Positions 1 through 64,000 of a stretch of 64,000 nt of DNA are shown here, piece by piece. Source of the DNA: a virus; IMG/VR virus record IMGVR_UViG_3300036985_002657, positions 1 to 64,000 of that record; one strand, given 5' to 3'. A model generated the notes under the pieces. That model was given only the letters and a program-made list of their open reading frames with translations, ran no database searches and was not told where the DNA came from. Made by a program: the position numbers and the translations under genes. Positions within the stretch are counted from its first letter, which is position 1. Each line of letters starts with the position of its first letter.

Positions 1-105
1 CCTGCGTCGGTCTACACTCGCCTCGCTGCGAAGGCGAAGACCGACGCAGAGTACACGCAGGACGAACTTGACGCCGGTATCGAGCGCGGTGTCTGGATCT
101 GGTAA
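1..105 (+). CDS. 3' end of an upstream gene (partial, hypothetical)
   Basis: Frame 1 is open from base 1 to TAA at 103-105, followed directly by the AGGAGG RBS of the helicase. Confidence 0.55.
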   Translation, partial: PASVYTRLAAKAKTDAEYTQDELDAGIERGVWIW

Positions 106-113
106 GGAGGACG

Positions 114-1403
114 ATGGCGAAGATTGAAGCATACCGACTCGAACCTGGCTTCGAGATCGCAGTGATCCTCTCAATGGTGAAGCGCCCGAAGTTCTACGGT
201 GTGATCGGGTATGCGCTCGAGCCGGACGCGCTCGGCTCCCTGACCCACACGCTGATCCTCAAGGCGGTGCGCGCCATCGTGAAGGATCTCGGGCACGCAC
301 CCAGCCACGAAGCGATCGTCGTGCAGCGTGTGAGCCGCTGGGTAGAAGATGGCACCGTGACTCAGGAGGAGCTCGACGAGGTGGTGGACTTCTTCCTCGA
401 TGCGCCCTCGCTGCCGCCCGAGGCTGAAGTGATCTCTGAGCTCGTCCCTGTGCTCAAGCGTCGCATGGAAGCCGACGCGGTGCGTATGGCGATGGACGAG
501 TACGCCAAGAAGGGCGACTTCGCGCAGGTGACGAAGATCATCCGTAGCGCGCAGGCGCTCGGGAAGCAGGACACCGGCGTTGGGCTTCGGCTCGGCGCTG
601 GCGCGTTCGAGGAGATCGAACGCCTGTCCAACATGGACAGGCTCTCCACCGGGATCGAGGAGCTTGATCTCGGACTCGACGGCGGACTACCGCGCGGCTG
701 CCTTGGCGTCTACGTCGGCGGGGCGGGCGGCGGCAAGTCGATGTTCCTCTCGTCGCTCGCAGCGATGGCGGTGCAGCAGGGCTACTTCGTCGTCGCCGTC
801 ACGCTCGAGTTGAACAGGGCTGCCTGGATGGCGCGTGTGCTCGCGAACCTCACTGGCGAGCCGATCAACAAGATCATGTCCTGCGACTTCGAGGTTACTC
901 GCCGCAAGGTCGAGAAGCTGTACCCGGTCCTCGGCACGTTCCTCGTCATGGATATGCCCGCCAAGCTGACCACGATGAAGGACATCACCGCCTGGTACAT
1001 GGCGTGTGCCGAGGAGGAAGGCAGCAAGCCACACATCCTGCTCGTGGACTACCCAGACAAGTGCAAGAGCCACCTGCGCGAAGATCAGGGCGAGTACGCC
1101 GGACAGAACACCGTCTATGAGACCATGCGCCTGTTCGCCCACGAGCAGAACATCTGGGCCTGGGGCGCGTCGCAGCCGCGCCGTGCGGCAGGCAAGGAGA
1201 AGCGCAGGCGCATCGAGCTCGATGATCTTGCCGACTCGCAGGGCAAGGCGCGTGTCGCCGACTTGGTGATCACTGGCAACAAGGACGCTAGCGGCGAGAT
1301 GCTCGACTACTTCGTGGCGAAGAACCGCTACGGCAAGAGCGACTTCAGCGTGGGTCCAATGCCCCACGACTGGGCGTGCGGAAAGATGGTGGCCGGTGTC
1401 TAG
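114..1403 (+). CDS. dnaB: Replicative DnaB-like (SF4) helicase
   Basis: STGIEELDLGLDGGLPRG, Walker A GGAGGGKS, VTLEL, LLVDY, ASQ, VAKNRYG motifs; strong RBS. Confidence 0.9.
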   Translation: MAKIEAYRLEPGFEIAVILSMVKRPKFYGVIGYALEPDALGSLTHTLILKAVRAIVKDLGHAPSHEAIVVQRVSRWVEDGTVTQEELDEVVDFFLDAPSLPPEAEVISELVPVLKRRMEADAVRMAMDEYAKKGDFAQVTKIIRSAQALGKQDTGVGLRLGAGAFEEIERLSNMDRLSTGIEELDLGLDGGLPRGCLGVYVGGAGGGKSMFLSSLAAMAVQQGYFVVAVTLELNRAAWMARVLANLTGEPINKIMSCDFEVTRRKVEKLYPVLGTFLVMDMPAKLTTMKDITAWYMACAEEEGSKPHILLVDYPDKCKSHLREDQGEYAGQNTVYETMRLFAHEQNIWAWGASQPRRAAGKEKRRRIELDDLADSQGKARVADLVITGNKDASGEMLDYFVAKNRYGKSDFSVGPMPHDWACGKMVAGV

Positions 1404-1734
1404 TTACAGCGACTTCGCCGAGTACGACGAATGGGCGGTGCTCGAAGCGATCCTCGACAAGAAGGACATTCGCGTGCCGCACATGATGGAGCTGCTCGGC
1501 TTCGGGCGGCTCCGCTCCGCCTTCCGCACCGGGCGGGCGCTCGGTGTGTTGATCCTCAAGCGCACGATCCGAACAGGCAGCGAGGAGTGGGTGTTGGTTG
1601 AGCGGTGTGTGATCATCAGCGGTGTGCGCTTCCGCCAGTGGATCGCAGCGAACAAGCCGAGCGTGGAGCAGAAGCTCTGCGCCGTCGAAGTCGATCGGCA
1701 CTTCCGTGGTTCGCTAGGAGACCAGCGCGTGTGA
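1396..1734 (+). CDS. Hypothetical protein
   Basis: Fills the gap between helicase and primase and overlaps both; protein-like composition. Confidence 0.6.
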   Translation: MSSYSDFAEYDEWAVLEAILDKKDIRVPHMMELLGFGRLRSAFRTGRALGVLILKRTIRTGSEEWVLVERCVIISGVRFRQWIAANKPSVEQKLCAVEVDRHFRGSLGDQRV

Positions 1735-2609
1735 GCAAGCGAGTGCGGAACAACCAAGTCGAGGACGCGCTGCGGGGCGCGCGTTTCGGGCGGGAGTGGA
1801 TACGGATCTCCTGCCCCTTCTGCGCTGACGACGGGCACGTTGACCGCAAGCTCTCGCTCGGTGTCTCGGCATCGACGGGTTACTACCACTGCCACCGTTG
1901 CGCGACGAAGGGCCGACTCGAGAACGCGCCTGACCCGACAGCCGAGGAGTACCGCCCCGAGGCGAAGGTTGAGCGCGTGGTCGTGGAGCCGCCGCCCGAG
2001 TACGCCGCGCTCTGCTCACCCGCGCTGTCGATCGACCCTGCACGCGACTACATGAAAGCTCGCGGACTTGGCGCTCGAGAGCTGTGGCGTAAGTATCAGA
2101 TCGGCGCTGCCGCAGACGGCTTCTGGGCAGGGCGTGTGATCATTCCTATGCTCGCGCACGACAACGACGACTGGCTCGGCTGGATCGCGCGGCTGTGGTG
2201 CAAGTCCGCCCCGAACGCCGAGGGACGACACGCGATGAAATATCTCTACCCCCGCGGGATGCCGCGCGGCCAGACGTTCTGGAATCACCGCGCGTTGTTC
2301 CTCGACACCGATGATCCCGTGATGATTGTCGAGGGCGTGTTCGACGCGCTGCCGCATGGCGACAACGCGGTGGCCTGTCTCGGCAAGCCTTCGCACGCAC
2401 AGGTCGACTGGCTCTCGGAGACGAAGCGCCCGATCGCAGTCGTGCTCGACGGCGACGCATGGGGCGAGTCGTGGGCGCTGGCTGCGAAGCTGCGGTTCAA
2501 CGGGCAGCGCGCGGGCACGGTGCGACTCCCGCCGAAGACTGATCCCAACACAATCGACCCCGCGCGTCTGCTCGATGCGGCGCGCAAGTGCATAGGAGAT
2601 CCACTGTGA
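1731..2609 (+). CDS. DNA primase (zinc finger plus TOPRIM)
   Basis: CPFC...HCHRC zinc ribbon, GRVIIPM, KYLYP, IVEGVFDA and LDGDA TOPRIM motifs; GTG start inferred from the GTGA overlap at 1731. Confidence 0.9.
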   Translation: MSKRVRNNQVEDALRGARFGREWIRISCPFCADDGHVDRKLSLGVSASTGYYHCHRCATKGRLENAPDPTAEEYRPEAKVERVVVEPPPEYAALCSPALSIDPARDYMKARGLGARELWRKYQIGAAADGFWAGRVIIPMLAHDNDDWLGWIARLWCKSAPNAEGRHAMKYLYPRGMPRGQTFWNHRALFLDTDDPVMIVEGVFDALPHGDNAVACLGKPSHAQVDWLSETKRPIAVVLDGDAWGESWALAAKLRFNGQRAGTVRLPPKTDPNTIDPARLLDAARKCIGDPL

Positions 2610-2938
2610 CGATGAACGCCGAAGATACCCGCACCGCGCAGATCAGGGCGATGGAAGAACTCGCCGACAGCGACACCGCCCACTACATCGTCGCGGAGTG
2701 CCAAGCACTCTGCATCATGCTCCTCGAGAAGAACGCAGCCTATGGCGACTCGGCGCTCAACCCGCTGCGCCTGTTCAGCCAGGCGAACCCCACCGAACAG
2801 ATCAAAGTCCGCATCGATGACAAGCTCTCGCGCCTGATGCGCGGGCACGCGATGAGCGACGAGTCTCTCAACGACACCATTCAAGACCTGCTCGGCTATC
2901 TCATCCTGCTCCGCGTGGCGATGAACCAAGCCGCTTGA
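2606..2938 (+). CDS. DUF1599 / nucleotide-modification-associated domain 1 protein (all-alpha NTP-pyrophosphatase-like)
   Basis: EKNAAYGDSA...RIDDKLSRL...DTIQDLLGYLIL pattern typical of this family; start uncertain (2606 or 2612). Confidence 0.7.
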   Translation: MTMNAEDTRTAQIRAMEELADSDTAHYIVAECQALCIMLLEKNAAYGDSALNPLRLFSQANPTEQIKVRIDDKLSRLMRGHAMSDESLNDTIQDLLGYLILLRVAMNQAA

Positions 2939-2964
2939 CACCTAGATCGGGCGCGTCTATAGAT
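2935..2964 (+). promoter_or_regulatory. Possible sigma70-type promoter
   Basis: TTGACA (2935-2940), 17-nt spacer, then TATAGA(T); intergenic; the -10 element is imperfect. Confidence 0.45.
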
Positions 2965-2992
2965 CATCGATCGTTGATCTTGCCGCGCTGCT

Positions 2993-3016
2993 AAACCACC
3001 GCAGATCGCACAAGGC
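2993..3016 (+). promoter_or_regulatory. Bipartite motif copy (AAACCA-N9-GCACAAGGC)
   Basis: Same spacing and core recur upstream of several genes (see findings). Confidence 0.55.
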
Positions 3017-3036
3017 CAACTGAGCAGGAGGTTTGC

Positions 3037-3486
3037 ATGAGAGACGAAGACAACGAGCTGCCTACGCAGGCAGAGGAACAGGAGATCGAAGTGTCCATCA
3101 CCGAGAAGAAGCCCGCCAAGCCGACCAAGAAGGCAGCGACCAAGAAGCCGCTCGCGAAGGCCACGCGCGCCATCGGCAAGCCGCAGGCCAAGAAGGAGAA
3201 GGCCCCGAAGGCCAAGAAGGAGAAGGCCCCGAAGGCCAAGAAGGAGAAGGCCCCGAAGGCCAAGAAGGAGAAGAAGGAGCCAGGCGAGAAGAAGGTCCGA
3301 TCCGCGTTCGTGCTCAGCGGCACGCGCGAGTCGATCAAGATCGACAGCGTCTACCTGAAGCACCTTCAGGTGATCGCCAACGAGCTCGAGCTCCCGTCCA
3401 CCGGACACGCGCTCGACAAGGTCGTTGGCACGGGGCTCACGCGCCTCGCGGCGCTTGCGAAGTATGGAGCGAAGTCGAAGTCCTGA
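3037..3486 (+). CDS. Lys/Ala-rich histone-H1-like protein with possible C-terminal ribbon-helix-helix domain
   Basis: AGGAGG RBS; acidic N-terminus, AKKEKAPK repeats, C-terminal RESIKIDSVYLKHLQVIANELELPSTGHALDKVV beta-alpha-alpha pattern. Confidence 0.7.
   Translation: MRDEDNELPTQAEEQEIEVSITEKKPAKPTKKAATKKPLAKATRAIGKPQAKKEKAPKAKKEKAPKAKKEKAPKAKKEKKEPGEKKVRSAFVLSGTRESIKIDSVYLKHLQVIANELELPSTGHALDKVVGTGLTRLAALAKYGAKSKS
3187..3273 (+). repeat. 24-bp tandem repeat, about 3.6 copies (GCCAAGAAGGAGAAGGCCCCGAAG)
   Basis: Exact copies at 3187, 3211 and 3235, partial copy at 3259; encodes AKKEKAPK. Confidence 0.95.
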
Positions 3487-3568
3487 TCGCCCACCGCAAC
3501 ACCAACAGCAGGTCGCAACGCCTCTGCTCACGTCTCGTGTGCAGGGGCGTTGTTCGTGGAGGAGAAAG

Positions 3569-3877
3569 ATGCCCAGAAAACTTCTGATCGATCATGCAAT
3601 CGCAGGCACCTATCACGCAGTCGACGCCGACTACCTTGCCAGTCTCGATGAGGGCGAGCCGCTCCGCCTGGTGCGCGAGCCCACCAACAAGTATGACCCG
3701 CACGCCGTCCGCATCGACCACGGCGAGCAGAAGCTCGGGTACGTCCCGGCACTCTACTCGCAGATGGTATCGGCGCTGATCGACAGCAAGCTCGTGCGCC
3801 TCACGGCGACTGTCGGCGACACGATCACGCCGAAGAAAGCACTCGTGCATTTCCAGCTCTGGCTGGACGTGCCGTGA
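3569..3877 (+). CDS. HIRAN domain protein
   Basis: IAGT...LRLVREPTNKYDPHAVRI...KLGYVP HIRAN signature; GGAGGAG RBS before ATG at 3569. Confidence 0.85.
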   Translation: MPRKLLIDHAIAGTYHAVDADYLASLDEGEPLRLVREPTNKYDPHAVRIDHGEQKLGYVPALYSQMVSALIDSKLVRLTATVGDTITPKKALVHFQLWLDVP

Positions 3878-3898
3878 TCAATCTCGCGCGGTGGAACG

Positions 3899-3922
3899 AA
3901 AACACTGCGCTCCGCACAAGGC
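3899..3922 (+). promoter_or_regulatory. Bipartite motif copy (AAAACA-N9-GCACAAGGC)
   Basis: Intergenic, upstream of the gene at 3964. Confidence 0.55.
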
Positions 3923-3963
3923 AGTAGAACACGCAGGCCCAATGAGGGCGGGAGTAGAAAGAC

Positions 3964-4536
3964 ATGACGATCAAGATCACTCAGTTCAGCACCAGCGACT
4001 ACCACGAGTCCGACGACAAGCCGACTGTCGCCGCCTCGATTCACTTCACCTGCGCGAGTCACGCCGAGGCGCTTGCGGCCTACACGCTGCTCGCGGGCGG
4101 TGCGGCGAAGGGCTGGAATCTCTCCGGCGAGGGCAGCGCGCAGGACGACAAGCCCGCCAGCAAGCCGACGAAGGTGCCGCCCGTTGCGGCGGTCGTGACC
4201 AAGCCGATCGTCGAGAAGCCGAAGGCGGAGCCTGCCCCGGAGCCCGTCGAGGAGGAAGACGAGGACGACGGAGACGACGAGGACGACGCCGAGGAAGCGC
4301 CGCCCGCGAAGACCAGCATCAAGATCACCGGCGAGGACATCAAGGCGCTCAAGGACGTGAAGAAGCTGCGCGACGTTCTCACCTACCTGATCAACACGAA
4401 GTCCATCAAGACGAAGAAGGGCCTCACGGCGACCTGCAACGCGATCAAGGACAAGGTGCCTGCGCTCGCGCGCATCGAAGACCTCGAGGACCGCGTCAAC
4501 AACGCGGTCGAGATCCTCGACCCGTCCATGAAGTGA
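3964..4536 (+). CDS. Hypothetical protein with acidic linker and helical C-terminal domain
   Basis: Phage-like codon usage, RBS, poly-D/E tract. Confidence 0.75.
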   Translation: MTIKITQFSTSDYHESDDKPTVAASIHFTCASHAEALAAYTLLAGGAAKGWNLSGEGSAQDDKPASKPTKVPPVAAVVTKPIVEKPKAEPAPEPVEEEDEDDGDDEDDAEEAPPAKTSIKITGEDIKALKDVKKLRDVLTYLINTKSIKTKKGLTATCNAIKDKVPALARIEDLEDRVNNAVEILDPSMK

Positions 4537-4540
4537 CCGA

Positions 4541-4640
4541 CTGCACTCCGCGGGCGCAAGCTCGTGGAGTGCAGGCTGCGCCTTGGCGCTCGCCTTCTCC
4601 TCCCCACCTGTGGCGTCGAGGCGCAGCCTGCACTCCATGA
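4541..4640 (+). promoter_or_regulatory. Structured leader with mutually exclusive stems upstream of polA
   Basis: Hairpin 4541-4574 with GCAA loop, versus a perfect 19-bp inverted repeat 4565-4583/4619-4637. Confidence 0.55.
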
Positions 4641-4650
4641 ACGAGGAACG

Positions 4651-7236
4651 ATGATCAGACTCGCGCTGTACCCCATGCTACCGCAGGCAGCGGTCTCGCT
4701 CGCGCATCCCACAGCGGTCGATCACGACTGCGAACGCTGCGAGCTACACCAAGGCAGGCGTACCGTCTGCATGGCAGCCGAGGGCGCGCCTGGCGGGCTG
4801 CTCGTCGTCGCGGAGTCGCCCGGCAAGATCGAAGATCAGATGGGGCGCGGCTTCGCAGGTGCGGCGGGCAAGTACGTTCGCTCGCTGGTGGCGAAGCACT
4901 GGGGCGGCCCGGTGGCTTACGACCACGGTGTTCGGTGTCAGTCCACCGACGCAGGCGAGAAGGAGATCGCCGCGTGCCGTGTGTTCGGCGCGCGCATCCT
5001 GCTCGACGTGCAGCCGACGCGCATCCTGTGTCTCGGCAACGCGGCGGTGGAGGCGGTGCTCGGACATCGGCCGCCGCTCGCCAGCGCGCAACGCGGTTAC
5101 GGCTTCGTCTTCACCGCGCTCGATGATGCGATCCCCGTGTTCTTCCTGCCTGCCGCCGCGTTCGCGCTGCGCAACAGGTTCGTCAAGGCGGACTTCGAGC
5201 GCGACTTCCAACACGTCCTGACGTGCCCTGCGCCGGAGCCAGACTTCGACGAGCAGACAAACCTGATCGAGACTCGCGGCGATGCCGAGCTCGCCGTGCG
5301 CGTGCTCCAACAGGCTCCTTGGTTCTCCTACGACGTGGAGACCTCGGGCAAGATGGGCAACCCCGACTTCCGCATCGAGGCGCTGACGGCGATGGGCTTC
5401 GGGCAGGGCGATGCCTACACTTGGACCCGCGAGGCTCTGCGCGATCCGAGCATGACAGCGAAGCTGACCCAACTGCTCGCCGATCGCACCGTCGGCAAGA
5501 CGACACAGAACGGCAAGTACGATGATCGCTCCGTTCTTTGCGCGCTGAGCGTGAACGTCGAGGGCACCCGCTTCGATACCCGCCTCGGGCGCAAGCTGCT
5601 CGCCCCCGAGTCCGACGCACGCTTGGACACGCTTGCCTACCTCGTTGGGCTCGGCGGGCACAAGGACGAAGCGGGCGACCAGCTCGCGATCATCTGCAAG
5701 GAACTGCGCCGCCTTGCCAACCCACCTGCGCAACTGACGCCAAAGGGCAACGTGCGGAAGATCAAGCCGCCGTTGTTCCGTGTCGAGGAGTCCGTGCTCC
5801 AGCAGATCCGCGATGGTGAGGACGCGATGGCGTTCGCCTTCCGCTACCTCGATCCCACAACGCTCTACCGCTACAATGCGCGAGACGTGCAGGTGACGCT
5901 GCGCTGCGGCGTCAAGCTCGAAGCCGAACTCGCTGCCGACCCACAGACCAACCGCGTCTGGCGAGAGCTCACCGTCGGAGCCAACACCGCCGTCCGAGCG
6001 ATGGAGCACTGGGGCATCGCGTGCGACCGCCGCGCCGTCGAGATGTTCTCGATCTACTGCGAAGCGCGCATCAAGGACGCGACGAAGACGATCGAGAAGC
6101 ACGTCCCGGGGCTGAACCCCAACTCGCCGAAGCAGGTCGGCGACTTCCTGTTCAACAAGCTCGGGCTCAAGTCGTGGAAGGAGACCAAGAGCGGCGCGCA
6201 GTCTACGGACAACGAGGTGCTCGAGTCGCTCGCCCACAAGCACCCTGCGATCAACGCGCTGGTCAAGAGTCGCAAGTACACCAAGCTCAATGGCACCTAT
6301 GCACGCGGGATGCTGATCCATATTCGCGAAGACGGGCGCATCCACCCAAGCATCCTGATCGACGGCACGCGCACGCTGCGCTTCTCCTGCACCGATCCCA
6401 ACCTCCAGAACATCCCGCGTGCGGAGGGCGACGATGCGGTGGAGGCGGCGATGGCGCGCAACTGCTTCATCGCCCCGCCCGGCAGTCTGCTGCTCGAGCT
6501 GGACTACGCGCAGATCGAAGTGAAGGTGGCGGCGATGTTGGCGGGAGACGCGGTGATGATCGCCGACATCAACTCAGGCATCGACATCCATATGAACAAC
6601 GCGACTGCCTGCTGCACCGTCGCCTGGGGCATCCCGCGCGCGCAGTGGGATGCGATGGACAAGGCGGCGCGCAAGCCCTACCGCTCCAAGATCAAGACTG
6701 CGACCTTCGCCAAGCTGTACGGCAAGACGACGAGTGCGCTCGCCCGAGAGTGGGGCGCGCCAAAGGCCGAGGTCGAGAAGATCGACGCGGTGATCTGGGG
6801 CCGCTACAAACGCCTGGCGAAGTGGTGCGAGGAGCAGATCGCACAGGCGCGCCGCGTCGGCTACGTCGAGACGTGGTGGGACGGGCAGGCTGCCTACCGC
6901 CGCCCGCTGCACAAGGTCGCCGACCCCGAGGAGAACGTGCGCAAGCACGGCGAGAACGAGGCCGTCAACACGCCGGTACAGGGCACGGCGGCGCACTTCA
7001 TGTCGGCATCCCTGCCCCGCGTGCTCGACTGGATACGAGACGACGGCGCGCCCGCCAAGCTCGTCCTCACCGTCCACGACTCGATGATGCTCGAGGTGAA
7101 GGAGAAGTACGTCGATGAGGTGGCGCACGCCGCCCGCGACATCATGTGCAGCCATAACAGCAGCGGTGTGAAGATCACCGCCGATGCGAAGGTCGGGACC
7201 GCGTGGGGCTCGATGCAGGACTACGTCTTCAAGTGA
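4651..7236 (+). CDS. polA: Family A DNA polymerase with N-terminal family-4 uracil-DNA-glycosylase-like domain and 3'-5' exonuclease
   Basis: UDG-like CERC...AESPG...ED..G.F.G.AG...CLGN; exonuclease YDVET, NGKYD, YNARD; polymerase motifs PNLQNIP, LDYAQIE, KTATFAKLYG, NTPVQG, VHDS; ATG at 4651 after GAGG. Confidence 0.93.
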   Translation: MIRLALYPMLPQAAVSLAHPTAVDHDCERCELHQGRRTVCMAAEGAPGGLLVVAESPGKIEDQMGRGFAGAAGKYVRSLVAKHWGGPVAYDHGVRCQSTDAGEKEIAACRVFGARILLDVQPTRILCLGNAAVEAVLGHRPPLASAQRGYGFVFTALDDAIPVFFLPAAAFALRNRFVKADFERDFQHVLTCPAPEPDFDEQTNLIETRGDAELAVRVLQQAPWFSYDVETSGKMGNPDFRIEALTAMGFGQGDAYTWTREALRDPSMTAKLTQLLADRTVGKTTQNGKYDDRSVLCALSVNVEGTRFDTRLGRKLLAPESDARLDTLAYLVGLGGHKDEAGDQLAIICKELRRLANPPAQLTPKGNVRKIKPPLFRVEESVLQQIRDGEDAMAFAFRYLDPTTLYRYNARDVQVTLRCGVKLEAELAADPQTNRVWRELTVGANTAVRAMEHWGIACDRRAVEMFSIYCEARIKDATKTIEKHVPGLNPNSPKQVGDFLFNKLGLKSWKETKSGAQSTDNEVLESLAHKHPAINALVKSRKYTKLNGTYARGMLIHIREDGRIHPSILIDGTRTLRFSCTDPNLQNIPRAEGDDAVEAAMARNCFIAPPGSLLLELDYAQIEVKVAAMLAGDAVMIADINSGIDIHMNNATACCTVAWGIPRAQWDAMDKAARKPYRSKIKTATFAKLYGKTTSALAREWGAPKAEVEKIDAVIWGRYKRLAKWCEEQIAQARRVGYVETWWDGQAAYRRPLHKVADPEENVRKHGENEAVNTPVQGTAAHFMSASLPRVLDWIRDDGAPAKLVLTVHDSMMLEVKEKYVDEVAHAARDIMCSHNSSGVKITADAKVGTAWGSMQDYVFK

Positions 7237-7240
7237 AGCG

Positions 7241-7264
7241 AAGACAACGCTGATCGCACAAGGC
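7241..7264 (+). promoter_or_regulatory. Bipartite motif copy (AAGACA-N9-GCACAAGGC)
   Basis: Intergenic, about 20 nt before ATG at 7285. Confidence 0.6.
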
Positions 7265-7284
7265 TACAGTTAGGAGGCAAGACG

Positions 7285-7782
7285 ATGGCGAAGAAAGAGA
7301 CAGCACACGAAGCGGTACTGGCAGCGGTGGCGATCGACCCGCTGGCGCTCACCGACGAGTTCACCAAGATCCCATCCCACCTGGCTCGCTATAACGAGCT
7401 CTACGCTGACGCGCTGCGGCTGCACCTGTCGGCGAAGGTGAAGGTGGATCGCGCCTACGCGGCGAGCTACATCCGGTGCCGCGCCGAAGCGGAGGAGACC
7501 GGGGCGAAGACGACCGAGGGCATGATCAAGTCGATGGTGGACAACGACCCGACCTACCACGCCGCGCAGGATCACAGTGTCGTCTGCGAGGCAGAGAAGG
7601 CTCGGCTGTGGGGCGTGCTCGACGCGCTCCGCGCCAAGCGTGACGCGCTGATCTCACTCGGCGCGCACCTCCGCGCGGAGATGGCAGGCAGCCCGAGCAT
7701 CCGTGGTGAGGCGCGCGGCGCTCGCGACGTGGCATCCAACTTCGAGAACGACGATACCTTCGGTGTCGAAGTGACCGAGTAA
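7285..7782 (+). CDS. UvsY-like recombination mediator (helical, coiled-coil)
   Basis: K.TE..IK..VD.DP.Y...LDALRAKRDALISLG..LRAE pattern; lies next to SSB and recombinase genes. Confidence 0.55.
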   Translation: MAKKETAHEAVLAAVAIDPLALTDEFTKIPSHLARYNELYADALRLHLSAKVKVDRAYAASYIRCRAEAEETGAKTTEGMIKSMVDNDPTYHAAQDHSVVCEAEKARLWGVLDALRAKRDALISLGAHLRAEMAGSPSIRGEARGARDVASNFENDDTFGVEVTE

Positions 7783-7838
7783 CGCACAAGGCAGAGTTCG
7801 ACCGCAGCCAATCAAGGCTATAGGTCAAGGAGACAGAG

Positions 7839-8657
7839 ATGGCGAAGAAAGAGACGACGAGTACGAGCCTGGTCCAGTTCGGTGACTTCACCGCTGACGA
7901 AGCCTCGGAGATGAAGCGGGAGTCAGAGGCGGCGAGCGGCGGTGGGATCATCTTCAAGCTCAAGCCCGGACGGACGGTGGTGCGCCCCATCCCGCCGAAG
8001 AAGGGCGAGAAGCTGATGAAGGTCGCCTACGTTCACTACCTCGACGTGCCCGGCACTGGCCGCGTGTCGTTCAACTGCCCGCGCCTGATGGCGAAGCGCG
8101 CGTGCTCGGTGTGCGCCACGGAGACGAAGCTGCTCGCCACTGGCGAAGACAACGACTTCAAGAAGGCGAAGAAGTTGAAGGCGAAGCGCCAGCTCTACAT
8201 GAACATGATCGTTCGCGGCGACGAAGGTGTCGGCCCGCGCGTGCTCCGCTTCGGCAAGATGATCGAGGACCAGCTCATCGAGATCCGCCAGGACGAGGAC
8301 GACGGCGGCAACTTCTCCCACCCGACGGCAGGCTTCGATCTCAAGATCAGCCGCAAGGGTGAGGGCCAGAACGACACTGAGTACAAGGTGGTCGCCAGTG
8401 GCGCGCGGCCTTCCCCGCTCGCTGCCGACGCGGCGCAGATGCAGGAGTGGATCGACAACCAGCCCGACCTCTCCCGCTTCCTGCGCGTGATGAGCGACGA
8501 GCAGATCGAGCGCAAGCTCAACGGCGAGGAGGGCGGTGGCAGCGACGATGACGCCCCGCGACGCCGCCCTGCGATCGAGGCGACGGCGAGCACCAGCAAG
8601 CCGCGCTCGCGCAGCATTGAGTCCGAAGTGGACGCAATCGAAGTCGACGACGAGTGA
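7839..8657 (+). CDS. T4 gp32-like single-stranded DNA-binding protein
   Basis: FKLKPG..VVRPIPP, H...C...CSVC zinc ligands, GFDLKISRKG, TEYKV, acidic tail (IEVDDE). Confidence 0.8.
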   Translation: MAKKETTSTSLVQFGDFTADEASEMKRESEAASGGGIIFKLKPGRTVVRPIPPKKGEKLMKVAYVHYLDVPGTGRVSFNCPRLMAKRACSVCATETKLLATGEDNDFKKAKKLKAKRQLYMNMIVRGDEGVGPRVLRFGKMIEDQLIEIRQDEDDGGNFSHPTAGFDLKISRKGEGQNDTEYKVVASGARPSPLAADAAQMQEWIDNQPDLSRFLRVMSDEQIERKLNGEEGGGSDDDAPRRRPAIEATASTSKPRSRSIESEVDAIEVDDE

Positions 8658-8666
8658 GGTTGCGGT

Positions 8667-8807
8667 GAGCGGAGCTTCGGCTCCGCTCCTGCGCTCTGCA
8701 CCATATGCCTCGCCAACACGGCAGCGCGGAGGGACTGATCACCTCGCTGCACTGTTCGCTAGAAACCCCTCTAAGGAAGGCGGTGGGATATGGTGCAGAG
8801 CGGAGGA
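8667..8807 (+). promoter_or_regulatory. Structured leader upstream of recA
   Basis: GAGCGGAGC-TTCG-GCTCCGCTC hairpin (8667-8688); perfect 15-bp inverted repeat 8692-8706/8788-8802 that abuts the GGAGGA RBS. Confidence 0.55.
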
Positions 8808-8810
8808 TCG

Positions 8811-9866
8811 ATGGCACCGAAGAAGACGAAGAAGCCCGCAGGCAAGATGTCGCGCTACGTCCAGGCGCTCCAAGCGAAGTTCGGCAGTGAGTCTGCGCTG
8901 ACGGTGAGCGGGGAGCTCAACAGCGCGTCGGCGCTGACTGAGTTCCTCTCGACCGGCATCGACGTGCTCGACTACTACGTTCTCGGCGGCGGACTGCCTG
9001 TTGGTCGTATGTCCGAGTGGTTCGGGCAGGAGGGCTGCGGCAAGACGACGCTCGCATACTGCGCTATCGCCGCCACGCAACGCGCGGGCGGCATCGGTGT
9101 CTGGGGCGATCCCGAAATGAGCTTCGACGATGCGCGAGCGCGCACGTTCGGCGTCAACACCAACGACCTGCTGATCCTCCAGCCTGAGAACCTCGAGGAG
9201 TGGTTCGAGCAGCTCAAGCTCACGCTCAAGATGCACGACCCCGAGGAGGGGCCGATGCTGATCGCCTGGGACAGCATCGCGTCGATGGTGACGAAGGGCG
9301 GCATCGACAGGCCCGCTGGCGATCGCAAGGTCGGCGACGTGCCGCTGATCATGTCGGAGGAGTTGAAGAAGATCCTCCCGCTGCTCGCCAAGCACCGCGC
9401 GCACCTGTTCGCGCTGAACCAGATCCGCGCCAAGATCGGCGTGATGTTCGGCGACAACACCACGACGCCGGGTGGCAACGCACCGAAGTTCTACGCCAGC
9501 CAGCGTGTGCAGTTCCTCGGCGGCAAGGCAGTGAAGAACTCGAAGGACGAACACATCGCCAAGATCGTGACGTGCATCACGACCAAGAACCGGCTCGCTG
9601 CGCCTTGGATGAAGGCGCGCGTGCGGCTCGACTACAAGACGGGCTTCAACAACATCTGGTCTACGGTCTGGCACGCCAAGCGCATGAAGCTGATCAAGTG
9701 CCGCGCCGAAGGCTTCGCTGGGCCGAGCGTCGAGGGCCTGGCCGCCTACAACGAGGCGCTCGAGGCGCTGGGCTGGGAGTCGCGCGGTGTGCTACCGGAC
9801 GAGGAGCTCGACACCACTACAGAGGTTGAGGCTGATGCAGACGACGATGACTCCGAAGACGAGTGA
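8811..9866 (+). CDS. recA: RecA/UvsX-like recombinase
   Basis: LSTG..LD..LGGGLPVGR..E.FG.EGCGKTT, DSIAS, NQIRAKIGVMFG..TTTPGGNAPKFYAS, KNRLAAP; ATG at 8811 after GGAGGA. Confidence 0.93.
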   Translation: MAPKKTKKPAGKMSRYVQALQAKFGSESALTVSGELNSASALTEFLSTGIDVLDYYVLGGGLPVGRMSEWFGQEGCGKTTLAYCAIAATQRAGGIGVWGDPEMSFDDARARTFGVNTNDLLILQPENLEEWFEQLKLTLKMHDPEEGPMLIAWDSIASMVTKGGIDRPAGDRKVGDVPLIMSEELKKILPLLAKHRAHLFALNQIRAKIGVMFGDNTTTPGGNAPKFYASQRVQFLGGKAVKNSKDEHIAKIVTCITTKNRLAAPWMKARVRLDYKTGFNNIWSTVWHAKRMKLIKCRAEGFAGPSVEGLAAYNEALEALGWESRGVLPDEELDTTTEVEADADDDDSEDE

Positions 9867-10056
9867 CACCCACGGTGCTTGGCCGGACGAGATGCGCGCT
9901 CTCGACTTCCGGTTCGCCTACGACACGCTGCCCGACGGGCGTGTGATCTTGCCGATCACGATGACTGTGCTTGGTATGTTCTGCGGCTACCACAGCACGA
10001 TCTGCGTCACGACGCTGCATCGAATCCACGTCTATGCAGAAGGCGGTGATGCGTGA
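9835..10056 (+). CDS. Small hypothetical protein
   Basis: Fills the gap after recA; stop overlaps the next GTG; start uncertain. Confidence 0.35.
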   Translation: MQTTMTPKTSDTHGAWPDEMRALDFRFAYDTLPDGRVILPITMTVLGMFCGYHSTICVTTLHRIHVYAEGGDA

Positions 10057-10160
10057 CCTGGCAGTGGTGGCTCGGTGGCATCTGCCTGGGCAAGTTCTTG
10101 GGACTCACGCTCGGCGTGCGTCTGTGGATCTGGCTGACTGACCAACTGAGGCAGAAATGA
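10053..10160 (+). CDS. 35-aa hydrophobic peptide (MTWQWWLGGICLGKFLGLTLGVRLWIWLTDQLRQK)
   Basis: Not in the ORF track; GTGA overlap at the start and ATGA overlap at the end; one transmembrane-like stretch. Confidence 0.5.
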   Translation: MTWQWWLGGICLGKFLGLTLGVRLWIWLTDQLRQK

Positions 10161-11263
10161 AGATCGCGTTCGTGGCCGATGTCCATCTGTCCAACCATCG
10201 CCGCTTCGGCGGCGAGATGATCGGCGGACTCAACACCCGCTTCCGGCAGTCGGTCGCCGTGCTCGACAAGGCGATCCGCGTCGCAGCGAACACCGGCGCG
10301 CGCACGCTCTACGTCCTCGGCGATCTGTTCGACAGCGCCAAGCCGACGCCGCAGGAGCTCACCGCCGTGATGGAGGTCTTCGATCGCAGCGAGGAGCTCG
10401 ACGTACACCTGATGCTCGGCAATCACGACCAGGCATCGAACACCGATGGCGATCACGCTCTTGGCCCGCTGACGGCGCTGCGCAACGTGACCGTCTACCA
10501 GCACCCGGTGGCTGCCTTCGGCATGATCGTTGTGCCGTTCCAAGTCGGCCCGGCGCGCGAGTGGCTGCCTGGTGTCGTGGCGCGGACTGTGCGCGGTAGC
10601 AACTCGCGCACGCTGCTGCTGCATATGGGCGTCGCCGATGACAGCACCCCGCCGTTCCTGCGTGGTGCGTCGGACTCCATTCCAGTCGATGATCTCGTGG
10701 AGATCATGGGCGCGCACGGTATCCGCAACGCCTTCGCGGGCAACTGGCACAACCCCCAGACGTGGCGGCGTACCGCGCCACAGGGCAGCGAGCATCTCGT
10801 CACCCAACTCGGGGCGCTGGTGCCAACAGGCTTCGACAACCCTGGCCTCGACTACGGCCATATGGCGATCCTCGACACCGAGACTGCCGCCGTGACTGAC
10901 ATCGAGCTCTCCGGCGGGCCGCGCTTCATCACCGCCCCATTCGAGGATCTGGATCTCGAGGACGTGGCAGCGACGGGGCTGCGGCACGAACTCTACCTGC
11001 GTGTCGCCGCGCGCCCCAAGAACGTGAAGCTCGCGCAGGCTGCGCTGAAAGAGCTACAGGCAGATGGCAAGCTGATCGCCTTCGAGGTGCTGCCCGACAA
11101 GGAGGCTGCGAGCGCGACGGCGAAGAACACCGCGCGCACCACGCGCAACGCGACCTCTGTGAACGACGCCGTCGCAGCCTATGTCGCCAAGACCGCGATG
11201 CCAGACGGCACAGATCGGCGCGTGGTACTCGAGCTAGTCAAGGACTACTTAGCTCGGGGCTAA
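10157..11263 (+). CDS. SbcD/Mre11 (gp47)-like metallophosphoesterase nuclease
   Basis: ADVH, GDLFD, GNHD, LLH and GNWH motifs. Confidence 0.88.
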   Translation: MKIAFVADVHLSNHRRFGGEMIGGLNTRFRQSVAVLDKAIRVAANTGARTLYVLGDLFDSAKPTPQELTAVMEVFDRSEELDVHLMLGNHDQASNTDGDHALGPLTALRNVTVYQHPVAAFGMIVVPFQVGPAREWLPGVVARTVRGSNSRTLLLHMGVADDSTPPFLRGASDSIPVDDLVEIMGAHGIRNAFAGNWHNPQTWRRTAPQGSEHLVTQLGALVPTGFDNPGLDYGHMAILDTETAAVTDIELSGGPRFITAPFEDLDLEDVAATGLRHELYLRVAARPKNVKLAQAALKELQADGKLIAFEVLPDKEAASATAKNTARTTRNATSVNDAVAAYVAKTAMPDGTDRRVVLELVKDYLARG

Positions 11264-11285
11264 GACAGCGATCGATGCACAAGGC
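11262..11285 (+). promoter_or_regulatory. Bipartite motif copy (AAGACA-N9-GCACAAGGC)
   Basis: Immediately after the sbcD-like stop and before the next gene. Confidence 0.55.
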
Positions 11286-11291
11286 AGGCGT

Positions 11292-11642
11292 ATGAGATTG
11301 AAGCGCGTGTTCCATGCACGAACAACCGGCGGGCCAACTATCGGCAGCGGCAACCACAACGACCCTGAGTGGTTGCTCGAAAACATCACACTCGATCAGA
11401 TCGAGGCGATGCTCGCGTCGGTCGTTCCTGCACTCGATTCCGACGCGGTGAACGTTGAGCTAAGCGCAGTCACCCCGCTGTTTACCGACTGGGAACGCGA
11501 GCTCGTGATCAGCCTCAACGAGCAATATGACACGAAGCATCTGAAGGGCTATCACGATCGCCCGCTGTCGGGCCGCCAGTTGTTCTACCTCCACAAGTTC
11601 TACGCGCGGGTCGCGCTGGACACCGCCGCCGCGCTGAGATGA
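11292..11642 (+). CDS. Hypothetical protein
   Basis: Fills a gap in the operon; DWERE...LSGRQ..L pattern seen in small phage proteins. Confidence 0.6.
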   Translation: MRLKRVFHARTTGGPTIGSGNHNDPEWLLENITLDQIEAMLASVVPALDSDAVNVELSAVTPLFTDWERELVISLNEQYDTKHLKGYHDRPLSGRQLFYLHKFYARVALDTAAALR

Positions 11643-11658
11643 AAGGAAAGGTCCACTG

Positions 11659-12261
11659 ATGCCGAAGAAAGCTGCTGATCCCCGCCTCGTGTTTCTCGAT
11701 CTCGAGACGACTGGCCTCGAACCCGAACAGGACGCCATCCTCGAGATCGGCATGGTGGTCTGCGACATCCGTGAGTCGTTTGCGCCACTCGCGGAGTGGT
11801 CGGTGCCTGTGAAGACCAAGCCCGCGACGCTGGCGATGATGAGCGACTTCGTGCGCGGGATGCACCAGATGAGCGGCGTGCTCGTCGCGCTTGAGGGCGG
11901 CGTGTCACTCCGCGAGGCCGAATCGGCAGCGGCACACTTCCTCAACGAGCAGAACTTCACCTACGGCACCGTGACGATGGCAGGTTACGGGCCGCACTTC
12001 GATCGTGCGTTCTTGAAGAAGCATATGCCTACGCTGCACAACTTCTTCGACTACCGCATGGTGGACGTGAGCACGCTGCGCGGGCTAGTGCGGCGACTGG
12101 TCGATCCCGACATCGACTCGCATATCGCGCCGGTGCTCGCGGGCTATCAGAAGCACCGCGCGATCTCCGACTGCTACGCCGCGTGCGATGAGCTCGCCTT
12201 CTACAGCAAGTACCTGTTCGACGTGGACGGGCTGCGCAAGGCGATGATGGAGATCCTCTGA
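11659..12261 (+). CDS. orn: Oligoribonuclease-like DEDDh exonuclease
   Basis: LVFLDLETTGL...ILEIG, MH..SG, FDRAFL..HMP.L..FFDYR.VDVSTL, HRA..D...EL.FY. Confidence 0.85.
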   Translation: MPKKAADPRLVFLDLETTGLEPEQDAILEIGMVVCDIRESFAPLAEWSVPVKTKPATLAMMSDFVRGMHQMSGVLVALEGGVSLREAESAAAHFLNEQNFTYGTVTMAGYGPHFDRAFLKKHMPTLHNFFDYRMVDVSTLRGLVRRLVDPDIDSHIAPVLAGYQKHRAISDCYAACDELAFYSKYLFDVDGLRKAMMEIL

Positions 12262-13895
12262 TGCGTGTTTGCGAGATCGAACTGCTTGGCGTGATGACAC
12301 ACGCCCACTCCAAGGTCGCGCTGCCGCGCACAGGCATCGTCCTCGTCACTGGCCCCAACGGTGCGGGCAAGTCCTCGCTGCTCGAAGCCGTCAGCGTCGG
12401 CGGGTGGGAGGAGCCGCTGCGCCGCAAGCCAGTGTGGTCGGCTCCCAAGGCATCGATCACGCTGACCGCCGAGGTCGGGCGCGAGCAACTGGTCATCGAT
12501 CGCTCGCGGATCAAGAGCAAGAGCGCGCTGGTGTTCTCCTCGCCGACGGCGGTGCCCGTCACCTACGAGACGAAGACGAAGGCGCAGGCTGCACTCGAGC
12601 GCATGATCGGCTCGCATCTGCTCTGGCGCAGGACGTGTGTCTTCTCCTCGAGCGATGCCGATCACTTCACGCTCGCCACGGACGGGGAGCGCAAGAAGCT
12701 GCTCGAAGACATCCTCGGCTTGGAGCGATTCGATGCCGCGCACGCACTGGCGCTGAAGGCGAAGCGGGAAGCGGGCATCGCGGCGACGACTGCGGGCTCG
12801 ACGTTGGCGCTGGCTGCGGAGCGGCTTCAGGCCGGGCGCGACAGGCTGGCCGATGCCTTGGAACGACTACAGAGCCTTTCAGGGGGCAAGGACATGGCTC
12901 CAGGCGACCTTGCCCTGCTCGAGAAGGCACTCGAGCAAGCCGAACGTACAGTCACACGGAAACAGACCGCCTTCGATGAAGCGAAGGAGTCCCTCAACCT
13001 CGCCCATGCGGAGGTACGGGCAGCGGAGAAACGCGCGAGTCGCATCGAGGGACTGGACACCTGTACGCTCTGCGACCAGTCGATCAACTCCGCACACCAC
13101 GAAGCGATGCACGCGGAAGCTACGCGCGTGGTTGCGCACTGGGCTCCGATGATCGCAACGACCGAAGACCACATCGACGCGCTCCGCATCGAACTCCGCG
13201 CCGCCAACCAGCGTGTGATCACACTGAGCGAGAAGCGTGGGCGGCTGCACGCCGAGGCCCGTGCTGCGGCGAAGGTCGCCGAACAGCGTGCGACGGCTGA
13301 CGCGGCGGTGCTGGCGCTGCGCGAGAAGTGCGAGACGGCGGCTGACACGCTGGACGAATCGCGCGAGGCGCACAAGCTCGCCGAGGCCGAACTGATCAAC
13401 ATCACTGCTGCCGAGAAGGTGCTCTCGCTGACGGGCGTTCGATCCTACCTGCTCGGGCAGGCGTTGGCGGGCATTGAGGAGGTGGCGAACACCTGGCTTG
13501 CGCGCGTCGCGGGCGGCGGGCTCGAGCTTCGGTTGCAGCCCTACGCCGAGAAGGCAAGCGGCGGTGTGAAGGACTCGATCTCACTCGAGGTCGAGGGCGC
13601 AGGCGGCGGGCACGGCTACCGCGCTGCGTCGGGCGGAGAGCGGCGTCGCATCGACATCGCGCTGATGCTGGCGCTCGCGGAGATCGCGGAGGCCGCTGTC
13701 GGCACCACAGGCAATACGCTGTTCTTCGACGAAGTGTTCGACGCGCTTGACGGCGATGGCGTCGATGCTGCGTGTGCGGTACTAGACGAGCTCGCAGCGG
13801 ATCGCTGCGTCGTGGTCATCAGTCACAATATGGATCTCGCGGCTCGTCTGAATGTGACGAAGCACCTGACCATCAACAAAGGAACGATCTCGTGA
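12261..13895 (+). CDS. SbcC/Rad50 (gp46)-like SMC ATPase
   Basis: GPNGAGKSS, coiled coils with CTLC zinc hook, SGGE signature, FFDEVFDALD, VISH. Confidence 0.9.
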   Translation: MRVCEIELLGVMTHAHSKVALPRTGIVLVTGPNGAGKSSLLEAVSVGGWEEPLRRKPVWSAPKASITLTAEVGREQLVIDRSRIKSKSALVFSSPTAVPVTYETKTKAQAALERMIGSHLLWRRTCVFSSSDADHFTLATDGERKKLLEDILGLERFDAAHALALKAKREAGIAATTAGSTLALAAERLQAGRDRLADALERLQSLSGGKDMAPGDLALLEKALEQAERTVTRKQTAFDEAKESLNLAHAEVRAAEKRASRIEGLDTCTLCDQSINSAHHEAMHAEATRVVAHWAPMIATTEDHIDALRIELRAANQRVITLSEKRGRLHAEARAAAKVAEQRATADAAVLALREKCETAADTLDESREAHKLAEAELINITAAEKVLSLTGVRSYLLGQALAGIEEVANTWLARVAGGGLELRLQPYAEKASGGVKDSISLEVEGAGGGHGYRAASGGERRRIDIALMLALAEIAEAAVGTTGNTLFFDEVFDALDGDGVDAACAVLDELAADRCVVVISHNMDLAARLNVTKHLTINKGTIS

Positions 13896-14611
13896 GCGAC
13901 GAACAAGAGCAAGGCCGCGAGCTGGAATCACTCGGCACGTCAATGCGCGCCACAATCAAGCGGCTCCAGAAGGAACTCAGCGAGTCGATGGAACTGCGCG
14001 AGCGCGAGAACGACGCTCGCGCCGAGCTCGCCCTCCCGGTGGAGCACGCGCACGAGGCGGTTCGCTTCCTGCTCCGGCACATCGGCGAAGACCCGACGCG
14101 CGAAGGGCTGCTCGACACGCCGCGTCGCTGGGTCGATGCGATGCTCGAGATGCGCAGCGGCAACAGCGTCGATATCGCGAAGCTCCTCAAGGTGACGTTC
14201 GATTCGGGGCACTACGATGAGATCATCGCCGTGACCGACATCGCATACACTTCGATGTGCGAGCACCACCTCTTGCCGTTCACCGGCAAGGCAGCGGTGG
14301 CGTACCTCCCGTCCGAGGACGCAGGCGGCTACCGCGTTGTCGGGCTGTCGAAGATCCCGCGCCTCGTAGACGCCTTCGCGCGCCGCTTGCAGATGCAAGA
14401 GCAGTTGACGACGCAGATCGCCGAAGCGTTCGATGAGTACGTCAAGCCGCGCGGCGTCGCCGTGCTGCTCACCGGCGAGCACTCCTGCGCCTCGTGCCGG
14501 GGCGTGCGCAAGTCGGGGATGGTGATGATCACCTCGATTCTGCGGGGCGCGTTCCGCAACAACGAGGCAACGCGCGCAGAGGTTCTGCGCCTGATCGGAG
14601 GAAGCAAGTGA
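13892..14611 (+). CDS. folE: GTP cyclohydrolase I
   Basis: GEDPTREGLLDTPRR, SMCEHHLLPF.G, GLSKIPR, RRLQMQE.LT, HSC..CRG; GTG start from overlap; short N-terminal coiled-coil extension. Confidence 0.95.
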   Translation: MSDEQEQGRELESLGTSMRATIKRLQKELSESMELRERENDARAELALPVEHAHEAVRFLLRHIGEDPTREGLLDTPRRWVDAMLEMRSGNSVDIAKLLKVTFDSGHYDEIIAVTDIAYTSMCEHHLLPFTGKAAVAYLPSEDAGGYRVVGLSKIPRLVDAFARRLQMQEQLTTQIAEAFDEYVKPRGVAVLLTGEHSCASCRGVRKSGMVMITSILRGAFRNNEATRAEVLRLIGGSK

Positions 14612-14985
14612 CCACCCGCGCTACGAAGATCATCGCCACTGCGAGCATCGTCGGGTTCCACCGCTGGGAGGGCGCGCCGGAGGATGTGGCGTACCTCTCG
14701 CGCAACCACCGGCACGTCTTCACGTTCCGCGTCGAGCTCCTCGTCTCGCACGGCGATCGTGAGGCGGAGTTCCACACCGTCCAGCGCGCGCTCCGCTGGA
14801 TGCTCCCCCGGCTGGCGAAGGAGGCGCCGATGGCAAGCTGCCCCGAGGAGGCGTGGTTCGGCGGGCAGTCCTGCGAGATGCTCGCCGCGGCGCTGTTCAA
14901 CCAACTGGTCGCCTGCGGCTACACGCCGACCGCGATCGAGTGCTGGGAAGACAACGAGAACGCCGGGCGCGTGGAGTTCGCGTGA
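14608..14985 (+). CDS. QueD-paralog T-fold protein, DpdL-like (predicted 7-carboxy-7-deazaguanine decarboxylase)
   Basis: GFH.W, YLSRNHRHVF (LxxxHRHxF in place of QueD CxxxHGH), SCEMLA, WEDNEN; DpdL label rests on my recollection of that signature. Confidence 0.7.
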   Translation: MTTRATKIIATASIVGFHRWEGAPEDVAYLSRNHRHVFTFRVELLVSHGDREAEFHTVQRALRWMLPRLAKEAPMASCPEEAWFGGQSCEMLAAALFNQLVACGYTPTAIECWEDNENAGRVEFA

Positions 14986-15968
14986 TGCTGTGGGTGTTCC
15001 CCATCGAGCCGATCGAGGAACGGTACAGCGCGCAGTGGGCACGCTGGTGGCAGCGCGAGCTTGCACGGCTGCGTGTGCCGCACCGCTTCGTGATGCCGTG
15101 GCGGGACGTGGCGGCAATCCACACCGGACAGTTCCTCGACACGCGCCTCACCCACAAGTGGAAGGCGAACCAGCTGGCGATGTTCGTGAACGCGATCCTC
15201 GAAGGCGAAGTGCAAGACGGCGATTGGGTGATCCTACACGACGCCTGGAACCCGATGCTCGAGAGTCTCGCGTACATCAGAGACACCGAAGGGCCGAAGT
15301 TCAAGATCGCCGGGCTGTTCCACGCAGGCACCTACGACCCTCACGACTACCTCGCGCAGAAGGGGCTGGGCCGCTGGGCTGGGTCGATCGAGCGCGGGTG
15401 GCTCGAGGCGCTGGACCGCGTGTTCGTCGCCACCGACTACCATGCTGCGCTGATCAACCATCCCAAGGCGGAAGTGACCGGCTTCCCGTTCTACATCGAC
15501 GAGTTCGCCCGCCACTTCCGCCCGTGGGCTGAGCGGGAGAAGCTGGTGGTCTTCCCGCACCGGCTCGCGCCGGAGAAGCAGCCTGCGGTTTTCGATCAGG
15601 TGCGCGAACTGTACGCGCGGCGCTACCCCAGCGACGCGGTGCGCTGGGTGCGGACGCAGGACGTGTGCAAGTCGAAGGACGACTACTACTCGCTGCTCGG
15701 GTCGGCGCGCGTGTCGTTCTCCGCAGCCTTGCAGGAGACCTGGGGCATCGCGATGCTCGAGTCGCTGGCGCTTGGCGCTTGGCCGGTCGCGCCTGCGCGG
15801 CTCTCGTACCCCGAGACGGTGGGCTGGTTCAACCTCTACCCGCGCACCGCTGATTCAGTGGATATGATTCACGCACGCCTGCACGAGACAATCGCTTCGC
15901 CGTTCCGATACCCCGAAGGCGAGAACGCCATCGCTGCTATGATCGCTGCCATGCCAGGAGTCCTATGA
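14985..15968 (+). CDS. GT-B (GT4-like) glycosyltransferase
   Basis: FHAGTYDP.D, VVFPHRLAPEKQP, ETWGIAMLE (EX7E) and SYPE motifs; TGATG coupling to the previous gene. Confidence 0.8.
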   Translation: MLWVFPIEPIEERYSAQWARWWQRELARLRVPHRFVMPWRDVAAIHTGQFLDTRLTHKWKANQLAMFVNAILEGEVQDGDWVILHDAWNPMLESLAYIRDTEGPKFKIAGLFHAGTYDPHDYLAQKGLGRWAGSIERGWLEALDRVFVATDYHAALINHPKAEVTGFPFYIDEFARHFRPWAEREKLVVFPHRLAPEKQPAVFDQVRELYARRYPSDAVRWVRTQDVCKSKDDYYSLLGSARVSFSAALQETWGIAMLESLALGAWPVAPARLSYPETVGWFNLYPRTADSVDMIHARLHETIASPFRYPEGENAIAAMIAAMPGVL

Positions 15969-16933
15969 CCGTCGAGAGCTACGTCCACGAAGAAGGCACC
16001 GCGTTCAGCGCGTTGCCAGAAATCTACCAGATCGAACTGACGAATCACTGCAACCTCGCCTGCCCCATGTGTTTGCGCACAACGGGCATGGTGCGGCGTC
16101 CGCAGTTCCTCGACCGCGGTCTGATCCAGAAGATGCTCGCGCGCGGCGACTTCGCAGGCACGGCGTACACCGAGCTCCAGATGGCGGGCGAGCCGACGCT
16201 GCACCCAGAGCTCGGCGGCATCATCGACGATCTCAAGACCTACGGGCTACTGGTGGGAGCCAGCACGCACGGGCACGAGATCCAGCGGAAGCCAGGCGTG
16301 CTCGAGGCGCTCCTCAAGCTCGACGCGCTGACGATCAGCGTGGACTCGGTGGACCCTGAGATGTACGCCGCGATGCGTCCGCCGACGCAGCTCGACCACC
16401 TCATCGCAGCGATCGATGCGTTCGTGGTGGCCGCGCGCAAGCTGCCCACCCGCCCGCTCGTCGAGCTCCAGCTCATCCAGACCGTGAAGGAGCGCGGACT
16501 CGGCGACGCAAACCTCGATGCGCTTCATCGCGTCATGCAGGAGCGGGGCTGGGGCGACGTGTGTACGGCGCGCGTGCAGGGTGACTGCTTCCCCGAGATG
16601 CAGAACGTCGTGCAACTCGGCACCCGCAAGCGGAACGCCGATCTCTGCATCAACCCCTGGTCGTCGGTCTCGATGCTGGCGAGCGGGCAGGTCGTGTCCT
16701 GCTGCTACATCTTCGAGGCTGCTACCGACGCCGTCAACAGCTACGGCAATCTGAGCACGAACACGCTGGCGGAGGTCTGGGCTTCCGCTGCCGTGCAGGC
16801 GATGCGCGTGTCGCAGAAGACCGGCGAGCTTCGCGACGCCTGCCGTAGCTGCTTCCTCAAGAGCCCCACGCTGATCCACCAGAACATCGTGGCGCGCCTC
16901 GTTCGCAATCGAGCCATGCAGGAGAGAACATGA
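15965..16933 (+). CDS. Radical SAM protein with SPASM/Twitch domain
   Basis: CNLACPMC, GEPTLHP, ISVD; C-terminal CINPW...G.V..CC...GNL...CRSC. Confidence 0.88.
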   Translation: MTVESYVHEEGTAFSALPEIYQIELTNHCNLACPMCLRTTGMVRRPQFLDRGLIQKMLARGDFAGTAYTELQMAGEPTLHPELGGIIDDLKTYGLLVGASTHGHEIQRKPGVLEALLKLDALTISVDSVDPEMYAAMRPPTQLDHLIAAIDAFVVAARKLPTRPLVELQLIQTVKERGLGDANLDALHRVMQERGWGDVCTARVQGDCFPEMQNVVQLGTRKRNADLCINPWSSVSMLASGQVVSCCYIFEAATDAVNSYGNLSTNTLAEVWASAAVQAMRVSQKTGELRDACRSCFLKSPTLIHQNIVARLVRNRAMQERT

Positions 16934-17787
16934 TCAACGGCAAGAAGATGATCGCGCTGACCGGCGTAGAGAGCACGGGGAAGACGACGCTCACCACGGT
17001 GCTCACTGGGAGGCTGCGCACGCGCGGCATCTTGGCGGAGTCCGTGGGGGAGGCAGGCGCGGCGTCGCCCTTCCCCGGCGCGTTTCTCGACTCCGGCTAC
17101 GCAGGCTGGATGTACCTGATCGGCAACAAGATGGCGCTCGAGGTCACGAAGGCTACGCGCGCCAACGTCAACGTCGTGGTCTGCGATCGCACGCTGATGG
17201 ACTACGGGCTCTACTTCAAGACGCGCTTCCCAGGTCAGCCGATGGCAGAGGAAATCTTCGCACTAGCGCAGGAGTGGATCAGGCAGTACGACATGATCTT
17301 CTATCTGCCCCGCGCAGGCAGCACCTACCGGCAGGACGGCTACCGCGCTTCGCCCGCCGAGAACTACTGGCACGCGAAGGCGGACGCCGCCTACCTCGAG
17401 TTCTGGTCGGCGAACCCGCGCGCAACGTGCGTGCCGCAGGGCTTCGACTACCGGGAGCGCGGCGAGTTCGTCTACCACAAGGTCATTGAGAACCTGCTCG
17501 GGGAGACGAAGGCATCCCGCGCCTACGAGTACCTGCGCGAGTGGCTCAACGCGAACGGCGTGCGCGTGCTCGCCGTTCACCCGCGAGGCTCGCAGTCGAT
17601 CACAGAGACCAAGACGCCCCGCCCCGACAGCGATGCCGACGCGGTGATCATCGTGGACGGCGATGCCGACTACGCGCAGAGCGCCGCGACGATGTTCGCG
17701 CAGCATCGCGCCAACGTCGAGAAGGTGCTCCAGCACGATCTCGACCTCTGCTTCTCCCCTCGGCACCTCGCGGCGCACGAGCTCTGA
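16930..17787 (+). CDS. P-loop nucleotide-kinase-like domain fused to a Pol-beta-type nucleotidyltransferase-like domain
   Basis: IALTGVESTGKTT, VCDRT..D, YD.IFY, DGYR; C-terminal RGS.........DSDAD...IVD. Confidence 0.7.
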   Translation: MINGKKMIALTGVESTGKTTLTTVLTGRLRTRGILAESVGEAGAASPFPGAFLDSGYAGWMYLIGNKMALEVTKATRANVNVVVCDRTLMDYGLYFKTRFPGQPMAEEIFALAQEWIRQYDMIFYLPRAGSTYRQDGYRASPAENYWHAKADAAYLEFWSANPRATCVPQGFDYRERGEFVYHKVIENLLGETKASRAYEYLREWLNANGVRVLAVHPRGSQSITETKTPRPDSDADAVIIVDGDADYAQSAATMFAQHRANVEKVLQHDLDLCFSPRHLAAHEL

Positions 17788-18743
17788 TGCGAGTCTATCT
17801 CGCCGCGCCTGCGCAACTGTACCAGTACCACACGCCGTTCCAGGCGCGGCGACTGCTGATCTCCTTCGTCAAGATGAGTTGGGGCGTGGAGAAGTTCCAG
17901 CTAGCTCTCGACAACGCGAAACCCACACACGGGTATTGCGTGGACTCCGGCGCGCACGTCTGGCTGTCGATGTTCTTCAAGAAGCAGGAGAAGCCGCCGA
18001 TGGCAAAGGTCGAACAGACCATCGAGCGGTTTCTCCCGATGGTGCAACAACTGTCGGGCGACCCGCAGTTCGTCGTCGATCTCGACATCCAGCGCATCTA
18101 CGGTCTGCCGGTGATCGACGGCTGGCGCAAGACCATCTGGCAGCCCTTCGAGCGCGCGTCCGGCATCCGAGTCTGCTACGTCTGGCACCCGTCCGACGGG
18201 GAGGCGCGCTGGGAAGAACTGCTCGCCGATCCTGACGTTCACTACCTGGGGATGGGCTCGAGCTTCAAGATGATGCCCGTCGAGGCGTGGGCTCGTCTCG
18301 TCTACCGCGCCTACCAGGCAGGCAAGCCGGTGCATGGCTTTGCGAAGATCAACGCGAAGTATCTGATGAAGGTTCCCTTCTACTCCGTGGACTCGACATC
18401 CTGGGCGTCAGGATCGTTCTTCGGCACCGTCCCGCATTTCAACGCAACAACCGGCGCGATCAATCAACGATCCGTCGGCGACAAGGCTCGGCAGAACGTC
18501 GGTGCAGCAGCGGTGCTGACTCGGTTGGCAGTCACCGCGCAGGGTAAGATCAAGGCAGACCTACTCCAAAGGGGTGCGTTCATTGGAAAAGATTACCAAT
18601 CGTTCTACCAAAACGGCGTCGATCAGTACACCCGGTTCGAGGCGTGGTTCACCGCCTACTGGAAAGCCCGAGGAGTCGACTGGGACGCCCAGCTCGCTCG
18701 CCACGGAAACCTCGGGCCTCCCGACTCTCTCGATCCCAGATGA
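17787..18743 (+). CDS. DpdA/TGT-like TIM-barrel base-exchange (deazaguanine-inserting) protein
   Basis: VDSGAH, DLDI, VWH, LGMG, VHGFA and FYSVDSTSW match phage TGT-like proteins; context of folE and queE; ATG at 17787 via TGATG. Confidence 0.7.
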   Translation: MRVYLAAPAQLYQYHTPFQARRLLISFVKMSWGVEKFQLALDNAKPTHGYCVDSGAHVWLSMFFKKQEKPPMAKVEQTIERFLPMVQQLSGDPQFVVDLDIQRIYGLPVIDGWRKTIWQPFERASGIRVCYVWHPSDGEARWEELLADPDVHYLGMGSSFKMMPVEAWARLVYRAYQAGKPVHGFAKINAKYLMKVPFYSVDSTSWASGSFFGTVPHFNATTGAINQRSVGDKARQNVGAAAVLTRLAVTAQGKIKADLLQRGAFIGKDYQSFYQNGVDQYTRFEAWFTAYWKARGVDWDAQLARHGNLGPPDSLDPR

Positions 18744-18768
18744 GTTCGGCGTCGTCCGCTTCGGCGAC

Positions 18769-19419
18769 ATGAGGCTCGGGATGGTCGAGACGACTCGGCT
18801 CGAGCAGCGCCGAGACAACCCGCGCGCTATGAGCACGTCGGAGTACGAGACCCTGAAGCGATCGATGGACAAGTTCGGCTTCAAGAGTTTCGTCGTCGCG
18901 GAGGAGATCGAGCCAGGCCGCTACGGTGTGATCGACGGCCACCACCGCTGGCGCGCTGCGACAGAGCGCGGAATGGCGCGCATCCCGGTCGTGCTGCTCG
19001 ATAGCGGCACCGACAAGTCCTGGGCGGACCTCGCCATGCTGACGTTCAACGTCACCGGCGACCCGCAGGAGGACAAGTACGTCGAGCTCCTCGCCGAGCT
19101 CACCACGCTGCTCGGTGCCGAGACAACGGCGCTGTTCACGGCGCTGGACACCAACTTCCTCGAATCCTTCGGCAAGAACATGGCGGAGACGATGGACGCC
19201 GCAGACGCCGCTACTGCCGCCGCAGGTGGCGAGGAAGCGGGCTGGCAAGGTCGCCCGATCCTCGTTGAGTTCCCGCGTGTCGATGATGTGGTGGCGCTGT
19301 TCGCCGAAGTGACTGCGCTGACTGGGGAGACAGTGCTTGGGCGTGCTGTACTCACCGCACTTCGCGAGTGGGTGAAGATCAAGCGTCCCGCACAAGACAC
19401 AGTGCAGGAGGTCGAATGA
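18769..19419 (+). CDS. ParB/Srx N-terminal-domain protein (modification-associated)
   Basis: NPR.M...L..S...FGF...VIDGHHRWRAA...G...IPVV; start uncertain (frame is open from 18574). Confidence 0.8.
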   Translation: MRLGMVETTRLEQRRDNPRAMSTSEYETLKRSMDKFGFKSFVVAEEIEPGRYGVIDGHHRWRAATERGMARIPVVLLDSGTDKSWADLAMLTFNVTGDPQEDKYVELLAELTTLLGAETTALFTALDTNFLESFGKNMAETMDAADAATAAAGGEEAGWQGRPILVEFPRVDDVVALFAEVTALTGETVLGRAVLTALREWVKIKRPAQDTVQEVE

Positions 19420-20096
19420 TCAAGCTCCAGCGATACGCGGTCACAGAAATCTTCCACACCATCCAGGGCGAAGGGCATCACGCAGGCACGGCGGCGGTCT
19501 TCATCCGTTTTGCAGGCTGCAATATGTGGGGCGGGCACGTCGAGAACAATGGCCGCCGCGCAGCCGCCGAAGCGCAGGAGGCGCACTGCCCGCTGTGGTG
19601 CGACACGGACTTCCGCGTTCGCGAGGTGCTGACGAGCGCGGAGATCCTCACCCGCGTCGGCAAGTTGCCGGGCGCACAGATGGTGGTGCTGACCGGCGGT
19701 GAGCCGCTGCTCCAGCTCACCTACGAGTTGATCGAGGAGCTCTACCGCCTGTTCGGCATGGTCGCTGTCGAGACGAACGGCACGCTGACGCCGCCCGCCA
19801 ACAGCCGATCGCTGCTCTGGCTGACGATGTCGCCGAAGGTCGCACCAGCGAAGATCAAGCTGCGCAACCCCAACGAGATCAAGGTCGTGTTCCCTGACTA
19901 CAATCCGCTCGACTACCTGCCATTCGCGGGCAAGCAGACGCGGCTGTTCGTGCAGCCGCGTGCGACGTGCGAGACGCAGACCGTCGGTAGGAGCCTGCTC
20001 GCGCCGGACGTGATCGGTGCGGCAGCGAACTTCGTTCTCACCCACCCCGAGTGGAGACTGAGTCTCCAAACCCACAAGTTGGTAGGTCTGCCCTAA
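19416..20096 (+). CDS. queE: 7-carboxy-7-deazaguanine synthase (radical SAM)
   Basis: EIFHTIQGEG..AG..AVFIRFAGCN...C...CDTDF, LTGGEPLLQ, ETNGT, SPK, EIKVV, WRLSLQTHK. Confidence 0.93.
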   Translation: MIKLQRYAVTEIFHTIQGEGHHAGTAAVFIRFAGCNMWGGHVENNGRRAAAEAQEAHCPLWCDTDFRVREVLTSAEILTRVGKLPGAQMVVLTGGEPLLQLTYELIEELYRLFGMVAVETNGTLTPPANSRSLLWLTMSPKVAPAKIKLRNPNEIKVVFPDYNPLDYLPFAGKQTRLFVQPRATCETQTVGRSLLAPDVIGAAANFVLTHPEWRLSLQTHKLVGLP

Positions 20097-20123
20097 AGCA
20101 ACCCAATGTGTTAGGCTCTTGCG

Positions 20124-21005
20124 ATGCTAAAGAACTGCCGACGCTGTGATCAACCGTTTGAGGCGCTGCGCGCGATGGCGTACTGCTCGGACAACTGTCG
20201 TGATCAGTACGACCCAGATCGTTTCTGGGCGAAGGTCGATCGCAGCGCGGGGCCGCTGGCGTGCTGGCCGTGGCTCGGCTCGTGCGATCCCAAGGGCTAC
20301 GGTTGGTTCAGCGTGGGTAAGACCATGCGACACGCGCACCGCGTCGCGCTCGAACTGCATCTTGGCCGCCGACTCACGCCGACTGAGTACGCACTGCACA
20401 CCTGCGACAACCCACCATGCTGCAACGTGCATCCTGATCATGTTCACCAGGGAACCGCACTCGACAACTGCGCCGAGATGTACGCGCGCGGGCGGGATGC
20501 CAAAGCACGCGGAACAGCAAACGCGGCTACAAAGCTCACGGGTACACAGGTACGCGAGATCCGCGCCGTGCGGGCCGAGTGGCTAGCCGCCCACCCCGGC
20601 CGGGTGCGCGTGGAACGCGGCTCGCCAATCTCGACAGGTGTGCTGGCCGCCAAGTACGGTGTCAGCACCGCGACGATCACTGCTGTCGTAAAACAACGAA
20701 CCCACAAAGATCGGACTGCCCTGATGAAACAGCTATCCCTGTTCGCCCCCGGCGACAACACTGAGATCCTCCCCGCCAACACCCACCCGCTGCCCTACAT
20801 CCAAGTCGGGATGCGGCTGAAGCTGCGCAAGGGCGGAACGAAGTTCACCGTGACTTCGATCGATGAAGTCGAAGTCACGACGCGAGCTCTCTGCATCTGG
20901 GTCGGCGGTAAGCAGACGAGCGAGGACTGCCTGTACTTGCGCGAGCAGGCGTGGCTCGCCGAAGCGTTCGATCCGTCGTGCGCTGCGAGCGAAGCGCGCC
21001 GCTGA
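20124..21005 (+). CDS. HNH (HNH_3-type) homing endonuclease, in frame with an unrelated C-terminal ORF
   Basis: RFW.KVD...CWPW.G...GYG...AHRVA...LHTCDNPPCCN...H...GT..DN, KLT..QVREIR...LAAKYGVS HTH; possible internal start at 20724. Confidence 0.8.
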   Translation: MLKNCRRCDQPFEALRAMAYCSDNCRDQYDPDRFWAKVDRSAGPLACWPWLGSCDPKGYGWFSVGKTMRHAHRVALELHLGRRLTPTEYALHTCDNPPCCNVHPDHVHQGTALDNCAEMYARGRDAKARGTANAATKLTGTQVREIRAVRAEWLAAHPGRVRVERGSPISTGVLAAKYGVSTATITAVVKQRTHKDRTALMKQLSLFAPGDNTEILPANTHPLPYIQVGMRLKLRKGGTKFTVTSIDEVEVTTRALCIWVGGKQTSEDCLYLREQAWLAEAFDPSCAASEARR

Positions 21006-21028
21006 ACTCCCAACAACCAAAAGCAGAG

Positions 21029-21060
21029 AGGGCCGCGAGAGTGATCTCGCGGCCCTTTTC
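21029..21060 (+). terminator. Rho-independent terminator between the converging arms (probably bidirectional)
   Basis: AGGGCCGCGAGA-GTGA-TCTCGCGGCCCT 12-bp stem followed by TTTCGTTT; A-rich sequence upstream. Confidence 0.85.
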
Positions 21061-21066
21061 GTTTGG

Positions 21067-21750
21067 CTAGTAGAGCGCCGTCGCGCTCGGTTCCCACAAC
21101 GCCGGGATCTGCTTCCCGTCGCCGAACGTCTGTTGCGGGCGAGTCTTGAGCCCGAGGATCGGCACAGCGAAGTCGAGAACGACCGCGCGCCAGATACCCT
21201 CACCGGGGTCACTGGGCTTGCCGCCGTTGCTCTGCCGGTGCGCGTAGACGAACTCGATCGGCATCCCCGCCTTGCGCCCCTCCTCGACGAGAAAGCGCAA
21301 CGCCGCCTGCGCGGTGGCGATCGTGAGCTCGTCAAGCGGAGTCGGCTTGCCGCCCCACGTCGTCGTGATGTCCTCACGCTTCGGCGTTGTCGAGTCATCG
21401 AGCAGGCCGGGATACATCCCCTCGATCTCGAGGCCGAGAGTCGGGCCGTTCAACTCGTTGCCGTGGTAAAGATACCAGGGCAGCGGGGCAGTGATGACGT
21501 AGTTGCCGTCACGGAACGCGACTGCGTGGGCGGGAATCCCCATCGCCCGCAGGTGCTTCTTCGTCTGATCTGCGGGGCCGAAGACACAGGCGGTCTGGTG
21601 AACCGTGATCCCGGTCACGAGTTTCGGATCGCGCGAGTACGTCTTGCCCTTGACGATCCTGCTCGTGGCGACTATCGACCCATCGTTCTTGTGTTTGCGC
21701 GGGAACGGATCAGTCTGCTCTCCGCGCCAGTCGAGACAGACAGGCGTCAT
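21067..21750 (-). CDS. Endolysin, N-acetylmuramoyl-L-alanine amidase (Amidase_2-like)
   Basis: GITVHQTA, AH....DG, YHGN..N..TLGLEIEG, YAHRQ...KP.DPG; start set at MTPV. Confidence 0.85.
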   Translation of the reverse strand: MTPVCLDWRGEQTDPFPRKHKNDGSIVATSRIVKGKTYSRDPKLVTGITVHQTACVFGPADQTKKHLRAMGIPAHAVAFRDGNYVITAPLPWYLYHGNELNGPTLGLEIEGMYPGLLDDSTTPKREDITTTWGGKPTPLDELTIATAQAALRFLVEEGRKAGMPIEFVYAHRQSNGGKPSDPGEGIWRAVVLDFAVPILGLKTRPQQTFGDGKQIPALWEPSATALY

Positions 21751-21863
21751 CGTCCGTGCCCGAGCGCACAGGCCGCGACGGTTGTGATGATCATCGCCAT
21801 CCCCCACAGCAGGCAGGCCGTGAGAACGAGGCGGTCGCGCGTCGCTGCGCTGTAGCGGGTCAC
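21747..21863 (-). CDS. Small single-transmembrane protein in the lysis cassette
   Basis: GTG start overlaps the previous stop; hydrophobic LVLTACLLWGMAMIITTVAAC stretch. Confidence 0.45.
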   Translation of the reverse strand: MTRYSAATRDRLVLTACLLWGMAMIITTVAACALGHGR

Positions 21864-22045
21864 GACGCCACAGGCGGTTGCGCGCCCGGCTTGTGCGTGA
21901 ACGTCACGAGGATGACAGCGAGTATGCCGAGCGTCTGGCGAACCCACTCCGGCGTTTCGGGTGGCAGCACAGGCATCACGGCAGCGATGATCGCCACTCC
22001 TGCGACCGACCACGCGACGATCTGATTCGATGATGGCGCTTTCAT
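21860..22045 (-). CDS. Putative holin (two transmembrane segments)
   Basis: Two hydrophobic segments joined by a Pro-rich turn; upstream of the endolysin. Confidence 0.6.
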   Translation of the reverse strand: MKAPSSNQIVAWSVAGVAIIAAVMPVLPPETPEWVRQTLGILAVILVTFTHKPGAQPPVAS

Positions 22046-22371
22046 GGCTTGATCTCCTTCGGGCAGTTACTCACTCGGCAACTCCGAAGTGCTAGGTCGC
22101 GCTCATCGCGCATCTTCTCGACGTTACCGCGCATCCGAACAAGTGCAATCTCCGAAGCAAAGAGCTTGTCTCGGAGCGCCTGCTTCGCCGCTTCGCTGTC
22201 TGCACGTTCGGTGTCGCGTGCGTTCTCGAGCATCGCGTGTTGCGTGCGAAGATGGTCGATCTCATCAGTGCGGGCTTGCCACGACGAGGACATTCGTGTT
22301 GCGACTGCGCGCACCGCGACTACCACCGATGGCGTCGCGGCGAGCGCGGTGAGGGCTTGCCATAACGTCAT
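22042..22371 (-). CDS. Membrane-anchored coiled-coil protein (lysis-associated or i-spanin-like)
   Basis: Hydrophobic N-terminus, then coiled coil and C-terminal cysteines; lysis context. Confidence 0.5.
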   Translation of the reverse strand: MTLWQALTALAATPSVVVAVRAVATRMSSSWQARTDEIDHLRTQHAMLENARDTERADSEAAKQALRDKLFASEIALVRMRGNVEKMRDERDLALRSCRVSNCPKEIKP

Positions 22372-22387
22372 GGCCCCGACTGTAGCA

Positions 22388-22795
22388 TCAGGGCAGGGAC
22401 CGCAACGAGGATTCAAGCACGAACGGACTGACCGGCATCACTGCGTCTCGCAGAGTGCCGCGCGCCAGCCAGATGTCGTAGACATACCGACCTGGGTCCG
22501 TGTAGCTGAACGCCGTTGCAGGTATCGAGAACACCGCACACCCGCTCAGTGGGGCGAAGACTACGGTGCCTGCGAGTACCAGAATCCGCTCGTCGCTGCT
22601 CGGTGTCCGCTTCACGGTGAGCTCGAGCGTGGCTCCTGTCAGGTCGATAGGAGCGCCGTCAGACCCGACCACGCGCAACGCCACGTCGAGTGTGCTGCCG
22701 CGCGTGTAGCGCAACGTCGTGCGAGGATTGACGGGCACGCCGGTATCCCGCGCGCCTGCCATCTCCACGACACCCGTGAGGCCGACGGCAGCCAT
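22388..22795 (-). CDS. BppU N-terminal-like virion adaptor protein
   Basis: RG.T...L.V...DG.PIDLTG.T....VK...G.Y.YDI pattern. Confidence 0.55.
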   Translation of the reverse strand: MAAVGLTGVVEMAGARDTGVPVNPRTTLRYTRGSTLDVALRVVGSDGAPIDLTGATLELTVKRTPSSDERILVLAGTVVFAPLSGCAVFSIPATAFSYTDPGRYVYDIWLARGTLRDAVMPVSPFVLESSLRSLP

Positions 22796-22986
22796 CAGGT
22801 CGCGTGATGCTTCTTGTCGAGGTCCGCGTCAGTCTTGGCGCGCTCGACCGTCAGCGTTGCGTCGAGTACGGCGAGGAACTTGTCCCGTCCGCCGACCTTC
22901 GAGAACAGCGCGAACAGCGCGGGCGTCGCGTCGGCGAGTGCTCGAACGAAGTCGAGCGCGATGGTTCCTGCGCTGGTCGGCATCAC
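22795..22986 (-). CDS. Small hypothetical protein
   Basis: Coupled to both neighbours by overlapping start and stop codons. Confidence 0.55.
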   Translation of the reverse strand: MMPTSAGTIALDFVRALADATPALFALFSKVGGRDKFLAVLDATLTVERAKTDADLDKKHHAT

Positions 22987-23228
22987 TGCGCTCCTTCGAT
23001 GGCGGCGAGCGCGGCGTCGCAGCGAGTACGCTCGGCGGCGAGGTCACTTCGATCCTGCTCCGCAGTCGTGCCCTGCCGGTCCACGATGGCGCGCTCGTTC
23101 TGCGTGCACTGCGTGACTTCTGTCGTGTACCGCAGCCGCAGTTCGGCGTTCGGTGTGCACGATCCGAGGACGATGAACGCCGCGCCGATGAGTGCCAGGG
23201 CCGCGTGCGTCGGTGTGATGTCTCGCAT
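22983..23228 (-). CDS. Small lipoprotein (spanin-like candidate)
   Basis: Signal peptide with LGSC lipobox; short helical mature part with further cysteines. Confidence 0.55.
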   Translation of the reverse strand: MRDITPTHAALALIGAAFIVLGSCTPNAELRLRYTTEVTQCTQNERAIVDRQGTTAEQDRSDLAAERTRCDAALAAIEGAQ

Positions 23229-23250
23229 GGTGTTCTTCTATCACGGCCCG

Positions 23251-24057
23251 CTACGGGCGGCCAAGTCCGTTGAAGTAGACATCGGCGGTGTCCACCGCCG
23301 GAACACGAACACAGCGCCCGACGATGCGGTTGTTCGTGCCTGTCACGCGCGCAAACACCCCAGCGTCGGAGATATAGATCAAGTCGTTCAGCGTCGCACC
23401 GACAACGGCCTGATCGAACACGAGTCCGAACGCGCGGAAGTAGCAGAGCTTCCCGGCCGTGAGCGTGCCGCCATCCACGGCAGCGAGTAGCGCAAAGCAG
23501 TCTGTCGTCGTCACGTCGACTGACGTGGCGGCGAACAGGTAGAGCTCCGGCAACTGCTCCTCGCCAGGCAACCCTACTTTGATCGACACGATGGCAGAGA
23601 CACGGTGCACTGCGCCGACAGCGGAGTTCGCGTGAAGAACCCCGACGATCACGCCAGGGTCCGCGCGCCAGGCGTCGAGTGCGCGAAGCTGCCCGTTGAT
23701 CGCGGGCTCTGCCCAGCCTGCGATGCCTGCCTCGTCCGACTCACCCGCAGCCGGTACACGCTGGCGAGTCTTCAACTGCCGGATGCCGACTACGGTCTGG
23801 TCCCGCTGCTCGCTCGGAAGGCTCTGGTTGACGATCAACTGAAGCAGATACGTCCCCTCCTTGCGGGGCGTGAGCGTCGGGTTCTGAATCGCCACGTTCG
23901 ACAGAGCATCGCCGACACCCGGCGGCTGGCTGAGAATCGTCCACAGATATGTTACCTCCCCACCCGTGTTTGCGTTGTCGAGTTGAACTAGCGTGTTGAT
24001 CGGCAGGTCCGTATTCGGACCTGCGACCGTGTTGATCTTGATGAGTGCCTGCGTCAT
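23251..24057 (-). CDS. Virion protein with N-terminal PKD/Ig-like domain
   Basis: TYLWTILSQP.G....LSN....NPT.TP..EGTY.LQLIVN; located at the end of the tail module. Confidence 0.6.
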   Translation of the reverse strand: MTQALIKINTVAGPNTDLPINTLVQLDNANTGGEVTYLWTILSQPPGVGDALSNVAIQNPTLTPRKEGTYLLQLIVNQSLPSEQRDQTVVGIRQLKTRQRVPAAGESDEAGIAGWAEPAINGQLRALDAWRADPGVIVGVLHANSAVGAVHRVSAIVSIKVGLPGEEQLPELYLFAATSVDVTTTDCFALLAAVDGGTLTAGKLCYFRAFGLVFDQAVVGATLNDLIYISDAGVFARVTGTNNRIVGRCVRVPAVDTADVYFNGLGRP

Positions 24058-24060
24058 GGC

Positions 24061-25497
24061 TCAGTACCAGAACTTCGAGAGCTTGAGCGTGCAGGTCGAC
24101 GCGGCGTTCGGGATATTCAAGTCCACACCGAGCGTGAAGCTGCTGGACCCGTTCACTTTCGCGGACACGTCGAGGTCGAAGAACTGCGGTGACGCGACAT
24201 CGTCATCGACGTTCGCATACCCCTCATGAATCGCCAGCGACCCGATCGGTGAGGCGGCGACAGATACCGGCGTGAACCCGGCGGCGGCTCCTACCCAGTA
24301 CCCGTTGACTCTGTAGCGAGCGACGTTCGCAGGCAGGTTCGCGGGCGTGAGATTGTTCGCGCCCAGCACGGGCGGCGCGAGTGATGCGATCTGCACTGCG
24401 TTCGCGGTGCCGCCCAGATAGTCGAACTGCCGCAGATCGGCCGACTGCATAGGCACCCAGCCGGTGTTTGCTGCGTTGCGACGAATCGCCCCAATGAAAT
24501 ACGCGGTATCGGAGGCGGCGTCGGTGACGCCGTATGGCGACGGCAGTTGGATCGCGGCACCGTTTCGTCTCGCGTTTGACGATGGCGTGACGCTCGAGAG
24601 AACGAGTACACCCTCGACGGCGATCTGCGTGTCCATCTTGCGCACGGTATGCGATCCAGCCCACGGAGCCAGATACAGGTAATACCAAGTGCTCGCAGCG
24701 ATCGCCGTCGTGGGCGACAAGTAGGATGCGTTACTCGGGTCAATGGCGACCTGCGTCTGGATGACGCGGTGCCCGTACATCCCGTCGATGTCAGCGTCGA
24801 GCGTGACGACAGTAGGCGCTGCTGCCGTGACGATGAGCCGCCCACCGTTGACCTTCGGCGCGATGGTAGAGGGCGCGTCGAACGGCCCCTGCATCGGGCG
24901 GGCGTCCACGATGTCGGTGGCGACGAGTGCGCCGCCGCCTGCCGCGCGCCGGATCGCGCAGATCGGAACCCAGTTACCCCCGCTCGGTGCGGGCGCGTGC
25001 GCGGTCACAGTCGTCACGCACTGAAACACAAGCTGGCGCTCGACCTGCTTCGGCAGCGCCGTCGGCACGAAGTTGCCGGTCAGCGAGTTCAGAACATCAC
25101 GGCTCTCTGTCGTCGTTGTGACTTCGACCATCTGCGCTTCGATCAGAAAGATGCTGTCCACACCAGGCGTGGCGAGCGTCATCGTGTACGGCGCGCGAAG
25201 CACACCGATCCGGTAACTCGAGTCCAGCGCACCCGGCGCAGGCGCGAGAGTCGCGGAACTCTGAAGCAGCGCGCCCGCAGCGATGACGATGTTCGTCCCG
25301 CTGGGCGTGACCGTCAGCCCGCCGAGGACGCAGTTTCGTGGCGTGACTGCGAGCCCCGGTACACCGAGCAACTGCTGGATGCTGGCATAGTTGAGCAGGT
25401 CGAGCAGCGTGCGCGCCTGCATCGACTGAAGGTTGTTGAGGTCCGTCGAACTCGGGCGCTCGCGGACATTGATCGTGACGTGGTCTGCGCCTGACAT
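24061..25497 (-). CDS. Tail fibre or baseplate-associated structural protein
   Basis: Downstream of baseplate genes; STWYYLYL and FIGAIR beta-rich motifs typical of fibre proteins. Confidence 0.55.
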   Translation of the reverse strand: MSGADHVTINVRERPSSTDLNNLQSMQARTLLDLLNYASIQQLLGVPGLAVTPRNCVLGGLTVTPSGTNIVIAAGALLQSSATLAPAPGALDSSYRIGVLRAPYTMTLATPGVDSIFLIEAQMVEVTTTTESRDVLNSLTGNFVPTALPKQVERQLVFQCVTTVTAHAPAPSGGNWVPICAIRRAAGGGALVATDIVDARPMQGPFDAPSTIAPKVNGGRLIVTAAAPTVVTLDADIDGMYGHRVIQTQVAIDPSNASYLSPTTAIAASTWYYLYLAPWAGSHTVRKMDTQIAVEGVLVLSSVTPSSNARRNGAAIQLPSPYGVTDAASDTAYFIGAIRRNAANTGWVPMQSADLRQFDYLGGTANAVQIASLAPPVLGANNLTPANLPANVARYRVNGYWVGAAAGFTPVSVAASPIGSLAIHEGYANVDDDVASPQFFDLDVSAKVNGSSSFTLGVDLNIPNAASTCTLKLSKFWY

Positions 25498-25506
25498 GAG
25501 AGCTCC

Positions 25507-26796
25507 TTACGGTCGGATCGTTTCGATGATGGCGGCTACGCCGATCGGCTTGATAGCTTGCAGGTCACTCCACAGCGCAGCATAGATCGCGGCGCGTGCG
25601 AAGTCCCAACCATCGTAGCAGGCAGGGTAGACCAGTGCGGCAGGGTCCGTCGAGGCACCGTCGTATGCGGGCGTCCCGCGTTGCTTGCCGGTGCTGGGAT
25701 CGCGGAAGTCAGACGGCCCACTGCCGGGGTCGTCGTAGGCGAACCCAACATCGAGGATCGTGAAGTCCTGCGGCACGATGACGAAGAACGCACCGCGATA
25801 CTCGACCTCGTCGAGATAGCGATTGCGGAACGGAGCGGGGTCGCGCGGGTCGTCGTAGACAAACACGCCCTGATCGTAGAGCGGATTCGCGGGCGGCACC
25901 GGCTGGTAGCTGATCGTGCCGATGTTAGGACTCGGCGCGTCGTAGCACTCCTGATAGCGGTGCTCCCAGACTTCGATGATGTCGAACGGGATGCCTGCGG
26001 GGGCGAGCCTGCGCTCAACGCCTCGGCGGATCGCGTCAGGACTGACCACGTCAGGCAGACTGCGCACGCGAACGCGCAACTGATCATCCGACTCTCCCGC
26101 TGCGCGAGCGACTTCGCGGTTCGCGCCGAGCCCGTCTAGGTCTGCGCTCTTGCCGAGGATCGTCGGAAACGAAATCTGCGCGACAGTGATGCTCGCGTCG
26201 CCGTAGACTGGATCGAGAATATATGTCTCGACGCTGTCGATCTCGCCCGTGAGCGTGATACCGCTCGAGGTAACAACCTCGCCCTGGACGTTGAACTCCC
26301 AGCCGGTTGCCTCGGCTTCGACAAGCCCGTTGACAGACAGCGCGACGTTGCTCAGGTACACGTCCTCGAGTAGCGCGAAGCGCCGGTTGTGGCGGCTGGC
26401 CTTGACGACAGTGCCCGCTTTGATCGTCACCGCCCCGCCCGCGACAGTCGGCCTCGAGAACTGAACAGGGATGATCGTTCGCGCGCCGCCTGTGGCGAAG
26501 ACGACGAACGAACTACACTCGAGCCTCCCGACTGCGGACGACAGGCGCGCGCCGAGCGCAGAGAACATCTGAAGGATCTCATACCCGGCGTTCTCCGACA
26601 GCTTCATCGGGGCCAGATAGTCGTACGGCAGCAGTCGATCGCACAGGTCGAGAAAGTGCTGCTGGTCGTACACGACGGCGTTACACGCCAACGCCGCGCC
26701 GCTGATCACGCCGAGTGTCGACGGGAACGCGGGCAGCATCCCGACTCCGCTGGTCGGTGCGCCGTACAGAAGTGTGAAGCTCAGCGAGACGGGCAT
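25507..26796 (-). CDS. Baseplate wedge protein, second gpJ-like paralog
   Basis: V.FSR...GAVTIKAGTVV...F...EDV, G..FNV..G.I, LD.LG.NR...R..GESDD.LR.R. Confidence 0.6.
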   Translation of the reverse strand: MPVSLSFTLLYGAPTSGVGMLPAFPSTLGVISGAALACNAVVYDQQHFLDLCDRLLPYDYLAPMKLSENAGYEILQMFSALGARLSSAVGRLECSSFVVFATGGARTIIPVQFSRPTVAGGAVTIKAGTVVKASRHNRRFALLEDVYLSNVALSVNGLVEAEATGWEFNVQGEVVTSSGITLTGEIDSVETYILDPVYGDASITVAQISFPTILGKSADLDGLGANREVARAAGESDDQLRVRVRSLPDVVSPDAIRRGVERRLAPAGIPFDIIEVWEHRYQECYDAPSPNIGTISYQPVPPANPLYDQGVFVYDDPRDPAPFRNRYLDEVEYRGAFFVIVPQDFTILDVGFAYDDPGSGPSDFRDPSTGKQRGTPAYDGASTDPAALVYPACYDGWDFARAAIYAALWSDLQAIKPIGVAAIIETIRP

Positions 26797-26805
26797 CTCA
26801 GTTCC

Positions 26806-27249
26806 TTACGGCGGTGGGATCGGATCGCCGCCACCACCGAGGGCTGCGAGTTCGTTGCCGGTCGTACTGAAGGCATAAGCGCGGAGCATCGGCGCGTCGG
26901 GCCAGACAGGGACACGGAGCACGGAGTACCGATACCCGCTCGTGATCGCGCTGCGTGTGCTGCTCTTTTCGTAGGCGACGGTGAACGCACTGCCGTCGTG
27001 AACAAGCTCAGTGAAACCAAGCCCTGCGAACTCCACACAGACGAGCGTGCGCAGATCGCCGAACAGCACGTCGAAGATGACAGGCGTCGTCGGGAGAACG
27101 GTCTGCTCGAGCGGGCCGACCAGTGTGAAGCTCGGAGTGATCACGACAGGCACGTTGTTCGTGTAGGCATCGAAGTAGTACGCGAGCGCCGAGGGCAGCA
27201 CCTCGGAGCCCAGGTCATTCGTCTGCACGACTGCGCCGATGTCAGCCAT
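26806..27249 (-). CDS. Hypothetical tail-module protein
   Basis: Tightly packed ORF in the operon. Confidence 0.6.
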   Translation of the reverse strand: MADIGAVVQTNDLGSEVLPSALAYYFDAYTNNVPVVITPSFTLVGPLEQTVLPTTPVIFDVLFGDLRTLVCVEFAGLGFTELVHDGSAFTVAYEKSSTRSAITSGYRYSVLRVPVWPDAPMLRAYAFSTTGNELAALGGGGDPIPPP

Positions 27250-27252
27250 CGA

Positions 27253-28281
27253 TCAACCGTGCGGCGAGGCAGTAGCCCCGTCCCAGAAGACGATCGACTG
27301 GTTGCCGCTGGCGAACTTCGCAAACGTCAGCGCAGAGAAGGTGCTGTACTGCGCGTGGGTCGTCATGCTGTAGCGGAACGACCGAGTCCAGCCCTTGCGC
27401 TCTTGATGCGCCGTCTCCTCTTTGATGATCAAGATGCGGTCAAGAAAGTATTTCGTCCCGGCCGAGTAACGGTCGAGCGCGATGGTATTTATGATCGACC
27501 CGGCGGTAGCGTACACGCTAATCGACCCAGAGCCGAACTGACTCCACGCGCCGTCCGCGCGGTATCCCCACCACGGGCCGCTCGTCCCGGTCGCCGAGTC
27601 CGTCTGCCATTCAGGAGCGAAGTCATACGACCCATAACTCCCGGTCGCGGAGGTCGCGCACTGGAACGCATACGGCTCTGGGTCCACGCCCTGCGTGGTG
27701 CAGTAGGGGTCGAGGATGGCGCACTTGAGCGAGTGCGCCCAAGTGTTCGCGCTGTAGGCGGGGCTGCTGCCGAAGATGAAAAACGATCCGCCGTCAGAGC
27801 CAGCTACGTCCTTGACTCCGATCTGAAGCACCCCAATCGTCTGTCCCGCGCCGCCCATCCAGGCTGCCCAAGCCGCCCCACTTCCGCGCAGGTAGCCTGC
27901 GGTCGCAGGGATAGTGCCGGGGTTCGTCGCGGTCATACCCGCGCTCAGCGCGAACTGGTCCGTGCTCTTGGCGATGATGATCTTACCGTTCCAGTTATCT
28001 GTGGTCTGACGCCACAGCACTATCTCAAACCCTAGCGTCGGGTTCCGCAGGCAGCACCATGCGCTCGGGGCCGCCGCCCCTCCCACCGGGTTCAGGCTTG
28101 TCCAGTAGTCCGTGCCCGATCCCGGCGTGATCGAGCCGACAGACGACCCGGCAAAGCTGACTCCGTCGCCGCACGCTTTGAGCTCGTAACCCGCGGCCAT
28201 CAGCTCCGTGCCGAGCTTCCAGATGGCCCACCAGGCATGGGTCTGGGCTGGCGCATAGTTCGTTAGGAATCGATCAGCCAT
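27253..28281 (-). CDS. Putative tail-associated structural protein
   Basis: Gly/Ser/aromatic-rich ORF between baseplate genes. Confidence 0.6.
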   Translation of the reverse strand: MADRFLTNYAPAQTHAWWAIWKLGTELMAAGYELKACGDGVSFAGSSVGSITPGSGTDYWTSLNPVGGAAAPSAWCCLRNPTLGFEIVLWRQTTDNWNGKIIIAKSTDQFALSAGMTATNPGTIPATAGYLRGSGAAWAAWMGGAGQTIGVLQIGVKDVAGSDGGSFFIFGSSPAYSANTWAHSLKCAILDPYCTTQGVDPEPYAFQCATSATGSYGSYDFAPEWQTDSATGTSGPWWGYRADGAWSQFGSGSISVYATAGSIINTIALDRYSAGTKYFLDRILIIKEETAHQERKGWTRSFRYSMTTHAQYSTFSALTFAKFASGNQSIVFWDGATASPHG

Positions 28282-29480
28282 CAGACACCATCCGGGTTCG
28301 CGGAGCCTTGGAGCGCGCGGTCAGGCTGCATGGTAGACGCGACAACCATCCCGAGCGAGGTGCGCAGAACTTGCAGCGTCTCGGCCAGGACATCGCCGGG
28401 CGGCGAGAGCACTTCCCCGCCTCCGACGATCAGGCCAGGCACGACCTGCAATCCAGCGATGATCGCCGCCGTCGTAAGAGCTTCGCCAGGCGACAGCGCG
28501 TTGACAATCTGCACGACGCGGCTGCGCGCCTGAAGTGCGACCGAGTCCGCGTCGACTCCGGCTTGGAACGACAGGCCGAGGATCACAGGCTGCATCACAA
28601 CCTGCGCAACCATCACGTCGATATAGATCCCGATCGGGCGCGTGTCGCTAAGATTGCTGAACACCTGCGCCGCGAGAAGCTGACTCTGCGCCTGATAGGT
28701 GGCAGGCGTCGGCGTGACGTTCACCAGATCGCTCGTGAACGGATCGGAGATCACAAGCTGCGCCGCCTTCACAGGCCGCCCAAAGGCATCGACATACTCG
28801 AAGGTCTGCGCAGACTGGACACCGTTGGACTCGAGCGCAGCCGAGCGAACTGCCGCCGCCGTCCCACGCCGCACCGACCCGAAGAACAGCCGAGCGCGCG
28901 CACGATAGTTGTCGTCGCCCTCCTCATCTGCGCCGCCCGCAGTCGCCGTGAGATTCGTCACAGTGAGATCGGCAGGAGCGCCCGTGATGGTGTCGCGCAG
29001 TGACGTGATCGTGCCGATGGCGGCTTGCTGGCTCGCGCCCGCGAGTACCGACTGCACGGCAGCGTAAACCGGGCCGGTCGCGCCATAGGCAAACGTGGCG
29101 GATTGCGTGGTGACGAACTGCTTTCCATCCGGCGTCGAGAGCTTGGCTCCCTTCGGGATAGCGAACGCTGCGGCTGCGGGCACGGTTGTTCGGAACGCCA
29201 CTGATCCGAACGAAGGCGACGCAGACTTGCGCGGCATATTGAGCCGGTCGAACACGAGCCGGTCGAGCTGATCTCCTCGAGCGGAGTCGAGGAACAGCCC
29301 CGCTGCTACGCGCGTGAGTTGCCCCGTGACCTCGTCAGCCATCGCCGCGCCCGCAGCGACCATCACGTTCGCGTCGCTGCCTGGGCGCTCGATCACCTCG
29401 AGAGTCAGGCGCGAGTTCCTGGCGAGGATCTCATCGCGTGCGATCCGAAAGAAGTCTTGGAACGTCGGAAGATCAGCCAC
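28281..29480 (-). CDS. Baseplate J / Mu gp47-like wedge protein
   Basis: GS.A..., LF.DSA.G.QLD.L, RK.A....G.V.F, IP.G, V.N....AGGADEE.D..YRAR, RGT..A. Confidence 0.85.
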   Translation of the reverse strand: MADLPTFQDFFRIARDEILARNSRLTLEVIERPGSDANVMVAAGAAMADEVTGQLTRVAAGLFLDSARGDQLDRLVFDRLNMPRKSASPSFGSVAFRTTVPAAAAFAIPKGAKLSTPDGKQFVTTQSATFAYGATGPVYAAVQSVLAGASQQAAIGTITSLRDTITGAPADLTVTNLTATAGGADEEGDDNYRARARLFFGSVRRGTAAAVRSAALESNGVQSAQTFEYVDAFGRPVKAAQLVISDPFTSDLVNVTPTPATYQAQSQLLAAQVFSNLSDTRPIGIYIDVMVAQVVMQPVILGLSFQAGVDADSVALQARSRVVQIVNALSPGEALTTAAIIAGLQVVPGLIVGGGEVLSPPGDVLAETLQVLRTSLGMVVASTMQPDRALQGSANPDGV

Positions 29481-29487
29481 GAGAACC

Positions 29488-30270
29488 TCAGAGATTGACG
29501 AGCGTTGTCGGGAGCTCGAAGCTCACAGTCACAGCCGCTTGTGTCTTCGTCAGGATTGCGCGAACGGTAACAGTTAGCACGCCGCTCGTCGCCATCGCGA
29601 TGCCGACGGTTGCGGAATCGACTTCCGGCTCGTTGAGTGTCTGCATCTGGATCTCGGTTCGCAGCTTGACGAGATCAGGAGTTCGCATCGGCTCTTTGAG
29701 CTTGAGCCCGATGCCGTAGTTCGGCAGGTGAAAGAACTCCCCACGCGCGCTCATCAGTCGCCGGAAGATCAGCTTGCGCAGAAGGTCCGCGCCGCTGACT
29801 TCCTCGTAGTCGCCACTGCTCCCGACGTGGATCGTTCCGGCTGCCGCCGTCTCGTTGCCGAACGGCGGATTGCTGATGTCGATCGTCTGCGCGCTCTGCT
29901 GCGGTGTCTGGTAGAACACACCCGAGAAGGTGGCGCTGACTGGTAGGCTGATCAGCCTGCCGTCGAGTGCGCGGAGGAACGGCGCGGAGACTGTGAGCGT
30001 CTCGGGGTACGCGGGCAGCTTGCTCATCAGGAACAGTTCGACCTCGTCACCGAGGCTGACAACCATCGCCGCTTCGACGAGCACGGTTGACCCGTCCGCG
30101 CGAGTGACCGTCCACGTCGTCGGATCTTGCGCTATCGCCAGAGCGACTGACCGCGACAGCACGACACGCACACCGCGCGCGCTGGTGGCGTAGGCGCGCG
30201 TCATCGAGAGCTCGGCAGGGACACTGAACCCCCACGCGCTCGAGCCCCACGCTCCGGTTCCCCAGCCCAT
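29488..30270 (-). CDS. Baseplate gp25/gpW-like wedge protein with N-terminal Ig-like extension
   Basis: GD...VSG...LR..I.RRL....GEF.H.PNYG.GL...I..Q...EP.V. Confidence 0.75.
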   Translation of the reverse strand: MGWGTGAWGSSAWGFSVPAELSMTRAYATSARGVRVVLSRSVALAIAQDPTTWTVTRADGSTVLVEAAMVVSLGDEVELFLMSKLPAYPETLTVSAPFLRALDGRLISLPVSATFSGVFYQTPQQSAQTIDISNPPFGNETAAAGTIHVGSSGDYEEVSGADLLRKLIFRRLMSARGEFFHLPNYGIGLKLKEPMRTPDLVKLRTEIQMQTLNEPEVDSATVGIAMATSGVLTVTVRAILTKTQAAVTVSFELPTTLVNL

Positions 30271-30509
30271 CAGACGATGACTCCGATGCCTGCGCCCGGT
30301 CCCGAGACACCGATGCCGGGCGAGACAAGCGACACACTGGCGACCGTGACCGTGACCTGCGCGGTTAGCGTGATATGCGCGACGATCGCGTTCCCGATTG
30401 CGTGCCAGATCGCGGTACGCTGCTCTGGCGATGCAGCTTGTGAGCCTGCCACAGCAGAGTCGATCGCGGCGAGAATCTGCTCGCCGAGCAGGATACCATT
30501 CATCGCCAT
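30270..30509 (-). CDS. Small baseplate or spike-associated protein
   Basis: MAMNG..LG..I...W.AIG.AIV.HI...A.V; coupled to the spike gene. Confidence 0.6.
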   Translation of the reverse strand: MAMNGILLGEQILAAIDSAVAGSQAASPEQRTAIWHAIGNAIVAHITLTAQVTVTVASVSLVSPGIGVSGPGAGIGVIV

Positions 30510-31138
30510 CAGGTTTTCCTCGCCATCACTCGAGAGCTCGCGTTCCCGAGAGCTCCGTACGTCAGACCCGTAAATGGGTCGATTCCCTGCGCCACCACCA
30601 CACCGTCCATGAGCGGCTGCATCGTAGCACCGCTGCCGAGATAGACATTCCCTGCGCCAGCGATCTCGATGACGTAAGAGCCGTCGCCCTCCACCTTCAC
30701 GTCGACACCATCGCCACCGCCCGAGGTGCGCAGCTTGAACTTCTGCCCTGGCTTGACGCGCAGGATGCGATCGGCAGTCGGTGCTTCGGTGTCGGTGGCA
30801 GAGCGCATCTCGGCGTAGGGCTTGTCGCCCGCGTTCCACGCACGACTCACAACCCAAGGACCGCCAGCGGCGTCCCCGTCAGGCACAGCGACAAGCACGG
30901 TATCGTTGAGCTCGAGCCCACACCAGTCGCCGAACTCCGCACCCGCGTAGTTGGACCCGATGAGACACGTCTCGGTGACGCCTGAAGGCTGGAACGTCAC
31001 GTCAGCGAACGCCCCGTGCGCCTCATCGAACCCGAGTTCCGTGACGACTGCGAGCGTGAGCCACACGCGCGGGTCGATGCCGGGGCGCGAGACTGCGCTC
31101 GAGAGTGCGCCCACGTCTGTTGAACCACGCACGGACAT
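30509..31138 (-). CDS. Baseplate spike (gpV/gp5-like OB-fold)
   Basis: AVVTE.....G...DV.F.P.G, YAG..FG....L..ND.VLVA.PDGD...G..V; position after the hub gene. Confidence 0.65.
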   Translation of the reverse strand: MSVRGSTDVGALSSAVSRPGIDPRVWLTLAVVTELGFDEAHGAFADVTFQPSGVTETCLIGSNYAGAEFGDWCGLELNDTVLVAVPDGDAAGGPWVVSRAWNAGDKPYAEMRSATDTEAPTADRILRVKPGQKFKLRTSGGGDGVDVKVEGDGSYVIEIAGAGNVYLGSGATMQPLMDGVVVAQGIDPFTGLTYGALGNASSRVMARKT

Positions 31139-33057
31139 CAGCGGCTCCCTCGTCTCGGGCCGAACGGCCCACCTAGTATCCCGATCGCTGGCGGTGTGCG
31201 ATGCGCTGGTGCCCACTCCGTCTCTCCGGGCGAGAGCCGTACACCCGTGATCGAGATCGGTTCAAGCGCCTGCACAGTCCCGCCCGAGTAGACCGTCACG
31301 ACACGCCGCCGCCGTCGCGGGTTCGCACCCGACGTAGACGCCGCGCCTGTCGCCGTCGCAGCCTGCGGCGCAGTGCCGAAGATCGGGATAACGTAGTTCT
31401 GAAAGTCGAAGTCGATACCGATCCCGGCGTCACACGACCATGTAAACTTGACATTCTGCACACGGAAGAACGCAGGTATCTCTTGGATCGCGCCACGACT
31501 TGTCGCCACGATGACGCGCGCTAGATTCTCGTCGCCGATGCGCGCCGCGATCAAAGCAACCTGCTCCTCGAAGCCGTTGCGAAGATGGTCCGTCAACGCG
31601 GAGATCAGCGGCGTTTGGATCGTCATGTTCGTCGTGTCCACGAGGAACTCGACACCATCGCCGGGCTTGAGTCGAAGCAGATCGGGGTCGGTGTTATCTC
31701 CACCGAAGCTCGCCAGGTTCTTCGTGCTGCACTGGCCGCCGATCTCGCGGCGTGCAATCTCCTCGTATGCGCCATGCGCAAGTTCGGTGAGCCGCTCGAC
31801 ACTGTTCGTGCCGGGGAAGAACAGCGGCAGGATGCTCTCCTGCGTGTCGGGCTTCGTTGCCGATGCCGTCTGCCTGCGCGCAGCCGTGTCGTCTTTGGGC
31901 GGCCATCTCCCCTCGAGCATCCTGCGATCTCCGCGCGAGTCGGAGTTCGAGTCGATCGAACGCGCCACGACAGTCTGCGGCTTAGCAAGCCCGGCCATCT
32001 TTCGGTCGAAGCTGATCGACTTGACATCGCGCCCATACGCGAGCCGCCGATACGCGAGCGGCGGTGTGATCGGAGTGCCCGCCTCAACATCGTGCGCGCG
32101 AACAGCCCCACCCGCGAATGGTGCCGGGTTCATGGGATTGCCAGCGTCTTGCTGATCATAGATGGTGCGCTGCGGGCGAATCCGAAGATCGAGCCCCTGA
32201 AAGTACGGCACTGCTGCGACTAGGTAGCAGAGCCGAACGATCATATCCCAGAAGTTGACTGTGCCGCCTGCCGATGGCGGTGTCGCTCTCCCGCCCGTGC
32301 GCCGTCCTCGAGCGCCCTGTCGGTGGCGAGGAACCGTCGCCGTCGCGCCAACTGCCGGGATGATTCCGTTCGGCCACTCCGCAGGATTGACGCGGATCAC
32401 GAAATCGCTGAACAGCGGATTGACGGCGAGCAGCGTGCCGATGAGCGTGTCGATCGGGAGGCTCAAGTCCAAACCTTCCATGATGCTTGCGGCGAGCTTG
32501 GGATCGTTCGTCAACGGCGTGTCCAGTAGGATGCCGCGCATATCGCGGCCCTTGATCGACACGATAGAACTGCTGTCGTCGTGCTGGACGTTCCACTCAT
32601 CCACAGTGCCGACCATCAACAGCGTGTCGGGGTTCGGCTCGTTGTCCGCAGTGCGAGTCCGCAGGATCGAAGGACGCCAGCCGTCGACTGCTGGCCCAAC
32701 CATCCCTTCCGCGAAGTCATCATCGGAGATCGCCCCGAGGTGTACGTCCACGGCAGCGGCGCGAACGGTGCGTGGGTCGATCGGCAGATCACGGAAGGGC
32801 AGATCAAACGAGAACTGCCCCGCCTGTCTGTAGCCGGGCAGTTCGATGTTCGCCTTGATCGGAACTCGCCCGAGGATGAACGACGCAGTCGGATGCCCGG
32901 CAGCGTCATGCTGCGGTGCGATGAGCGGGACAGGCCCAACTGCCACGTCGGGCACACCCGTCGTGGGCAGCGGCGGGCCGAGCGTGCGAACGTGCAACGA
33001 CTCGTCGAACACGAGGCGTAGGTTCACCACGCAGGACGGGCGGTACGCGCCGCTCAT
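31138..33057 (-). CDS. Baseplate hub (gpD/gp27-like)
   Basis: G.VDEW....V.I.GRD.RG.LLD, WD.I..LC.....V.YF....L.I, YGRDV..I.F.R; synteny. Confidence 0.65.
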   Translation of the reverse strand: MSGAYRPSCVVNLRLVFDESLHVRTLGPPLPTTGVPDVAVGPVPLIAPQHDAAGHPTASFILGRVPIKANIELPGYRQAGQFSFDLPFRDLPIDPRTVRAAAVDVHLGAISDDDFAEGMVGPAVDGWRPSILRTRTADNEPNPDTLLMVGTVDEWNVQHDDSSSIVSIKGRDMRGILLDTPLTNDPKLAASIMEGLDLSLPIDTLIGTLLAVNPLFSDFVIRVNPAEWPNGIIPAVGATATVPRHRQGARGRRTGGRATPPSAGGTVNFWDMIVRLCYLVAAVPYFQGLDLRIRPQRTIYDQQDAGNPMNPAPFAGGAVRAHDVEAGTPITPPLAYRRLAYGRDVKSISFDRKMAGLAKPQTVVARSIDSNSDSRGDRRMLEGRWPPKDDTAARRQTASATKPDTQESILPLFFPGTNSVERLTELAHGAYEEIARREIGGQCSTKNLASFGGDNTDPDLLRLKPGDGVEFLVDTTNMTIQTPLISALTDHLRNGFEEQVALIAARIGDENLARVIVATSRGAIQEIPAFFRVQNVKFTWSCDAGIGIDFDFQNYVIPIFGTAPQAATATGAASTSGANPRRRRRVVTVYSGGTVQALEPISITGVRLSPGETEWAPAHRTPPAIGILGGPFGPRRGSR

Positions 33058-34211
33058 CAGAACCCTACCGAGCCTGCGTGCGGCTCACGCTGCGGGCCAG
33101 ACTGCCGAGGCACCATCACTACCTGCCCGGCGGACAACTGCGGTCCACTAAGGTCGTTGAAGATCATCAGCGGACGCCAGTCGAACGGCGAGCCGTAGTA
33201 CAACTGGCTGACGGTGCGAAGATCATCACCCATCTTCGCCGTGTAGACTGCGAGCAGATCACTGTCGATCTGCTTGAGGAACTGCGCGCGGCGCGCGACA
33301 GCCACCCGCTGTAGCTTGCGCGAGTTCTGCATGATGCGGCGGAAGTACCACCCGTCGGCCAGGCGTTTCTGAAAGCTCTGGTTCGCAAGCGGCGTGACGA
33401 AATCGAACGCCCCATCGACTTGCGACGTTGCGAAATCGATCAAGTCTTCGGCGGCTCCGATGACGCGCGTGCAGAGACTCGTGATCCGCGCGATGACTGC
33501 GAAGGGCGTGTTGACGAGCTTGACGCCAGTCGCCACCGCACTGAGCACCTCGTTCACTAGCCCGTCGATGGTGTCGAGCAGCGAGAGCAGATCGAACTGA
33601 AACTCGGGGCTCGTCGGGATGGCGAGCTCGTTCACCGCGTCGCGCAAGTCCTCGTTCGCAGCGGAGATCGCTGACGCGGCACGACGCGGACTCTCCTGCT
33701 CGACAACGGCGGGCACGACTGCCTGCCCGCGAGAGATCCACGAGAACCCTAGAGTCCAGTCGAGATCGTGAAAGTTCTGCCAAGACTTCTCGAACTCGGT
33801 GATATGCCCATGCCGAACCTGCTCATCCCACGTCACTTGGAGCATCTGTCCCGCGCGCACAATGTCATCGACGATCGTCACAGCCTCGCGGACTGTCCCG
33901 ATAGGAATGTCATCGAGCGTGATCGGGTAGACTGCACCAGACGCGAGCGACTCAATGCTCGCGCCCTCCGACGAAATGAACTTGTCCTTCCACGCGCCGT
34001 GAATCGTGGTCGGTTCCTCGGTCGCGCCGAGTATGGTTGACGTGGCGATCGGATTGCCGGGATACCAGTTGATCTCAACACGCTGCTTCGTGGTGAGCGT
34101 GAACGGGCGATACGGTAGCCCGCGCCCGACAAGGCGCAGCTTGCGTTTCTGCCCCGTCGTCTCCTCGATGACGAACGCCCCGGCGGGCGCTTGCGCAGTA
34201 GTCCACGACAT
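33057..34211 (-). CDS. Tail tube initiator / baseplate protein with C-terminal LysM-like domain
   Basis: Follows the tape measure gene; YTAKMGDDLR.VS..YYG....W..L..FN.L....L.AGQ.V.VP. Confidence 0.7.
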   Translation of the reverse strand: MSWTTAQAPAGAFVIEETTGQKRKLRLVGRGLPYRPFTLTTKQRVEINWYPGNPIATSTILGATEEPTTIHGAWKDKFISSEGASIESLASGAVYPITLDDIPIGTVREAVTIVDDIVRAGQMLQVTWDEQVRHGHITEFEKSWQNFHDLDWTLGFSWISRGQAVVPAVVEQESPRRAASAISAANEDLRDAVNELAIPTSPEFQFDLLSLLDTIDGLVNEVLSAVATGVKLVNTPFAVIARITSLCTRVIGAAEDLIDFATSQVDGAFDFVTPLANQSFQKRLADGWYFRRIMQNSRKLQRVAVARRAQFLKQIDSDLLAVYTAKMGDDLRTVSQLYYGSPFDWRPLMIFNDLSGPQLSAGQVVMVPRQSGPQREPHAGSVGF

Positions 34212-36178
34212 CAGCGGACTCCGAATATCGGCTCGAGGCCGGATTGTAGACGACGCTCACCCAACCTACCGAGGTCGGTGGCAAAGGCTGCTGCGATGCG
34301 ATCGGGATCGAAGCCTTCCTCGAACTTCTGTTGAATCGAGAACCGGCTGTTGCGGAAGTCCTGCGTGACTCCCCCGCCACGCCCGCCAGGAGTCGGGCGC
34401 GCTGCCGCGCCCGCCGCTACGCTGTCGCCGATGGCTGCGCCGCCCGCACCTTCGAGACTCGCCGTGAAGCCGTCGAGCATGGCGCGCATCGACCGCGTTG
34501 ACTCGGACTCCGGTGCGCCGCCAGCCATCCACGGTGTCATCGCAGTAGCAGCGCGCCCCAACAGGTCGCCGATGAACACCATGAACTGCCCAAGGGCATC
34601 CATGATCATTCCGAACCCGCCGATGAGCGCGTTGATCACAGGCATGAGAAGCCGCGTTCCGATGTCATAGATCCCGAGGAACAGCCCACCGACGAGTCGA
34701 ATGACAGGCGCGAGGATCGACCCGATACCGTGGACAACCGATCCGATCCCGCGCCCAAGCATCGCCAGTCCGGGGCTGAGCGTAGACGATATGCGATCCA
34801 CGATCGTCATCGCATAGGCGTAGAAGTTGAGCAGCGCGGTCGCTACCGCCGATACGCCGCCCATCAGTCCGGGCATGACACCCGAGATGAACCCGCCGAG
34901 CAGGTTGCCGAGCGATGAGAACGCGCCGACAGCCGCACCGATGAACGAGATGAGCGGTGTCACCATCTGCGACATCTGCGCCAGCGTTGCACTCACCGCT
35001 TCGGTGTTCGTGAGAAAGTTAGCGAAACCCATCGTCAGCGGAATGAGCACCGCGCCGAGCGGCCCAAAGATGGCGAGCTCTGCTGACGCGAGCCCGCTGA
35101 CCGCGACGCCTGCGCCGACGGTGCTGGCGGCGGTCCCGACAAGCCCCGCGCCGCCGTGCCGCGCAGCGAGCCCCTCACCCAGCTTGACCGCTGCGCCGCC
35201 GATTCGATCCAGCATCGCCACAACGGGGCTGTTAGCGAGCGAGTGCAGCCACGCCGTCGTGTGCGAAGTGAGCTCCTTCAACGCGGTAGCGATCGACTCG
35301 AGCGCCCCGCCGAGCACCGTCCCGATAGTCCCACCGATGTTGATCAGCGTCGTCGAGAACGTGGTCAGGTTGCCGTCCGCGTCAGCGAACAACGAGTTCA
35401 CGGTGTTGAGCGCGTTGCGCACACCGTCGAATATCTTGGCGGTCGAGAGGCGGGAAATCTTCGCTACGATGGACGCGAACGCGCCCGAGACTGCCGACCA
35501 TGTATTCGACGATGCGTGGATCATATCGCCGTACTGACCGACGAGTGCCTGCATGATCTCGACACGTTTCTCGAGCTTCATCTTGTTGAATGTGTCGGCA
35601 GTCACAGACGACAGCCCCGGCAACTGCTTCATCGAGTTCAACAGTTGCATCGTGTAGTCGTTGCCCATCTCGAGCATACCGCGCTGCGTGTTGACAGCGC
35701 GCGTGAGCTGTTGCGCCGTCTCCATGCTGTTGCGCCCGAGCGACGCACCGATTGCGGTCATGTTCTTGATCAGGTCGAACGACACCCGGTAACTGCCCGT
35801 CGCGCGCATCACGTCCGCGCCCGCCATCTGCAACGAAGTCTGATAGTCCTCGGCTTCACCAGGCAACGCGGCGGCAGCGGTGTTGATCGCGTCCATCGTT
35901 GCGTCGGCGGACTGAAGTGCCTCGTTGAAGTTCGCGCCTCCGCGCCCCATGAACCTCATGGTCTGCGCCATCTGGATACGCAGGTCTTCGTACTTCGATC
36001 CAGTCTGAACGATGCCCGCGAGCGCGCCGCCTGCTCCGATAGCAGTCATCGCCAGCGCCATCGGATTGATCATGCTGGTGAGTCTCCCAACCACGCCAGT
36101 CATGCCCGAGAAGGCAGAGGCGAGTTGAGAGACTCCCTGTTCGGAGAACTTGTACTTGACTTCCTCTTGAATCGCCAT
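34211..36178 (-). CDS. Tape measure protein
   Basis: Long Ala/Gly-rich helical protein with hydrophobic stretches, after the tube and chaperone genes. Confidence 0.8.
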   Translation of the reverse strand: MAIQEEVKYKFSEQGVSQLASAFSGMTGVVGRLTSMINPMALAMTAIGAGGALAGIVQTGSKYEDLRIQMAQTMRFMGRGGANFNEALQSADATMDAINTAAAALPGEAEDYQTSLQMAGADVMRATGSYRVSFDLIKNMTAIGASLGRNSMETAQQLTRAVNTQRGMLEMGNDYTMQLLNSMKQLPGLSSVTADTFNKMKLEKRVEIMQALVGQYGDMIHASSNTWSAVSGAFASIVAKISRLSTAKIFDGVRNALNTVNSLFADADGNLTTFSTTLINIGGTIGTVLGGALESIATALKELTSHTTAWLHSLANSPVVAMLDRIGGAAVKLGEGLAARHGGAGLVGTAASTVGAGVAVSGLASAELAIFGPLGAVLIPLTMGFANFLTNTEAVSATLAQMSQMVTPLISFIGAAVGAFSSLGNLLGGFISGVMPGLMGGVSAVATALLNFYAYAMTIVDRISSTLSPGLAMLGRGIGSVVHGIGSILAPVIRLVGGLFLGIYDIGTRLLMPVINALIGGFGMIMDALGQFMVFIGDLLGRAATAMTPWMAGGAPESESTRSMRAMLDGFTASLEGAGGAAIGDSVAAGAAARPTPGGRGGGVTQDFRNSRFSIQQKFEEGFDPDRIAAAFATDLGRLGERRLQSGLEPIFGVR

Positions 36179-36181
36179 CGG

Positions 36182-36433
36182 TCAGATCCCGTCCGTCTCT
36201 TGTCGAGAGCGCATCGCGTCGCTCTCGTCTTGGATCAGTTGGCCGACTTGCTCCGCGAGCGTGACGGCGTCGGAGATCGGCAGGCGCATCACTACGTCTG
36301 CGGGCTGGTGTCCGTACCTTCCGAGAAAGGCCACGAGCTTGAGAAGCTGCTGCCGATGATCACCTACGTTGCCGAGCGCGACAGCGAGGTGTCCGAAGGT
36401 CAGCCGACTCGAGCTTCGTGGCTCTCCAGAAAA
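36182..36433 (-). CDS. Tail assembly chaperone C-terminal (GT-type) ORF, probably reached by -1 frameshift
   Basis: Overlaps the 3' end of the chaperone gene in the -1 frame, has no good RBS/start of its own, and ends 3 nt before the tape measure ATG. Confidence 0.5.
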   Translation of the reverse strand, partial: FSGEPRSSSRLTFGHLAVALGNVGDHRQQLLKLVAFLGRYGHQPADVVMRLPISDAVTLAEQVGQLIQDESDAMRSRQETDGI

Positions 36434-36777
36434 GCAGCGTCCTCGTCTCCTTGCGGCTGATGCAGCAGGCCGTACCCGCGCATCACCAGTTGGCGGACCT
36501 TCGGGTGCAGAGTCGCCCACACACGGTCAGCGGACCCGTCGGCGGTGCGGACAACCTGCCCATCGACCAGTCGGAGACATTCCTTGCTGTACTCGTAGGC
36601 GAGGCGCACGGCGTCTCCGCGTGCGCGCTTCGTTGCGAGTAGCTCCTCCTCCATCGTGAGTTCGACGAGCCCGATCTCCTTGACTCCGTGCGCGGCGATG
36701 GCCTCGGGAATCTTGAAGATATGCACGACGCGATCTCGGAGCTTTGCAGCCCGCTCTGCCATCTGTTCTGCGATCAT
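36400..36777 (-). CDS. Tail assembly chaperone (G)
   Basis: AGGAGG RBS; lies between tube and tape measure genes; L.ELT..EE..A motif. Confidence 0.75.
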   Translation of the reverse strand: MIAEQMAERAAKLRDRVVHIFKIPEAIAAHGVKEIGLVELTMEEELLATKRARGDAVRLAYEYSKECLRLVDGQVVRTADGSADRVWATLHPKVRQLVMRGYGLLHQPQGDEDAAFLESHEARVG

Positions 36778-36812
36778 GGTGTCCCTCCTTCTGATGTTGA
36801 CCTAGCCTGCGA

Positions 36813-37244
36813 TCAGGCGAGGATGCTGGCTTCCATCGCCTCGAAAGAAATCGAGACAGAGCCGTAGTCCGACCGACTGCCGAAGTTGAGCGGAAGCTCC
36901 CCGAACTCCACGTCGGGAATGAGCACGCGCGGGCGGTCGCCGTTCGGGAAGTTCAGCGTCGCTTTGATGTTGACCTGCGTTCCCGGCGTGCGGCGTCGCG
37001 CCTTGTCGATCACGGCCTGATAGAACGTGAAGAACTCTGCCGTCTCGACGTGCGCCTCGAAGCTCCCGCTGACTCCCGAGAAGATCGAGTCACGACGGTC
37101 GCTCGTCTCGCCGAGATAGCCCTCAGTCTTGATCTCTTGCTTGAAAGCGATCTGAAAACTCTTGATGTCGAACAGCGATGTCTGCGGCACACCGTCGACA
37201 ACGATGAGCACTTCGACTTCCTGACCTTTGATCCGTTGGGCCAC
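36813..37244 (-). CDS. Tail tube protein
   Basis: 143 aa, directly after the sheath gene; GGAGGT RBS; beta-rich. Confidence 0.8.
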   Translation of the reverse strand: MAQRIKGQEVEVLIVVDGVPQTSLFDIKSFQIAFKQEIKTEGYLGETSDRRDSIFSGVSGSFEAHVETAEFFTFYQAVIDKARRRTPGTQVNIKATLNFPNGDRPRVLIPDVEFGELPLNFGSRSDYGSVSISFEAMEASILA

Positions 37245-37265
37245 TGTTACCTCCGAAAGAAGAAA

Positions 37266-37374
37266 GGTCCGCGACAGGCAAGCCGTAGCTCGCTGCGCGG
37301 ACCCTATCCCTCCCCGACGGGAGGTGCGGTCGCTTGAGCGAGGCGGCTCGCTCGTGAGTCAGAACTCTACCGCA
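37266..37374 (-). other. Structured intergenic element (two hairpins plus a three-way junction)
   Basis: Stems 37266-73/37296-303, 37309-14/37319-24, and 37325-30/37369-74 enclosing hairpins 37336-53 and 37356-67. Confidence 0.55.
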
Positions 37375-37388
37375 GACTCCCCACCGCT

Positions 37389-39449
37389 TCAAGCAGTGGT
37401 GACTACGCCCTCACCGATCTCACTCTGCACCACGATGAAATCCGCAGTCGGCGTCGTGCGAACGCGCGTGATGATCACGAAGATCCCTTGCGCTTCCATC
37501 TCCGGCGTGTTCCCGCCCTTGTCATCGATCTGGTAATCGGTGATGCGCTGCGCAGCGGGATTGTTCGTCGACAGCAGGCTCGAGAGGAACGCGTCCGTCT
37601 CACCCACAGCGCCGTCCTTCAGTTGATTCGTCAGCGGCAGCTTCGAGAACTGCACGAGTCGCTGCGCGAGACTGTCCTCGATGAAATCCGCCATCCGGCG
37701 ACGATTGATGTTCTTCTCCCCGCTAATGAGCGAGGTCGTCACTCCCGACTGAATGATCGGGCCAGCGGTGCGGTCCATGCGAATCGCGGCGACACCCTGC
37801 CTGCGCAGCGCGGTGTACTCGTTGATCCCGAGCCCCGACACGCCGCGCTGGAACCCGAGGATCGGCGCGAAGACCGACGGCACGGGCGACGCCGCCTGCC
37901 CAGGATTGCGCTCGGGCGCAAGGTTCGAGAGCAGACTCGCCAGCCAGTGATCCATGCTGTCGTCGAGTAGACCGTCAGCAGTGAACGTGCCGAGCGCAGT
38001 GCCGAGCAGGAACCCGACAGCTTCGGGAACCGAGTGCTGCACACCCGGCCAGGAGTAGAACACGCGCTCGTTGCGCTGCGCGCCGACACCGGGCGTCGTG
38101 CTGCCGATGATCGTGCTGAACGTCGTCGCATCGAGATTCGGCGCGATGACTGCGATTCGGCCCGACCCAACTTCCGACGCAGCGAGAACGTGCGACTTCA
38201 GCTTGGCGCGGATCGTCGCGCTCTTGCGCGCGGCGACCATGATATTGATGTCACGAACCGGATCATCTTCGCTGATACAGGCGTCGATGGCGGCGGCGTA
38301 CAGGGCGTCGATGGTGGCGTCGCTGGCCTTGTTGACCCCTTGGATCAACGTCGCGTAGTTCGTGGCGACCGTCGGGTGCGTCTGTCCTGCGAGGCCAGAG
38401 AGCGCACCGCACGAGTCGCCGGTCACGGCAGCCGGAACGACGGCGGGCGCGAGCAGCGTGCGCGCGGTGTACGTCCCATCGACCTGCGTGCCAGTCGCGC
38501 TCGTGATCGGGCGAAGCGGGACAACTGCGCCGCCCGCGTCTGCGCCAGCGTAGCCGCCAGGAACCGAACTCCCGATGACGCGCTCAGGCGCAGAGTCCGC
38601 GTCCGTCGAATGGTGCAGACGCCACGGCACAGTGCCCGCCGCCGCAACCCAGATGAACGAAGCACCGTCGAGGCGCTCGAGACTGATCGTGGTTCCCGCG
38701 CCCGGCGTGGTGGCGACACGGTACGTTCCGCCGCCGAGTGAGGTCGTCGGAAGCGGCTGCACGGCTCCGGCGTTGTTATTGCCGAGCACGAGGATGTCGC
38801 CCTTGCGCGCGCCAAGCGTGCCGTCACCACGGTCGATCAACGACCAGTCGGCAAGCCCCGTGAAGTTCTGGACTACGGCGCCTGCGGCGATTGCGATCGT
38901 GCCGCCGACACCAGTCGTGATCGGCTCGCGCGCCGTGAACTCCACGCGGGCTGCGTTGCGCACGCGGCCTACGCCGCTGCGGAACTCGCGGCCAGCGGCG
39001 ACCGTCCCACCCTGGACAGGCACGACGGGGTTCGTGTTCGTCTGCGAGGTGCAGAGCGGGAGTTCCCGCCAGCACCGCCAGCCCTGCGGACTGGCGAGAT
39101 TGACAGGGGCCACGACAAGGCGGCTGAACTTCTTGTTGCGCAGCGCAGCGAACCCGTTGCCGAGATCGCCACCGAACTCGCCGATCGTTTCGTCGAATCC
39201 GCCGACCTTGTTGATCATATCCTGCGCAGAGAAGACTTCGACGGGGCGGATCTTGGCCGTGATGTCGCCAGTGGTCCCGACCGTGGTTGCGAAGGTGCAG
39301 TTGGCGAACTCACCCACCATGCACACCACGCCCGACCCGACACCCTGGATCGATCCAGGCGGCGGCATATCCACGAGGACGACACCCTCGATCTGCGTGA
39401 CGACTTCGGTGCCGGGAAATGAACCGTACCGACGAATGAATCCAGCCAT
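37389..39449 (-). CDS. Contractile tail sheath protein
   Basis: N-terminal GV.....PP..I.GV......VG; C-terminal GVTT......NI.RRR.ADFI..SL...P.ADFIV. Confidence 0.85.
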   Translation of the reverse strand: MAGFIRRYGSFPGTEVVTQIEGVVLVDMPPPGSIQGVGSGVVCMVGEFANCTFATTVGTTGDITAKIRPVEVFSAQDMINKVGGFDETIGEFGGDLGNGFAALRNKKFSRLVVAPVNLASPQGWRCWRELPLCTSQTNTNPVVPVQGGTVAAGREFRSGVGRVRNAARVEFTAREPITTGVGGTIAIAAGAVVQNFTGLADWSLIDRGDGTLGARKGDILVLGNNNAGAVQPLPTTSLGGGTYRVATTPGAGTTISLERLDGASFIWVAAAGTVPWRLHHSTDADSAPERVIGSSVPGGYAGADAGGAVVPLRPITSATGTQVDGTYTARTLLAPAVVPAAVTGDSCGALSGLAGQTHPTVATNYATLIQGVNKASDATIDALYAAAIDACISEDDPVRDINIMVAARKSATIRAKLKSHVLAASEVGSGRIAVIAPNLDATTFSTIIGSTTPGVGAQRNERVFYSWPGVQHSVPEAVGFLLGTALGTFTADGLLDDSMDHWLASLLSNLAPERNPGQAASPVPSVFAPILGFQRGVSGLGINEYTALRRQGVAAIRMDRTAGPIIQSGVTTSLISGEKNINRRRMADFIEDSLAQRLVQFSKLPLTNQLKDGAVGETDAFLSSLLSTNNPAAQRITDYQIDDKGGNTPEMEAQGIFVIITRVRTTPTADFIVVQSEIGEGVVTTA

Positions 39450-39517
39450 GTCTCGTCTCCTAAATGCAGGCCGATGCTACACCATCGAATCTGTTGAAGC
39501 CACGGTCCTGCTAGGCG

Positions 39518-39886
39518 TCAGGCGACGCCGACTTCGCCCTCACCTTGGATCGACAGCGACGTGAGCGCGCTCGCGCCGCCGACGAGGAAATCCGCCGCGT
39601 CGAGGCGCAGCGAGCCGTACCAATCGACGTAGCTGTTCGCGGGCACGCTGAGCGCCTGTCCGATGACTTCGGTGCCCGCCACGTTGCCGCCGGTCGCGCC
39701 GAGCCAGAACGAACACGTCACTGCGCCTGCCGTCTTGTTCACGACGCGGATATGCCGCAGCAAGATGTACTGCGAAGCCGTGCCTGCGTTGACACCGCCC
39801 GATCCGACCGCCGGATTGAGAATGTTCGTCGTGAGCGTGTTCGTGAGCGCGACGGGACCGAAACGGAAAGCCTTGTTACTCGGCAT
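39518..39886 (-). CDS. Putative virion protein
   Basis: AGGAG RBS; beta-rich I..I.V.N.T...V....WLG...L.L...D.L.G.AS pattern. Confidence 0.65.
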   Translation of the reverse strand: MPSNKAFRFGPVALTNTLTTNILNPAVGSGGVNAGTASQYILLRHIRVVNKTAGAVTCSFWLGATGGNVAGTEVIGQALSVPANSYVDWYGSLRLDAADFLVGGASALTSLSIQGEGEVGVA

Positions 39887-39910
39887 GGTGAACTCCTATG
39901 ATGAGACAGA

Positions 39911-40567
39911 TCAGTACGAAGTGACTTCGGCCCAGGTGAACGAAGCGCCCGTCTGCCAGGTGCCGGTGGCAGGAACCGTAGCACGCATCGCCACACCTTC
40001 GTTCTGCGCTGCGACGAAGGGCATCAGCGGTCCTATGTCCTCACCGAGTAGGATCGTCGGATTGAGATACTGGACGCTGACGAGGATACCGAACGACAGG
40101 CTGATGATGGCGATCGGGTCGGTGTCGAGCGTCTTCGTACCTGCGCCGAGCGCGGCAGTCGTGATGAACCGAGCGTCGGTAAGCAGCATCGTGCCCATCG
40201 AAGTTCGCATCTTGCCGTTGTTGCCGGTCAGTGTGCCTGCGGTGCCGCCCGTGCCCGATGCGCTGAACGAACGCGCAGGAACGAGATCGATCTTCCCGAA
40301 TCCCGCCGCGAACGCGGTCGCCGAGCCGGAAACGCCATCGATCGTGATCTTCTGAAGAACACCGAGGCGAGTCGCGTCACCCCAGCGCCACTGGCCGATC
40401 TCCGAGCCTGCGGCCAAGCCCGCCGCGATGGTGCCTGAGAGAAACGACTTCTTGTAAATGCCAAGCGCGCCGTACTCGAGAGGCTTCTGCGAAACGGTGA
40501 GCGCGCGGAAGCCGGTGCCACCGACCTCGGCCACGACGCCGCTGAATCCCTGAACTTGAATCGCCAT
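39911..40567 (-). CDS. Putative virion protein
   Basis: Gly/Ala/Thr-rich, ends in a F.W.E motif; structural module. Confidence 0.65.
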   Translation of the reverse strand: MAIQVQGFSGVVAEVGGTGFRALTVSQKPLEYGALGIYKKSFLSGTIAAGLAAGSEIGQWRWGDATRLGVLQKITIDGVSGSATAFAAGFGKIDLVPARSFSASGTGGTAGTLTGNNGKMRTSMGTMLLTDARFITTAALGAGTKTLDTDPIAIISLSFGILVSVQYLNPTILLGEDIGPLMPFVAAQNEGVAMRATVPATGTWQTGASFTWAEVTSY

Positions 40568-40570
40568 CGC

Positions 40571-40840
40571 TCACCCACCCTTCATCTGCGCGGCGATCAT
40601 CGCAGCGAGGCGTGCAAGCGTGGTGTCGTCGAGCGTGGACAAGTTGACCTCGGGAGTAGTTACGGGCGCGGCAGGAGTCACCCGCTCGTCGGCCCCGTCC
40701 CAGAGCGTGTGAAGTCCATCGATGCCGGGCTCGCGGCACTCGGCGTGCGGATAGCTGCCATCAGCGATCACGCGAGCTTGCTCGGCGTGAACAGCGTCCC
40801 GATCTGCGCTTGCGAATATCTGAGTCGCCATCTCGATCAC
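40571..40840 (-). CDS. Hypothetical protein
   Basis: Coupled ORF in the operon. Confidence 0.55.
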   Translation of the reverse strand: MIEMATQIFASADRDAVHAEQARVIADGSYPHAECREPGIDGLHTLWDGADERVTPAAPVTTPEVNLSTLDDTTLARLAAMIAAQMKGG

Positions 40841-41085
40841 ACTCCCATCAGCACAGCGCGGCGAAGGTAGGATGCCAACTTCTGCGCGTCACCGAAGTCC
40901 ATGTCGAGCCGGAGCTTCGACAGCCCGCCCGCCATCGCGCGGTTGATCTCAGACTCCATCGCCTGCGCGAGCTCGAGCGCCGCGAAATAGTCGAGCTTCG
41001 CGCCATCGGGCATCGGCGGAACCTGCCCGCCTGTGCGCGCCAGTTGCCGTTCGAGTCCCGCCTTGTGATCGAGTTGTGAAGTCAT
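40837..41085 (-). CDS. Hypothetical protein
   Basis: ATGA overlap with the collagen gene stop. Confidence 0.55.
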   Translation of the reverse strand: MTSQLDHKAGLERQLARTGGQVPPMPDGAKLDYFAALELAQAMESEINRAMAGGLSKLRLDMDFGDAQKLASYLRRAVLMGV

Positions 41086-42566
41086 GCCCACATCCATCCT
41101 ACGTTCCACTTACCGTAGAGCATCGTACCTTGCCCACCGCGGCTCGGGAAAACGAAACCACGCGCGATGATAGGAGTCGGTTGAAACTTGCCGGGTCCGA
41201 CCGTCTCGAGCGGCTCGGAAATCTGGGACGTATTGTGCGCGCAGATCGTGAATCCGACACCCGCAATCACGAGCCCGACGCGGACTTCGATGGACTCGAC
41301 GAGGTGCTCATCAGCAGGGTGCTCGGCAGTGTCGGCTGCGAGTATCCACGCGAGCGCGACTGATGACGCAGTGATCCCTGCCGCTGCGACAGTGACGGTG
41401 GCATCGGAGCAGCCAGGAAACGCGCCAAAGTCGACAGTCGTGGTGCCGGTGTTCGCACCGCCCGAACCTGCCGGTCCCTGCGGCCCAGCGGGACCAGGCA
41501 TCCCGACACCATCTTCGCCGTCGGCTCCATCCCACCCAGCCGGGCCGTAACCTGCTGGTCCCTGCGCGCCTGTCGTGCCCGCAGCGCCATCGACGCCTCG
41601 GGCTCCGGGCGGCCCCGGCACACCATCGTCGCCATCGATGCCGTCGAACCCTACAGGGCCGGGCGGTCCCGCTGCGCCTGCGACTCCTGCGCTGCCCGCT
41701 GCTCCGGCGACTCCCGGCGGTCCAGGCCAACCCTCGTCGCCGTCAATCCCGTCCAGCCCCGCTCGACCAGTAGCGCCGAGAGCGCCCGCAGCACCAGTCG
41801 GGCCGACTGGCCCCGGTGCCCCGAGCGGTCCCTCCTCGCCATCCAGCCCGTCGAAGCCAGGCGGCCCGGCGACACCCGCCGTGCCTGGCGAACCTGGCGA
41901 ACCCGCGAGTCCTTGAATCCCCTGCGGACCAGGCGGGCCGATGTCGCCGTCGAGCCCGTCAGTTCCATCCTGCCCCGGCGATCCGACTGCGCCTGCGGAA
42001 CCCGCTACACCCGCCGTGCCCTGCGCACCTGCGACACCGGGCGGGCCGAGCGCGCCGTCCTCGCCGTCGTTCCCGTCGAGTCCGTTGAACCCAACCGGAC
42101 CTTGCGCGCCCGTCGATCCAGCGGTGCCTTGGATTCCTTGCGGTCCCTGTGCACCAGCGGGGCCGGGAAACCCGTCGTACCCGTCCAGCCCGTCGACACC
42201 GGGCGCACCGTCGCGCCCCGCTGCGCCAGCGGTCCCTGCGGTGCCCTGCGGACCTTGCGCGCCTGCGATTCCGGGCTGCCCGTCGAGTCCGTCAATCCCG
42301 TCCTCGCCCGGTGCGCCTCGAGGTCCGATCGCGCCAGCGACCCCGGCGATTCCCTGGACTCCCTGCGCGCCCGCAACACCAGGCGGTCCCATCTCCCCGT
42401 CTGCGCCGTCCTCGCCCTGTGGCCCAGGAACACCCGCACCTGCGACGCCTGCGTGCGTGTCGACGTAGTTCTTCGTCGCCGCGTCCTGCGGATCACTAGG
42501 ATCTGGCAGATTGATATTCTTGGCGACGTTCTCGAAGTCGAGATTCGTCTTGATCGGGCGACTCAC
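41082..42566 (-). CDS. Collagen-like fibre protein
   Basis: N-terminal [16 protein letters not shown] motif, more than 300 aa of Gly-X-Y, globular C-terminus; GTG start from overlap. Confidence 0.9.
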
Positions 42567-43528
42567 ACACACCTCGCAGAGCCGGTACTTGCGGCGAGGA
42601 ACGTCACCGTCGCTTGCGTGATCGTGACGTTGAGCACGTCGGCCTCAACCTCGCGTCCGAGCGAGTCCCAGACTTCGATGCTCGGGAAGTAGCCCAGGTT
42701 ATGATTGATCGTCCAGACGAGTGCGGGCACCGCCTGAACGTGCGTGAACGCAGAGCCCGATCCGTCCCGCCCGTCACGACCCGACATACCAGCCGGGCCA
42801 GGCTCGTACACGACAACCACTCGCGGTCCCGCCGATGCGACGACTGAATGGACGATCACGAGATCATCATCGACCGACGACCCGATGCGCAGATCAAGCA
42901 TCGGCAGAACACCCGCGCGGCGAAGCTGCGTGATGTTCCCCGTGACTGCGAAGATCGCTTTTCGCCAACGCTTCTGCGAGTCGTCGGTCGAGTCCTCGTA
43001 ACGGAGTCCCGTCTTCTCGTAGGTAGCATGACTGCCGTGATAGTGCGGCAGGCGCAGACGCAGCCCGCTCATCCACTCGTGCGGATCAAGCGCGTCCTCG
43101 AGCATGGCGGCGAGCGCCATTCGCTCGACAGGATCAGTCGCCCAGACTTCGACCGTGAGCTCGAGCTTGACCTCGGCGATCTCGCGCAGGAACCGGCCAC
43201 TCCCCGCCAGCTTGATCGTCTTCGGTGTCAGAGTCGCGTCCTCGTACTGCCCTGCGTCGGTCGCGTAGACAACGGCGCTCGGAAAGACTGCGACCATCTC
43301 GGGCTCAGACCACGTCTGAAGCACGGCGAGAAAGCGGCTCTGCCTCCCACCGATCCACTCGATGCTGAGCGACTCGAGGTACTCCGCGAGCCCGCGCGTG
43401 AGCGCAGTCCGCGCGTCGGTTTCCCGATGATCGGTGAACTCCTGCCGAATGTCGGCGCGCTGGACTAGTTGCGTGCCGCGCTGCGGTGGCGGTGTCTGCG
43501 CACTGTCGGTGTCCGCGTAGCGCATCAA
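42563..43528 (-). CDS. Tail completion or neck protein with fused small C-terminal fibre-associated domain
   Basis: FPSA.V...L.VEVWA.D..ER..L...LE.AL; C-terminal F.H.Q......W.INHNLG.FP...V.D..G. Confidence 0.6.
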   Translation of the reverse strand: MMRYADTDSAQTPPPQRGTQLVQRADIRQEFTDHRETDARTALTRGLAEYLESLSIEWIGGRQSRFLAVLQTWSEPEMVAVFPSAVVYATDAGQYEDATLTPKTIKLAGSGRFLREIAEVKLELTVEVWATDPVERMALAAMLEDALDPHEWMSGLRLRLPHYHGSHATYEKTGLRYEDSTDDSQKRWRKAIFAVTGNITQLRRAGVLPMLDLRIGSSVDDDLVIVHSVVASAGPRVVVVYEPGPAGMSGRDGRDGSGSAFTHVQAVPALVWTINHNLGYFPSIEVWDSLGREVEADVLNVTITQATVTFLAASTGSARCV

Positions 43529-44022
43529 AACGCCTTCTTCATGGCTGCGCCGAGAATCTTCCGCGCCCCGTCACGAATGATCTTGCGGATCTTCGCGTCG
43601 GATGCAGAGCCCGATGACACGAAACGATTGCGCGCCACCGTGCCGCGCTTGGCGATGTTCGTGGCGATTCCCCAGGCGGCGTTGGCGTTGCCGAGCTTCA
43701 ACTGCGCCCATGCCTTCAGCCCTTCGATCGGCGGGCGTTTGCCCGGCCCGCGCCCCGCCTCTGCCCACTTCGCGTAGGGCACGTCGTTGAAGACGTGGTA
43801 CGTCCGAACTCCGGCCTTGCGAAGCTGCCAGCCGCGAACGTACTTTCCGAACGCCACGATCTTCTTGCGCCGCGCTGTGGTCTTGAGCATGGCGACTGTG
43901 GCCTTGGCCGCAGTCGCCAGCATCTTGTCGACTGTCGCAGGCAGCAGCCGAGCAAACTGCTTCTCGCTCAGCCCAAACCGGGCGAGGTTGATATTCTTCC
44001 GAATCTCGACGATGTCGCTCAT
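43525..44022 (-). CDS. HK97 gp10-like neck / tail-completion protein
   Basis: G.Y..GW...VFN.VPYA...E.GR.PG..PP...L..W...K...IA..I...G. Confidence 0.7.
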   Translation of the reverse strand: MSDIVEIRKNINLARFGLSEKQFARLLPATVDKMLATAAKATVAMLKTTARRKKIVAFGKYVRGWQLRKAGVRTYHVFNDVPYAKWAEAGRGPGKRPPIEGLKAWAQLKLGNANAAWGIATNIAKRGTVARNRFVSSGSASDAKIRKIIRDGARKILGAAMKKAF

Positions 44023-44606
44023 CCTCGTGGCTCCCCAGACCGCGAGCGATCCTGTTGCGCACGAACAAGATGAATCGTCCACTGAAACCGCAGCGGATCG
44101 AGGCCGGGAGCGGACACACAGGTAAACCGGCGGCGCTCACCCATCTCACCGGGCGATGCCTGACTGCGCACCTCCCAGTAGAAGTTCTCATCGAGCGGGA
44201 TGGCTGCGCCGCCCGCGTAGTTGCCGACAAGCTCATCCTCGCTATAGCGCGGGCTGATCTCGCTGACCGTGAGCGTGCCGACCTCGAGCATACCGACAGA
44301 GTAGTTCTGCGCCTGCAATCCACTGAGATCGCTGATCTTCGGAGTCGGCAGAACAGCGACATCGCTGGTGACTTCCTCGACACCGACGCCACGCTCCCCG
44401 CCTGTCCAGCGTGTACGGATCAACGCGACTTCGTACACCCGCGCGCCCAGGCAGGTATACAGGTCACGAATCTGATCAACGGCAGGGACTAGCGAGCGGA
44501 CTAGCGTGCGCCGAACATCCAACGTCCCGAGAGACGTGAACTGCTGGTGCCCGCAGCGGCAGGCCGAGAACCCGCACGATGAGCAGCAGGCCACACGATC
44601 ACCCAC
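44019..44606 (-). CDS. Putative head-closure protein
   Basis: Synteny after the adaptor gene; beta-rich. Confidence 0.55.
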   Translation of the reverse strand: MGDRVACCSSCGFSACRCGHQQFTSLGTLDVRRTLVRSLVPAVDQIRDLYTCLGARVYEVALIRTRWTGGERGVGVEEVTSDVAVLPTPKISDLSGLQAQNYSVGMLEVGTLTVSEISPRYSEDELVGNYAGGAAIPLDENFYWEVRSQASPGEMGERRRFTCVSAPGLDPLRFQWTIHLVRAQQDRSRSGEPRG

Positions 44607-45015
44607 GCACGGTTAGGTTGCCCGTGCCGCCCTTGCTCTTGAATCGATCGGAGTAGGCGTACAGCGGCACACCGAGAATGTCGGCGAGGCGCTTCGCCCA
44701 TCGGACGTACTCACGCTCGAGCAGATCGGGGTAGGTGTTCCCGTTGTCTGCGCCGCGCAGCGTGATGTCGCCGAGCTTCTCCGCGACCAGTACACAGGTC
44801 GCGTTGCGCAGCTTCTCCTCGATGTCATCGAGCGTGAACAGAACACGCCGCACGCGGTCAACCGCGTCGGCGTTGTTCAACAGCCCGAGTGCCTGCTCGA
44901 GAAGAAAGACCGTCTGCACCGGGCGCGGGATACCGAACTGGAGCGACGCCGCGAACGACGTTTCCATGTACCCGAGATGATACCGACAGCGTTCCCTCTC
45001 AGAGTCGGTCAGCAT
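44599..45015 (-). CDS. Putative head-tail adaptor
   Basis: LT..E.ER.RYHLGY helical N-terminus; AGGAG RBS; downstream of the capsid gene. Confidence 0.6.
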   Translation of the reverse strand: MLTDSERERCRYHLGYMETSFAASLQFGIPRPVQTVFLLEQALGLLNNADAVDRVRRVLFTLDDIEEKLRNATCVLVAEKLGDITLRGADNGNTYPDLLEREYVRWAKRLADILGVPLYAYSDRFKSKGGTGNLTVRG

Positions 45016-45028
45016 CTAGGCTCCTGCG

Positions 45029-45388
45029 TTACCCTACCACCTTGCGGAACTCGACGCCTGCGTCGGCCATGCGCTGCTCGATGTTCGGCCCGTGCGACGC
45101 TTCCGAGAACAGCTTGCCCGGCTTGAGCGTGAGCGTCTGCCCGCCCCACGACACCGTGCACTGCGTCAGCACTTCGTAAACGGCCAGCGGCGCAGGCGCG
45201 GGCGGGACAGCCAGGGGCGGCTCGACAGGCGGCTTCGCCGACTTCTGTTTGCCTGCCTTGTCTGGCACAAGCACGGACGGAGGATCAGATGAGCTCTGCG
45301 ACTCACTCAGCGCGTCCGCAGCCCCGGTGTCGAGGGGGGAAACGGCAGCCGGAACCTTGTGCGCAGCGAGCGGGTCTTTAGAGCTCAT
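45029..45388 (-). CDS. Hypothetical protein (Pro-rich N-terminus, small beta domain)
   Basis: GGAGG RBS; typical position after a capsid gene. Confidence 0.65.
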   Translation of the reverse strand: MSSKDPLAAHKVPAAVSPLDTGAADALSESQSSSDPPSVLVPDKAGKQKSAKPPVEPPLAVPPAPAPLAVYEVLTQCTVSWGGQTLTLKPGKLFSEASHGPNIEQRMADAGVEFRKVVG

Positions 45389-45863
45389 CTGATCCTCCGT
45401 CGTTGAAGAAGTAGCAGCGTGGCGAACAGCAATCGGATCTGCGTGTTTACGTCTGGATTCACGAGCCGACGAAGCTCGATGAGCAGGGATCGAAGTTCAC
45501 TCCACAGGCCAGTCAGCGCGAGTCCGAAGAAACGTGAAGACGTGATGCCCTTGATCGTGTTCCTGCGAAGGACCGTATCATGCCGCCGAAACAGGGTCGC
45601 GGTACTAGAGATCAGCCCAGCTAAGGGGGTCACTCAGGTTTGCGAACCCCGTTACAGAAGGCCATCAGTGGATCATGCCGAAGCAATCACTACCTTGTTA
45701 CCGAAGTAACGGCCTTCCTACAGGGGAACATCGGGAGCTTGGCGAGGTTCCAGACCGAAATCTGAAACAGGGCTCCCGACTCGTGGCGGGCCTCAATGCC
45801 TAGAGGCGGACCACAGAGACGGTGCGCGCCCGATGGCTTTCGCCGCCAGGCACGCGGCGGCGA
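45389..45863 (-). ncRNA. Candidate large structured non-coding RNA (family not recognised)
   Basis: Largest gene-free gap in the window; ten UUCG on the - strand within 45423-45759, several capping real stems; nested helices and a three-way junction. Confidence 0.6.
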
Positions 45864-47267
45864 TCACTCGCCGTGCTCGACACAGAGCGCGCGCTTGTAG
45901 CGCGAGGCGTCGCCAGTCGCGGCGTCGGAGCGCACCGGCCAGTCGCCGATGAACTTCCACGAAGTCGCCACCTGATCCTGCAACCGATTCAGCGGACCAC
46001 GGATGATCATCTGGATGCGGTCGGACATGATCTCGATGCCGTTGTTGACGATGCGGGGCTCGGCGACTGCGCCCATGATGCCCGCCTCAGTGATCAGCGC
46101 GTCGAGGTTCTGGTGATACTCCATCACGCCGCCCTGCGCCGTGAACAGCATCCGGTGAACCTTGACACCCGACGTGACGCCGCCCGCGTAGAGCTCGCCG
46201 ACGAATGGATCGCGCGCGTCGTAGGCCGCCGTGAGGCCGCCGACAACGGTGCTCGGGATCGGGCACTCGCTGTTTCGGAGGAACACCGTCGAAAGCATCT
46301 CGCCGAGGGCGAACTGCTTATACATATAGTAATCGGGCAGTGCCGTCAAAAGGCGCTGGAACTCGTTGTCGTTGAACACCTTGGCCTGCGACACCGGATC
46401 GATATGCGCGTGAAAGCGCATATCGGGATGCTCGGGCACGTTCTGCTCCCAGAAGTGCGAGATCGCAGAGCGAATGTCCGACAGCGTGGGAAGGTCGGTG
46501 TTGCCGACCGAATCGACCGAGTTGCCGCCGCCGACGCGCACGAGGTAGGTGCGGTCGTCCGACAGGACGTATGCACGGTCGAGCGCGTTCACGAGAGCCG
46601 CGTCGATCGTGACCGTGCCGGGGCCGTACTCGTCACCAGGAGTGTCGGGCGTGAACCCGATGATGTTGCGCGACTTCTCCGTGGCGTTGTCGAAAATCTT
46701 GATCCCGAGCGGATTGCTCGAGCTCACGAGATCGAACTTGACGACACTCGCGCCGCTGGTGTTCGGGTTGCGCGCGCGGGTGAACCCGTTGAGGCGCTTG
46801 AGGCGGATCGTCGTCACCGCACCGAACGCGCCGTCAAGGACAGTGTGCCCCGAGAGGCCCGCGCCATAGAGCACGTTGCGGACCTTGCGGTTGAGCGTCT
46901 GCGACGCCTGCATCCCGAGCTGATGCGCGTTGCGCATGAACAGGTCGACGATCGCGCTGATGCTGGTGGGCATATGCGTGTCGATCGATCCGCTGTACTG
47001 CTGAATCTGCGCCTGCCACTGTTCGACCGAGTAGGTCGTCGGGACCGGATCGGTGCCCGGAACCGTCGGCCTCATGTCCACCGGGATGAGCCCCGGCGCA
47101 CTGAAGATCATCGTGTCGCCGACGTTCTGCGGCCACTCGACCGGCGTCGCCTCACCCCGGAACAGCATCCGGGGAAAGAGCGCGTCATGGAAAGCGCGCT
47201 CGAGCATATTGCTCTGAACGACCGCGCGGACTTGCGGTGACTGTAGGATCGTTGAGAAGTCGGCCAT
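45864..47267 (-). CDS. Major capsid protein
   Basis: 467 aa with strongly biased codons, after the scaffold gene; N.GDT..F, QY.G.IDT, QA.QTLN...RN and PL.RL.....SWK patterns of HK97-fold capsids. Confidence 0.8.
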   Translation of the reverse strand: MADFSTILQSPQVRAVVQSNMLERAFHDALFPRMLFRGEATPVEWPQNVGDTMIFSAPGLIPVDMRPTVPGTDPVPTTYSVEQWQAQIQQYSGSIDTHMPTSISAIVDLFMRNAHQLGMQASQTLNRKVRNVLYGAGLSGHTVLDGAFGAVTTIRLKRLNGFTRARNPNTSGASVVKFDLVSSSNPLGIKIFDNATEKSRNIIGFTPDTPGDEYGPGTVTIDAALVNALDRAYVLSDDRTYLVRVGGGNSVDSVGNTDLPTLSDIRSAISHFWEQNVPEHPDMRFHAHIDPVSQAKVFNDNEFQRLLTALPDYYMYKQFALGEMLSTVFLRNSECPIPSTVVGGLTAAYDARDPFVGELYAGGVTSGVKVHRMLFTAQGGVMEYHQNLDALITEAGIMGAVAEPRIVNNGIEIMSDRIQMIIRGPLNRLQDQVATSWKFIGDWPVRSDAATGDASRYKRALCVEHGE

Positions 47268-47359
47268 CGTTCATTCCTCGATGCTGAGCCAGTGTCAGCG
47301 TGCTTGGTTGTAGCGTGAGCTCGAACAGAAATCCAGCCCGAGCTTACACTCGCGGCGGG

Positions 47360-48250
47360 CTACATTCCCAGAGTCGGATTCTTGATCCCGTACTGCGACA
47401 GGAGCTTCTGATACTCCGCAGGAGTCAGAGACTTCGCATCGACAGCGCCGTTGCTCGGCGCAGCCTGCACAGCGGGGCGGACAGCGGGCTTCGGCGCTTC
47501 GCGCACCGCGCCGCCTGCCGACGTGTTCGCGGGCTGCTCCGTGATCCCGTACAGGTACGGATGCGACGAGCGCAGTTCCTTGGCGAAGAAATCGTCTTCG
47601 TTGAACGTCTTGAGATCCTCGGCAGTCTTGCCGCCGACCTTGCGCTTGAGAAGCTCGAGCGCGTAGTCGATGTCCTGCACTCCGGCGCGGACTGCCGCCG
47701 TGCGCAGAGTCATCTCCGCTTCCATCGCGGACAGCCGACGCTCGGCGTCCTTCCGACGCTTCTCCTCGTTCGCGCGGGCGCGGTTCAGTCTCCGCACCTC
47801 CTCGAGCGCCTTCTCCCGGTCACGCTCGCTGCGCCGCAACGAGCGGTCCAGCGGGCGGGCTTCCAGCGGAGCCGGGGCGACCACCGCAGGCTTCGACTCT
47901 TGGCGCTGCGCGGACGCAGTCGCTTGAGGCCGCGCGGGACTCCCACTCTTGCTCGACCGCTTGAACTGCGCTGCTGCCTTCATCATTTCCTCCACAGACG
48001 AGAACCCAAGGCGCTTGGCCTGGGCTTCGAGTTCGATCGTTGCGCCCTTCTTGCCCTTCTCTCGCTCCTCTCGCTTGATCCGTGCCATCGCGTTGCTCGG
48101 GATGGTGAGAACCTTTGCGTTCGATGCGGGAGTCGTGTCGGGCGACGCCTCGATCTGTGGCGACGTGACTTGGCTGCTCGACTCTGCTTCTGCCTGACCG
48201 CCGGGCGGATCAGGTACTACCGTACTCATCGGGTTCGTCGTATTCATCAT
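47360..48250 (-). CDS. Capsid scaffolding protein
   Basis: Charged coiled coils, A..AGV.D.DYA, PYLYG, C-terminal LTPAEY..L...YG; directly upstream of the capsid gene. Confidence 0.75.
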   Translation of the reverse strand: MMNTTNPMSTVVPDPPGGQAEAESSSQVTSPQIEASPDTTPASNAKVLTIPSNAMARIKREEREKGKKGATIELEAQAKRLGFSSVEEMMKAAAQFKRSSKSGSPARPQATASAQRQESKPAVVAPAPLEARPLDRSLRRSERDREKALEEVRRLNRARANEEKRRKDAERRLSAMEAEMTLRTAAVRAGVQDIDYALELLKRKVGGKTAEDLKTFNEDDFFAKELRSSHPYLYGITEQPANTSAGGAVREAPKPAVRPAVQAAPSNGAVDAKSLTPAEYQKLLSQYGIKNPTLGM

Positions 48251-48414
48251 GCACCCCTTTGGGCCTCGAGCTCGTCTGGTGTCCGACTGTTTGACCGCCG
48301 TCGTGTTAGCGTGGCGACAAGAAATCGGCCTACAGAGCGTGCTGATGATCGTTGACTAGAGTAGGCGCATCCCTACGGCGAAGTCCGCAGATGGACCGCC
48401 TACTCCGAAGCTAC

Positions 48415-48894
48415 TCAGACGCTCGGCGCGTAGACCGTCGTCGAGATGTCGACAACCGAGCGCGGGCGGTAAACGAGCGTGAACGCCGTCACCGTGTTCG
48501 GGAACGTGAGCGTCTTGCCGTCGTCGCTGAGCTTGGCGATGCCGACTGCCACGCCTGCGCCGCCCGGCGGCAACAGCGCGGTGCCGCCCGTGTCGGTGAG
48601 AATGTACGTCCCGAGCGACGCCGCCGTGCCCGACGCAGTGACGCGGAGGGCGACGAGATCGCCAATCGGCGGGAGCATCTCGCCAGTCTCGAGGACAGCG
48701 CCCGTGACAACCGCCGCCGCGAGAACCGCCGCAGTGGTGATGTCGGGAGTCGCAGTCGCCGTGAGCGCCGTCACGACAGCCTTGATGATGCCAAGCTGCC
48801 GCGAGACACCGGCCTTCTTCAGCGCGTCGGCCAGCGTGTTCGGGTTCGCGTTGTCGAGTTCCTCTTGAACCGTGATCGTCTTCGTCGTCGTCAT
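48415..48894 (-). CDS. Putative head decoration or virion protein
   Basis: Ala/Thr/Val-rich; GAGG RBS; head module. Confidence 0.6.
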   Translation of the reverse strand: MTTTKTITVQEELDNANPNTLADALKKAGVSRQLGIIKAVVTALTATATPDITTAAVLAAAVVTGAVLETGEMLPPIGDLVALRVTASGTAASLGTYILTDTGGTALLPPGGAGVAVGIAKLSDDGKTLTFPNTVTAFTLVYRPRSVVDISTTVYAPSV

Positions 48895-48940
48895 GTTAGC
48901 CTGCCTCTTGGAGAAACCTGCCCACAGGCAGGCGAACTTA

Positions 48941-49330
48941 CTACGCGCGCCACTCGGCCCAGGAACTCGCCGTCTCGGACACGCGAACTCGCGTGACGGT
49001 GATCTCTGCGCCAGCCCCGCGCTCTACGTTGAGCGGTGCCAGTAGTTGCGCGCCGATGATCTGCGCGATGAGACTAGCGAGCAGTTCCGCCGTCGGCTGG
49101 TCGCCGAGATCAGCGTCGTCGTTCAGATGCCGATGCTCGAATCGAGTCTTGATCACCGAGCTCAGTACGCCGTAGTCAACCAGCATATTGAACTGGTCGA
49201 GCTCGTGCCCGCGCAGGTCGATCTCGACGGTGTAGTTGTGCCCGTGTAGGCGCGCGCACTGGTGCTCGGGCGCAAGACGCGTGAGCTGATGCGACGCCGA
49301 AAACTCGATGGTCTTGCTGATGACGATCAC
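48941..49330 (-). CDS. queD: 6-carboxy-5,6,7,8-tetrahydropterin synthase
   Basis: FSASH.L....H.CARLHGHNY.V, MLVDY..L, H.HLND, PTAE.LA, V.VSET..SWA. Confidence 0.93.
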   Translation of the reverse strand: MIVISKTIEFSASHQLTRLAPEHQCARLHGHNYTVEIDLRGHELDQFNMLVDYGVLSSVIKTRFEHRHLNDDADLGDQPTAELLASLIAQIIGAQLLAPLNVERGAGAEITVTRVRVSETASSWAEWRA

Positions 49331-49710
49331 GAAGTCCGCTCCCCGAGGAAAACCTGCACCGTGGTACTCGTGAGCGTGACTCGCGTCAAGTCGATCGCGG
49401 TTATGCCCACACTGAGGTCGATGAGCAGACAGAACGGATCGACAGGGACCGACTGCGCGCTCCCGTCTGCGCTCGTGATCCGCGCCCGAACCTTGCCGCC
49501 CGTCGTCTTGATCACGAGGACGTTGACTTCAGACAGCCCGCCAAGCGAGACGGACACGGGCGAGTCGGTGGCGAGAACGTAACAGCCGATGAGCTTGTTC
49601 TTCAGCGACACGCGCTCTTGCAGAAGCGCATCGACTTCGGGGTTCCCACTGAGGTTCCCCGAAGTCGGCTGCGTCTGGTAGCTGCCATCCAGTTTGAAGA
49701 CATCGCTCAT
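49327..49710 (-). CDS. Putative virion protein
   Basis: Beta-rich coupled ORF. Confidence 0.6.
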   Translation of the reverse strand: MSDVFKLDGSYQTQPTSGNLSGNPEVDALLQERVSLKNKLIGCYVLATDSPVSVSLGGLSEVNVLVIKTTGGKVRARITSADGSAQSVPVDPFCLLIDLSVGITAIDLTRVTLTSTTVQVFLGERTS

Positions 49711-49712
49711 GG

Positions 49713-49910
49713 TCAGCGCGATCCGCCGACACGACGCACGGACGCGAAGGGCTGCGGCGCGGGAGCCATCGGGAACGCGGCGAGCGGCAGCTTCGCCTCG
49801 AGCGGAGTCGCATCGACGGCGTCATGGTAGGTGCCGGTCGATGCAGTCGAGGCGTCTGCGGGATTCGGGTACTGACGGCCTTGGCCGACTTGGTCGATGC
49901 TGACGGGCAT
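49713..49910 (-). CDS. Small hypothetical protein
   Basis: AGGAG RBS before MPVS. Confidence 0.6.
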   Translation of the reverse strand: MPVSIDQVGQGRQYPNPADASTASTGTYHDAVDATPLEAKLPLAAFPMAPAPQPFASVRRVGGSR

Positions 49911-49921
49911 GGTGATCTCCT

Positions 49922-50161
49922 TCAACGCCCCTTGCGAAGCGTGGCAAACGGCATCGGGTTCAGCCCGACACTGGGCGCGGGCTGGATGACATTCTCGGCG
50001 AGATCGAGATACGTCTCCTGCGCGCCACGAATCGAGTCAGGCAACCCCGATGCAGGGGCGACACCGCCATCGACGAAGTTGGCGGGCACAGTGCCCACGT
50101 CCTCTGCGATGCCACGAAGCGGGCGCGGCTGCCCGCTCGGACGAACTCCCTTGAATGACAT
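49922..50161 (-). CDS. Small hypothetical protein
   Basis: GAGGTG RBS. Confidence 0.6.
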   Translation of the reverse strand: MSFKGVRPSGQPRPLRGIAEDVGTVPANFVDGGVAPASGLPDSIRGAQETYLDLAENVIQPAPSVGLNPMPFATLRKGR

Positions 50162-50164
50162 CGC

Positions 50165-50380
50165 TCACCTCTTGATGATCGTGATCGGACGGTACTGCGG
50201 GTCAGGATGGTTAGCGAAGCCGTCTACCGGCGTCAGCGTGGCGAAGCCAAGATTGCCGGTCGCGTCAGGCAACACCGGCCCAGGCTGGCGAAACCCGAAC
50301 GTCGAACCGTTCGGCATCGCCCGCTCGGACTGCGGATACGGCGCAGGGATCGACTGCATGAGCGGTAGCGTGTTCGCCAT
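50165..50380 (-). CDS. Small hypothetical protein
   Basis: Pro-rich ORF in the operon; start uncertain. Confidence 0.55.
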   Translation of the reverse strand: MANTLPLMQSIPAPYPQSERAMPNGSTFGFRQPGPVLPDATGNLGFATLTPVDGFANHPDPQYRPITIIKR

Positions 50381-50416
50381 GATTCTCATCCTAGATGAAA
50401 CAACGCCCGAGAGCAA

Positions 50417-50983
50417 TCACTCCCCCTCGACGTACTCCTCGCCGTCGTCCTCGGACTCCTCGCCTTCGTCGGCGTCCTCGGACTCCCCGCCTTCGTCCTC
50501 GTCTTCGGCAGACTCGGTCGAGAGATCCCCCGAGTCGATGAGCTTGCCGATATGCGTGAGAAGCGCCGCGACCAGCGCGGCGTCATCGATCATGCCCTCG
50601 TCCTCGAGGTGCGCGACAAGCTCCTCGGCCTCCTCGGGAGTGACACCGCCGAGAGTCGCCATCATCTCGGCGAGCAGGTCGCCGGGCAGTGCCATCACAC
50701 TCTCGGTGAGGATCTCGAGATTGTCGCCCTCGAGCGCAGTGCCCGTGTCCGAGAGCGCCTCGGGATCGAGCTCGTCGCAGCAGGCCGCGAGTTCCTCGGC
50801 GTTGGCCTCGAGCAGTGGGATCAGTTCGCCGAAGCGACCCGCCCCGTTCTCCTGCATATCGTCACCGCCCTCGGCGGTGTCGCCGGGCTCGACCTCGGCG
50901 GTGTCGCCGCCAGTCGAATCCTCGGTGCCGGGCTTCGGACCTGCGCTTGCGAACGCCGCCATCTTGTTCGGGTCGATTGCCAT
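50417..50983 (-). CDS. Highly acidic hypothetical protein
   Basis: GAGGAG RBS; very D/E-rich. Confidence 0.7.
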   Translation of the reverse strand: MAIDPNKMAAFASAGPKPGTEDSTGGDTAEVEPGDTAEGGDDMQENGAGRFGELIPLLEANAEELAACCDELDPEALSDTGTALEGDNLEILTESVMALPGDLLAEMMATLGGVTPEEAEELVAHLEDEGMIDDAALVAALLTHIGKLIDSGDLSTESAEDEDEGGESEDADEGEESEDDGEEYVEGE

Positions 50984-51025
50984 CTCAGACTCTCCTCATG
51001 GGCTGTCGAGCCCGATGCTACTGGT

Positions 51026-51997
51026 TCACTGCTTTGGGCGCAAGTTGACACGCCGCCCATTCTGAAACACCCAGCCGGGAACTCCCCACGCCTTCAGCCA
51101 GGGCGTGAGGACTGCGCGATCGTTCGGGCGGTTCGGCGGCTGCGCCCACGACTGCCCGACCATATGCTGAAACCCGCGACTCGCCTTCTTGCCGTGCCCG
51201 ACTGCGGACCCGCGCGGGAGTCCGGGCGGCATGGTGAACTGCCCACCGATCGCCGCGACCTGCCCGTGCATGGCGAACGAATCGACAGCCACCCGGTTGT
51301 CGAATGGCTGCCCGGTAGCGTCATCGATCAGCTCAGTCCAGCGCATCTTCAACCCGCGCACACTGCGCGCGAGTTCCTTGATCCCGTCCGCCTGCGCGAC
51401 ATTGTAGGCGACAGCCGATTCGGTGCGGACGATCCGCTCAACCTGCCACCACTGGTTCTCGAGCTCGTCGTTGACCGCTGCGACCATGTCACGGACGCGC
51501 GCACCCTCGGTGTTTGCGACATCGTGTAGACGGCGCTTGATCTTCAACTCGACCTCGCGTGCGAGTCGAGTCATCGCTTGCTTGCGCGCGGCCTCGATCA
51601 GAGTGCGTCGGTGCGCGACGAGCGAGCGTACTACGGTGTCATCGTTGAGTGAGCCCGCGTCTCCGTTCACCCGCTCGACGAAGCCGCCGAGTCCTCGCAG
51701 CGACTCCTCGAGCGTGCCGCGCGTTGCGGACGCGAGTGCTGTGCCGATTCGATCGGTCATCGCGCGGACGTGCCCAGACACCGTGCCTTGCATCCGATGA
51801 ATGGCCGAGTGATCTGCCGGGAGCATCAACCGCCCCTTCTCCGACGCGCGGACTGCTCGGTGCATGATCCCGCCCTCGATGTTGAACGCAGAACGCGCGG
51901 GGCGCATCGCAGTGCGATCAATGACTCGGTCCATGCGCGCACGGGCACTGCGCACCTCGGTCACAGCGCGGGCTCGCGTCGGCGGCGGCTTAGCCAT
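51026..51997 (-). CDS. Minor head protein (Mu gpF / SPP1 gp7-like)
   Basis: ERIVRTE...AYN, W....D....DNR...DS.A.HGQ......F, PPNRPNDR. Confidence 0.8.
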   Translation of the reverse strand: MAKPPPTRARAVTEVRSARARMDRVIDRTAMRPARSAFNIEGGIMHRAVRASEKGRLMLPADHSAIHRMQGTVSGHVRAMTDRIGTALASATRGTLEESLRGLGGFVERVNGDAGSLNDDTVVRSLVAHRRTLIEAARKQAMTRLAREVELKIKRRLHDVANTEGARVRDMVAAVNDELENQWWQVERIVRTESAVAYNVAQADGIKELARSVRGLKMRWTELIDDATGQPFDNRVAVDSFAMHGQVAAIGGQFTMPPGLPRGSAVGHGKKASRGFQHMVGQSWAQPPNRPNDRAVLTPWLKAWGVPGWVFQNGRRVNLRPKQ

Positions 51998-52448
51998 CCA
52001 CAGACTCCCAACGGGCGCAGGACGCGAGTGCTTCCACAACCGCGTCAGCAGTCGCAGTGATGTCCTGCACCGCAGCACAGGTGCCCTCAGAGCCGTTGCG
52101 GGGCTGGTAGAACGTGCAGCGGTCGCAGACTCGGCCACCACTGCCGACTTGGGCGAGCCCGCTGAACTCGGGCCGGATGAACGCTGCGCGGTCTGGCGCA
52201 GGATGCACGGCTACGATCGGCGGGCCGAAGACGTGGTACGCGCAACAGGCGTCCTGCGGCGCGACGGTGTCGGGATCGTGCACGACACAGTTCTCATCGT
52301 CAGCACACCACAGCAGACAGTTCCCGCAGAACTTCCGTGATCGGTCGGTGTTCGCTTGCGCGTACATCACCTGCCCGAGAGTCGGGCGCGGGATCGAATC
52401 TGCGAGTGCTGCGTTCGGGTCAGCGAAGATGGCGAGGAATCGGCTCAC
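51990..52448 (-). CDS. Cys-rich protein with two HiPIP-like motifs
   Basis: CGNC..W...C...V....CC.Y and CDRC.FY...C..V...V....C..W. Confidence 0.55.
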   Translation of the reverse strand: MSRFLAIFADPNAALADSIPRPTLGQVMYAQANTDRSRKFCGNCLLWCADDENCVVHDPDTVAPQDACCAYHVFGPPIVAVHPAPDRAAFIRPEFSGLAQVGSGGRVCDRCTFYQPRNGSEGTCAAVQDITATADAVVEALASCARWESVDG

Positions 52449-52762
52449 AGCACACCTCGGGTCAGAACAGACAGCGACCAGTTCCACAGGCGGGTCTTGA
52501 GGCCGCAGACGGTGGCGATAACCCACCACCGCCAGAGAACGAACCAGGCGAGTCGAAGTGCTGCCTGCGGTGTGATCGACAGCACGACCGGCGAGCTTCG
52601 CCCGTAGTACAGGTCGAAGGCGTCACCGCGCGAGATCACCGTCAACCGCCGCCCGTCGAGTTCGACGTGACTCCACGCCTGCGCCGCACCGGGCGGGCGC
52701 AGCGTGCCGCCGTCCTGCACAACGAGCTTCTGCGACACCCACAGAGCGACCCGCTCACTCAT
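52445..52762 (-). CDS. Hypothetical protein
   Basis: Coupled ORF; Trp-rich hydrophobic C-terminus. Confidence 0.5.
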   Translation of the reverse strand: MSERVALWVSQKLVVQDGGTLRPPGAAQAWSHVELDGRRLTVISRGDAFDLYYGRSSPVVLSITPQAALRLAWFVLWRWWVIATVCGLKTRLWNWSLSVLTRGVL

Positions 52763-53156
52763 CGTTCTGCGCACGGTCGGCGTCATGCACGGTATCGTGA
52801 CACGACTTGCAGATCGTGACGATGCTGTTCGGGTCGTTGGAGTGATCCTTCTTCTTCAGCCAAGCCGACGCAGGGTTCTCGAGTCCGCCCTTGTGGTGTA
52901 ACTGAATCCCGCCCGTATCGGCCCCGCCCTTGCGCCCGCAGACTTTGCAGGTGTAGTCGTCGCGCCGGAAGACGAACAGCACGAGTGACGGGCTCAACCC
53001 CCCGCGTCCCGCGCTGGCGAGGACTACGCCCTTCGCCTTGGCTTCCATGCGCAGCTTGTGGAGCGCGTGACGCTCCTCGCGCGAAAGCTCCGGCTTGCCG
53101 CCCTCTCGATCCTTATTCCGTTTCCAGACCTCGAGTGCGCGCGCCACAGTGATCAC
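52755..53156 (-). CDS. HNH endonuclease (possibly packaging-associated)
   Basis: VFRRDDYTCKVCG...LHH...N...IVTICKSCH..VH. Confidence 0.85.
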   Translation of the reverse strand: MITVARALEVWKRNKDREGGKPELSREERHALHKLRMEAKAKGVVLASAGRGGLSPSLVLFVFRRDDYTCKVCGRKGGADTGGIQLHHKGGLENPASAWLKKKDHSNDPNSIVTICKSCHDTVHDADRAQNDE

Positions 53157-53617
53157 CCTTTGACGTAGCGTTTCTTACCGCTCTTGCTGATCACGAACTC
53201 GCCGCCCTTCTTGCCAGTTTGGACGGCTTGGTGCATGGCCTGATCATGCGGAGTAGCGCGGCCTGCGGTGCCATGCGACGCAGAGTGCATGGCGCGGGCG
53301 CGCTCGGCTGCGTGAGTGCGCTCCATCGACTCACGCATCGTCATCATACCTTGGCGGCGACTCTCCTGCGCCATCGGCGCGTGCATCGCTTCCGAACGCT
53401 TCCTCATCGCCTCGGCCTCGTGACGCGCCGCGTCGGCGTGGTGCATGTCAGCGATGCCGGGAGAGAGCCGCGCCTGCTCGCGATGATAGGTAGCGACGCG
53501 ATCGTGCTGATCAGGCGTCATCGCGGCATCGCGCTCGGCGTCGCTCATCTCCGAAGCACGACGACGAGACGACATTCCAAACGAACCACGAACCGGACCA
53601 CGAGATCGCATGACCAT
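53153..53617 (-). CDS. Basic His/Met-rich protein with C-terminal basic-adaptor-like motif
   Basis: GGAGGTG RBS; ends QTGKKGGEFVISKSGKKRYVKG. Confidence 0.6.
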   Translation of the reverse strand: MVMRSRGPVRGSFGMSSRRRASEMSDAERDAAMTPDQHDRVATYHREQARLSPGIADMHHADAARHEAEAMRKRSEAMHAPMAQESRRQGMMTMRESMERTHAAERARAMHSASHGTAGRATPHDQAMHQAVQTGKKGGEFVISKSGKKRYVKG

Positions 53618-53691
53618 CGCTCACCTCCTAGACGTATCGCTTCTTGCCGCTCTTGCTGATCACGAACTGGCCGCCCTTCTTGCCAGTCTGG
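53162..53691. repeat. 61-bp near-identical direct repeat (53162-53222 and 53631-53691)
   Basis: Five mismatches by manual alignment; encodes the shared C-terminal motif of two adjacent genes. Confidence 0.9.
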
Positions 53692-53885
53692 GTGACATAA
53701 GCCTTCCCGCCGACCGCCGTTGACCCAGCACTAAGCCGCGCAGCTTTCTCGCCGATTGATTCTGTTCGAGCCTGCCCACGGTGCGTCGCTCGCGCCGCAG
53801 CCACTCGGGCCTTGTGCGCGGTAGCCGACTCGCCAGGTCGCCGGATTACATACCGTGTATCAAAACGTCCAGCTCCTACAGCCAT
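53628..53885 (-). CDS. Small basic protein with the same C-terminal motif
   Basis: GGAG RBS; ends QTGKKGGQFVISKSGKKRYV. Confidence 0.6.
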   Translation of the reverse strand: MAVGAGRFDTRYVIRRPGESATAHKARVAAARATHRGQARTESIGEKAARLSAGSTAVGGKAYVTQTGKKGGQFVISKSGKKRYV

Positions 53886-53898
53886 CGCTCATCTCCTC

Positions 53899-54306
53899 TC
53901 AGGTGCCGGGACCGGCAACGATCTTGTCAACGCCGGGACCACGATTGATCTCGACGATGCAGTGACTCGGTGCCTTCGCCAACTGCCGCTCCATCTGCGG
54001 AGTGCAGGACTTGCAGGCGTAGACGACCGACACGCGGAAGTAGGGCTTCGCCATGCCTTCGCTGTCCTTGATCTGGACGATATGGGGCATGAGCTCCTCC
54101 GGCCCCATCGCGGCGATCGCCTGCACCGCCGGGTTCTTCATCGCCTCTTTGATCTCCATCATCACGAGCGCCCGAGTCATCGGTCGCATCCCACAGCCGG
54201 AGCAGCGCGCGTTGATCGGGAAGGCGTACCTCGCGTGAACTTCCTCGGCAGTGCGACGCCCGCCAAACAGCTTCTGTCGGTGTATCGGAGTCACGGTGCT
54301 CATCAT
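53899..54306 (-). CDS. Hypothetical protein with two CxxC pairs (zinc-binding)
   Basis: CSGC...CKSC; coupled ORF. Confidence 0.65.
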   Translation of the reverse strand: MMSTVTPIHRQKLFGGRRTAEEVHARYAFPINARCSGCGMRPMTRALVMMEIKEAMKNPAVQAIAAMGPEELMPHIVQIKDSEGMAKPYFRVSVVYACKSCTPQMERQLAKAPSHCIVEINRGPGVDKIVAGPGT

Positions 54307-54752
54307 GCCCTCATCGTAGTTGGCTCAGCCGCGCCGTACAAGTCCACCATGCCGCGCCAGCCGTCTTCGTTGAACGGTGCGGCGCGGTCATCGATGAACA
54401 CGTCGGCTCCTGGCTTGCCGGAGTGTTCCCACACCAGCGCGAAAACGCCAGGCAGTTCCTTCTTCACGAAGGCGAGCATCTGGTCATAGCGTGCCTGGTT
54501 GATCTGCCGACTGCGCTCCGCAGTCGCCTTGTGCGCCTTGCGGACTCCTGCCGCTACCAACGGGTCGATCACACTGGCATCTCGCAGCCACGGGCTCGCT
54601 CGCCCGCTGAACAGGATCAGAACGTGGCCCGCCGCCTTCATGCGCAGCAGGGCCGACTTCGCGCCAGGCAGGAACCGCAGCGGCGTCGTCGTGTCGTCGT
54701 AGGGCTGAGCGTCGCTGACGATCGTGCCGTCGAAGTCGATGGCGATGATCAT
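54303..54752 (-). CDS. HAD-superfamily phosphatase (capless type)
   Basis: IAIDFDGT, ILFSGR, KP.AD.FIDDRA. Confidence 0.85.
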   Translation of the reverse strand: MIIAIDFDGTIVSDAQPYDDTTTPLRFLPGAKSALLRMKAAGHVLILFSGRASPWLRDASVIDPLVAAGVRKAHKATAERSRQINQARYDQMLAFVKKELPGVFALVWEHSGKPGADVFIDDRAAPFNEDGWRGMVDLYGAAEPTTMRA

Positions 54753-55180
54753 CGGCGCTTGCCCTTCCGCACCGTCAGCTTCGTGTCCACAGCGAGCGCG
54801 GCGATCACTCGATTCTCGTCACGACACCTGAACCGCTTGACCGCGCTCTGCTCCTCAACCGCTGCGTCAAGCCAGCCGCGTTGAACGAAGGTGCGCAGCG
54901 TCGGCCAGTCGGTCTTCCACCGCGCCAGCCAGAAGTCGGCAGTGCGCCAGCCCTCGAGCGGGTTCAGCGCGCCTTGCCTGACAGCGCGGTACTCGAGCTC
55001 GTCGGCAGCATCGTAGGCGGGCACACCGGCTCTGTAGGGGCTGTCGGGCGAACTCGGGTCCACGCGCTCGTCCTCGAGCACGCTACCGTCCTTGCGGCGC
55101 GGTAGCGTGGGCGCGGGGCGGCTCAGGCGTCCTGACGCCCACGCCACACGTCCGCCGAGGATGACGCGAGTCGCCATCAC
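54749..55180 (-). CDS. Hypothetical protein
   Basis: Coupled to the portal gene stop. Confidence 0.55.
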   Translation of the reverse strand: MMATRVILGGRVAWASGRLSRPAPTLPRRKDGSVLEDERVDPSSPDSPYRAGVPAYDAADELEYRAVRQGALNPLEGWRTADFWLARWKTDWPTLRTFVQRGWLDAAVEEQSAVKRFRCRDENRVIAALAVDTKLTVRKGKRR

Positions 55181-57108
55181 TCCTCCTCGGGCAGCGCCGG
55201 TTCTCCGGGCGCTGCGGGCTCCTTACCAGTCTCCGGCGTTGCGTCGGTAACAGGCTTGACCGTCGGCTTCTCCGACATCATTCGAGTGACGCTCTCCTCG
55301 CTGACTTGCGGGAAGGCGTTGAGGATCACTTCGGCTGCTGCCACTGCGGGCAGCGTGCCTGCGTAGACTTGCGACAGCACACCGATCAAGGCGTTGACCT
55401 GCGCGCCGTTCAGGGTGTCGGAGACTTCGCCAGGAACCGGCCACTCCTCCTCGGCGAAAGGCTCCTCGACAGGGATCTCCTCCTCGACAGGCTCCTCGTA
55501 TGCGGTGTCGTAGGCTGCCGCAGGATCGGCTGCCGCAGTCGCGGCCGCGAGCTTCTCGACGAGTGCCGCCGTGTCCTCGATGCCGAAATAGTGCGCGATG
55601 AAACGAACACCGTGCTCGAGATCGGTTAGGCCGTAGTTCATGGCCTTGCCTGCGGCGTCCACAGCACTCGTGATCTCGGTCAGCGTAGGCTCAGCCCAAT
55701 CCGGCCAGTCGAGCTCGAGCATCTGGCCCTTGCCGATCTGATGCTCGGTGCCCTCCTTCGTACGCGGCAGTCGAATGACAGAGCGCGTGATGCGCGGCAG
55801 ATCGCCGCCACGATCCACGACAGGCGTGCTGAGCTTGCGCGCTGCGCGGAGCAGCATCTCGAGCAGTCGCTTGACTCCGCGCTCGCCGTACTGCTCTCGC
55901 AGAATGTCGGCCTGCTCGATCATGTTCGAGTAGTTCTGCGTCACCTCGGCTTCGGTGCGCGCGGGTCCGCTGAAGTTATCATCGAGGACGCAGCGCGTGA
56001 TTCGGAGCACACGCTTCTCGAGCTCTGCGGCGAACTCGAGTGCTGCCTTCGGACCCGCGCCACTGATCTCCAAGTACGACACGCTGCCACCGCTGCTCGT
56101 CTTGATCGCGTTGTCGCTGCCCTTGCGCAGCCCGTCGGGAATGTCGTCGTCGGTCGAGATATGCAACGTCGGATCGCAGTTCGACAGGATGCCGCGATTC
56201 GCCTGCGAGAGCAGCGAGTCGATCGTCTCGATATTGTCGTACACGCCATGGCAGTCGGGGTCGCCATCGATGTCGTCCTGCACTTCGTTGTTCTGCACCC
56301 ACACCACAGGGCAGAAGCCGAAGTCGTGAGTCGTGACGATCGACTTGTGCTGCGTCCAGCGCGGCTCCTCGCCTGCGTTGACAGGGACACGCGGCCAGAG
56401 CGTGTCGTCAGTCTCCGTGATGATCCGGCGATACCAGAACCAGCCTTCGACCATCAGCCCCGTCTCAGCGTCGCGGGTCATGTCGGGATACTGATACCGC
56501 TTCTCGATCTTCTCGAGCACGAGCTCCTCACGGTCGGCGAAGTGCGGGAAGCACCAGCGCGGATCGTGAACTTCGATCTTCGGCTTGCCGTCGCGGAACA
56601 CGAAGCCGACGGCGACAGTGCCCATCGCGCCGCCGTAGCTGCGGGCGAGCACCATTCGGGACCACAGCCGCGTGCTCTCGATCACAGCGGTCAACCAGGC
56701 GTCGGTGTCGGGGTCGTCTACGACAACGAGCTTCGGGTGATGCTGCGAGCCGAACAGCAGGCCGGTGAACCGATTGACGATCACCTTGGCAAGATAGTAC
56801 GGCGCAGTCGGCTTTCGGAACTTGAGCGGCAGAGTCGAGTTCCCTGCGTCGTAGAACCCGCCGGGAATGAACCCCGCCGTGGCGATGGCTTCGTTCTCGA
56901 TATGCCCCGTCGCCTGACGCCCGTCCCAGTCGGTCTGCCGCTGGTGATAGTTCATGCAGCGATAGAACGCCCACAGGTGCCCGAGCAACTGCTGCCGCTC
57001 AGTGAGCGCGTCAGTCGGCCCACCGCCCTCCTGCACGAGTCCAGGCGCGGAGGGGCCGCGAAGCATCTGACCGACCTGACCGACGTTGGCGCGCGTTCCA
57101 GAGCTCAT
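55177..57108 (-). CDS. Portal protein (SPP1 gp6-like) with acidic C-terminal extension
   Basis: Y....IV.RFT..LFG, H.FGF.PVV...N.....DG.D...I..ID.L.S, L.WP motifs; downstream of the terminase. Confidence 0.8.
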   Translation of the reverse strand: MSSGTRANVGQVGQMLRGPSAPGLVQEGGGPTDALTERQQLLGHLWAFYRCMNYHQRQTDWDGRQATGHIENEAIATAGFIPGGFYDAGNSTLPLKFRKPTAPYYLAKVIVNRFTGLLFGSQHHPKLVVVDDPDTDAWLTAVIESTRLWSRMVLARSYGGAMGTVAVGFVFRDGKPKIEVHDPRWCFPHFADREELVLEKIEKRYQYPDMTRDAETGLMVEGWFWYRRIITETDDTLWPRVPVNAGEEPRWTQHKSIVTTHDFGFCPVVWVQNNEVQDDIDGDPDCHGVYDNIETIDSLLSQANRGILSNCDPTLHISTDDDIPDGLRKGSDNAIKTSSGGSVSYLEISGAGPKAALEFAAELEKRVLRITRCVLDDNFSGPARTEAEVTQNYSNMIEQADILREQYGERGVKRLLEMLLRAARKLSTPVVDRGGDLPRITRSVIRLPRTKEGTEHQIGKGQMLELDWPDWAEPTLTEITSAVDAAGKAMNYGLTDLEHGVRFIAHYFGIEDTAALVEKLAAATAAADPAAAYDTAYEEPVEEEIPVEEPFAEEEWPVPGEVSDTLNGAQVNALIGVLSQVYAGTLPAVAAAEVILNAFPQVSEESVTRMMSEKPTVKPVTDATPETGKEPAAPGEPALPEEE

Positions 57109-57148
57109 GCGTCTCCTCTATCACGAGCCATCGCTGAACGCGAGTCGA

Positions 57149-57748
57149 TCAGAACTGCGGAGCGAACTCCACGTCGATCATAAACCCAGCGCCGCCGGTC
57201 GGCGCAGTGATCCCCTGCGCGTACAGATAGTCGCCAGCCTGAAGCGTGCGCAGCGCGAGAGTCGCGGGAACACCCGTCGCCGTGCTGAACGCACCGCCGC
57301 CCTGAACGAGCGTGATCGTGAGAAGCTGCGTCATCGCGCCTGCGCGTCTGCGCCAGACTTCGACGACAGCGGACCCGGTGCCGTCGGCCATCTGGTGCAA
57401 GTCGATCGCAGTGATGACTCGAGCAGCCGCGATGTTCGAGTTGCCCCAGAGAGCCATCGCCGCCGTCGACACGACGCCTGCGGACCCGAGCGTTGTGGGG
57501 AACGGGCCGCGCGGATTGAAGTGCACGGCGTCGGGCGCTTGATCGGTCATCCCGAGATACGCGGTGTCGAACGGCCCTGCGGCAGACGCGGACTCCTCGA
57601 CCATCAGCGCGCCGTTGCTGCCGAGCAGCGCGAGAGCGCGAGCGGCAGTGATGTTCAGACAGATCGCTTGGCGTCCGCGCAAAACACCCATGAACGGATA
57701 CGGCAGCGCGACAGGCTCGATCGACGGATTGCGAATGATGGCGGGCAT
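57149..57748 (-). CDS. Putative virion protein
   Basis: Beta-rich C-terminus (L.AGD.L). Confidence 0.55.
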   Translation of the reverse strand: MPAIIRNPSIEPVALPYPFMGVLRGRQAICLNITAARALALLGSNGALMVEESASAAGPFDTAYLGMTDQAPDAVHFNPRGPFPTTLGSAGVVSTAAMALWGNSNIAAARVITAIDLHQMADGTGSAVVEVWRRRAGAMTQLLTITLVQGGGAFSTATGVPATLALRTLQAGDYLYAQGITAPTGGAGFMIDVEFAPQF

Positions 57749-57750
57749 GA

Positions 57751-58083
57751 TCAGGCCAGATCCCCTGGCGTGACGCCAGCCATCGCGTTGAACACGCCTT
57801 TGATCTTACTCGTCACCACAGCGTCGTCGGCGACTGCCGCCATGTTCACGTCACTGAAGTCGAGCGCGACGTTGCGCACGAGACAGCCGACGAACGCGCT
57901 GCTGCGGTCACTGACCCACGACAGCGCGAGATTGCTGCGCTTCGCCGTGACGTTCGGGTGCACGGCGTCGAGAGGCTCATCGCAGACCTTCAGCGCGACA
58001 CGGATGCCGAGCAGCGTGACTCGCCGGATGAACGCCGCGTCGTTGAACAGGGCTTCTGCTTGATCGAGAGTGATGAGCGCCAT
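57751..58083 (-). CDS. Hypothetical protein
   Basis: AAGGA RBS; helical. Confidence 0.6.
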   Translation of the reverse strand: MALITLDQAEALFNDAAFIRRVTLLGIRVALKVCDEPLDAVHPNVTAKRSNLALSWVSDRSSAFVGCLVRNVALDFSDVNMAAVADDAVVTSKIKGVFNAMAGVTPGDLA

Positions 58084-58108
58084 AGTCGTCCGTCCTTGTC
58101 AGTCGCAC

Positions 58109-60073
58109 TCAGGCGACGAGAATCCGTGCGTTGAGTCCGAGCGCGCGTTCGATCGACTGCATCTCGCCAGCGGAGAGAGCGCGGTTGTAGATGAGGACGC
58201 GATTGAGCGAGCCGGGCCAGAAAAGCGCGGGTCCATTTCGAGCGAACAGGTCAAGCGGGTAGCTGCCGAACACGCCTGTATTGTTCGCCATGATCACCGG
58301 AGTCCCCGCTACGGTGGAACCGTTGCGCCTAAACGTCACCTCTGGACTGGGCGCAGAGAAGTCGTTTTGCTGCGTGTAAACGATGCCAGCCGCCAGCGTC
58401 TCTGTAATGGAATACTGGTTATAGCCGACGTTACCGCCCGCTGTCCCGGTGATAACGGCGGCGCTGCCGTTGACAGACGCCTCAAAGATTCCGTTGGCCG
58501 AGGGGATAGCGGAAGACGCGCCGAGAGACATAACCGCGCCAACCGCAGCGCCTGCAAACGCATCCTTGATGACCATGACCACCGTGATCGCCTGCGCGCC
58601 AGCCAACTGCGAGATCGACGCCGTGCTCGTCAGCACGTCACCGACGCCGTTGCCCGTGTACGTCGGCTGCCCGTTGATCGCGGCGTCGCGCGTGATCGTG
58701 CCGTTGAAGATGTAGCCGTTCTTTCGGTCGAGGATGCTCGTCAGCGCACCCGCAGAGTCGAGCGCGGGGTTGATGTCGATGACCAGGCCGCTGATGCTGG
58801 CGGGGTCGAAGGGAGCTGTGACGGGGAGGGCGTATGGCTCACCGATGCGGGCGTTGGCGTAGTACAGCGGGCCGAGGGCGTATCGCCCGCAGTACAGAGC
58901 AGCCTGCGTCTGCGTGACTGCGATCCCCTGCGGTCCCGTGCCGTTGCCAGCGGCAGCGCCAGTGACAGTCATATGCGCGGCGGGTCGGTCGCTCTCAGCG
59001 GTCATCACTATGTTGCGGCCGAACGTGAGCCCGTTGGAACTGAACTGCCCGACGTTCGCTACCTGCTCCGTGATCACGGCAATGCCGGGGCGACTGTCTT
59101 GCCCATTGTAGGTCGCGTTCCCGATCGTGTAGTACGCGCTCGCAGAACTCGCCTCACCAGTGCCATAGATCGGTGAGAAGCGAAACGACGTGCGGCCCGA
59201 CAGCATCGCAGTCGGCGTGACCGGCCACGTCATATCGTCGCCTGCGCGGAGCACTGCGAGGTTCGTCGTGCGGACGTAAGAACTCGGCGCGTTGAACGCG
59301 GAACCGCCGATCAGATTGCTCTTGACATCGAAGCCCCAGACTTCGACCGATTGCGCGGTGCCCGCTGCGTCGTTCTGAACCCCGATCGCCGGGACCGTCG
59401 CGCCCGTGCCCCAGTTACGCAGATCCTCGATGCGAGTCCACGTCGTCCCAACCGCCTTGTCCACGGTGATCGGAGCGGTCGCGTCGCGGAGCAGAAACGA
59501 TATCCTGACGTTTCCCGGTCCCGCTGGGCGGCGCACCCAGACGGTTGTGACGTAGAACGCGGCGTCGGCGGTGCCCGCGATGGTGCGAGTTACCTTGTCG
59601 GTGGCGACCGACGTGAACGTGACGGTCTTGCAATCGACCTGTCCATCGGGCGCAGTCGTGACACCGGCCCCGACCGTCGCGCCGGTCTTCGTCCAACTCG
59701 CGTCGTCGAGCGCCTCCGAGTACAGGCACAGGTTCGTCTGCGGTGCCTCAAACAAATACAAACCCGACACCCCATCGCGCTTGTCCTCGCGGATCGTGTC
59801 GTTGCCAGCCCACGAGAGGAACCCACCCGCCGTGTTCGGCGGCGCGGTGTAGTAGCTGGCTTCGGTGGCGCGCGTGAAGGTGCCACCGCCGCCGGGCTTG
59901 AACGACACGAGCGGGCGCAGCCCACCGGCACCTGACGATCCGCCGTCAAAGAAGTTTCGCTCGAGTACGTCGAGAAAGCTCTGCTGGTACAGACTCGACC
60001 CGTGGCACAGGCCGCGATTGCGGCGTGCGTGACGCCGCACCGTCTCGAGCTCGTCAGCGGCGTATCGGATCAT
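58109..60073 (-). CDS. Fibre/spike protein with carbohydrate-binding and LamG/ConA-like domains
   Basis: TFTRA..A.Y...GL..E...TNL..YSE....W, APDG, SSY..T....RA.D, FDP.SISGL, G.L..V.IYNRALS..E. Confidence 0.75.
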   Translation of the reverse strand: MIRYAADELETVRRHARRNRGLCHGSSLYQQSFLDVLERNFFDGGSSGAGGLRPLVSFKPGGGGTFTRATEASYYTAPPNTAGGFLSWAGNDTIREDKRDGVSGLYLFEAPQTNLCLYSEALDDASWTKTGATVGAGVTTAPDGQVDCKTVTFTSVATDKVTRTIAGTADAAFYVTTVWVRRPAGPGNVRISFLLRDATAPITVDKAVGTTWTRIEDLRNWGTGATVPAIGVQNDAAGTAQSVEVWGFDVKSNLIGGSAFNAPSSYVRTTNLAVLRAGDDMTWPVTPTAMLSGRTSFRFSPIYGTGEASSASAYYTIGNATYNGQDSRPGIAVITEQVANVGQFSSNGLTFGRNIVMTAESDRPAAHMTVTGAAAGNGTGPQGIAVTQTQAALYCGRYALGPLYYANARIGEPYALPVTAPFDPASISGLVIDINPALDSAGALTSILDRKNGYIFNGTITRDAAINGQPTYTGNGVGDVLTSTASISQLAGAQAITVVMVIKDAFAGAAVGAVMSLGASSAIPSANGIFEASVNGSAAVITGTAGGNVGYNQYSITETLAAGIVYTQQNDFSAPSPEVTFRRNGSTVAGTPVIMANNTGVFGSYPLDLFARNGPALFWPGSLNRVLIYNRALSAGEMQSIERALGLNARILVA

Positions 60074-60076
60074 GGC

Positions 60077-60355
60077 TCACGCCTCGGCGACGATGCGGAC
60101 GACAGGTGTGCCCGCGCCGCGTCGGACCCAGACCTTCTTGACGGTCTGCGCGAACTTCATCGCGCTCACCTGTCCAGGGGTCAATCGCCCGTGCACGTCC
60201 ACGCCGTCGAAGCTGACCTCGACGTAGTTCGCAGTCGTCGCGTCCTCGTTGATCACGATGATGCTGCGCGGCTCGAATGGCACAGTGAAGTCCGGCGCAC
60301 TGACGGCAGCGAACGCGGCGGGCGCAGTCACGGAAGTCGAATAGATGCTCGGCAT
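60077..60355 (-). CDS. Small putative virion protein
   Basis: I.V.N......V.VSFDG....G.L.PG jelly-roll-like pattern. Confidence 0.6.
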   Translation of the reverse strand: MPSIYSTSVTAPAAFAAVSAPDFTVPFEPRSIIVINEDATTANYVEVSFDGVDVHGRLTPGQVSAMKFAQTVKKVWVRRGAGTPVVRIVAEA

Positions 60356-60399
60356 GGCGCGAGTCTATCGCGCCGCGCAGCAGAGCGCCAGAGGGCGCG

Positions 60400-61926
60400 T
60401 CAGCGTGTGTGCGTGTCGATGCGGAACGTGCTCGCGCGTTTCTTCTCGGGCTGGCGACTGCCCTCTCGAGCGAACCACAGCGACATCAAGTGATCGCTCG
60501 TGTGCTGGTTCGGATCATAGTAGACCATGCCGGTGACGAGCGCGCCGATCTCTGCGTTGGCTGGCTTGCCGTTGATCGACGGTATGATCCACTTACCGTT
60601 CGCCATCTCGGTCGCCAGCGACTCGACACCGAACTCGGGGCTCATCTTGTTCTTGCCCGTGAAGAACGCGCGCACCGGCACAGCACTCTCGCTCTTAGTG
60701 AAGTCGACGATGAACTGTTGCGCCGCGTTGTTCTCCACGATCACGATGCTGCCGAATCGCCGATGCGTGTCGATGATGCGGTCAACGATGTCGCGCGCTG
60801 CCCACCGACCAGACTCGACGCAGAGGATCTCGCGGTCCTCATTCGGGTGCACGATGATCGTACTGAGCACCGTCAAGTCTGCGCCATGCTTGGCGCGGAC
60901 GCCGAGATCGACTCCGGTGTAGACGCGAAAGCCGTTCGGGATCTGCGACAGCGCATAGCTCGGGACGTGTCCATCGCCGCGCCGCAAACACGCCTCGATC
61001 CACTCACGCTTGAACCGCGACTGCGATTCGTCACGGGGGATGCAGAGCAGGAGCCGGGCGAACTCGTGCGGGTGTAGCTCGCCGCGCTTTCGCTCGATGC
61101 GGTCCTCGGGCCAGCGGTCAGGCCAGGTGCTCCGGTGGGTGGTGGGATCGAGCACCGGGAACTTGCGCCAGGTGTAGGTGCCGCTGCCTGCGAGCTCGTG
61201 CATCAGGTCTTCGGGATGGTAGGCGTTGCCGAGCAGGCGCACTCTGCCTTCGGGCGTCATGCGGGACATGGGGACGCCGAAGTACCAGTCCTTCGCGTCC
61301 TGGCGGCGGACGGGCGAGCTGGTGTTGTTCTGGTTGAGCAGATCGTCGCCGATGAAGCGATCGGTGCGCGCGCCCATCAGCGAGGCGATGCCGACGCTGG
61401 TCGCCTGCACGCTGGGGTCTTTCGGCATCCCCTTACGGCCTGGGATGTCTACGGCGATCATCGTCGCGGCCCACACCGGCCCCGGCTTGAGGTCGGGGAA
61501 GACATCGTGGATCGGTCCCGGCTGTTGGATGTAGCGGCGGAGGGCGGAGACGATACGCGAGGCGTACCGCGAGGTCGCCGACGCGATCACGAAGCGGAGG
61601 CGCGGGTTGCGCCCGAGCTCCCATAGCGTGTGACCGATCGAGAGTTGGACCGTCTTGCCGCTCTCGACGTGGCCCCAGATGATCAGCCGATCGTGCTGGC
61701 AGGCGAGATTCTGGAACTGCTCGTGCATCGCCGACTGGACGATTGGGATGCCGCGCTCCTCGTCGCGAAGCACGAGCTCGCAGAACTCGTTAGGGTCTTC
61801 GCGCGCCAGGCGGACGCGCTGCCAGTAGAGCGCCTCACGGATGGCGGTCGCCTCCTTCGGGTTCTTGCGAATCCAGTGGGCGAGTTCCGCCTTGGGCATC
61901 TGGCGGAGGATATTGAGCTCGATCAC
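60400..61926 (-). CDS. terL: Terminase large subunit
   Basis: ESGKT Walker A, GAR.D..I.DD Walker B, GN.YH.EDL, GVDLG nuclease motif, VENNAAQ, D..MS.WFA. Confidence 0.9.
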   Translation of the reverse strand: MIELNILRQMPKAELAHWIRKNPKEATAIREALYWQRVRLAREDPNEFCELVLRDEERGIPIVQSAMHEQFQNLACQHDRLIIWGHVESGKTVQLSIGHTLWELGRNPRLRFVIASATSRYASRIVSALRRYIQQPGPIHDVFPDLKPGPVWAATMIAVDIPGRKGMPKDPSVQATSVGIASLMGARTDRFIGDDLLNQNNTSSPVRRQDAKDWYFGVPMSRMTPEGRVRLLGNAYHPEDLMHELAGSGTYTWRKFPVLDPTTHRSTWPDRWPEDRIERKRGELHPHEFARLLLCIPRDESQSRFKREWIEACLRRGDGHVPSYALSQIPNGFRVYTGVDLGVRAKHGADLTVLSTIIVHPNEDREILCVESGRWAARDIVDRIIDTHRRFGSIVIVENNAAQQFIVDFTKSESAVPVRAFFTGKNKMSPEFGVESLATEMANGKWIIPSINGKPANAEIGALVTGMVYYDPNQHTSDHLMSLWFAREGSRQPEKKRASTFRIDTHTR

Positions 61927-62747
61927 TTCGTCGCCTTCCGCTTCTTGCGGCGCTTGCCGGTGTGTAGCTCGATCACTGTAGCTCCGTCGTCGGTGCCGTC
62001 CTCGAACGCCTCGTCAGGGATGTTGATCTCGATGGTGCCGTCGGCGCGGGTGTAGCTCACCGTCTGCCCCGCCGTCTGCACCACGGCCCGGCGCAGCGTG
62101 CGCTCGATGCCGAGGAGCTCCTCGACAGCCTCCTCCGCAGTCACCTCCTCGAGCTGAGACTGGATGCCGATGATGTCGGTCGGCTCGCCAAGTCGGATGC
62201 GTTCGATCTCGAGTGCAGTGCGGATACTGTCGTTCGTCGATCGGACGATGAAGGCGGTGTCACCGATCGCCTTGATCGTCTCCTTGGCGGTGAGGTTGGA
62301 CTTCTCGATCAGCTCGGGCAGTTTCTTGAGCAGCGGCAGCAGAGTGCGGATCAACGACTGCGCAACGCCGCCCATGGCGATCGCGCTCGTGCGGGCGACG
62401 GCGGCGGCCTGTGCCTCCTCACCGGCGCTCTTGACGGCGTCCTGTCGAGCGCGGCTGCGTTCGAGAGCAACCGCCGCTTTCTCTTGTTCTTGCAGGCGTT
62501 GGCGCTCTGCGCGGGCGCTCAGCATCTCGTTCTTGATCACATCGCGAATGGGGACTGCCCATTCGTGGTTCTTCAGATCGAGCCATCCTTTGCCCCACCC
62601 ACGCGCTGCCGTGCGTCTATCGCACCCTGCGGCTCGTGCTGCAAAAGAGGCGTTCCCAGGCTGTTCTCGATACCCATCTACCAGCAGGTCGTACATCTCC
62701 TTCGTGACGGGCCTTCGCCCACGCCGGGTTGAGTTCACATCACTCAT
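61923..62747 (-). CDS. Putative terminase small subunit (N-terminal HTH plus coiled coil)
   Basis: AARAAGCDRRTA HTH, ER.RLGEPT motif; overlaps the terL start. Confidence 0.55.
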   Translation of the reverse strand: MSDVNSTRRGRRPVTKEMYDLLVDGYREQPGNASFAARAAGCDRRTAARGWGKGWLDLKNHEWAVPIRDVIKNEMLSARAERQRLQEQEKAAVALERSRARQDAVKSAGEEAQAAAVARTSAIAMGGVAQSLIRTLLPLLKKLPELIEKSNLTAKETIKAIGDTAFIVRSTNDSIRTALEIERIRLGEPTDIIGIQSQLEEVTAEEAVEELLGIERTLRRAVVQTAGQTVSYTRADGTIEINIPDEAFEDGTDDGATVIELHTGKRRKKRKATK

Positions 62748-62955
62748 CGTGGACCTCGATGGTGATGTCCTCTGCGGCGTCTGCCTGCTGGGTGATGGGC
62801 ACAGGGTGTAGCTTCTCGGCCATCGCTTGTCGGATCAAAACGGCTGTGGGCAGATTCACTTGCTTGGCGTAGCGAGTGAAGTCTGCCCACAGTCGATCGT
62901 TGTATCGGATGGGACGCGGCGTTGACGGGCCGCGGGTGTAGCGATCGGGCATCAC
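62740..62955 (-). CDS. Ribbon-helix-helix DNA-binding protein
   Basis: PRPIRYNDRLW..F..YA......TAVLIRQAM.E.L beta-alpha-alpha pattern. Confidence 0.7.
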   Translation of the reverse strand: MMPDRYTRGPSTPRPIRYNDRLWADFTRYAKQVNLPTAVLIRQAMAEKLHPVPITQQADAAEDITIEVHDE

Positions 62956-62959
62956 GGGA

Positions 62960-63008
62960 GACGGAAGCTACACCTGCGCGGTGTAGCTCGCAAGGTGTAG
63001 CTTCCGTC
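62960..63008 (-). promoter_or_regulatory. sigma70-like promoter inside a 16-bp inverted repeat with three AGCTACACC boxes
   Basis: On the - strand, TTGCGA (62993-62988), 17-nt spacer, TAGCTT (62970-62965); perfect inverted repeat 62960-62975/62993-63008. Confidence 0.65.
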
Positions 63009-63022
63009 GGGCGACTCGTGCG

Positions 63023-63676
63023 CTACGGGCGGCGGTAGAAATCGTTGGCGGTGTTGCCACAGGAGACGGGGATCAGGCCCAACCGGACTGCGCGATGGTG
63101 GTCCATGTCGCCGCCCCAGTCCTCAACCTCGCCTGCGCACGGGCTCCACCCGCGCACGTCCTCGAGCGTGCGCTGAACGACCTCGCGCGCCTTGGCGAGC
63201 ACTGCGAGCCATCGTGCGCGGAAGCTGCTCCACGGTGTCGCCGGGACCATCCTCACCACGCCGCCGCGCGGCCCGCTGAGCCTTGGCGCAGTCGGCCAGT
63301 GCGCGGGCGCGCTGCCGTCTTCAGCAAGCTCCGCAACCCACTGGCGCGGCGAAGTCGGCGCATACGCGCGCTTGCCGAGTGTCGCTCCGGCGTAGGCGCG
63401 AGCGAAGCCGACATAGCTCATGCGCTGCCGTGCGGCCCCACGCAGGATGACTTCGTGGATTGCATAGCCGTCGCCGCGATCGAAGCACTGCCAGTCTGCT
63501 TCACTGACGCAGATCCGCGCGAGCGCGACTGCTGGCGAGATCGGGCGGGTCTGCGCGTCTGCCGTCGAACAGGCAGCGAGGATCAACGCGGCGATCACTG
63601 CGAGTAGCAGAAGATCGCTGGCGTCGAGATTGTCTTTCGGGTGTAGCTTGTCCATCGGATTCCTTAGCCTCATCAC
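63023..63676 (-). CDS. Lipoprotein with SleB/Hydrolase_2-like cell-wall hydrolase features
   Basis: LAAC lipobox; LARICVSEA...AI..VI and C-terminal G....FY resemble SleB motifs. Confidence 0.45.
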   Translation of the reverse strand: MMRLRNPMDKLHPKDNLDASDLLLLAVIAALILAACSTADAQTRPISPAVALARICVSEADWQCFDRGDGYAIHEVILRGAARQRMSYVGFARAYAGATLGKRAYAPTSPRQWVAELAEDGSAPAHWPTAPRLSGPRGGVVRMVPATPWSSFRARWLAVLAKAREVVQRTLEDVRGWSPCAGEVEDWGGDMDHHRAVRLGLIPVSCGNTANDFYRRP

Positions 63677-63990
63677 TCTGTCTGTGCCAGCGCGTGCGCC
63701 ACGCGCTTGACGAACTCGGCCTCACTGATGATCTCGATCGGCAGGCCCTTGGCGCGGTACGCCTCGGCCTTCTTCTTCTTGCCGCTCGCCGTGCCTGCTG
63801 CGATTGCGCTGTCGCTGATCACGAGGATGTTGGTCTCCTTCGTCAACGTGCCTGGCGTGCTCCCGCCGTGCTCGGTGACAAGCGCCTGTGCGACCATGCG
63901 ATCCATATCGGCAAGCGCGCCGGTGAAGACGACCTTCTTGCCTGCGAAGCAAGACCACGCCGCGCTGCCCTCCGTGAGCGCAGCAATCAT
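63673..63990 (-). CDS. BRCT domain protein (may extend beyond the window)
   Basis: F.GK.VVFTG.L..M.R..A..LV...GG......TK.T..LV......K..KA......I.IISE.EF; frame is open to the window edge. Confidence 0.85.
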   Translation of the reverse strand: MIAALTEGSAAWSCFAGKKVVFTGALADMDRMVAQALVTEHGGSTPGTLTKETNILVISDSAIAAGTASGKKKKAEAYRAKGLPIEIISEAEFVKRVAHALAQTE

Positions 63991-64000
63991 CGTCGCCGTG

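Follow-up and report, generated by a model that had tools for sequence, protein, structure and literature searches.

Results

A coupled gene chain for deazaguanine synthesis

The DNA analysed here (the window) is a 64,000-nt stretch of IMGVR_UViG_3300036985_002657, the record of an uncultured phage, which is 77 kb long as a whole and estimated to be 87% complete. At positions 14608-16933 it carries a coupled triad of genes, encoding a DpdL-family T-fold protein, a glycosyltransferase (GT) and a radical SAM enzyme (rSAM). The triad is part of a longer chain, in the order FolE-DpdL-GT-rSAM-AAA28-DpdA...QueE, and the genes considered below are the following:

13892..14611, + strand: FolE, GTP cyclohydrolase I (PF01227, TIGR00063)
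14608..14985, + strand: DpdL-family T-fold protein, 125 aa (signature LSRNHRHVF, phrog_17812)
14985..15968, + strand: retaining GT-B (GT4-like) glycosyltransferase, 327 aa (AF2 fold, EX7E)
15965..16933, + strand: radical SAM enzyme with a Twitch-like (partial SPASM) auxiliary-cluster domain, 322 aa (PF04055, PF13186, BtrN profile)
16930..17787, + strand: AAA_28 P-loop (kinase-like) protein (PF13521)
17787..18743, + strand: DpdA-type guanine transglycosylase (TGT superfamily), 318 aa, basic (phrog_887)
18769..19419, + strand: ParB_N-domain protein (PF02195; in-frame start candidates at 18712 and 18769)
19416..20096, + strand: QueE, 7-carboxy-7-deazaguanine synthase (TIGR04508)
48941..49330, - strand: canonical QueD (CPH4 synthase), apart from the operon (PF01242)

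Reading of the junctions confirmed the GTGA, TGATG and ATGA overlaps reported for the triad in the first-pass annotation. The FolE stop and the DpdL start share GTGA (14608-14611), the DpdL stop TGA (14983-14985) and the GT start ATG (14985-14987) form TGATG, and ATGA at 15965-15968 joins the GT stop and the rSAM start. Coupling reaches past the triad, with GTGA at 13892 (SbcC/FolE), ATGA at 16930 (rSAM/AAA28), TGATG at 17785-17789 (AAA28/DpdA) and ATGA at 19416 (ParB/QueE). No terminator-like site was found on the + strand from 11000 to 21500. The neighbours of the module are replication and recombination genes, namely PolA, RecA, SbcCD, clamp and PolB.

FolE, expected to perform the first step of 7-deazaguanine synthesis, matches PF01227 (E 1.6e-63) and TIGR00063 (201 bits, for a cut-off of 181.6), and starts with a GTG at 13892 that overlaps the SbcC stop. 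QueE matches TIGR04508 (E 6e-45), its ATG at 19416 being preceded by AGGAGG and overlapping the ParB stop. QueD (PF01242, 95.2 bits, E 1.6e-28) has C25...H29-G30-H31 invariant in its family alignment. No QueC was found in the 77-kb record, an absence that is not absolute since the record is estimated to be only 87% complete. The DpdA-type protein matches phrog_887 (queuine tRNA-ribosyltransferase, E 1.1e-18), yet gave no Pfam TGT or PDB profile match; D53 with G55-A56 (DSGA consensus) and D202 are invariant in its family. Its pI is 9.4, compared to mildly acidic values of 5.7-6.3 for GT, DpdL and rSAM.

Two further proteins are encoded among these genes. The AAA28 protein (PF13521, E 5.1e-11), coupled to both flanking genes, has a C-terminal region weakly resembling nucleotidyltransferases (NTP_transf_2, E 0.014-0.066), and homologues in 7 related loci only. 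The ParB protein (PF02195, E 5.9e-9) comes after DpdA in 13 related loci.

The T-fold protein belongs to the DpdL family

Residues 30-38 of the T-fold protein, LSRNHRHVF, fit the signature LxxxHRHxF, which replaces the CxxxHGH of QueD and was described for DpdL by Cui et al. 2023 (PMC10516641). Of 98 family members, nearly all keep the motif. The protein matches phrog_17812 (E 1.8e-15) and, by tblastn, CGPG_00067 of phage phiST (32% identity over 90% of the protein, E 6e-7), and 11 invariant columns are common to it and to the phiST CGPG_00067, ACP17 and Phosso proteins. Alignment of the DpdL and QueD families by hhalign (93.6% probability, E 2e-7, 112 columns) places Leu30 on the invariant Cys of QueD and HRH on HGH, which bears out the earlier remark that the catalytic Cys of QueD is missing. 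The context agrees as well, since FolE, QueD, QueE and DpdA are present and QueC was not found. Signature and separate true QueD together indicate that the protein does not substitute for QueD, in line with the first-pass annotation. It is a QueD paralogue, of a family proposed in the literature to decarboxylate 7-carboxy-7-deazaguanine. Another invariant Cys is found in the family, in S88-C89-E90.

The glycosyltransferase has a retaining GT-B fold

The AF2 model of the GT (pLDDT 95.1) shows a GT-B fold with two Rossmann domains. MshA was its first structural match (Z 25.2, rmsd 3.5, 308 of 327 residues aligned), and the top 50 matches, all retaining GT-B enzymes, are spread over Z 25.2 to 21.6, a flat ranking. 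Among 40 sequences, E251-x7-E259 (EX7E), R193 and K198 are invariant; judging from their spacing, the latter two are probably the counterpart of the Arg/Lys pair that holds the NDP diphosphate in MshA and PimA. In the N-terminal, acceptor-side domain, the aromatic or acidic residues E8, Y14, W18, D86, W88, Y97, D118 and D121 are invariant. Sequence profiles gave no PDB match, and Glycos_transf_1 (PF00534) scored 23.7 bits (E 4e-5), under the Pfam cut-off of 26.4; precomputed annotation assigns PF00534 or PF13439 to many members of the family, which has at least 597 IMG/VR matches.

The radical SAM enzyme is Twitch-like

The rSAM scores above the cut-off with both PF04055 (45.6 bits for 29.5) and PF13186 (SPASM, 40.3 bits). 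Its invariant cysteines are C29-x3-C33-x2-C36, C228, C246, C247, C293 and C296. These do not make up the seven-Cys SPASM motif, CX9-15GX4C - gap - CX2CX5CX3C - gap - C: C228-x12-G241-x4-C246 matches its first half, and the second is reduced to C293-x2-C296, followed by conserved S300-P301...H305 with no further conserved Cys. The best PDB profile match is BtrN (E 4.5e-15), across both SAM core and auxiliary-cluster domain, with C228, C247, C293 and C296 aligned to the Cys of the CMVP, PC and CKNC segments of BtrN, which we take to be its auxiliary-cluster ligands. Because these four Cys are kept, the enzyme is Twitch-like, with one auxiliary cluster of the BtrN type, and not a full SPASM protein. 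Of the radical SAM-SPASM label given at first, the radical SAM part (CX3CX2C, PF04055) therefore holds, whereas the SPASM part does not. The Pfam SPASM model matches all the same, as it does for Twitch proteins.

BtrN is also the top structural match (Z 20.1, rmsd 3.1, 235 of 246 BtrN residues). The ranking is flat, with DesII and the peptide-modifying SuiB within 1 Z unit of BtrN, DesII and BlsE close behind it, and SpeY lower. Among the immediate neighbours of the nearest cellular relatives (125 ORFs), 10 cytidylyltransferases, 8 GT1, 6 GT2, 6 NDP-sugar epimerases or dehydratases and 3 DegT aminotransferases were counted. The enzyme looks sugar-directed.

The first-pass annotation had put another idea first, namely that the free C7 of decarboxylated 7-deazaguanine accepts C-glycosylation or a radical functionalisation. 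On the latter reading, the rSAM would act through radical chemistry on the deazapurine ring, at its free C7/C8, for instance forming a C-C bond in the manner of MoaA, with the GT decorating the product or working independently. In reactions of the MoaA type, C8 of guanine is attacked by a ribose radical; MoaA belongs to the Twitch enzymes, and its auxiliary cluster is where a guanine nucleotide binds. The N-terminal half of the rSAM does match MoaA (TIGR02666, E 6.8e-11; structural Z 17.9), and decarboxylation would leave C7=C8 electron-rich and unsubstituted. BtrN is nevertheless matched better than MoaA, and the rSAM has the full set of four auxiliary Cys, while the MoaA cluster has three, one site being left for the substrate. 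Action on the ring is made unlikely by these observations and by those on partner genes reported below.

The module is co-conserved across viral lineages

Related loci were collected by searches anchored on the GT or on the rSAM, and blind to the partner genes. As the loci compared are the best 80 of about 600 matches per search, with ORFs called naively, the proportions below describe the nearer relatives of the window. Collapsing the GTs at 90% identity left 123 non-redundant viral lineages.

DpdL was present in 75 of the 80 best GT-anchored viral loci and, over these best matches of each search, near the GT in 119 of the 123 lineages, a TGT/DpdA-like gene being near it in 106, with exceptions that are mostly short contigs. 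The GT was found in 23 of 24 rSAM-anchored loci, the lone exception ending at a contig edge; all 27 rSAM lineages carry the GT, at a median gap of 62 bp. Co-conservation with dpdA-type genes is strong, and the lack of it, named in the first-pass annotation as grounds for dropping the idea, is not what we observe. DpdL occurs without the GT, in phiST and in 13 of 38 well-flanked DpdL loci; among the lineages sampled, the GT is almost never without DpdL, and the rSAM never without the GT. This nested distribution (DpdL > GT > rSAM) is as expected for successive steps.

Module genes are shuffled in order from lineage to lineage, and the GT family is found with both PolA-type and T4-like PolB-type replication modules. 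One GT clade (support 99) has an rSAM in 36 of its 39 lineages, 20 of them BtrN-like and 16 AprD4-like, never both. The second rSAM is unrelated to the BtrN-like one, its best PDB match being AprD4 (E 2e-11), a sugar 1,2-diol dehydratase; BtrN and AprD4 both tailor aminoglycoside sugars. Partner labels are clustered on the GT tree, with 37 changes, a value reached in 0 of 200 shuffles, compared to 65 in the shuffles.

Could the GT stand in this operon by accident, and act on another base, on virion proteins or on glycans of the host envelope? Phage GTs are often devoted to serotype conversion or to other bases, and the acceptor is not identifiable from the fold alone. We nevertheless consider this highly improbable, as the GT is almost never without DpdL despite differing replication modules and shuffled gene order, its partners cluster on its tree, and its many invariant acceptor-side aromatic and acidic residues point to one conserved acceptor. 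The same data bear on the rSAM: in all 27 of its lineages the GT accompanies it, though DpdL often lacks both, and in one clade an AprD4-like enzyme takes its place, both of which speak against the ring as its substrate. The sugar-tailoring alternative of the first-pass annotation, a BtrN-type Twitch enzyme, is the better supported branch, on the strength of the BtrN match, the AprD4-like substitute in sister lineages and the sugar-gene-rich cellular neighbourhoods.

GT and DpdL form the tightest pair of the module: their median gap is 257 bp, and in 38 lineages they adjoin or overlap, at no more than 100 bp. This would suit a DpdL that, in phages with the GT, is not a simple decarboxylase and makes or presents a hydroxyl or other handle for the GT, similarly to 5-hydroxymethylcytosine glucosylation; the acceptor might then be a 7-substituted deazaguanine, and the DNA base would not derive from plain dDG. 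The invariant Cys89 lies beside the substrate-anchoring Glu, and a pure metal-assisted decarboxylase model has no need for it. Moreover, dpdL and dpdA of phiST and of the GT-bearing ACP17 gave no dDG in E. coli, for which the authors allowed for missing enzymes (PMC10516641). On the other hand, DNA of phiST, which has DpdL without the GT, does contain dDG (PMC10516641). The GT-linked and phiST DpdLs have all 11 invariant residues in common, so that a different DpdL reaction is not indicated, and we regard it as of low probability.

GT, DpdL and a TGT-like gene are all present in PA5oct, whose DNA is restriction-resistant and has modified guanines, of a structure not yet known (PMC12191111). 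The PA5oct jumbo phages are of importance to phage therapy against Pseudomonas, and END nucleases sense them.

Discussion

A proposed sugar-bearing purine in phage DNA

On balance, we favour the view that the module yields a glycosylated 7-deazaguanine in phage DNA, the sugar being then modified by the rSAM. The presence of a GT and a sugar-type rSAM inside a deazaguanine operon, in more than 100 phage lineages, leads us to predict a sugar-bearing purine in DNA. Judging from strong family matches, CDG (7-carboxy-7-deazaguanine) would be made from GTP by FolE, QueD and QueE. We infer every chemical step after CDG from the gene identities, catalytic motifs, folds and co-conservation observed above. 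With no QueC found in the record, DpdL may turn CDG into 7-deazaguanine, as the literature proposes. The basic DpdA-type transglycosylase would, at the level of its family, swap guanine in DNA for the deazaguanine base. With a host NDP-sugar as donor, the GT is predicted to attach a hexose or N-acetylhexosamine to deazaguanine, either the free base before insertion or the base within DNA. As 7-deazaguanine has no hydroxyl for ordinary O-glycosylation, the acceptor atom is a guess: attachment at exocyclic N2 would follow the huimycin precedent, whereas C7 or C8 would be unprecedented, and we know of no C-glycosylation by a retaining GT-B enzyme. The rSAM might then abstract a hydrogen from a sugar carbon, leading to oxidation, epimerisation or deoxygenation, as BtrN acts on an aminocyclitol. 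A likely benefit would be that the phage DNA is shielded from nucleases, those of restriction systems among them.

The acidic GT, DpdL and rSAM, as opposed to the basic DpdA, fit small-molecule substrates better than DNA-bound ones. They would also suit a GT and rSAM that make a soluble deazapurine or pterin glycoside (a metabolite, inhibitor or cofactor mimic) never entering DNA, on the model of huimycin and dapiramicin or of cyanobacterial pterin glycosides. GT4-type enzymes do act on free 7-deazapurines (HuiG) and on tetrahydrobiopterin (BGluT, Z 22.4), and T-fold proteins bind pterins and purines. Such a product is nevertheless improbable, given the TGT/DpdA-like gene that accompanies the GT in 106 of the 123 lineages (most of the others being short contigs), the location of the module among replication and recombination genes, and the restriction-resistant, G-modified DNA of the GT-bearing PA5oct.

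Returning to the DNA modification that we favour, its fuller form is more tentative, and we put it forward as a possibility somewhat short of even: that this phage and at least 100 related uncultured lineages have glycosylated 7-deazaguanine in their DNA, with a virus-specific Twitch rSAM that oxidises or deoxygenates the sugar in place, and an AprD4-like enzyme doing similar work in sister lineages. We found no publication describing the GT/rSAM deazaguanine module or its sugar-bearing purine in the searchable literature. To our knowledge, the sugar-bearing DNA bases are all pyrimidines: glucosyl-hmC, arabinosyl-hmC, base J and the recently reported sugar-alcohol thymidines. The predicted base, if real, would be the first sugar-bearing purine in any natural DNA, a new chemical class, and radical SAM sugar tailoring would become part of DNA hypermodification. 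It would explain why DpdL and DpdA of ACP17 alone failed to recreate the modification in E. coli, and is a candidate for the G modification of the PA5oct jumbo phages. So large a GT family implies that the modification would be common in nature. A deazapurine-recognising GT and two radical SAM families working in a nucleic-acid context would also be possible DNA-labelling tools.

Comparison with known systems

The T4 alpha- and beta-glucosyltransferases are likewise phage GT-B enzymes, in a system where the modified base comes first and the sugar, which protects the DNA, second. They O-glucosylate the hydroxymethyl of a pyrimidine (5-hydroxymethylcytosine), whereas the base expected here is a purine analogue lacking a hydroxyl. 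No match to them was found for the GT by sequence or among its top 50 structural matches, although a distant kinship is still possible. MshA (Z 25.2) and BshA (Z 24.6), retaining GT-B enzymes with an EX7E like the GT of the window, act on small-molecule acceptors; both belong to GT4 and transfer from UDP-GlcNAc to inositol phosphate or malate. The GT is 30-70 residues shorter and 12-13% identical to them, and its donor sugar is unreadable from the fold.

BtrN, a 2-deoxy-scyllo-inosamine dehydrogenase (Twitch radical SAM, PDB 4M7T), represents enzymes that oxidise a secondary alcohol of a sugar or cyclitol by two electrons. Auxiliary Cys and fold are similar in the rSAM of the window, at ~15% identity; the latter is ~70 residues longer than BtrN, and is set apart by C246, a fifth Cys that is invariant, and by its conserved C-terminal helix (S300-P301...H305).

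The dDG system of the Cellulophaga phage phiST (FolE, QueD, QueE, DpdL, DpdA3; PMC10516641) has in common with the window a QueC-less CDG pathway, an LxxxHRHxF DpdL with the 11 invariant residues, and a DpdA-type transglycosylase in a replication-gene neighbourhood. It differs in that both the GT and a second radical SAM gene are absent; in the window, the GT, the rSAM and the P-loop protein are inserted between dpdL and dpdA. The main text of that paper has no word starting with "glycosyl", and its sole "radical SAM" match is a cited title.

HuiG, from the huimycin cluster of Kutzneria albida, adds GlcNAc to the exocyclic 2-amino group of a 7-deazapurine, an N-glycosylation (PMC7439116), and is the only precedent found in the literature for a GT acting on a 7-deazapurine. 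Its gene also lies beside FolE/QueD/QueE-type genes, and GTs of the huimycin family carry PF13439, a GT4 N-terminal domain. In contrast to the base predicted here, huimycin is a secondary metabolite and no part of DNA; preQ0 is its precursor, and its pathway has QueC and lacks DpdA. With the dapiramicin glycosides, it is among the closest known systems.

Operon layout and gene junctions

Direct reading of the sequence from 13892 to 20096 bore out the three start-stop overlaps (GTGA, TGATG and ATGA) reported earlier for the triad, and placed them in a longer translationally coupled chain. The window, 64 kb out of a 77-kb IMG/VR virus record of 87% estimated completeness, has a G+C content of 64%; replication genes are read from the + strand and genes of baseplate type from the - strand.

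Genes and junctions of the operon
13892, + strand: GTGA, SbcC/FolE junction
14608, + strand: GTGA, FolE/DpdL junction
14608-14985, + strand: DpdL-family protein, 125 aa, signature LSRNHRHVF
14983-14987, + strand: TGATG, DpdL/GT junction
14985-15968, + strand: glycosyltransferase (GT), 327 aa, retaining GT-B model, EX7E
15965, + strand: ATGA, GT/rSAM junction
15965-16933, + strand: radical SAM enzyme (rSAM), 322 aa, PF04055 and PF13186 above cut-off
16930, + strand: ATGA, junction of rSAM and the P-loop protein
16930-17787, + strand: P-loop AAA_28 protein, translationally coupled between rSAM and DpdA
17785-17789, + strand: TGATG, junction of the P-loop protein and DpdA
18712 or 18769 (two candidate starts) to 19419, + strand: ParB_N-domain protein, 3' of DpdA, likewise in 13 related loci
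19416, + strand: ATGA, ParB/QueE junction

Overlaps of this kind are commonplace in phage operons, so that coupling by itself says little, and it is the identity of the coupled genes that matters. No terminator-like site was found on the + strand between 11000 and 21500. Of the terminator-like hairpins in the region, the strongest (12-bp stem with 9 G-C pairs and a T-rich tail) is on the - strand, at 21029-21056, in surroundings that are otherwise read from the + strand. The motif GCACAAGAC is found at 19390-19398 (+), a short way upstream of the queE ribosome-binding site.

The last ~90 residues of the P-loop protein (GS...DSDAD) gave a weak nucleotidyltransferase Pfam match (E 0.014-0.066), and its homologues were confined to 7 related loci. 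It was considered as a counterpart of CGPG_00066, the DpdL neighbour of phage phiST, and rejected as such, the similarity being limited to the P-loop (E 1.0). Further upstream, the family A DNA polymerase PolA (4564-7236, +) has a uracil-DNA-glycosylase domain at its N-terminal end (residues 79-208, PF03167). A 2026 paper ties such fused polymerases to phages with T-modified genomes (PMC13697223), and by analogy a second base may be modified in this phage.

The T-fold protein belongs to the DpdL family

No match was obtained for the 125-aa protein in Pfam or NCBIfam. Its LSRNHRHVF motif corresponds to LxxxHRHxF, the signature that Cui, Hutinet et al. used to distinguish DpdL from QueD, with its CxxxHGH (PMC10516641), and the protein shares 32% identity with the founding DpdL of phiST (tblastn, E 6e-7). 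Across 36 aligned DpdLs, those of phiST, ACP17 and Phosso included, 11 residues were invariant. In a profile-profile alignment against QueDs from the same loci (93.6% probability, E 2e-7, 112 columns), HRH falls over HGH and Leu30 over the invariant Cys of QueD. The T-fold protein thus lacks the QueD catalytic Cys, as the first-pass annotation had stated; a separate, real QueD is also present as it had claimed:

48941-49330, - strand: canonical QueD, outside the operon

No QueC was found in the 77-kb record, estimated to be 87% complete. The first-pass annotation had overlooked an invariant Ser-Cys-Glu (S88-C89-E90, window 14869-14877), present in all 36 aligned DpdLs, in which C89 adjoins a Glu aligned with the invariant Glu of QueD. 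The published decarboxylase model for DpdL uses no Cys.

The glycosyltransferase is modelled as a retaining GT-B enzyme

The Glycos_transf_1 match of the GT lies below the Pfam threshold, and a PDB sequence-profile search found no matches. Its family counts more than 600 proteins; in 40 sequences compared, E251-x7-E259, R193 and K198 are invariant. The predicted structure (pLDDT 95.1) identifies the GT as a retaining GT-B enzyme. Z scores were highest for MshA and BshA (25.2 and 24.6), and retaining GT-B enzymes made up all of the 50 best structural matches, the lowest at Z 21.6. This ranking is so flat that it names neither donor nor acceptor. The alpha- and beta-glucosyltransferases of T4 were absent from these 50 matches; a distant kinship may exist.

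The radical SAM enzyme is Twitch-like

The label "radical SAM-SPASM" given earlier to the third protein holds for its radical SAM part, PF04055 being matched above cut-off, but not for a full SPASM domain, as only the first half of the seven-Cys motif is present. The protein's small family comprises some 70 members, with identities of 34-66% and a sharp fall thereafter; its invariant cysteines are C29/C33/C36 plus C228, C246, C247, C293 and C296. The best solved relative of the family profile is BtrN (E 4.5e-15), whose auxiliary-cluster cysteines align to C228, C247, C293 and C296. BtrN was also the top structural match (Z 20.1, rmsd 3.1, 235 of 246 residues), with SuiB and DesII at most 1 Z unit below, BlsE at Z 17.8 and SpeY at Z 12.8. 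From the half motif and the BtrN matches in both profile and structure, we conclude that rSAM is Twitch-like, not SPASM.

In cellular genomes, the relatives of rSAM are all distant (19-29% identity). Among the 125 ORFs immediately next to the nearest of these were 10 cytidylyltransferases, 8 GT1 and 6 GT2 glycosyltransferases, 6 NDP-sugar epimerases or dehydratases and 3 DegT aminotransferases, all as raw counts. A structural neighbour cluster in the ESM Atlas contains a similar rSAM-SPASM fused to GT2, which we treat as a lead only. The sugar-gene neighbours and this fusion lend weaker support to a sugar-directed rSAM.

The triad is co-conserved in a nested manner

Three IMG/VR searches were carried out, each blind to the partner genes, with rSAM (22 loci, alignment query), GT (best 80 of at least 597 matches) or DpdL (best 80 of 563 matches) as anchor; a single-protein rSAM query found no related loci. 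ORFs were clustered without annotation, and profiles derived from the clusters were run on later loci. The resulting co-occurrences concern the nearest relatives of the window proteins, with naive ORF calling and profiles built from the same loci.

DpdL was present in 75 of the 80 best GT-anchored loci (of at least 597 matches), and GT in 23 of 24 rSAM loci (the 22 anchored ones and 2 reached via GT), the exception ending at a contig edge. Collapsing the GTs at 90% identity left 123 lineages, 119 of them with DpdL; in 3 of the 4 exceptions the GT lies at a contig end. All 27 rSAM lineages had the GT, at a median gap of 62 bp, while 26 had DpdL and 24 a TGT-like gene. The first-pass annotation had held that its reading would fall if the triad were not co-conserved with dpdA; a TGT-like gene accompanied 106 of the 123 GT lineages (exceptions were mostly short loci), so the triad does travel with dpdA-type genes. 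Gene order varies by lineage (rSAM-DpdL-GT, DpdL-rSAM-GT, GT-rSAM and others), and the module is found alongside both PolA-type and T4-like PolB-type replication genes.

With DpdL as anchor, GT was present in 25 of the 38 loci flanked by 4 kb or more on each side (from the best 80 of 563), and phiST, where the deazaguanine nucleoside dDG was measured in DNA, has DpdL and no GT. The distribution is therefore nested, DpdL containing GT and GT containing rSAM, which is the pattern expected from successive steps of one pathway. Compared with isolated phages by megablast, the operon gave no match. The pair of GT and DpdL does occur in cultured phages: Acidovorax ACP17, Pseudomonas PA5oct, Sinorhizobium Phosso and Xanthomonas X1/BUDD.

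In 52 loci a second TGT-like subfamily (400-540 aa) replaces the basic, window-type DpdA, for which a PDB sequence-profile search found no matches.

Examples of the second TGT-like subfamily (L, related loci)
L001:6709-7983, in ACP17
L002:6367-7989, in PA5oct
L019:9871-11070, + strand
L051:4331-5893, + strand

Predicted pI values are 5.7-6.3 for GT, DpdL and rSAM and 9.4 for DpdA, a difference that would suit action of the first three on a free base or NDP-sugar. We do not rely on it, because the second TGT-like subfamily is likewise acidic (median pI 5.9), and pI was dropped as a decisive test of DNA versus small-molecule substrates.

Two radical SAM families alternate beside one GT clade

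Next to the GT in 17 GT-anchored loci we found another radical SAM family, rSAM2 (~440 aa), unrelated to that of the window. Among solved structures, it is closest to AprD4 (E 2e-11), a diol dehydratase of the radical SAM type that carries out deoxygenation of an aminoglycoside sugar; rSAM2 also weakly matches B12-type radical SAM families. A tblastn search of 50,697 phage records with rSAM and rSAM2 gave no match and so turned up no cultured phage with either.

L031:7005-8324, + strand: rSAM2 example, aligned with those of 16 other loci (alignment A5)

The 123 GTs were placed on a FastTree phylogeny, which was built rapidly and has several long branches. In one clade of 39 lineages (support 99), the window-type rSAM is present in 20, the AprD4-like enzyme in 16 and neither in 3; the two types are intermingled on it and do not co-occur. 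The other large clade (59 lineages) is mostly without either, often has a phosphoribosyltransferase instead, and includes every cultured phage in the tree, namely ACP17, PA5oct and Phosso. Partner labels changed 37 times on the tree versus 65 in shuffles, none of 200 shuffles coming down to 37, which shows clustering, not co-evolution. Since the two alternating enzymes are each closest to an aminoglycoside sugar-tailoring enzyme, the sugar is the probable target of rSAM, and this alternation is our main new argument.

In T4-like, PolB-type lineages, GT and DpdL are joined by the phosphoribosyltransferase (PF00156, E 1.5e-14), which hints at a nucleotide-level route there.

Phosphoribosyltransferase genes (also in ~30 other loci)
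L043:4635-5072, + strand
L051:12178-12669, + strand

None was found in the 77-kb record of the window phage, nor was a PIG-L deacetylase, though the latter accompanies the GT in other lineages.

Proposed pathway

The best-supported scheme has five steps, of which the last three may run in another order. FolE, QueD and QueE would produce 7-carboxy-7-deazaguanine (CDG), which DpdL, as proposed in the literature, would convert to 7-deazaguanine. DpdA would swap this base into DNA, GT would attach a sugar taken from a host NDP-sugar, and rSAM would oxidise, epimerise or deoxygenate the attached sugar. We infer the sugar, its linkage, the timing and the DpdL reaction.

dDG offers no hydroxyl. The first-pass annotation had suggested that the GT may act by C-glycosylation at C7 of the deazaguanine; this possible reaction would, as far as we know, be a first for a retaining GT-B enzyme. 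The only precedent found in the literature for a glycosyltransferase acting on a 7-deazapurine is HuiG, which uses the exocyclic 2-amino group as the acceptor of GlcNAc (PMC7439116); glycosyltransferases of the huimycin family have a GT4 N-terminal domain. Regarding the DpdL step, heterologous expression of dpdL and dpdA of phiST and ACP17 yielded no dDG (PMC10516641).

Comparison with known systems

PA5oct carries TGT-like, GT, DpdL and phosphoribosyltransferase genes; the phage is reported to contain a modified G whose structure is not known, and to be a target of nucleases sensing hypermodified DNA (PMC12191111). We found no description of a glycosylated deazaguanine or of such a gene combination in the literature. 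The main text of the paper defining DpdL contains no "glycosyl-" word and mentions "radical SAM" once, in the title of a reference (PMC10516641). The closest described system is the dDG system of phiST, to which the present module adds a glycosyltransferase and a radical SAM enzyme.

Follow-up and report, generated by a model that had tools for sequence, protein, structure and literature searches.

An uncatalogued structured RNA family between the major capsid gene and a small conserved gene of uncultured phages

Background

What occupies the 475 bases (45389-45863, minus strand) that separate the stop codon of the major capsid gene from the first codon of a 119-aa open reading frame (ORF) in the phage studied here, and what might it do there? 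A first-pass annotation of the 64,000 nt analysed (hereafter the window), which were taken from a 77-kb IMG/VR virus record, had proposed that this gap encodes an unrecognised, structured non-coding RNA oriented like the late head genes, and this proposal is borne out by the compensatory changes that occur in many related phages. Few non-coding RNAs combine large size with an intricate fold, and each known class (RNase P, group I and group II introns, OLE, GOLLD, and ROOL) has opened up new biochemistry. In the literature searched, we found no description of a full-length (~450 nt) RNA of the kind reported below. By comparison with related loci, the gap carries a divergent ('type B') member of a conserved, uncatalogued, multi-domain phage RNA family of ~250-450 nt. 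The family occupies a constant position within the head module, in uncultured phages of a widespread group. The genes and signals that frame the gap are as follows.

45864..47267, minus strand: major capsid (head) protein gene, 467 aa, PHROG 1357 (E 9e-7); upstream neighbour of the RNA
45029-45388, minus strand: small downstream gene, 119 aa, with homologues in relatives
45386..45398, minus strand: signals of the small gene, with the Shine-Dalgarno sequence GGAGG at 45394-45398 and the start codon at 45386-45388

Methods

A search of IMG/VR with the capsid protein found 100 relatives. The comparison set consisted of 80 related viral loci (capsid identity 50-78%; individual loci are designated by L numbers) and two MAG contigs. 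Known RNAs were sought using Rfam 15, which includes group I and group II introns, RNase P, tmRNA, ROOL, GOLLD, Mu-gpT-DE, pRNA, and riboswitches. The junction module of the RNA was aligned using MAFFT (28 modules) with its structure drawn by hand, and a covariance model (R1) was built from this alignment; a second model (R3) represents the 3' domain of type A members. Data from four sequencing runs consisted of contigs only; the stretch 44500-45483, uncovered in the metatranscriptome, is given no weight, and habitat labels of runs with a small share were left out.

Results and discussion

Composition and predicted folding of the gap

Taken alone, the gap sequence would be a weak candidate, and the case for a real RNA rests on its relatives. 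The GC content of the gap (0.56 vs. 0.64 in the window) is lower, as the first-pass annotation had remarked, and a recount of UUCG on the minus strand of 45389-45863 (CGAA on the plus strand) agreed exactly with its ten sites. Its chance expectation of one or two was too low, given a computed background of 3.2 CGAA in every 475 nt of this strand. Ten is the maximum in the window and is reached by 0.4% of sliding windows, while nine is reached at six other places; with a background of approximately three and six other places carrying nine, the count alone is weak evidence. All helices named by the annotation were found in the sequence. Its picture of a UUCG-rich structured RNA is upheld with respect to the ten UUCGs and the conserved structure, and has to be revised with respect to the role of the tetranucleotide, since comparative structure places only 3-5 of the ten in hairpin tetraloops and the rest in helix strands, linkers, and the pseudoknot. 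The minimum free energy of the window copy is likewise weak, with z-scores of -1.7 to -1.8 that are barely better than shuffles.

Coding potential and known RNA families

The gap is overlapped by an 82-aa ORF on the minus strand and a 96-aa ORF on the plus strand, and ORFs of 137-157 aa run across the region in relatives. The annotation had singled out ORF 45385-45633 as a protein that might explain the region; neither this ORF nor the antisense ORF has a Pfam or PHROG match, a tblastn match in the 80 relatives, or a homologue among 5.8 billion proteins. That the stop codon of ORF 45385-45633 overlaps the next ATG (ATGA) is explained by the small gene starting with Met-Ser. Using tblastx against the 80 relatives, nothing was found to be conserved at the protein level upstream of the small gene. 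Furthermore, the conserved junction motif described below is 28, 29, 30, or 31 nt long in different phages, and its two invariant halves therefore cannot share a reading frame. On the strength of these comparisons, the gap RNA is non-coding.

The annotation had also seen no group I, group II, RNase P, tmRNA, or tRNA signatures. Consistent with this, Rfam 15 gave no match at the gathering score in the whole window and none in 16 relatives, with the exception of one tRNA (L079), and ARAGORN found no tRNA or tmRNA in the window. Permissive Rfam scans yielded only noise for the window region (E 0.27-2) and for L061. No Pfam family was found for the 467-aa capsid protein itself, which matched PHROG 1357, and the capsid gene and gap have no blastn match in the phage GenBank collection. 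When the gap was compared with the 80 relatives by blastn and tblastx, short DNA stretches were shared only by the two closest relatives.

Distribution and synteny of the family

Gene order is kept among relatives, running from the scaffold gene through the capsid gene and a variable gap to a small relative of the 119-aa ORF, and then to homologues of the 138-aa and 195-aa ORFs. The gap between the capsid gene and the small gene is short in some relatives (~55-145 nt) and ~250-500 nt longer in others. Relatives with a long gap are likewise UUCG-rich and share a motif, GCAAACC-hairpin-GGAACCGC, the flanks of which are complementary to each other and differ between relatives. When all of IMG/VR was scanned for the exact motif, each of the 29 matches had a capsid homologue (42-66% identity) on one side and the same downstream genes on the other. 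Overall, the family was found in ~40 related uncultured phage contigs, always in sense orientation and between the major capsid gene and the small conserved gene; habitats of the phage group include soil, peat, sediment, and lake samples.

Between 12 and 45 nt separate the 3' end of the RNA from the start codon of the small gene, and the location of the RNA follows this start codon more closely than the capsid stop. In L079, genes for an HNH nuclease and a dCTP deaminase, an unknown ORF, and a tRNA gene are found between the capsid gene and the RNA, which remains adjacent to the downstream genes. The 5' part is poorly conserved across the family, and L031 represents a short form with the 3' domain only. 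Presence of the RNA is patchy on the capsid tree, where at least six changes are forced by well-supported branches and 18 are counted by parsimony. Some loci scored as 'absent' carry divergent copies (L011, L019, L030, L038, and L034) and others are incomplete contigs; because many 'absent' loci carry divergent copies, true gains and losses are fewer than the tree count. HNH endonuclease genes recur in the same gap, in L079 as well as in L017, L020, L031, and L044 (identified by sequence motif).

Helix map of the window copy

The proposed structure of the window copy, numbered from nt 1 at position 45863, is given below in the direction of transcription.

45413..45863, minus strand: whole structured RNA (nt 1-451), from the capsid stop codon to the 3' strand of P-L, as delimited by the helix map and family membership
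45840..45863, minus strand: H1, a GC-rich hairpin (UCGCCGCC/GGCGGCGA) directly after the capsid stop, without a U-tract; relatives have a strong hairpin at the same place
45780..45818, minus strand: H2, a second hairpin (CUCUGUGG...CCACGAG), predicted for the window sequence only, in a region that is variable among relatives
45731..45779, minus strand: domain I, with outer stem UCGGGAGC/GCUCCCGA, inner hairpin GUUUCAGAU-UUCG-GUCUGGAAC, and conserved bulge CUCGCCAA at 45739-45746
45657..45718, minus strand: three-way junction, with GGAAGGCC/GGCCUUC around GUUAC-UUCG-GUAAC and UGAUUGC-UUCG-GCAUGAUC
45589..45653, minus strand: junction module, with P-J (GGGGUU/GACCCU) and internal loop GCAAACC (45637-45643) opposite ACCGC, enclosing a long variant of hairpin P-H
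45582..45587, minus strand: 5' strand of P-L, GGCGGC, inside conserved UUUCGGCGGCAUGAU
45506..45581, minus strand: variable hairpin region between P-L and P-M, with three UUCG sites; poorly conserved in the family
45419..45505, minus strand: 3' domain, consisting of P-M, P-N, and an H-type pseudoknot
45488-45505 with 45419-45439, minus strand: P-M of the 3' domain
45483-45486 with 45439-45442, minus strand: P-N of the 3' domain, CUGC/GCAG
45474-45478 with 45462-45466, minus strand: pseudoknot stem S1, CGAGC/GCUCG
45468-45471 with 45450-45453, minus strand: pseudoknot stem S2, CGUC/GACG
45413..45418, minus strand: 3' strand of P-L, GCUGCU, followed by ACUUCUUC, a weak U-run

Relative to L002 and L004, domain I has compensatory changes in each of its two stems, and its stem-hairpin-YACGCCAR-stem pattern recurs in L033, L052, and L053. 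The annotation had named the three-way junction as GAAGGCC/GGCCUUC enclosing GUUAC-UUCG-GUAAC and UGC-UUCG-GCA; its outer stem covaries with L002 (GGAGAGAC/GUCUCUCC). As for the mutually exclusive helices expected of a riboswitch- or attenuator-type leader, a possible alternative helix that joins GCCAA of the domain I bulge to UUGGC, and overlaps P-L, was seen by eye in four sequences and shows no covariation.

Junction module and long-range helix P-L

The capsid-downstream regions of the relatives, when gathered as the annotation had suggested, display strong covariation in both the junction module and the 3' domain. In the junction alignment, 87.8% of cells are paired, compared to 36-40% with slid partners, and 79 cells are changed on both sides, compared to 28 in shuffles (0 of 500 shuffles as high). 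The module is composed of helix P-J, a 3x4-nt internal loop embedded in 11 invariant nucleotides, and hairpin P-H, in which a C-U mismatch is conserved; the internal loop (GCAAACC / GGAACCGC) is framed by the two covarying helices. Applied to 86 sources (742 kb), model R1 detected a single match per locus in 37 of them, always on the strand of the capsid gene, and these matches take in loci outside its seed. Within the window, R1 matched 45589-45653 with 31.1 bits (E 1.3e-4 in 742 kb), and within the phage's own 77-kb genome the match is a single copy (E 1.4e-5). The window junction retains GCAAACC and CCGC, carries AGUA in place of GGAA, and has a longer hairpin; opposite GCAAACC it reads ACCGC where the family consensus is GGAACCGC.

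In its family form, P-L pairs GGYGGC just after the junction with GCCRCC just after P-M. At this fixed place, pairing is perfect in 7 of 15 cases and involves five of six pairs in the rest, compared to 9% perfect pairing in control windows. The window copy forms six pairs, two of them G.U, between GGCGGC (45582-45587) and GCUGCU (45413-45418). Folding z-scores of nine relatives range from -2.5 to -9.0.

The 3' domain and the type B subgroup

The 3' domain has the same architecture in every member despite unrelated sequences, in that P-M (10-16 bp) is followed inwards by P-N (5-8 bp) and a compact H-type pseudoknot. For type A members the pseudoknot consensus is CCCYUAC-S2-GGG-loop-S2'-GGUU. 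MAFFT and RNAalifold recovered pseudoknot stem S2 alone, because the outer helices share no sequence, and it was an iterated covariance model from one subgroup that solved the domain. Built from six sequences and run with no filters, this model gave the correct site as its best match (E<0.4) in 8 of the 11 other loci, and after one iteration it matched 26 loci. The resulting 26-row alignment has 93% of cells paired, compared to 38-46% with slid partners, and a compensatory change in 28 of 28 pairs, counts that lean towards structure because the alignment was fitted to the nested helices; independent of this fitting are the slid controls and three S1 pairs, which are not in the model and also show compensatory change. 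A scan with a generic pseudoknot descriptor returned 7,491 clusters in 0.95 Mb and was dropped as unspecific.

The window belongs to a type B subgroup together with L002/L003, L004, L011, L012, L024, and L108. Blocks conserved between the window and L002 and L004 are CGUAACGGG, GCAAACC, UUUCGGCGGCAUGAU, and GCNGCUACUU. The window pseudoknot covaries with those of L012 (a U-A pair in S1), L024 (S2 AGCCC/GGGCU), and L108 (S1 CGUGC/GCACG and S2 AGUC/GACU). Across six relatives, five of nine type B pseudoknot pairs are changed on both sides, and 0 of 500 shuffles score as high. Model R3, run unfiltered, scores the 3' domain of the window at noise level; R3 is a type A model, and by eye and by folding the window domain has the same topology. 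Because R3 gives no score above noise, membership of the window's 3' domain rests on the seven-sequence alignment; the junction module, P-L, and synteny are the features that the window shares with the family as a whole. For the family, the presence of at least six covarying helices and a pseudoknot is well supported by the sequence comparisons.

Transcription boundaries and transcript evidence

No sigma-70-type promoter was found upstream of the RNA in the window or in L045, L023, and L070, three relatives of lower GC, and with no promoter seen, co-transcription with the late operon is the simplest assumption. Similarly, no intrinsic terminator (GC hairpin with short loop and U-tract) was found in 45389-45863. 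Relatives lacking the RNA have a strong GC hairpin in the same short intergenic space, with the ribosome-binding site of the small gene right after it. Under a strict rule, 7 of 28 RNA-less relatives have a canonical terminator no more than ~70 nt from the capsid stop, and several more have weaker U-tracts; an eighth strict-rule match, in L081, lies ~400 nt downstream of the capsid stop. Loci bearing the RNA usually keep the hairpin right after the capsid stop (H1 here), such that the RNA lies between this hairpin and the ribosome-binding site. L023 has a canonical terminator (5418-5439) upstream of its RNA. In many members the 3' helix of the RNA is followed by 3-6 U, and across the family the terminator consensus is almost never met at the 3' end.

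In a lake metatranscriptome, an identical 176-nt contig covers 45483-45657 and three further contigs derive from the capsid gene. Because these data are contigs, they show only presence in an RNA library; the contig depth (21 for the RNA piece, 3-14 for the capsid pieces) is a poor measure, and DNA carry-over is possible. In a strain variant from another lake metagenome, 373 positions of the RNA are covered and 3 of them are changed (0.8%), compared to 1.7-3.0% in the flanking genes. One of these changes, C19 to U in H1, converts a G-C pair into G.U.

Inverted repeat over the start of the small gene

In this phage an additional helix overlaps the 3' edge of the gap.

45276-45297 and 45380-45401, minus strand: perfect 22-nt inverted repeat, giving an RNA stem of ~24 bp

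Both the start codon of the small gene and its Shine-Dalgarno sequence are enclosed in this stem, and the segment 45276-45401 folds at -82 kcal/mol (z -6.8). The repeat is identical in the strain variant and was found in none of seven relatives. Such a stem would, according to the predicted fold, prevent translation from starting or else serve as a substrate for an RNase III-type enzyme, directly at the 3' edge of the RNA. The 119-aa protein encoded downstream has no recognisable RNA-binding domain and no Pfam or PHROG family, and in a protein atlas it is associated with unnamed viral clusters only (scores <=0.82).

Possible functions of the RNA

We tentatively read the RNA as a cis-acting element that sets transcript fate at the boundary between capsid and neck genes, a function inferred from its setting and, in our estimation, not quite an even call. 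Under this model the late transcript would carry the RNA whenever polymerases read through the hairpin behind the capsid gene, and the RNA would form a compact two-domain body closed by P-L and P-M before the short U-run. The fold would then modulate how much transcript continues into, or survives over, the downstream neck and tail genes, and would replace or elaborate the plain terminator hairpin of RNA-less relatives. Tertiary contacts of the invariant loops, or a factor bound by them, could make the effect conditional, and in this particular phage the extra 22-bp helix might also lock the ribosome-binding site of the next gene.

A cis role is placed first because RNA-less relatives have a terminator-type hairpin at the same spot. 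It is further favoured by the lack of a promoter consensus in the window and three relatives, by the 3' helix with its 3-6 U in many members, by L079, where the RNA stays by the downstream gene despite intervening genes, and by the lower strain divergence of the RNA (0.8% vs. 1.7-3% in flanking genes). Against it stand the window copy's lack of a canonical terminator and its weak U-run (ACUUCUUC), as well as the depth of the RNA contig, which is at least that of the capsid pieces and would also fit a separately accumulating stable RNA. The noise-level R3 score of the window's 3' domain and the folding z-score of only -1.7 likewise count against this explanation. In addition, a simple hairpin is enough in relatives, which leaves ~400 extra conserved nucleotides unexplained by termination or stabilisation alone. 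If the RNA did nothing other than tune read-through, it would be an unusually elaborate boundary element.

It is possible, though rather unlikely, that the RNA is instead a trans-acting, stable 'ornate' RNA that is released by processing or termination and accumulates to capsid-mRNA levels. Roles that might be considered, two of which (packaging RNA and anti-defence decoy) the annotation had already suggested, are those of a cofactor for packaging or for assembly of the head, a decoy that engages a host defence or RNA-binding protein, or an RNA-only assembly like ROOL and GOLLD. The junction loop and pseudoknot would then, should this minority reading hold, form a functional site as opposed to an operon-boundary device, and the RNA would represent a new class of large phage RNA. 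The size of the RNA, its several domains, the invariant internal loop, and the pseudoknot go beyond the needs of a terminator, its position is in the head-morphogenesis module, and its distribution among close relatives is patchy, like that of an accessory gene. Weak additional support comes from the RNA contig being the deepest of the four metatranscriptome pieces, and tRNA genes are adjacent in L079 and possibly L081, as is often the case for ROOL and GOLLD (PMC5737381). These points are countered by the absence of a promoter consensus upstream, a 3' end that always abuts the ribosome-binding site of the next gene, and a poorly conserved 5' part together with a short form (L031) that keeps only the 3' domain. 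Were a trans role true, the RNA would be produced late in infection in the same amounts as capsid mRNA and would add a new functional class to the RNAs of phages.

The pseudoknot operator of T4 gene 32 and the leaders of ribosomal-protein genes are translational operators, and the RNA could in principle be a 5' leader of this type, a protein- or ligand-responsive element controlling translation or stability of the small gene; we consider this improbable. The invariant placement of its 3' end 12-45 nt before the start codon, its retention beside the small gene in L079, and the 22-bp helix over the Shine-Dalgarno sequence and AUG in this phage are in line with such a role, and the terminator upstream of the RNA in L023 would make it part of the downstream unit there. 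However, the ribosome-binding site lies outside the conserved structure in most members, the same gene occurs in relatives without any leader, and the small protein has neither a recognisable RNA-binding domain nor a known family, as noted above.

A self-processing or mobile RNA, that is, a new self-cleaving ribozyme that splits capsid from downstream mRNA or an intron-like element spread by a homing nuclease, is very unlikely. It would account for the patchy occurrence among near-identical capsids, the HNH endonuclease genes that recur in the same intergenic gap, and a core that combines a pseudoknot with invariant unpaired nucleotides. Yet no group I or group II intron or ribozyme family is matched, even at E values up to 10, divergent copies at 'absent' loci lower the real gain and loss, and the helix order seems inconsistent with the P3-P7 topology of group I introns. 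Spliced or cleaved forms were likewise absent from the contigs, a type of data that would not reveal them. Finally, the absence of any functional RNA, with the gap holding a decayed or unannotated coding gene or a chance cluster of hairpins in GC-rich DNA, is scarcely credible: the overlapping 82-aa and 96-aa ORFs, the longer ORFs of relatives, and the unexceptional UUCG count would allow it, but the overlapping ORFs have no Pfam or PHROG match and no homologue, relatives share no protein-level similarity over the gap, the spacers between conserved nucleotide motifs are not multiples of three, and the compensatory changes include strand-specific G.U pairs.

Close relatives of this phage provide a natural experiment, in which a plain hairpin, a form with the 3' domain only, or the full 450-nt RNA occupies the same site, and with three forms at one site, function is directly testable by swaps.

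Comparison with known phage RNA elements

T-phi, located after gene 10 of phage T7, is an intrinsic terminator/attenuator following a major capsid gene. Terminators and plain hairpins of capsid genes occupy the same slot in the same orientation as the RNA described here, behind the capsid gene, ahead of neck genes whose products are needed in smaller amounts, and just upstream of the next ribosome-binding site; members of the family likewise begin with a GC hairpin, and many end with a helix and a short U-run. The family RNA differs in being approximately ten times larger and in having several domains, invariant loops, and a pseudoknot; moreover, the window copy lacks the hairpin-plus-U-tract consensus, which almost no member meets at its 3' end.

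Mu-gpT-DE, a motif reportedly presented by Weinberg et al. in 2010, is a structured element downstream of Mu-type major head genes. Like the present family, it is a conserved structured RNA that apparently belongs to the 3' UTR of a major capsid gene in phages and was found via metagenome comparison. In contrast, it is a small two-hairpin motif tied to capsids of the Mu gpT type, while the capsid here matches PHROG 1357 and the RNA has no Rfam match. The pRNA of phage phi29, ~170 nt in length, is encoded near the genome end and has its own promoter. It too is a phage-encoded structured RNA connected with head morphogenesis, but its Rfam family is not matched here.

Among large ornate RNAs of phages and prophages are ROOL and GOLLD (PMC5737381), for which assemblies have been resolved by cryo-EM (PMC12286853). 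Like them, the family RNA is large, intricate, phage-borne, and known only from comparative genomics, and tRNA genes are sometimes adjacent (L079). It shows no sequence or structure match to either, though both are in Rfam, and it differs in being smaller, in occupying one fixed syntenic slot in the head module, and in abutting the start of the next gene. From the same data source, and using the same type of evidence, Fremin et al. (2023) reported 8,495 candidate structured RNAs from IMG/VR intergenic regions (PMC10690425), from which the present RNA is set apart by their reported length of 29-151 nt. Pieces of the capsid-downstream RNA may be among these 8,495 candidates.

Small protein gene downstream of the RNA

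The 119-aa small gene directly downstream of the structured RNA (window 45029-45388, minus strand) has homologues in approximately 50 loci. In the window and these homologues, the encoded protein carries a conserved N-terminal motif, K-x-DP(L/V)E-x-AK, followed by a linker rich in Pro/Ala and a conserved C-terminal domain of approximately 55 aa (rough consensus YRV...SxxGQ...L..G..VS..SYG...I..L...GV.LE). No family was found for it in Pfam or PHROG, and the protein atlas returned unnamed viral clusters only. The start of the gene lies within the following feature:

45276-45401, minus strand: perfect 22-nt inverted repeat, RNA stem of approximately 24 bp

The predicted fold (-82 kcal/mol, z -6.8) covers both the Shine-Dalgarno sequence and the start codon, and the stem could act as a translational lock or as an RNase III site. 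The repeat is identical in a strain variant and was not found in seven relatives.

Domain I bulge and helix P-L

The conserved bulge GCCAA (45739-45746) of domain I, the stem-hairpin-bulge part of the RNA, is complementary to UUGGC/UCGGCG (45582-45590), which overlaps the 5' strand of the long-range helix P-L. Judged by this complementarity, which extends over 6 bp in L004, 5 bp in L033 (both related loci retrieved with the capsid protein), and 4-5 bp in the window, an alternative pairing or tertiary contact is possible; covariation between the two is absent because both motifs are conserved.

Insertions and hairpins at the capsid-neck boundary

The capsid-neck boundary is a hot spot for insertion. 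In related locus L079, inserted genes separate the capsid gene from the RNA (5419-7709), namely an HNH endonuclease gene, a dCTP deaminase-like gene, an ORF of unknown function, and the following tRNA gene:

L079 7643-7709: tRNA gene between capsid gene and RNA

HNH-type motifs occupy the same gap in L017, L020, L031, and L044. Relatives without the RNA (L015, L022, L027, L042, L051, L060, L067, L068, and L072) carry a strong GC hairpin within the first 55-110 nt 3' of the capsid stop, directly between that stop and the small gene's ribosome-binding site, and this hairpin is frequently a textbook intrinsic terminator.

By eye, L081 contains a tRNA-like sequence with a CCA end and a GUA anticodon loop, approximately 110-200 nt past the capsid stop and directly 3' of the capsid hairpin. 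A structured stretch and a U6 run come next.

Contigs binned in MAGs

L108 (PMZA01000066.1) and L109 (CAYVOK010000047.1), binned in Armatimonadetes and Acidimicrobiaceae MAGs, respectively, both encode the same capsid gene and divergent RNA copies. These may be mis-binned phage contigs or prophages, and two contigs are too few for a host to be named.

Inverted repeat elsewhere in the window

4558-4640: near-perfect long inverted repeat, arms GGAGUGCAGGCUGCG...CGCAGCCUGCACUCC

This repeat, whose GC-rich arms span approximately 15 bp, is the highest noise match, on both strands, of R3, the covariance model of the 3' domain built on type A members.
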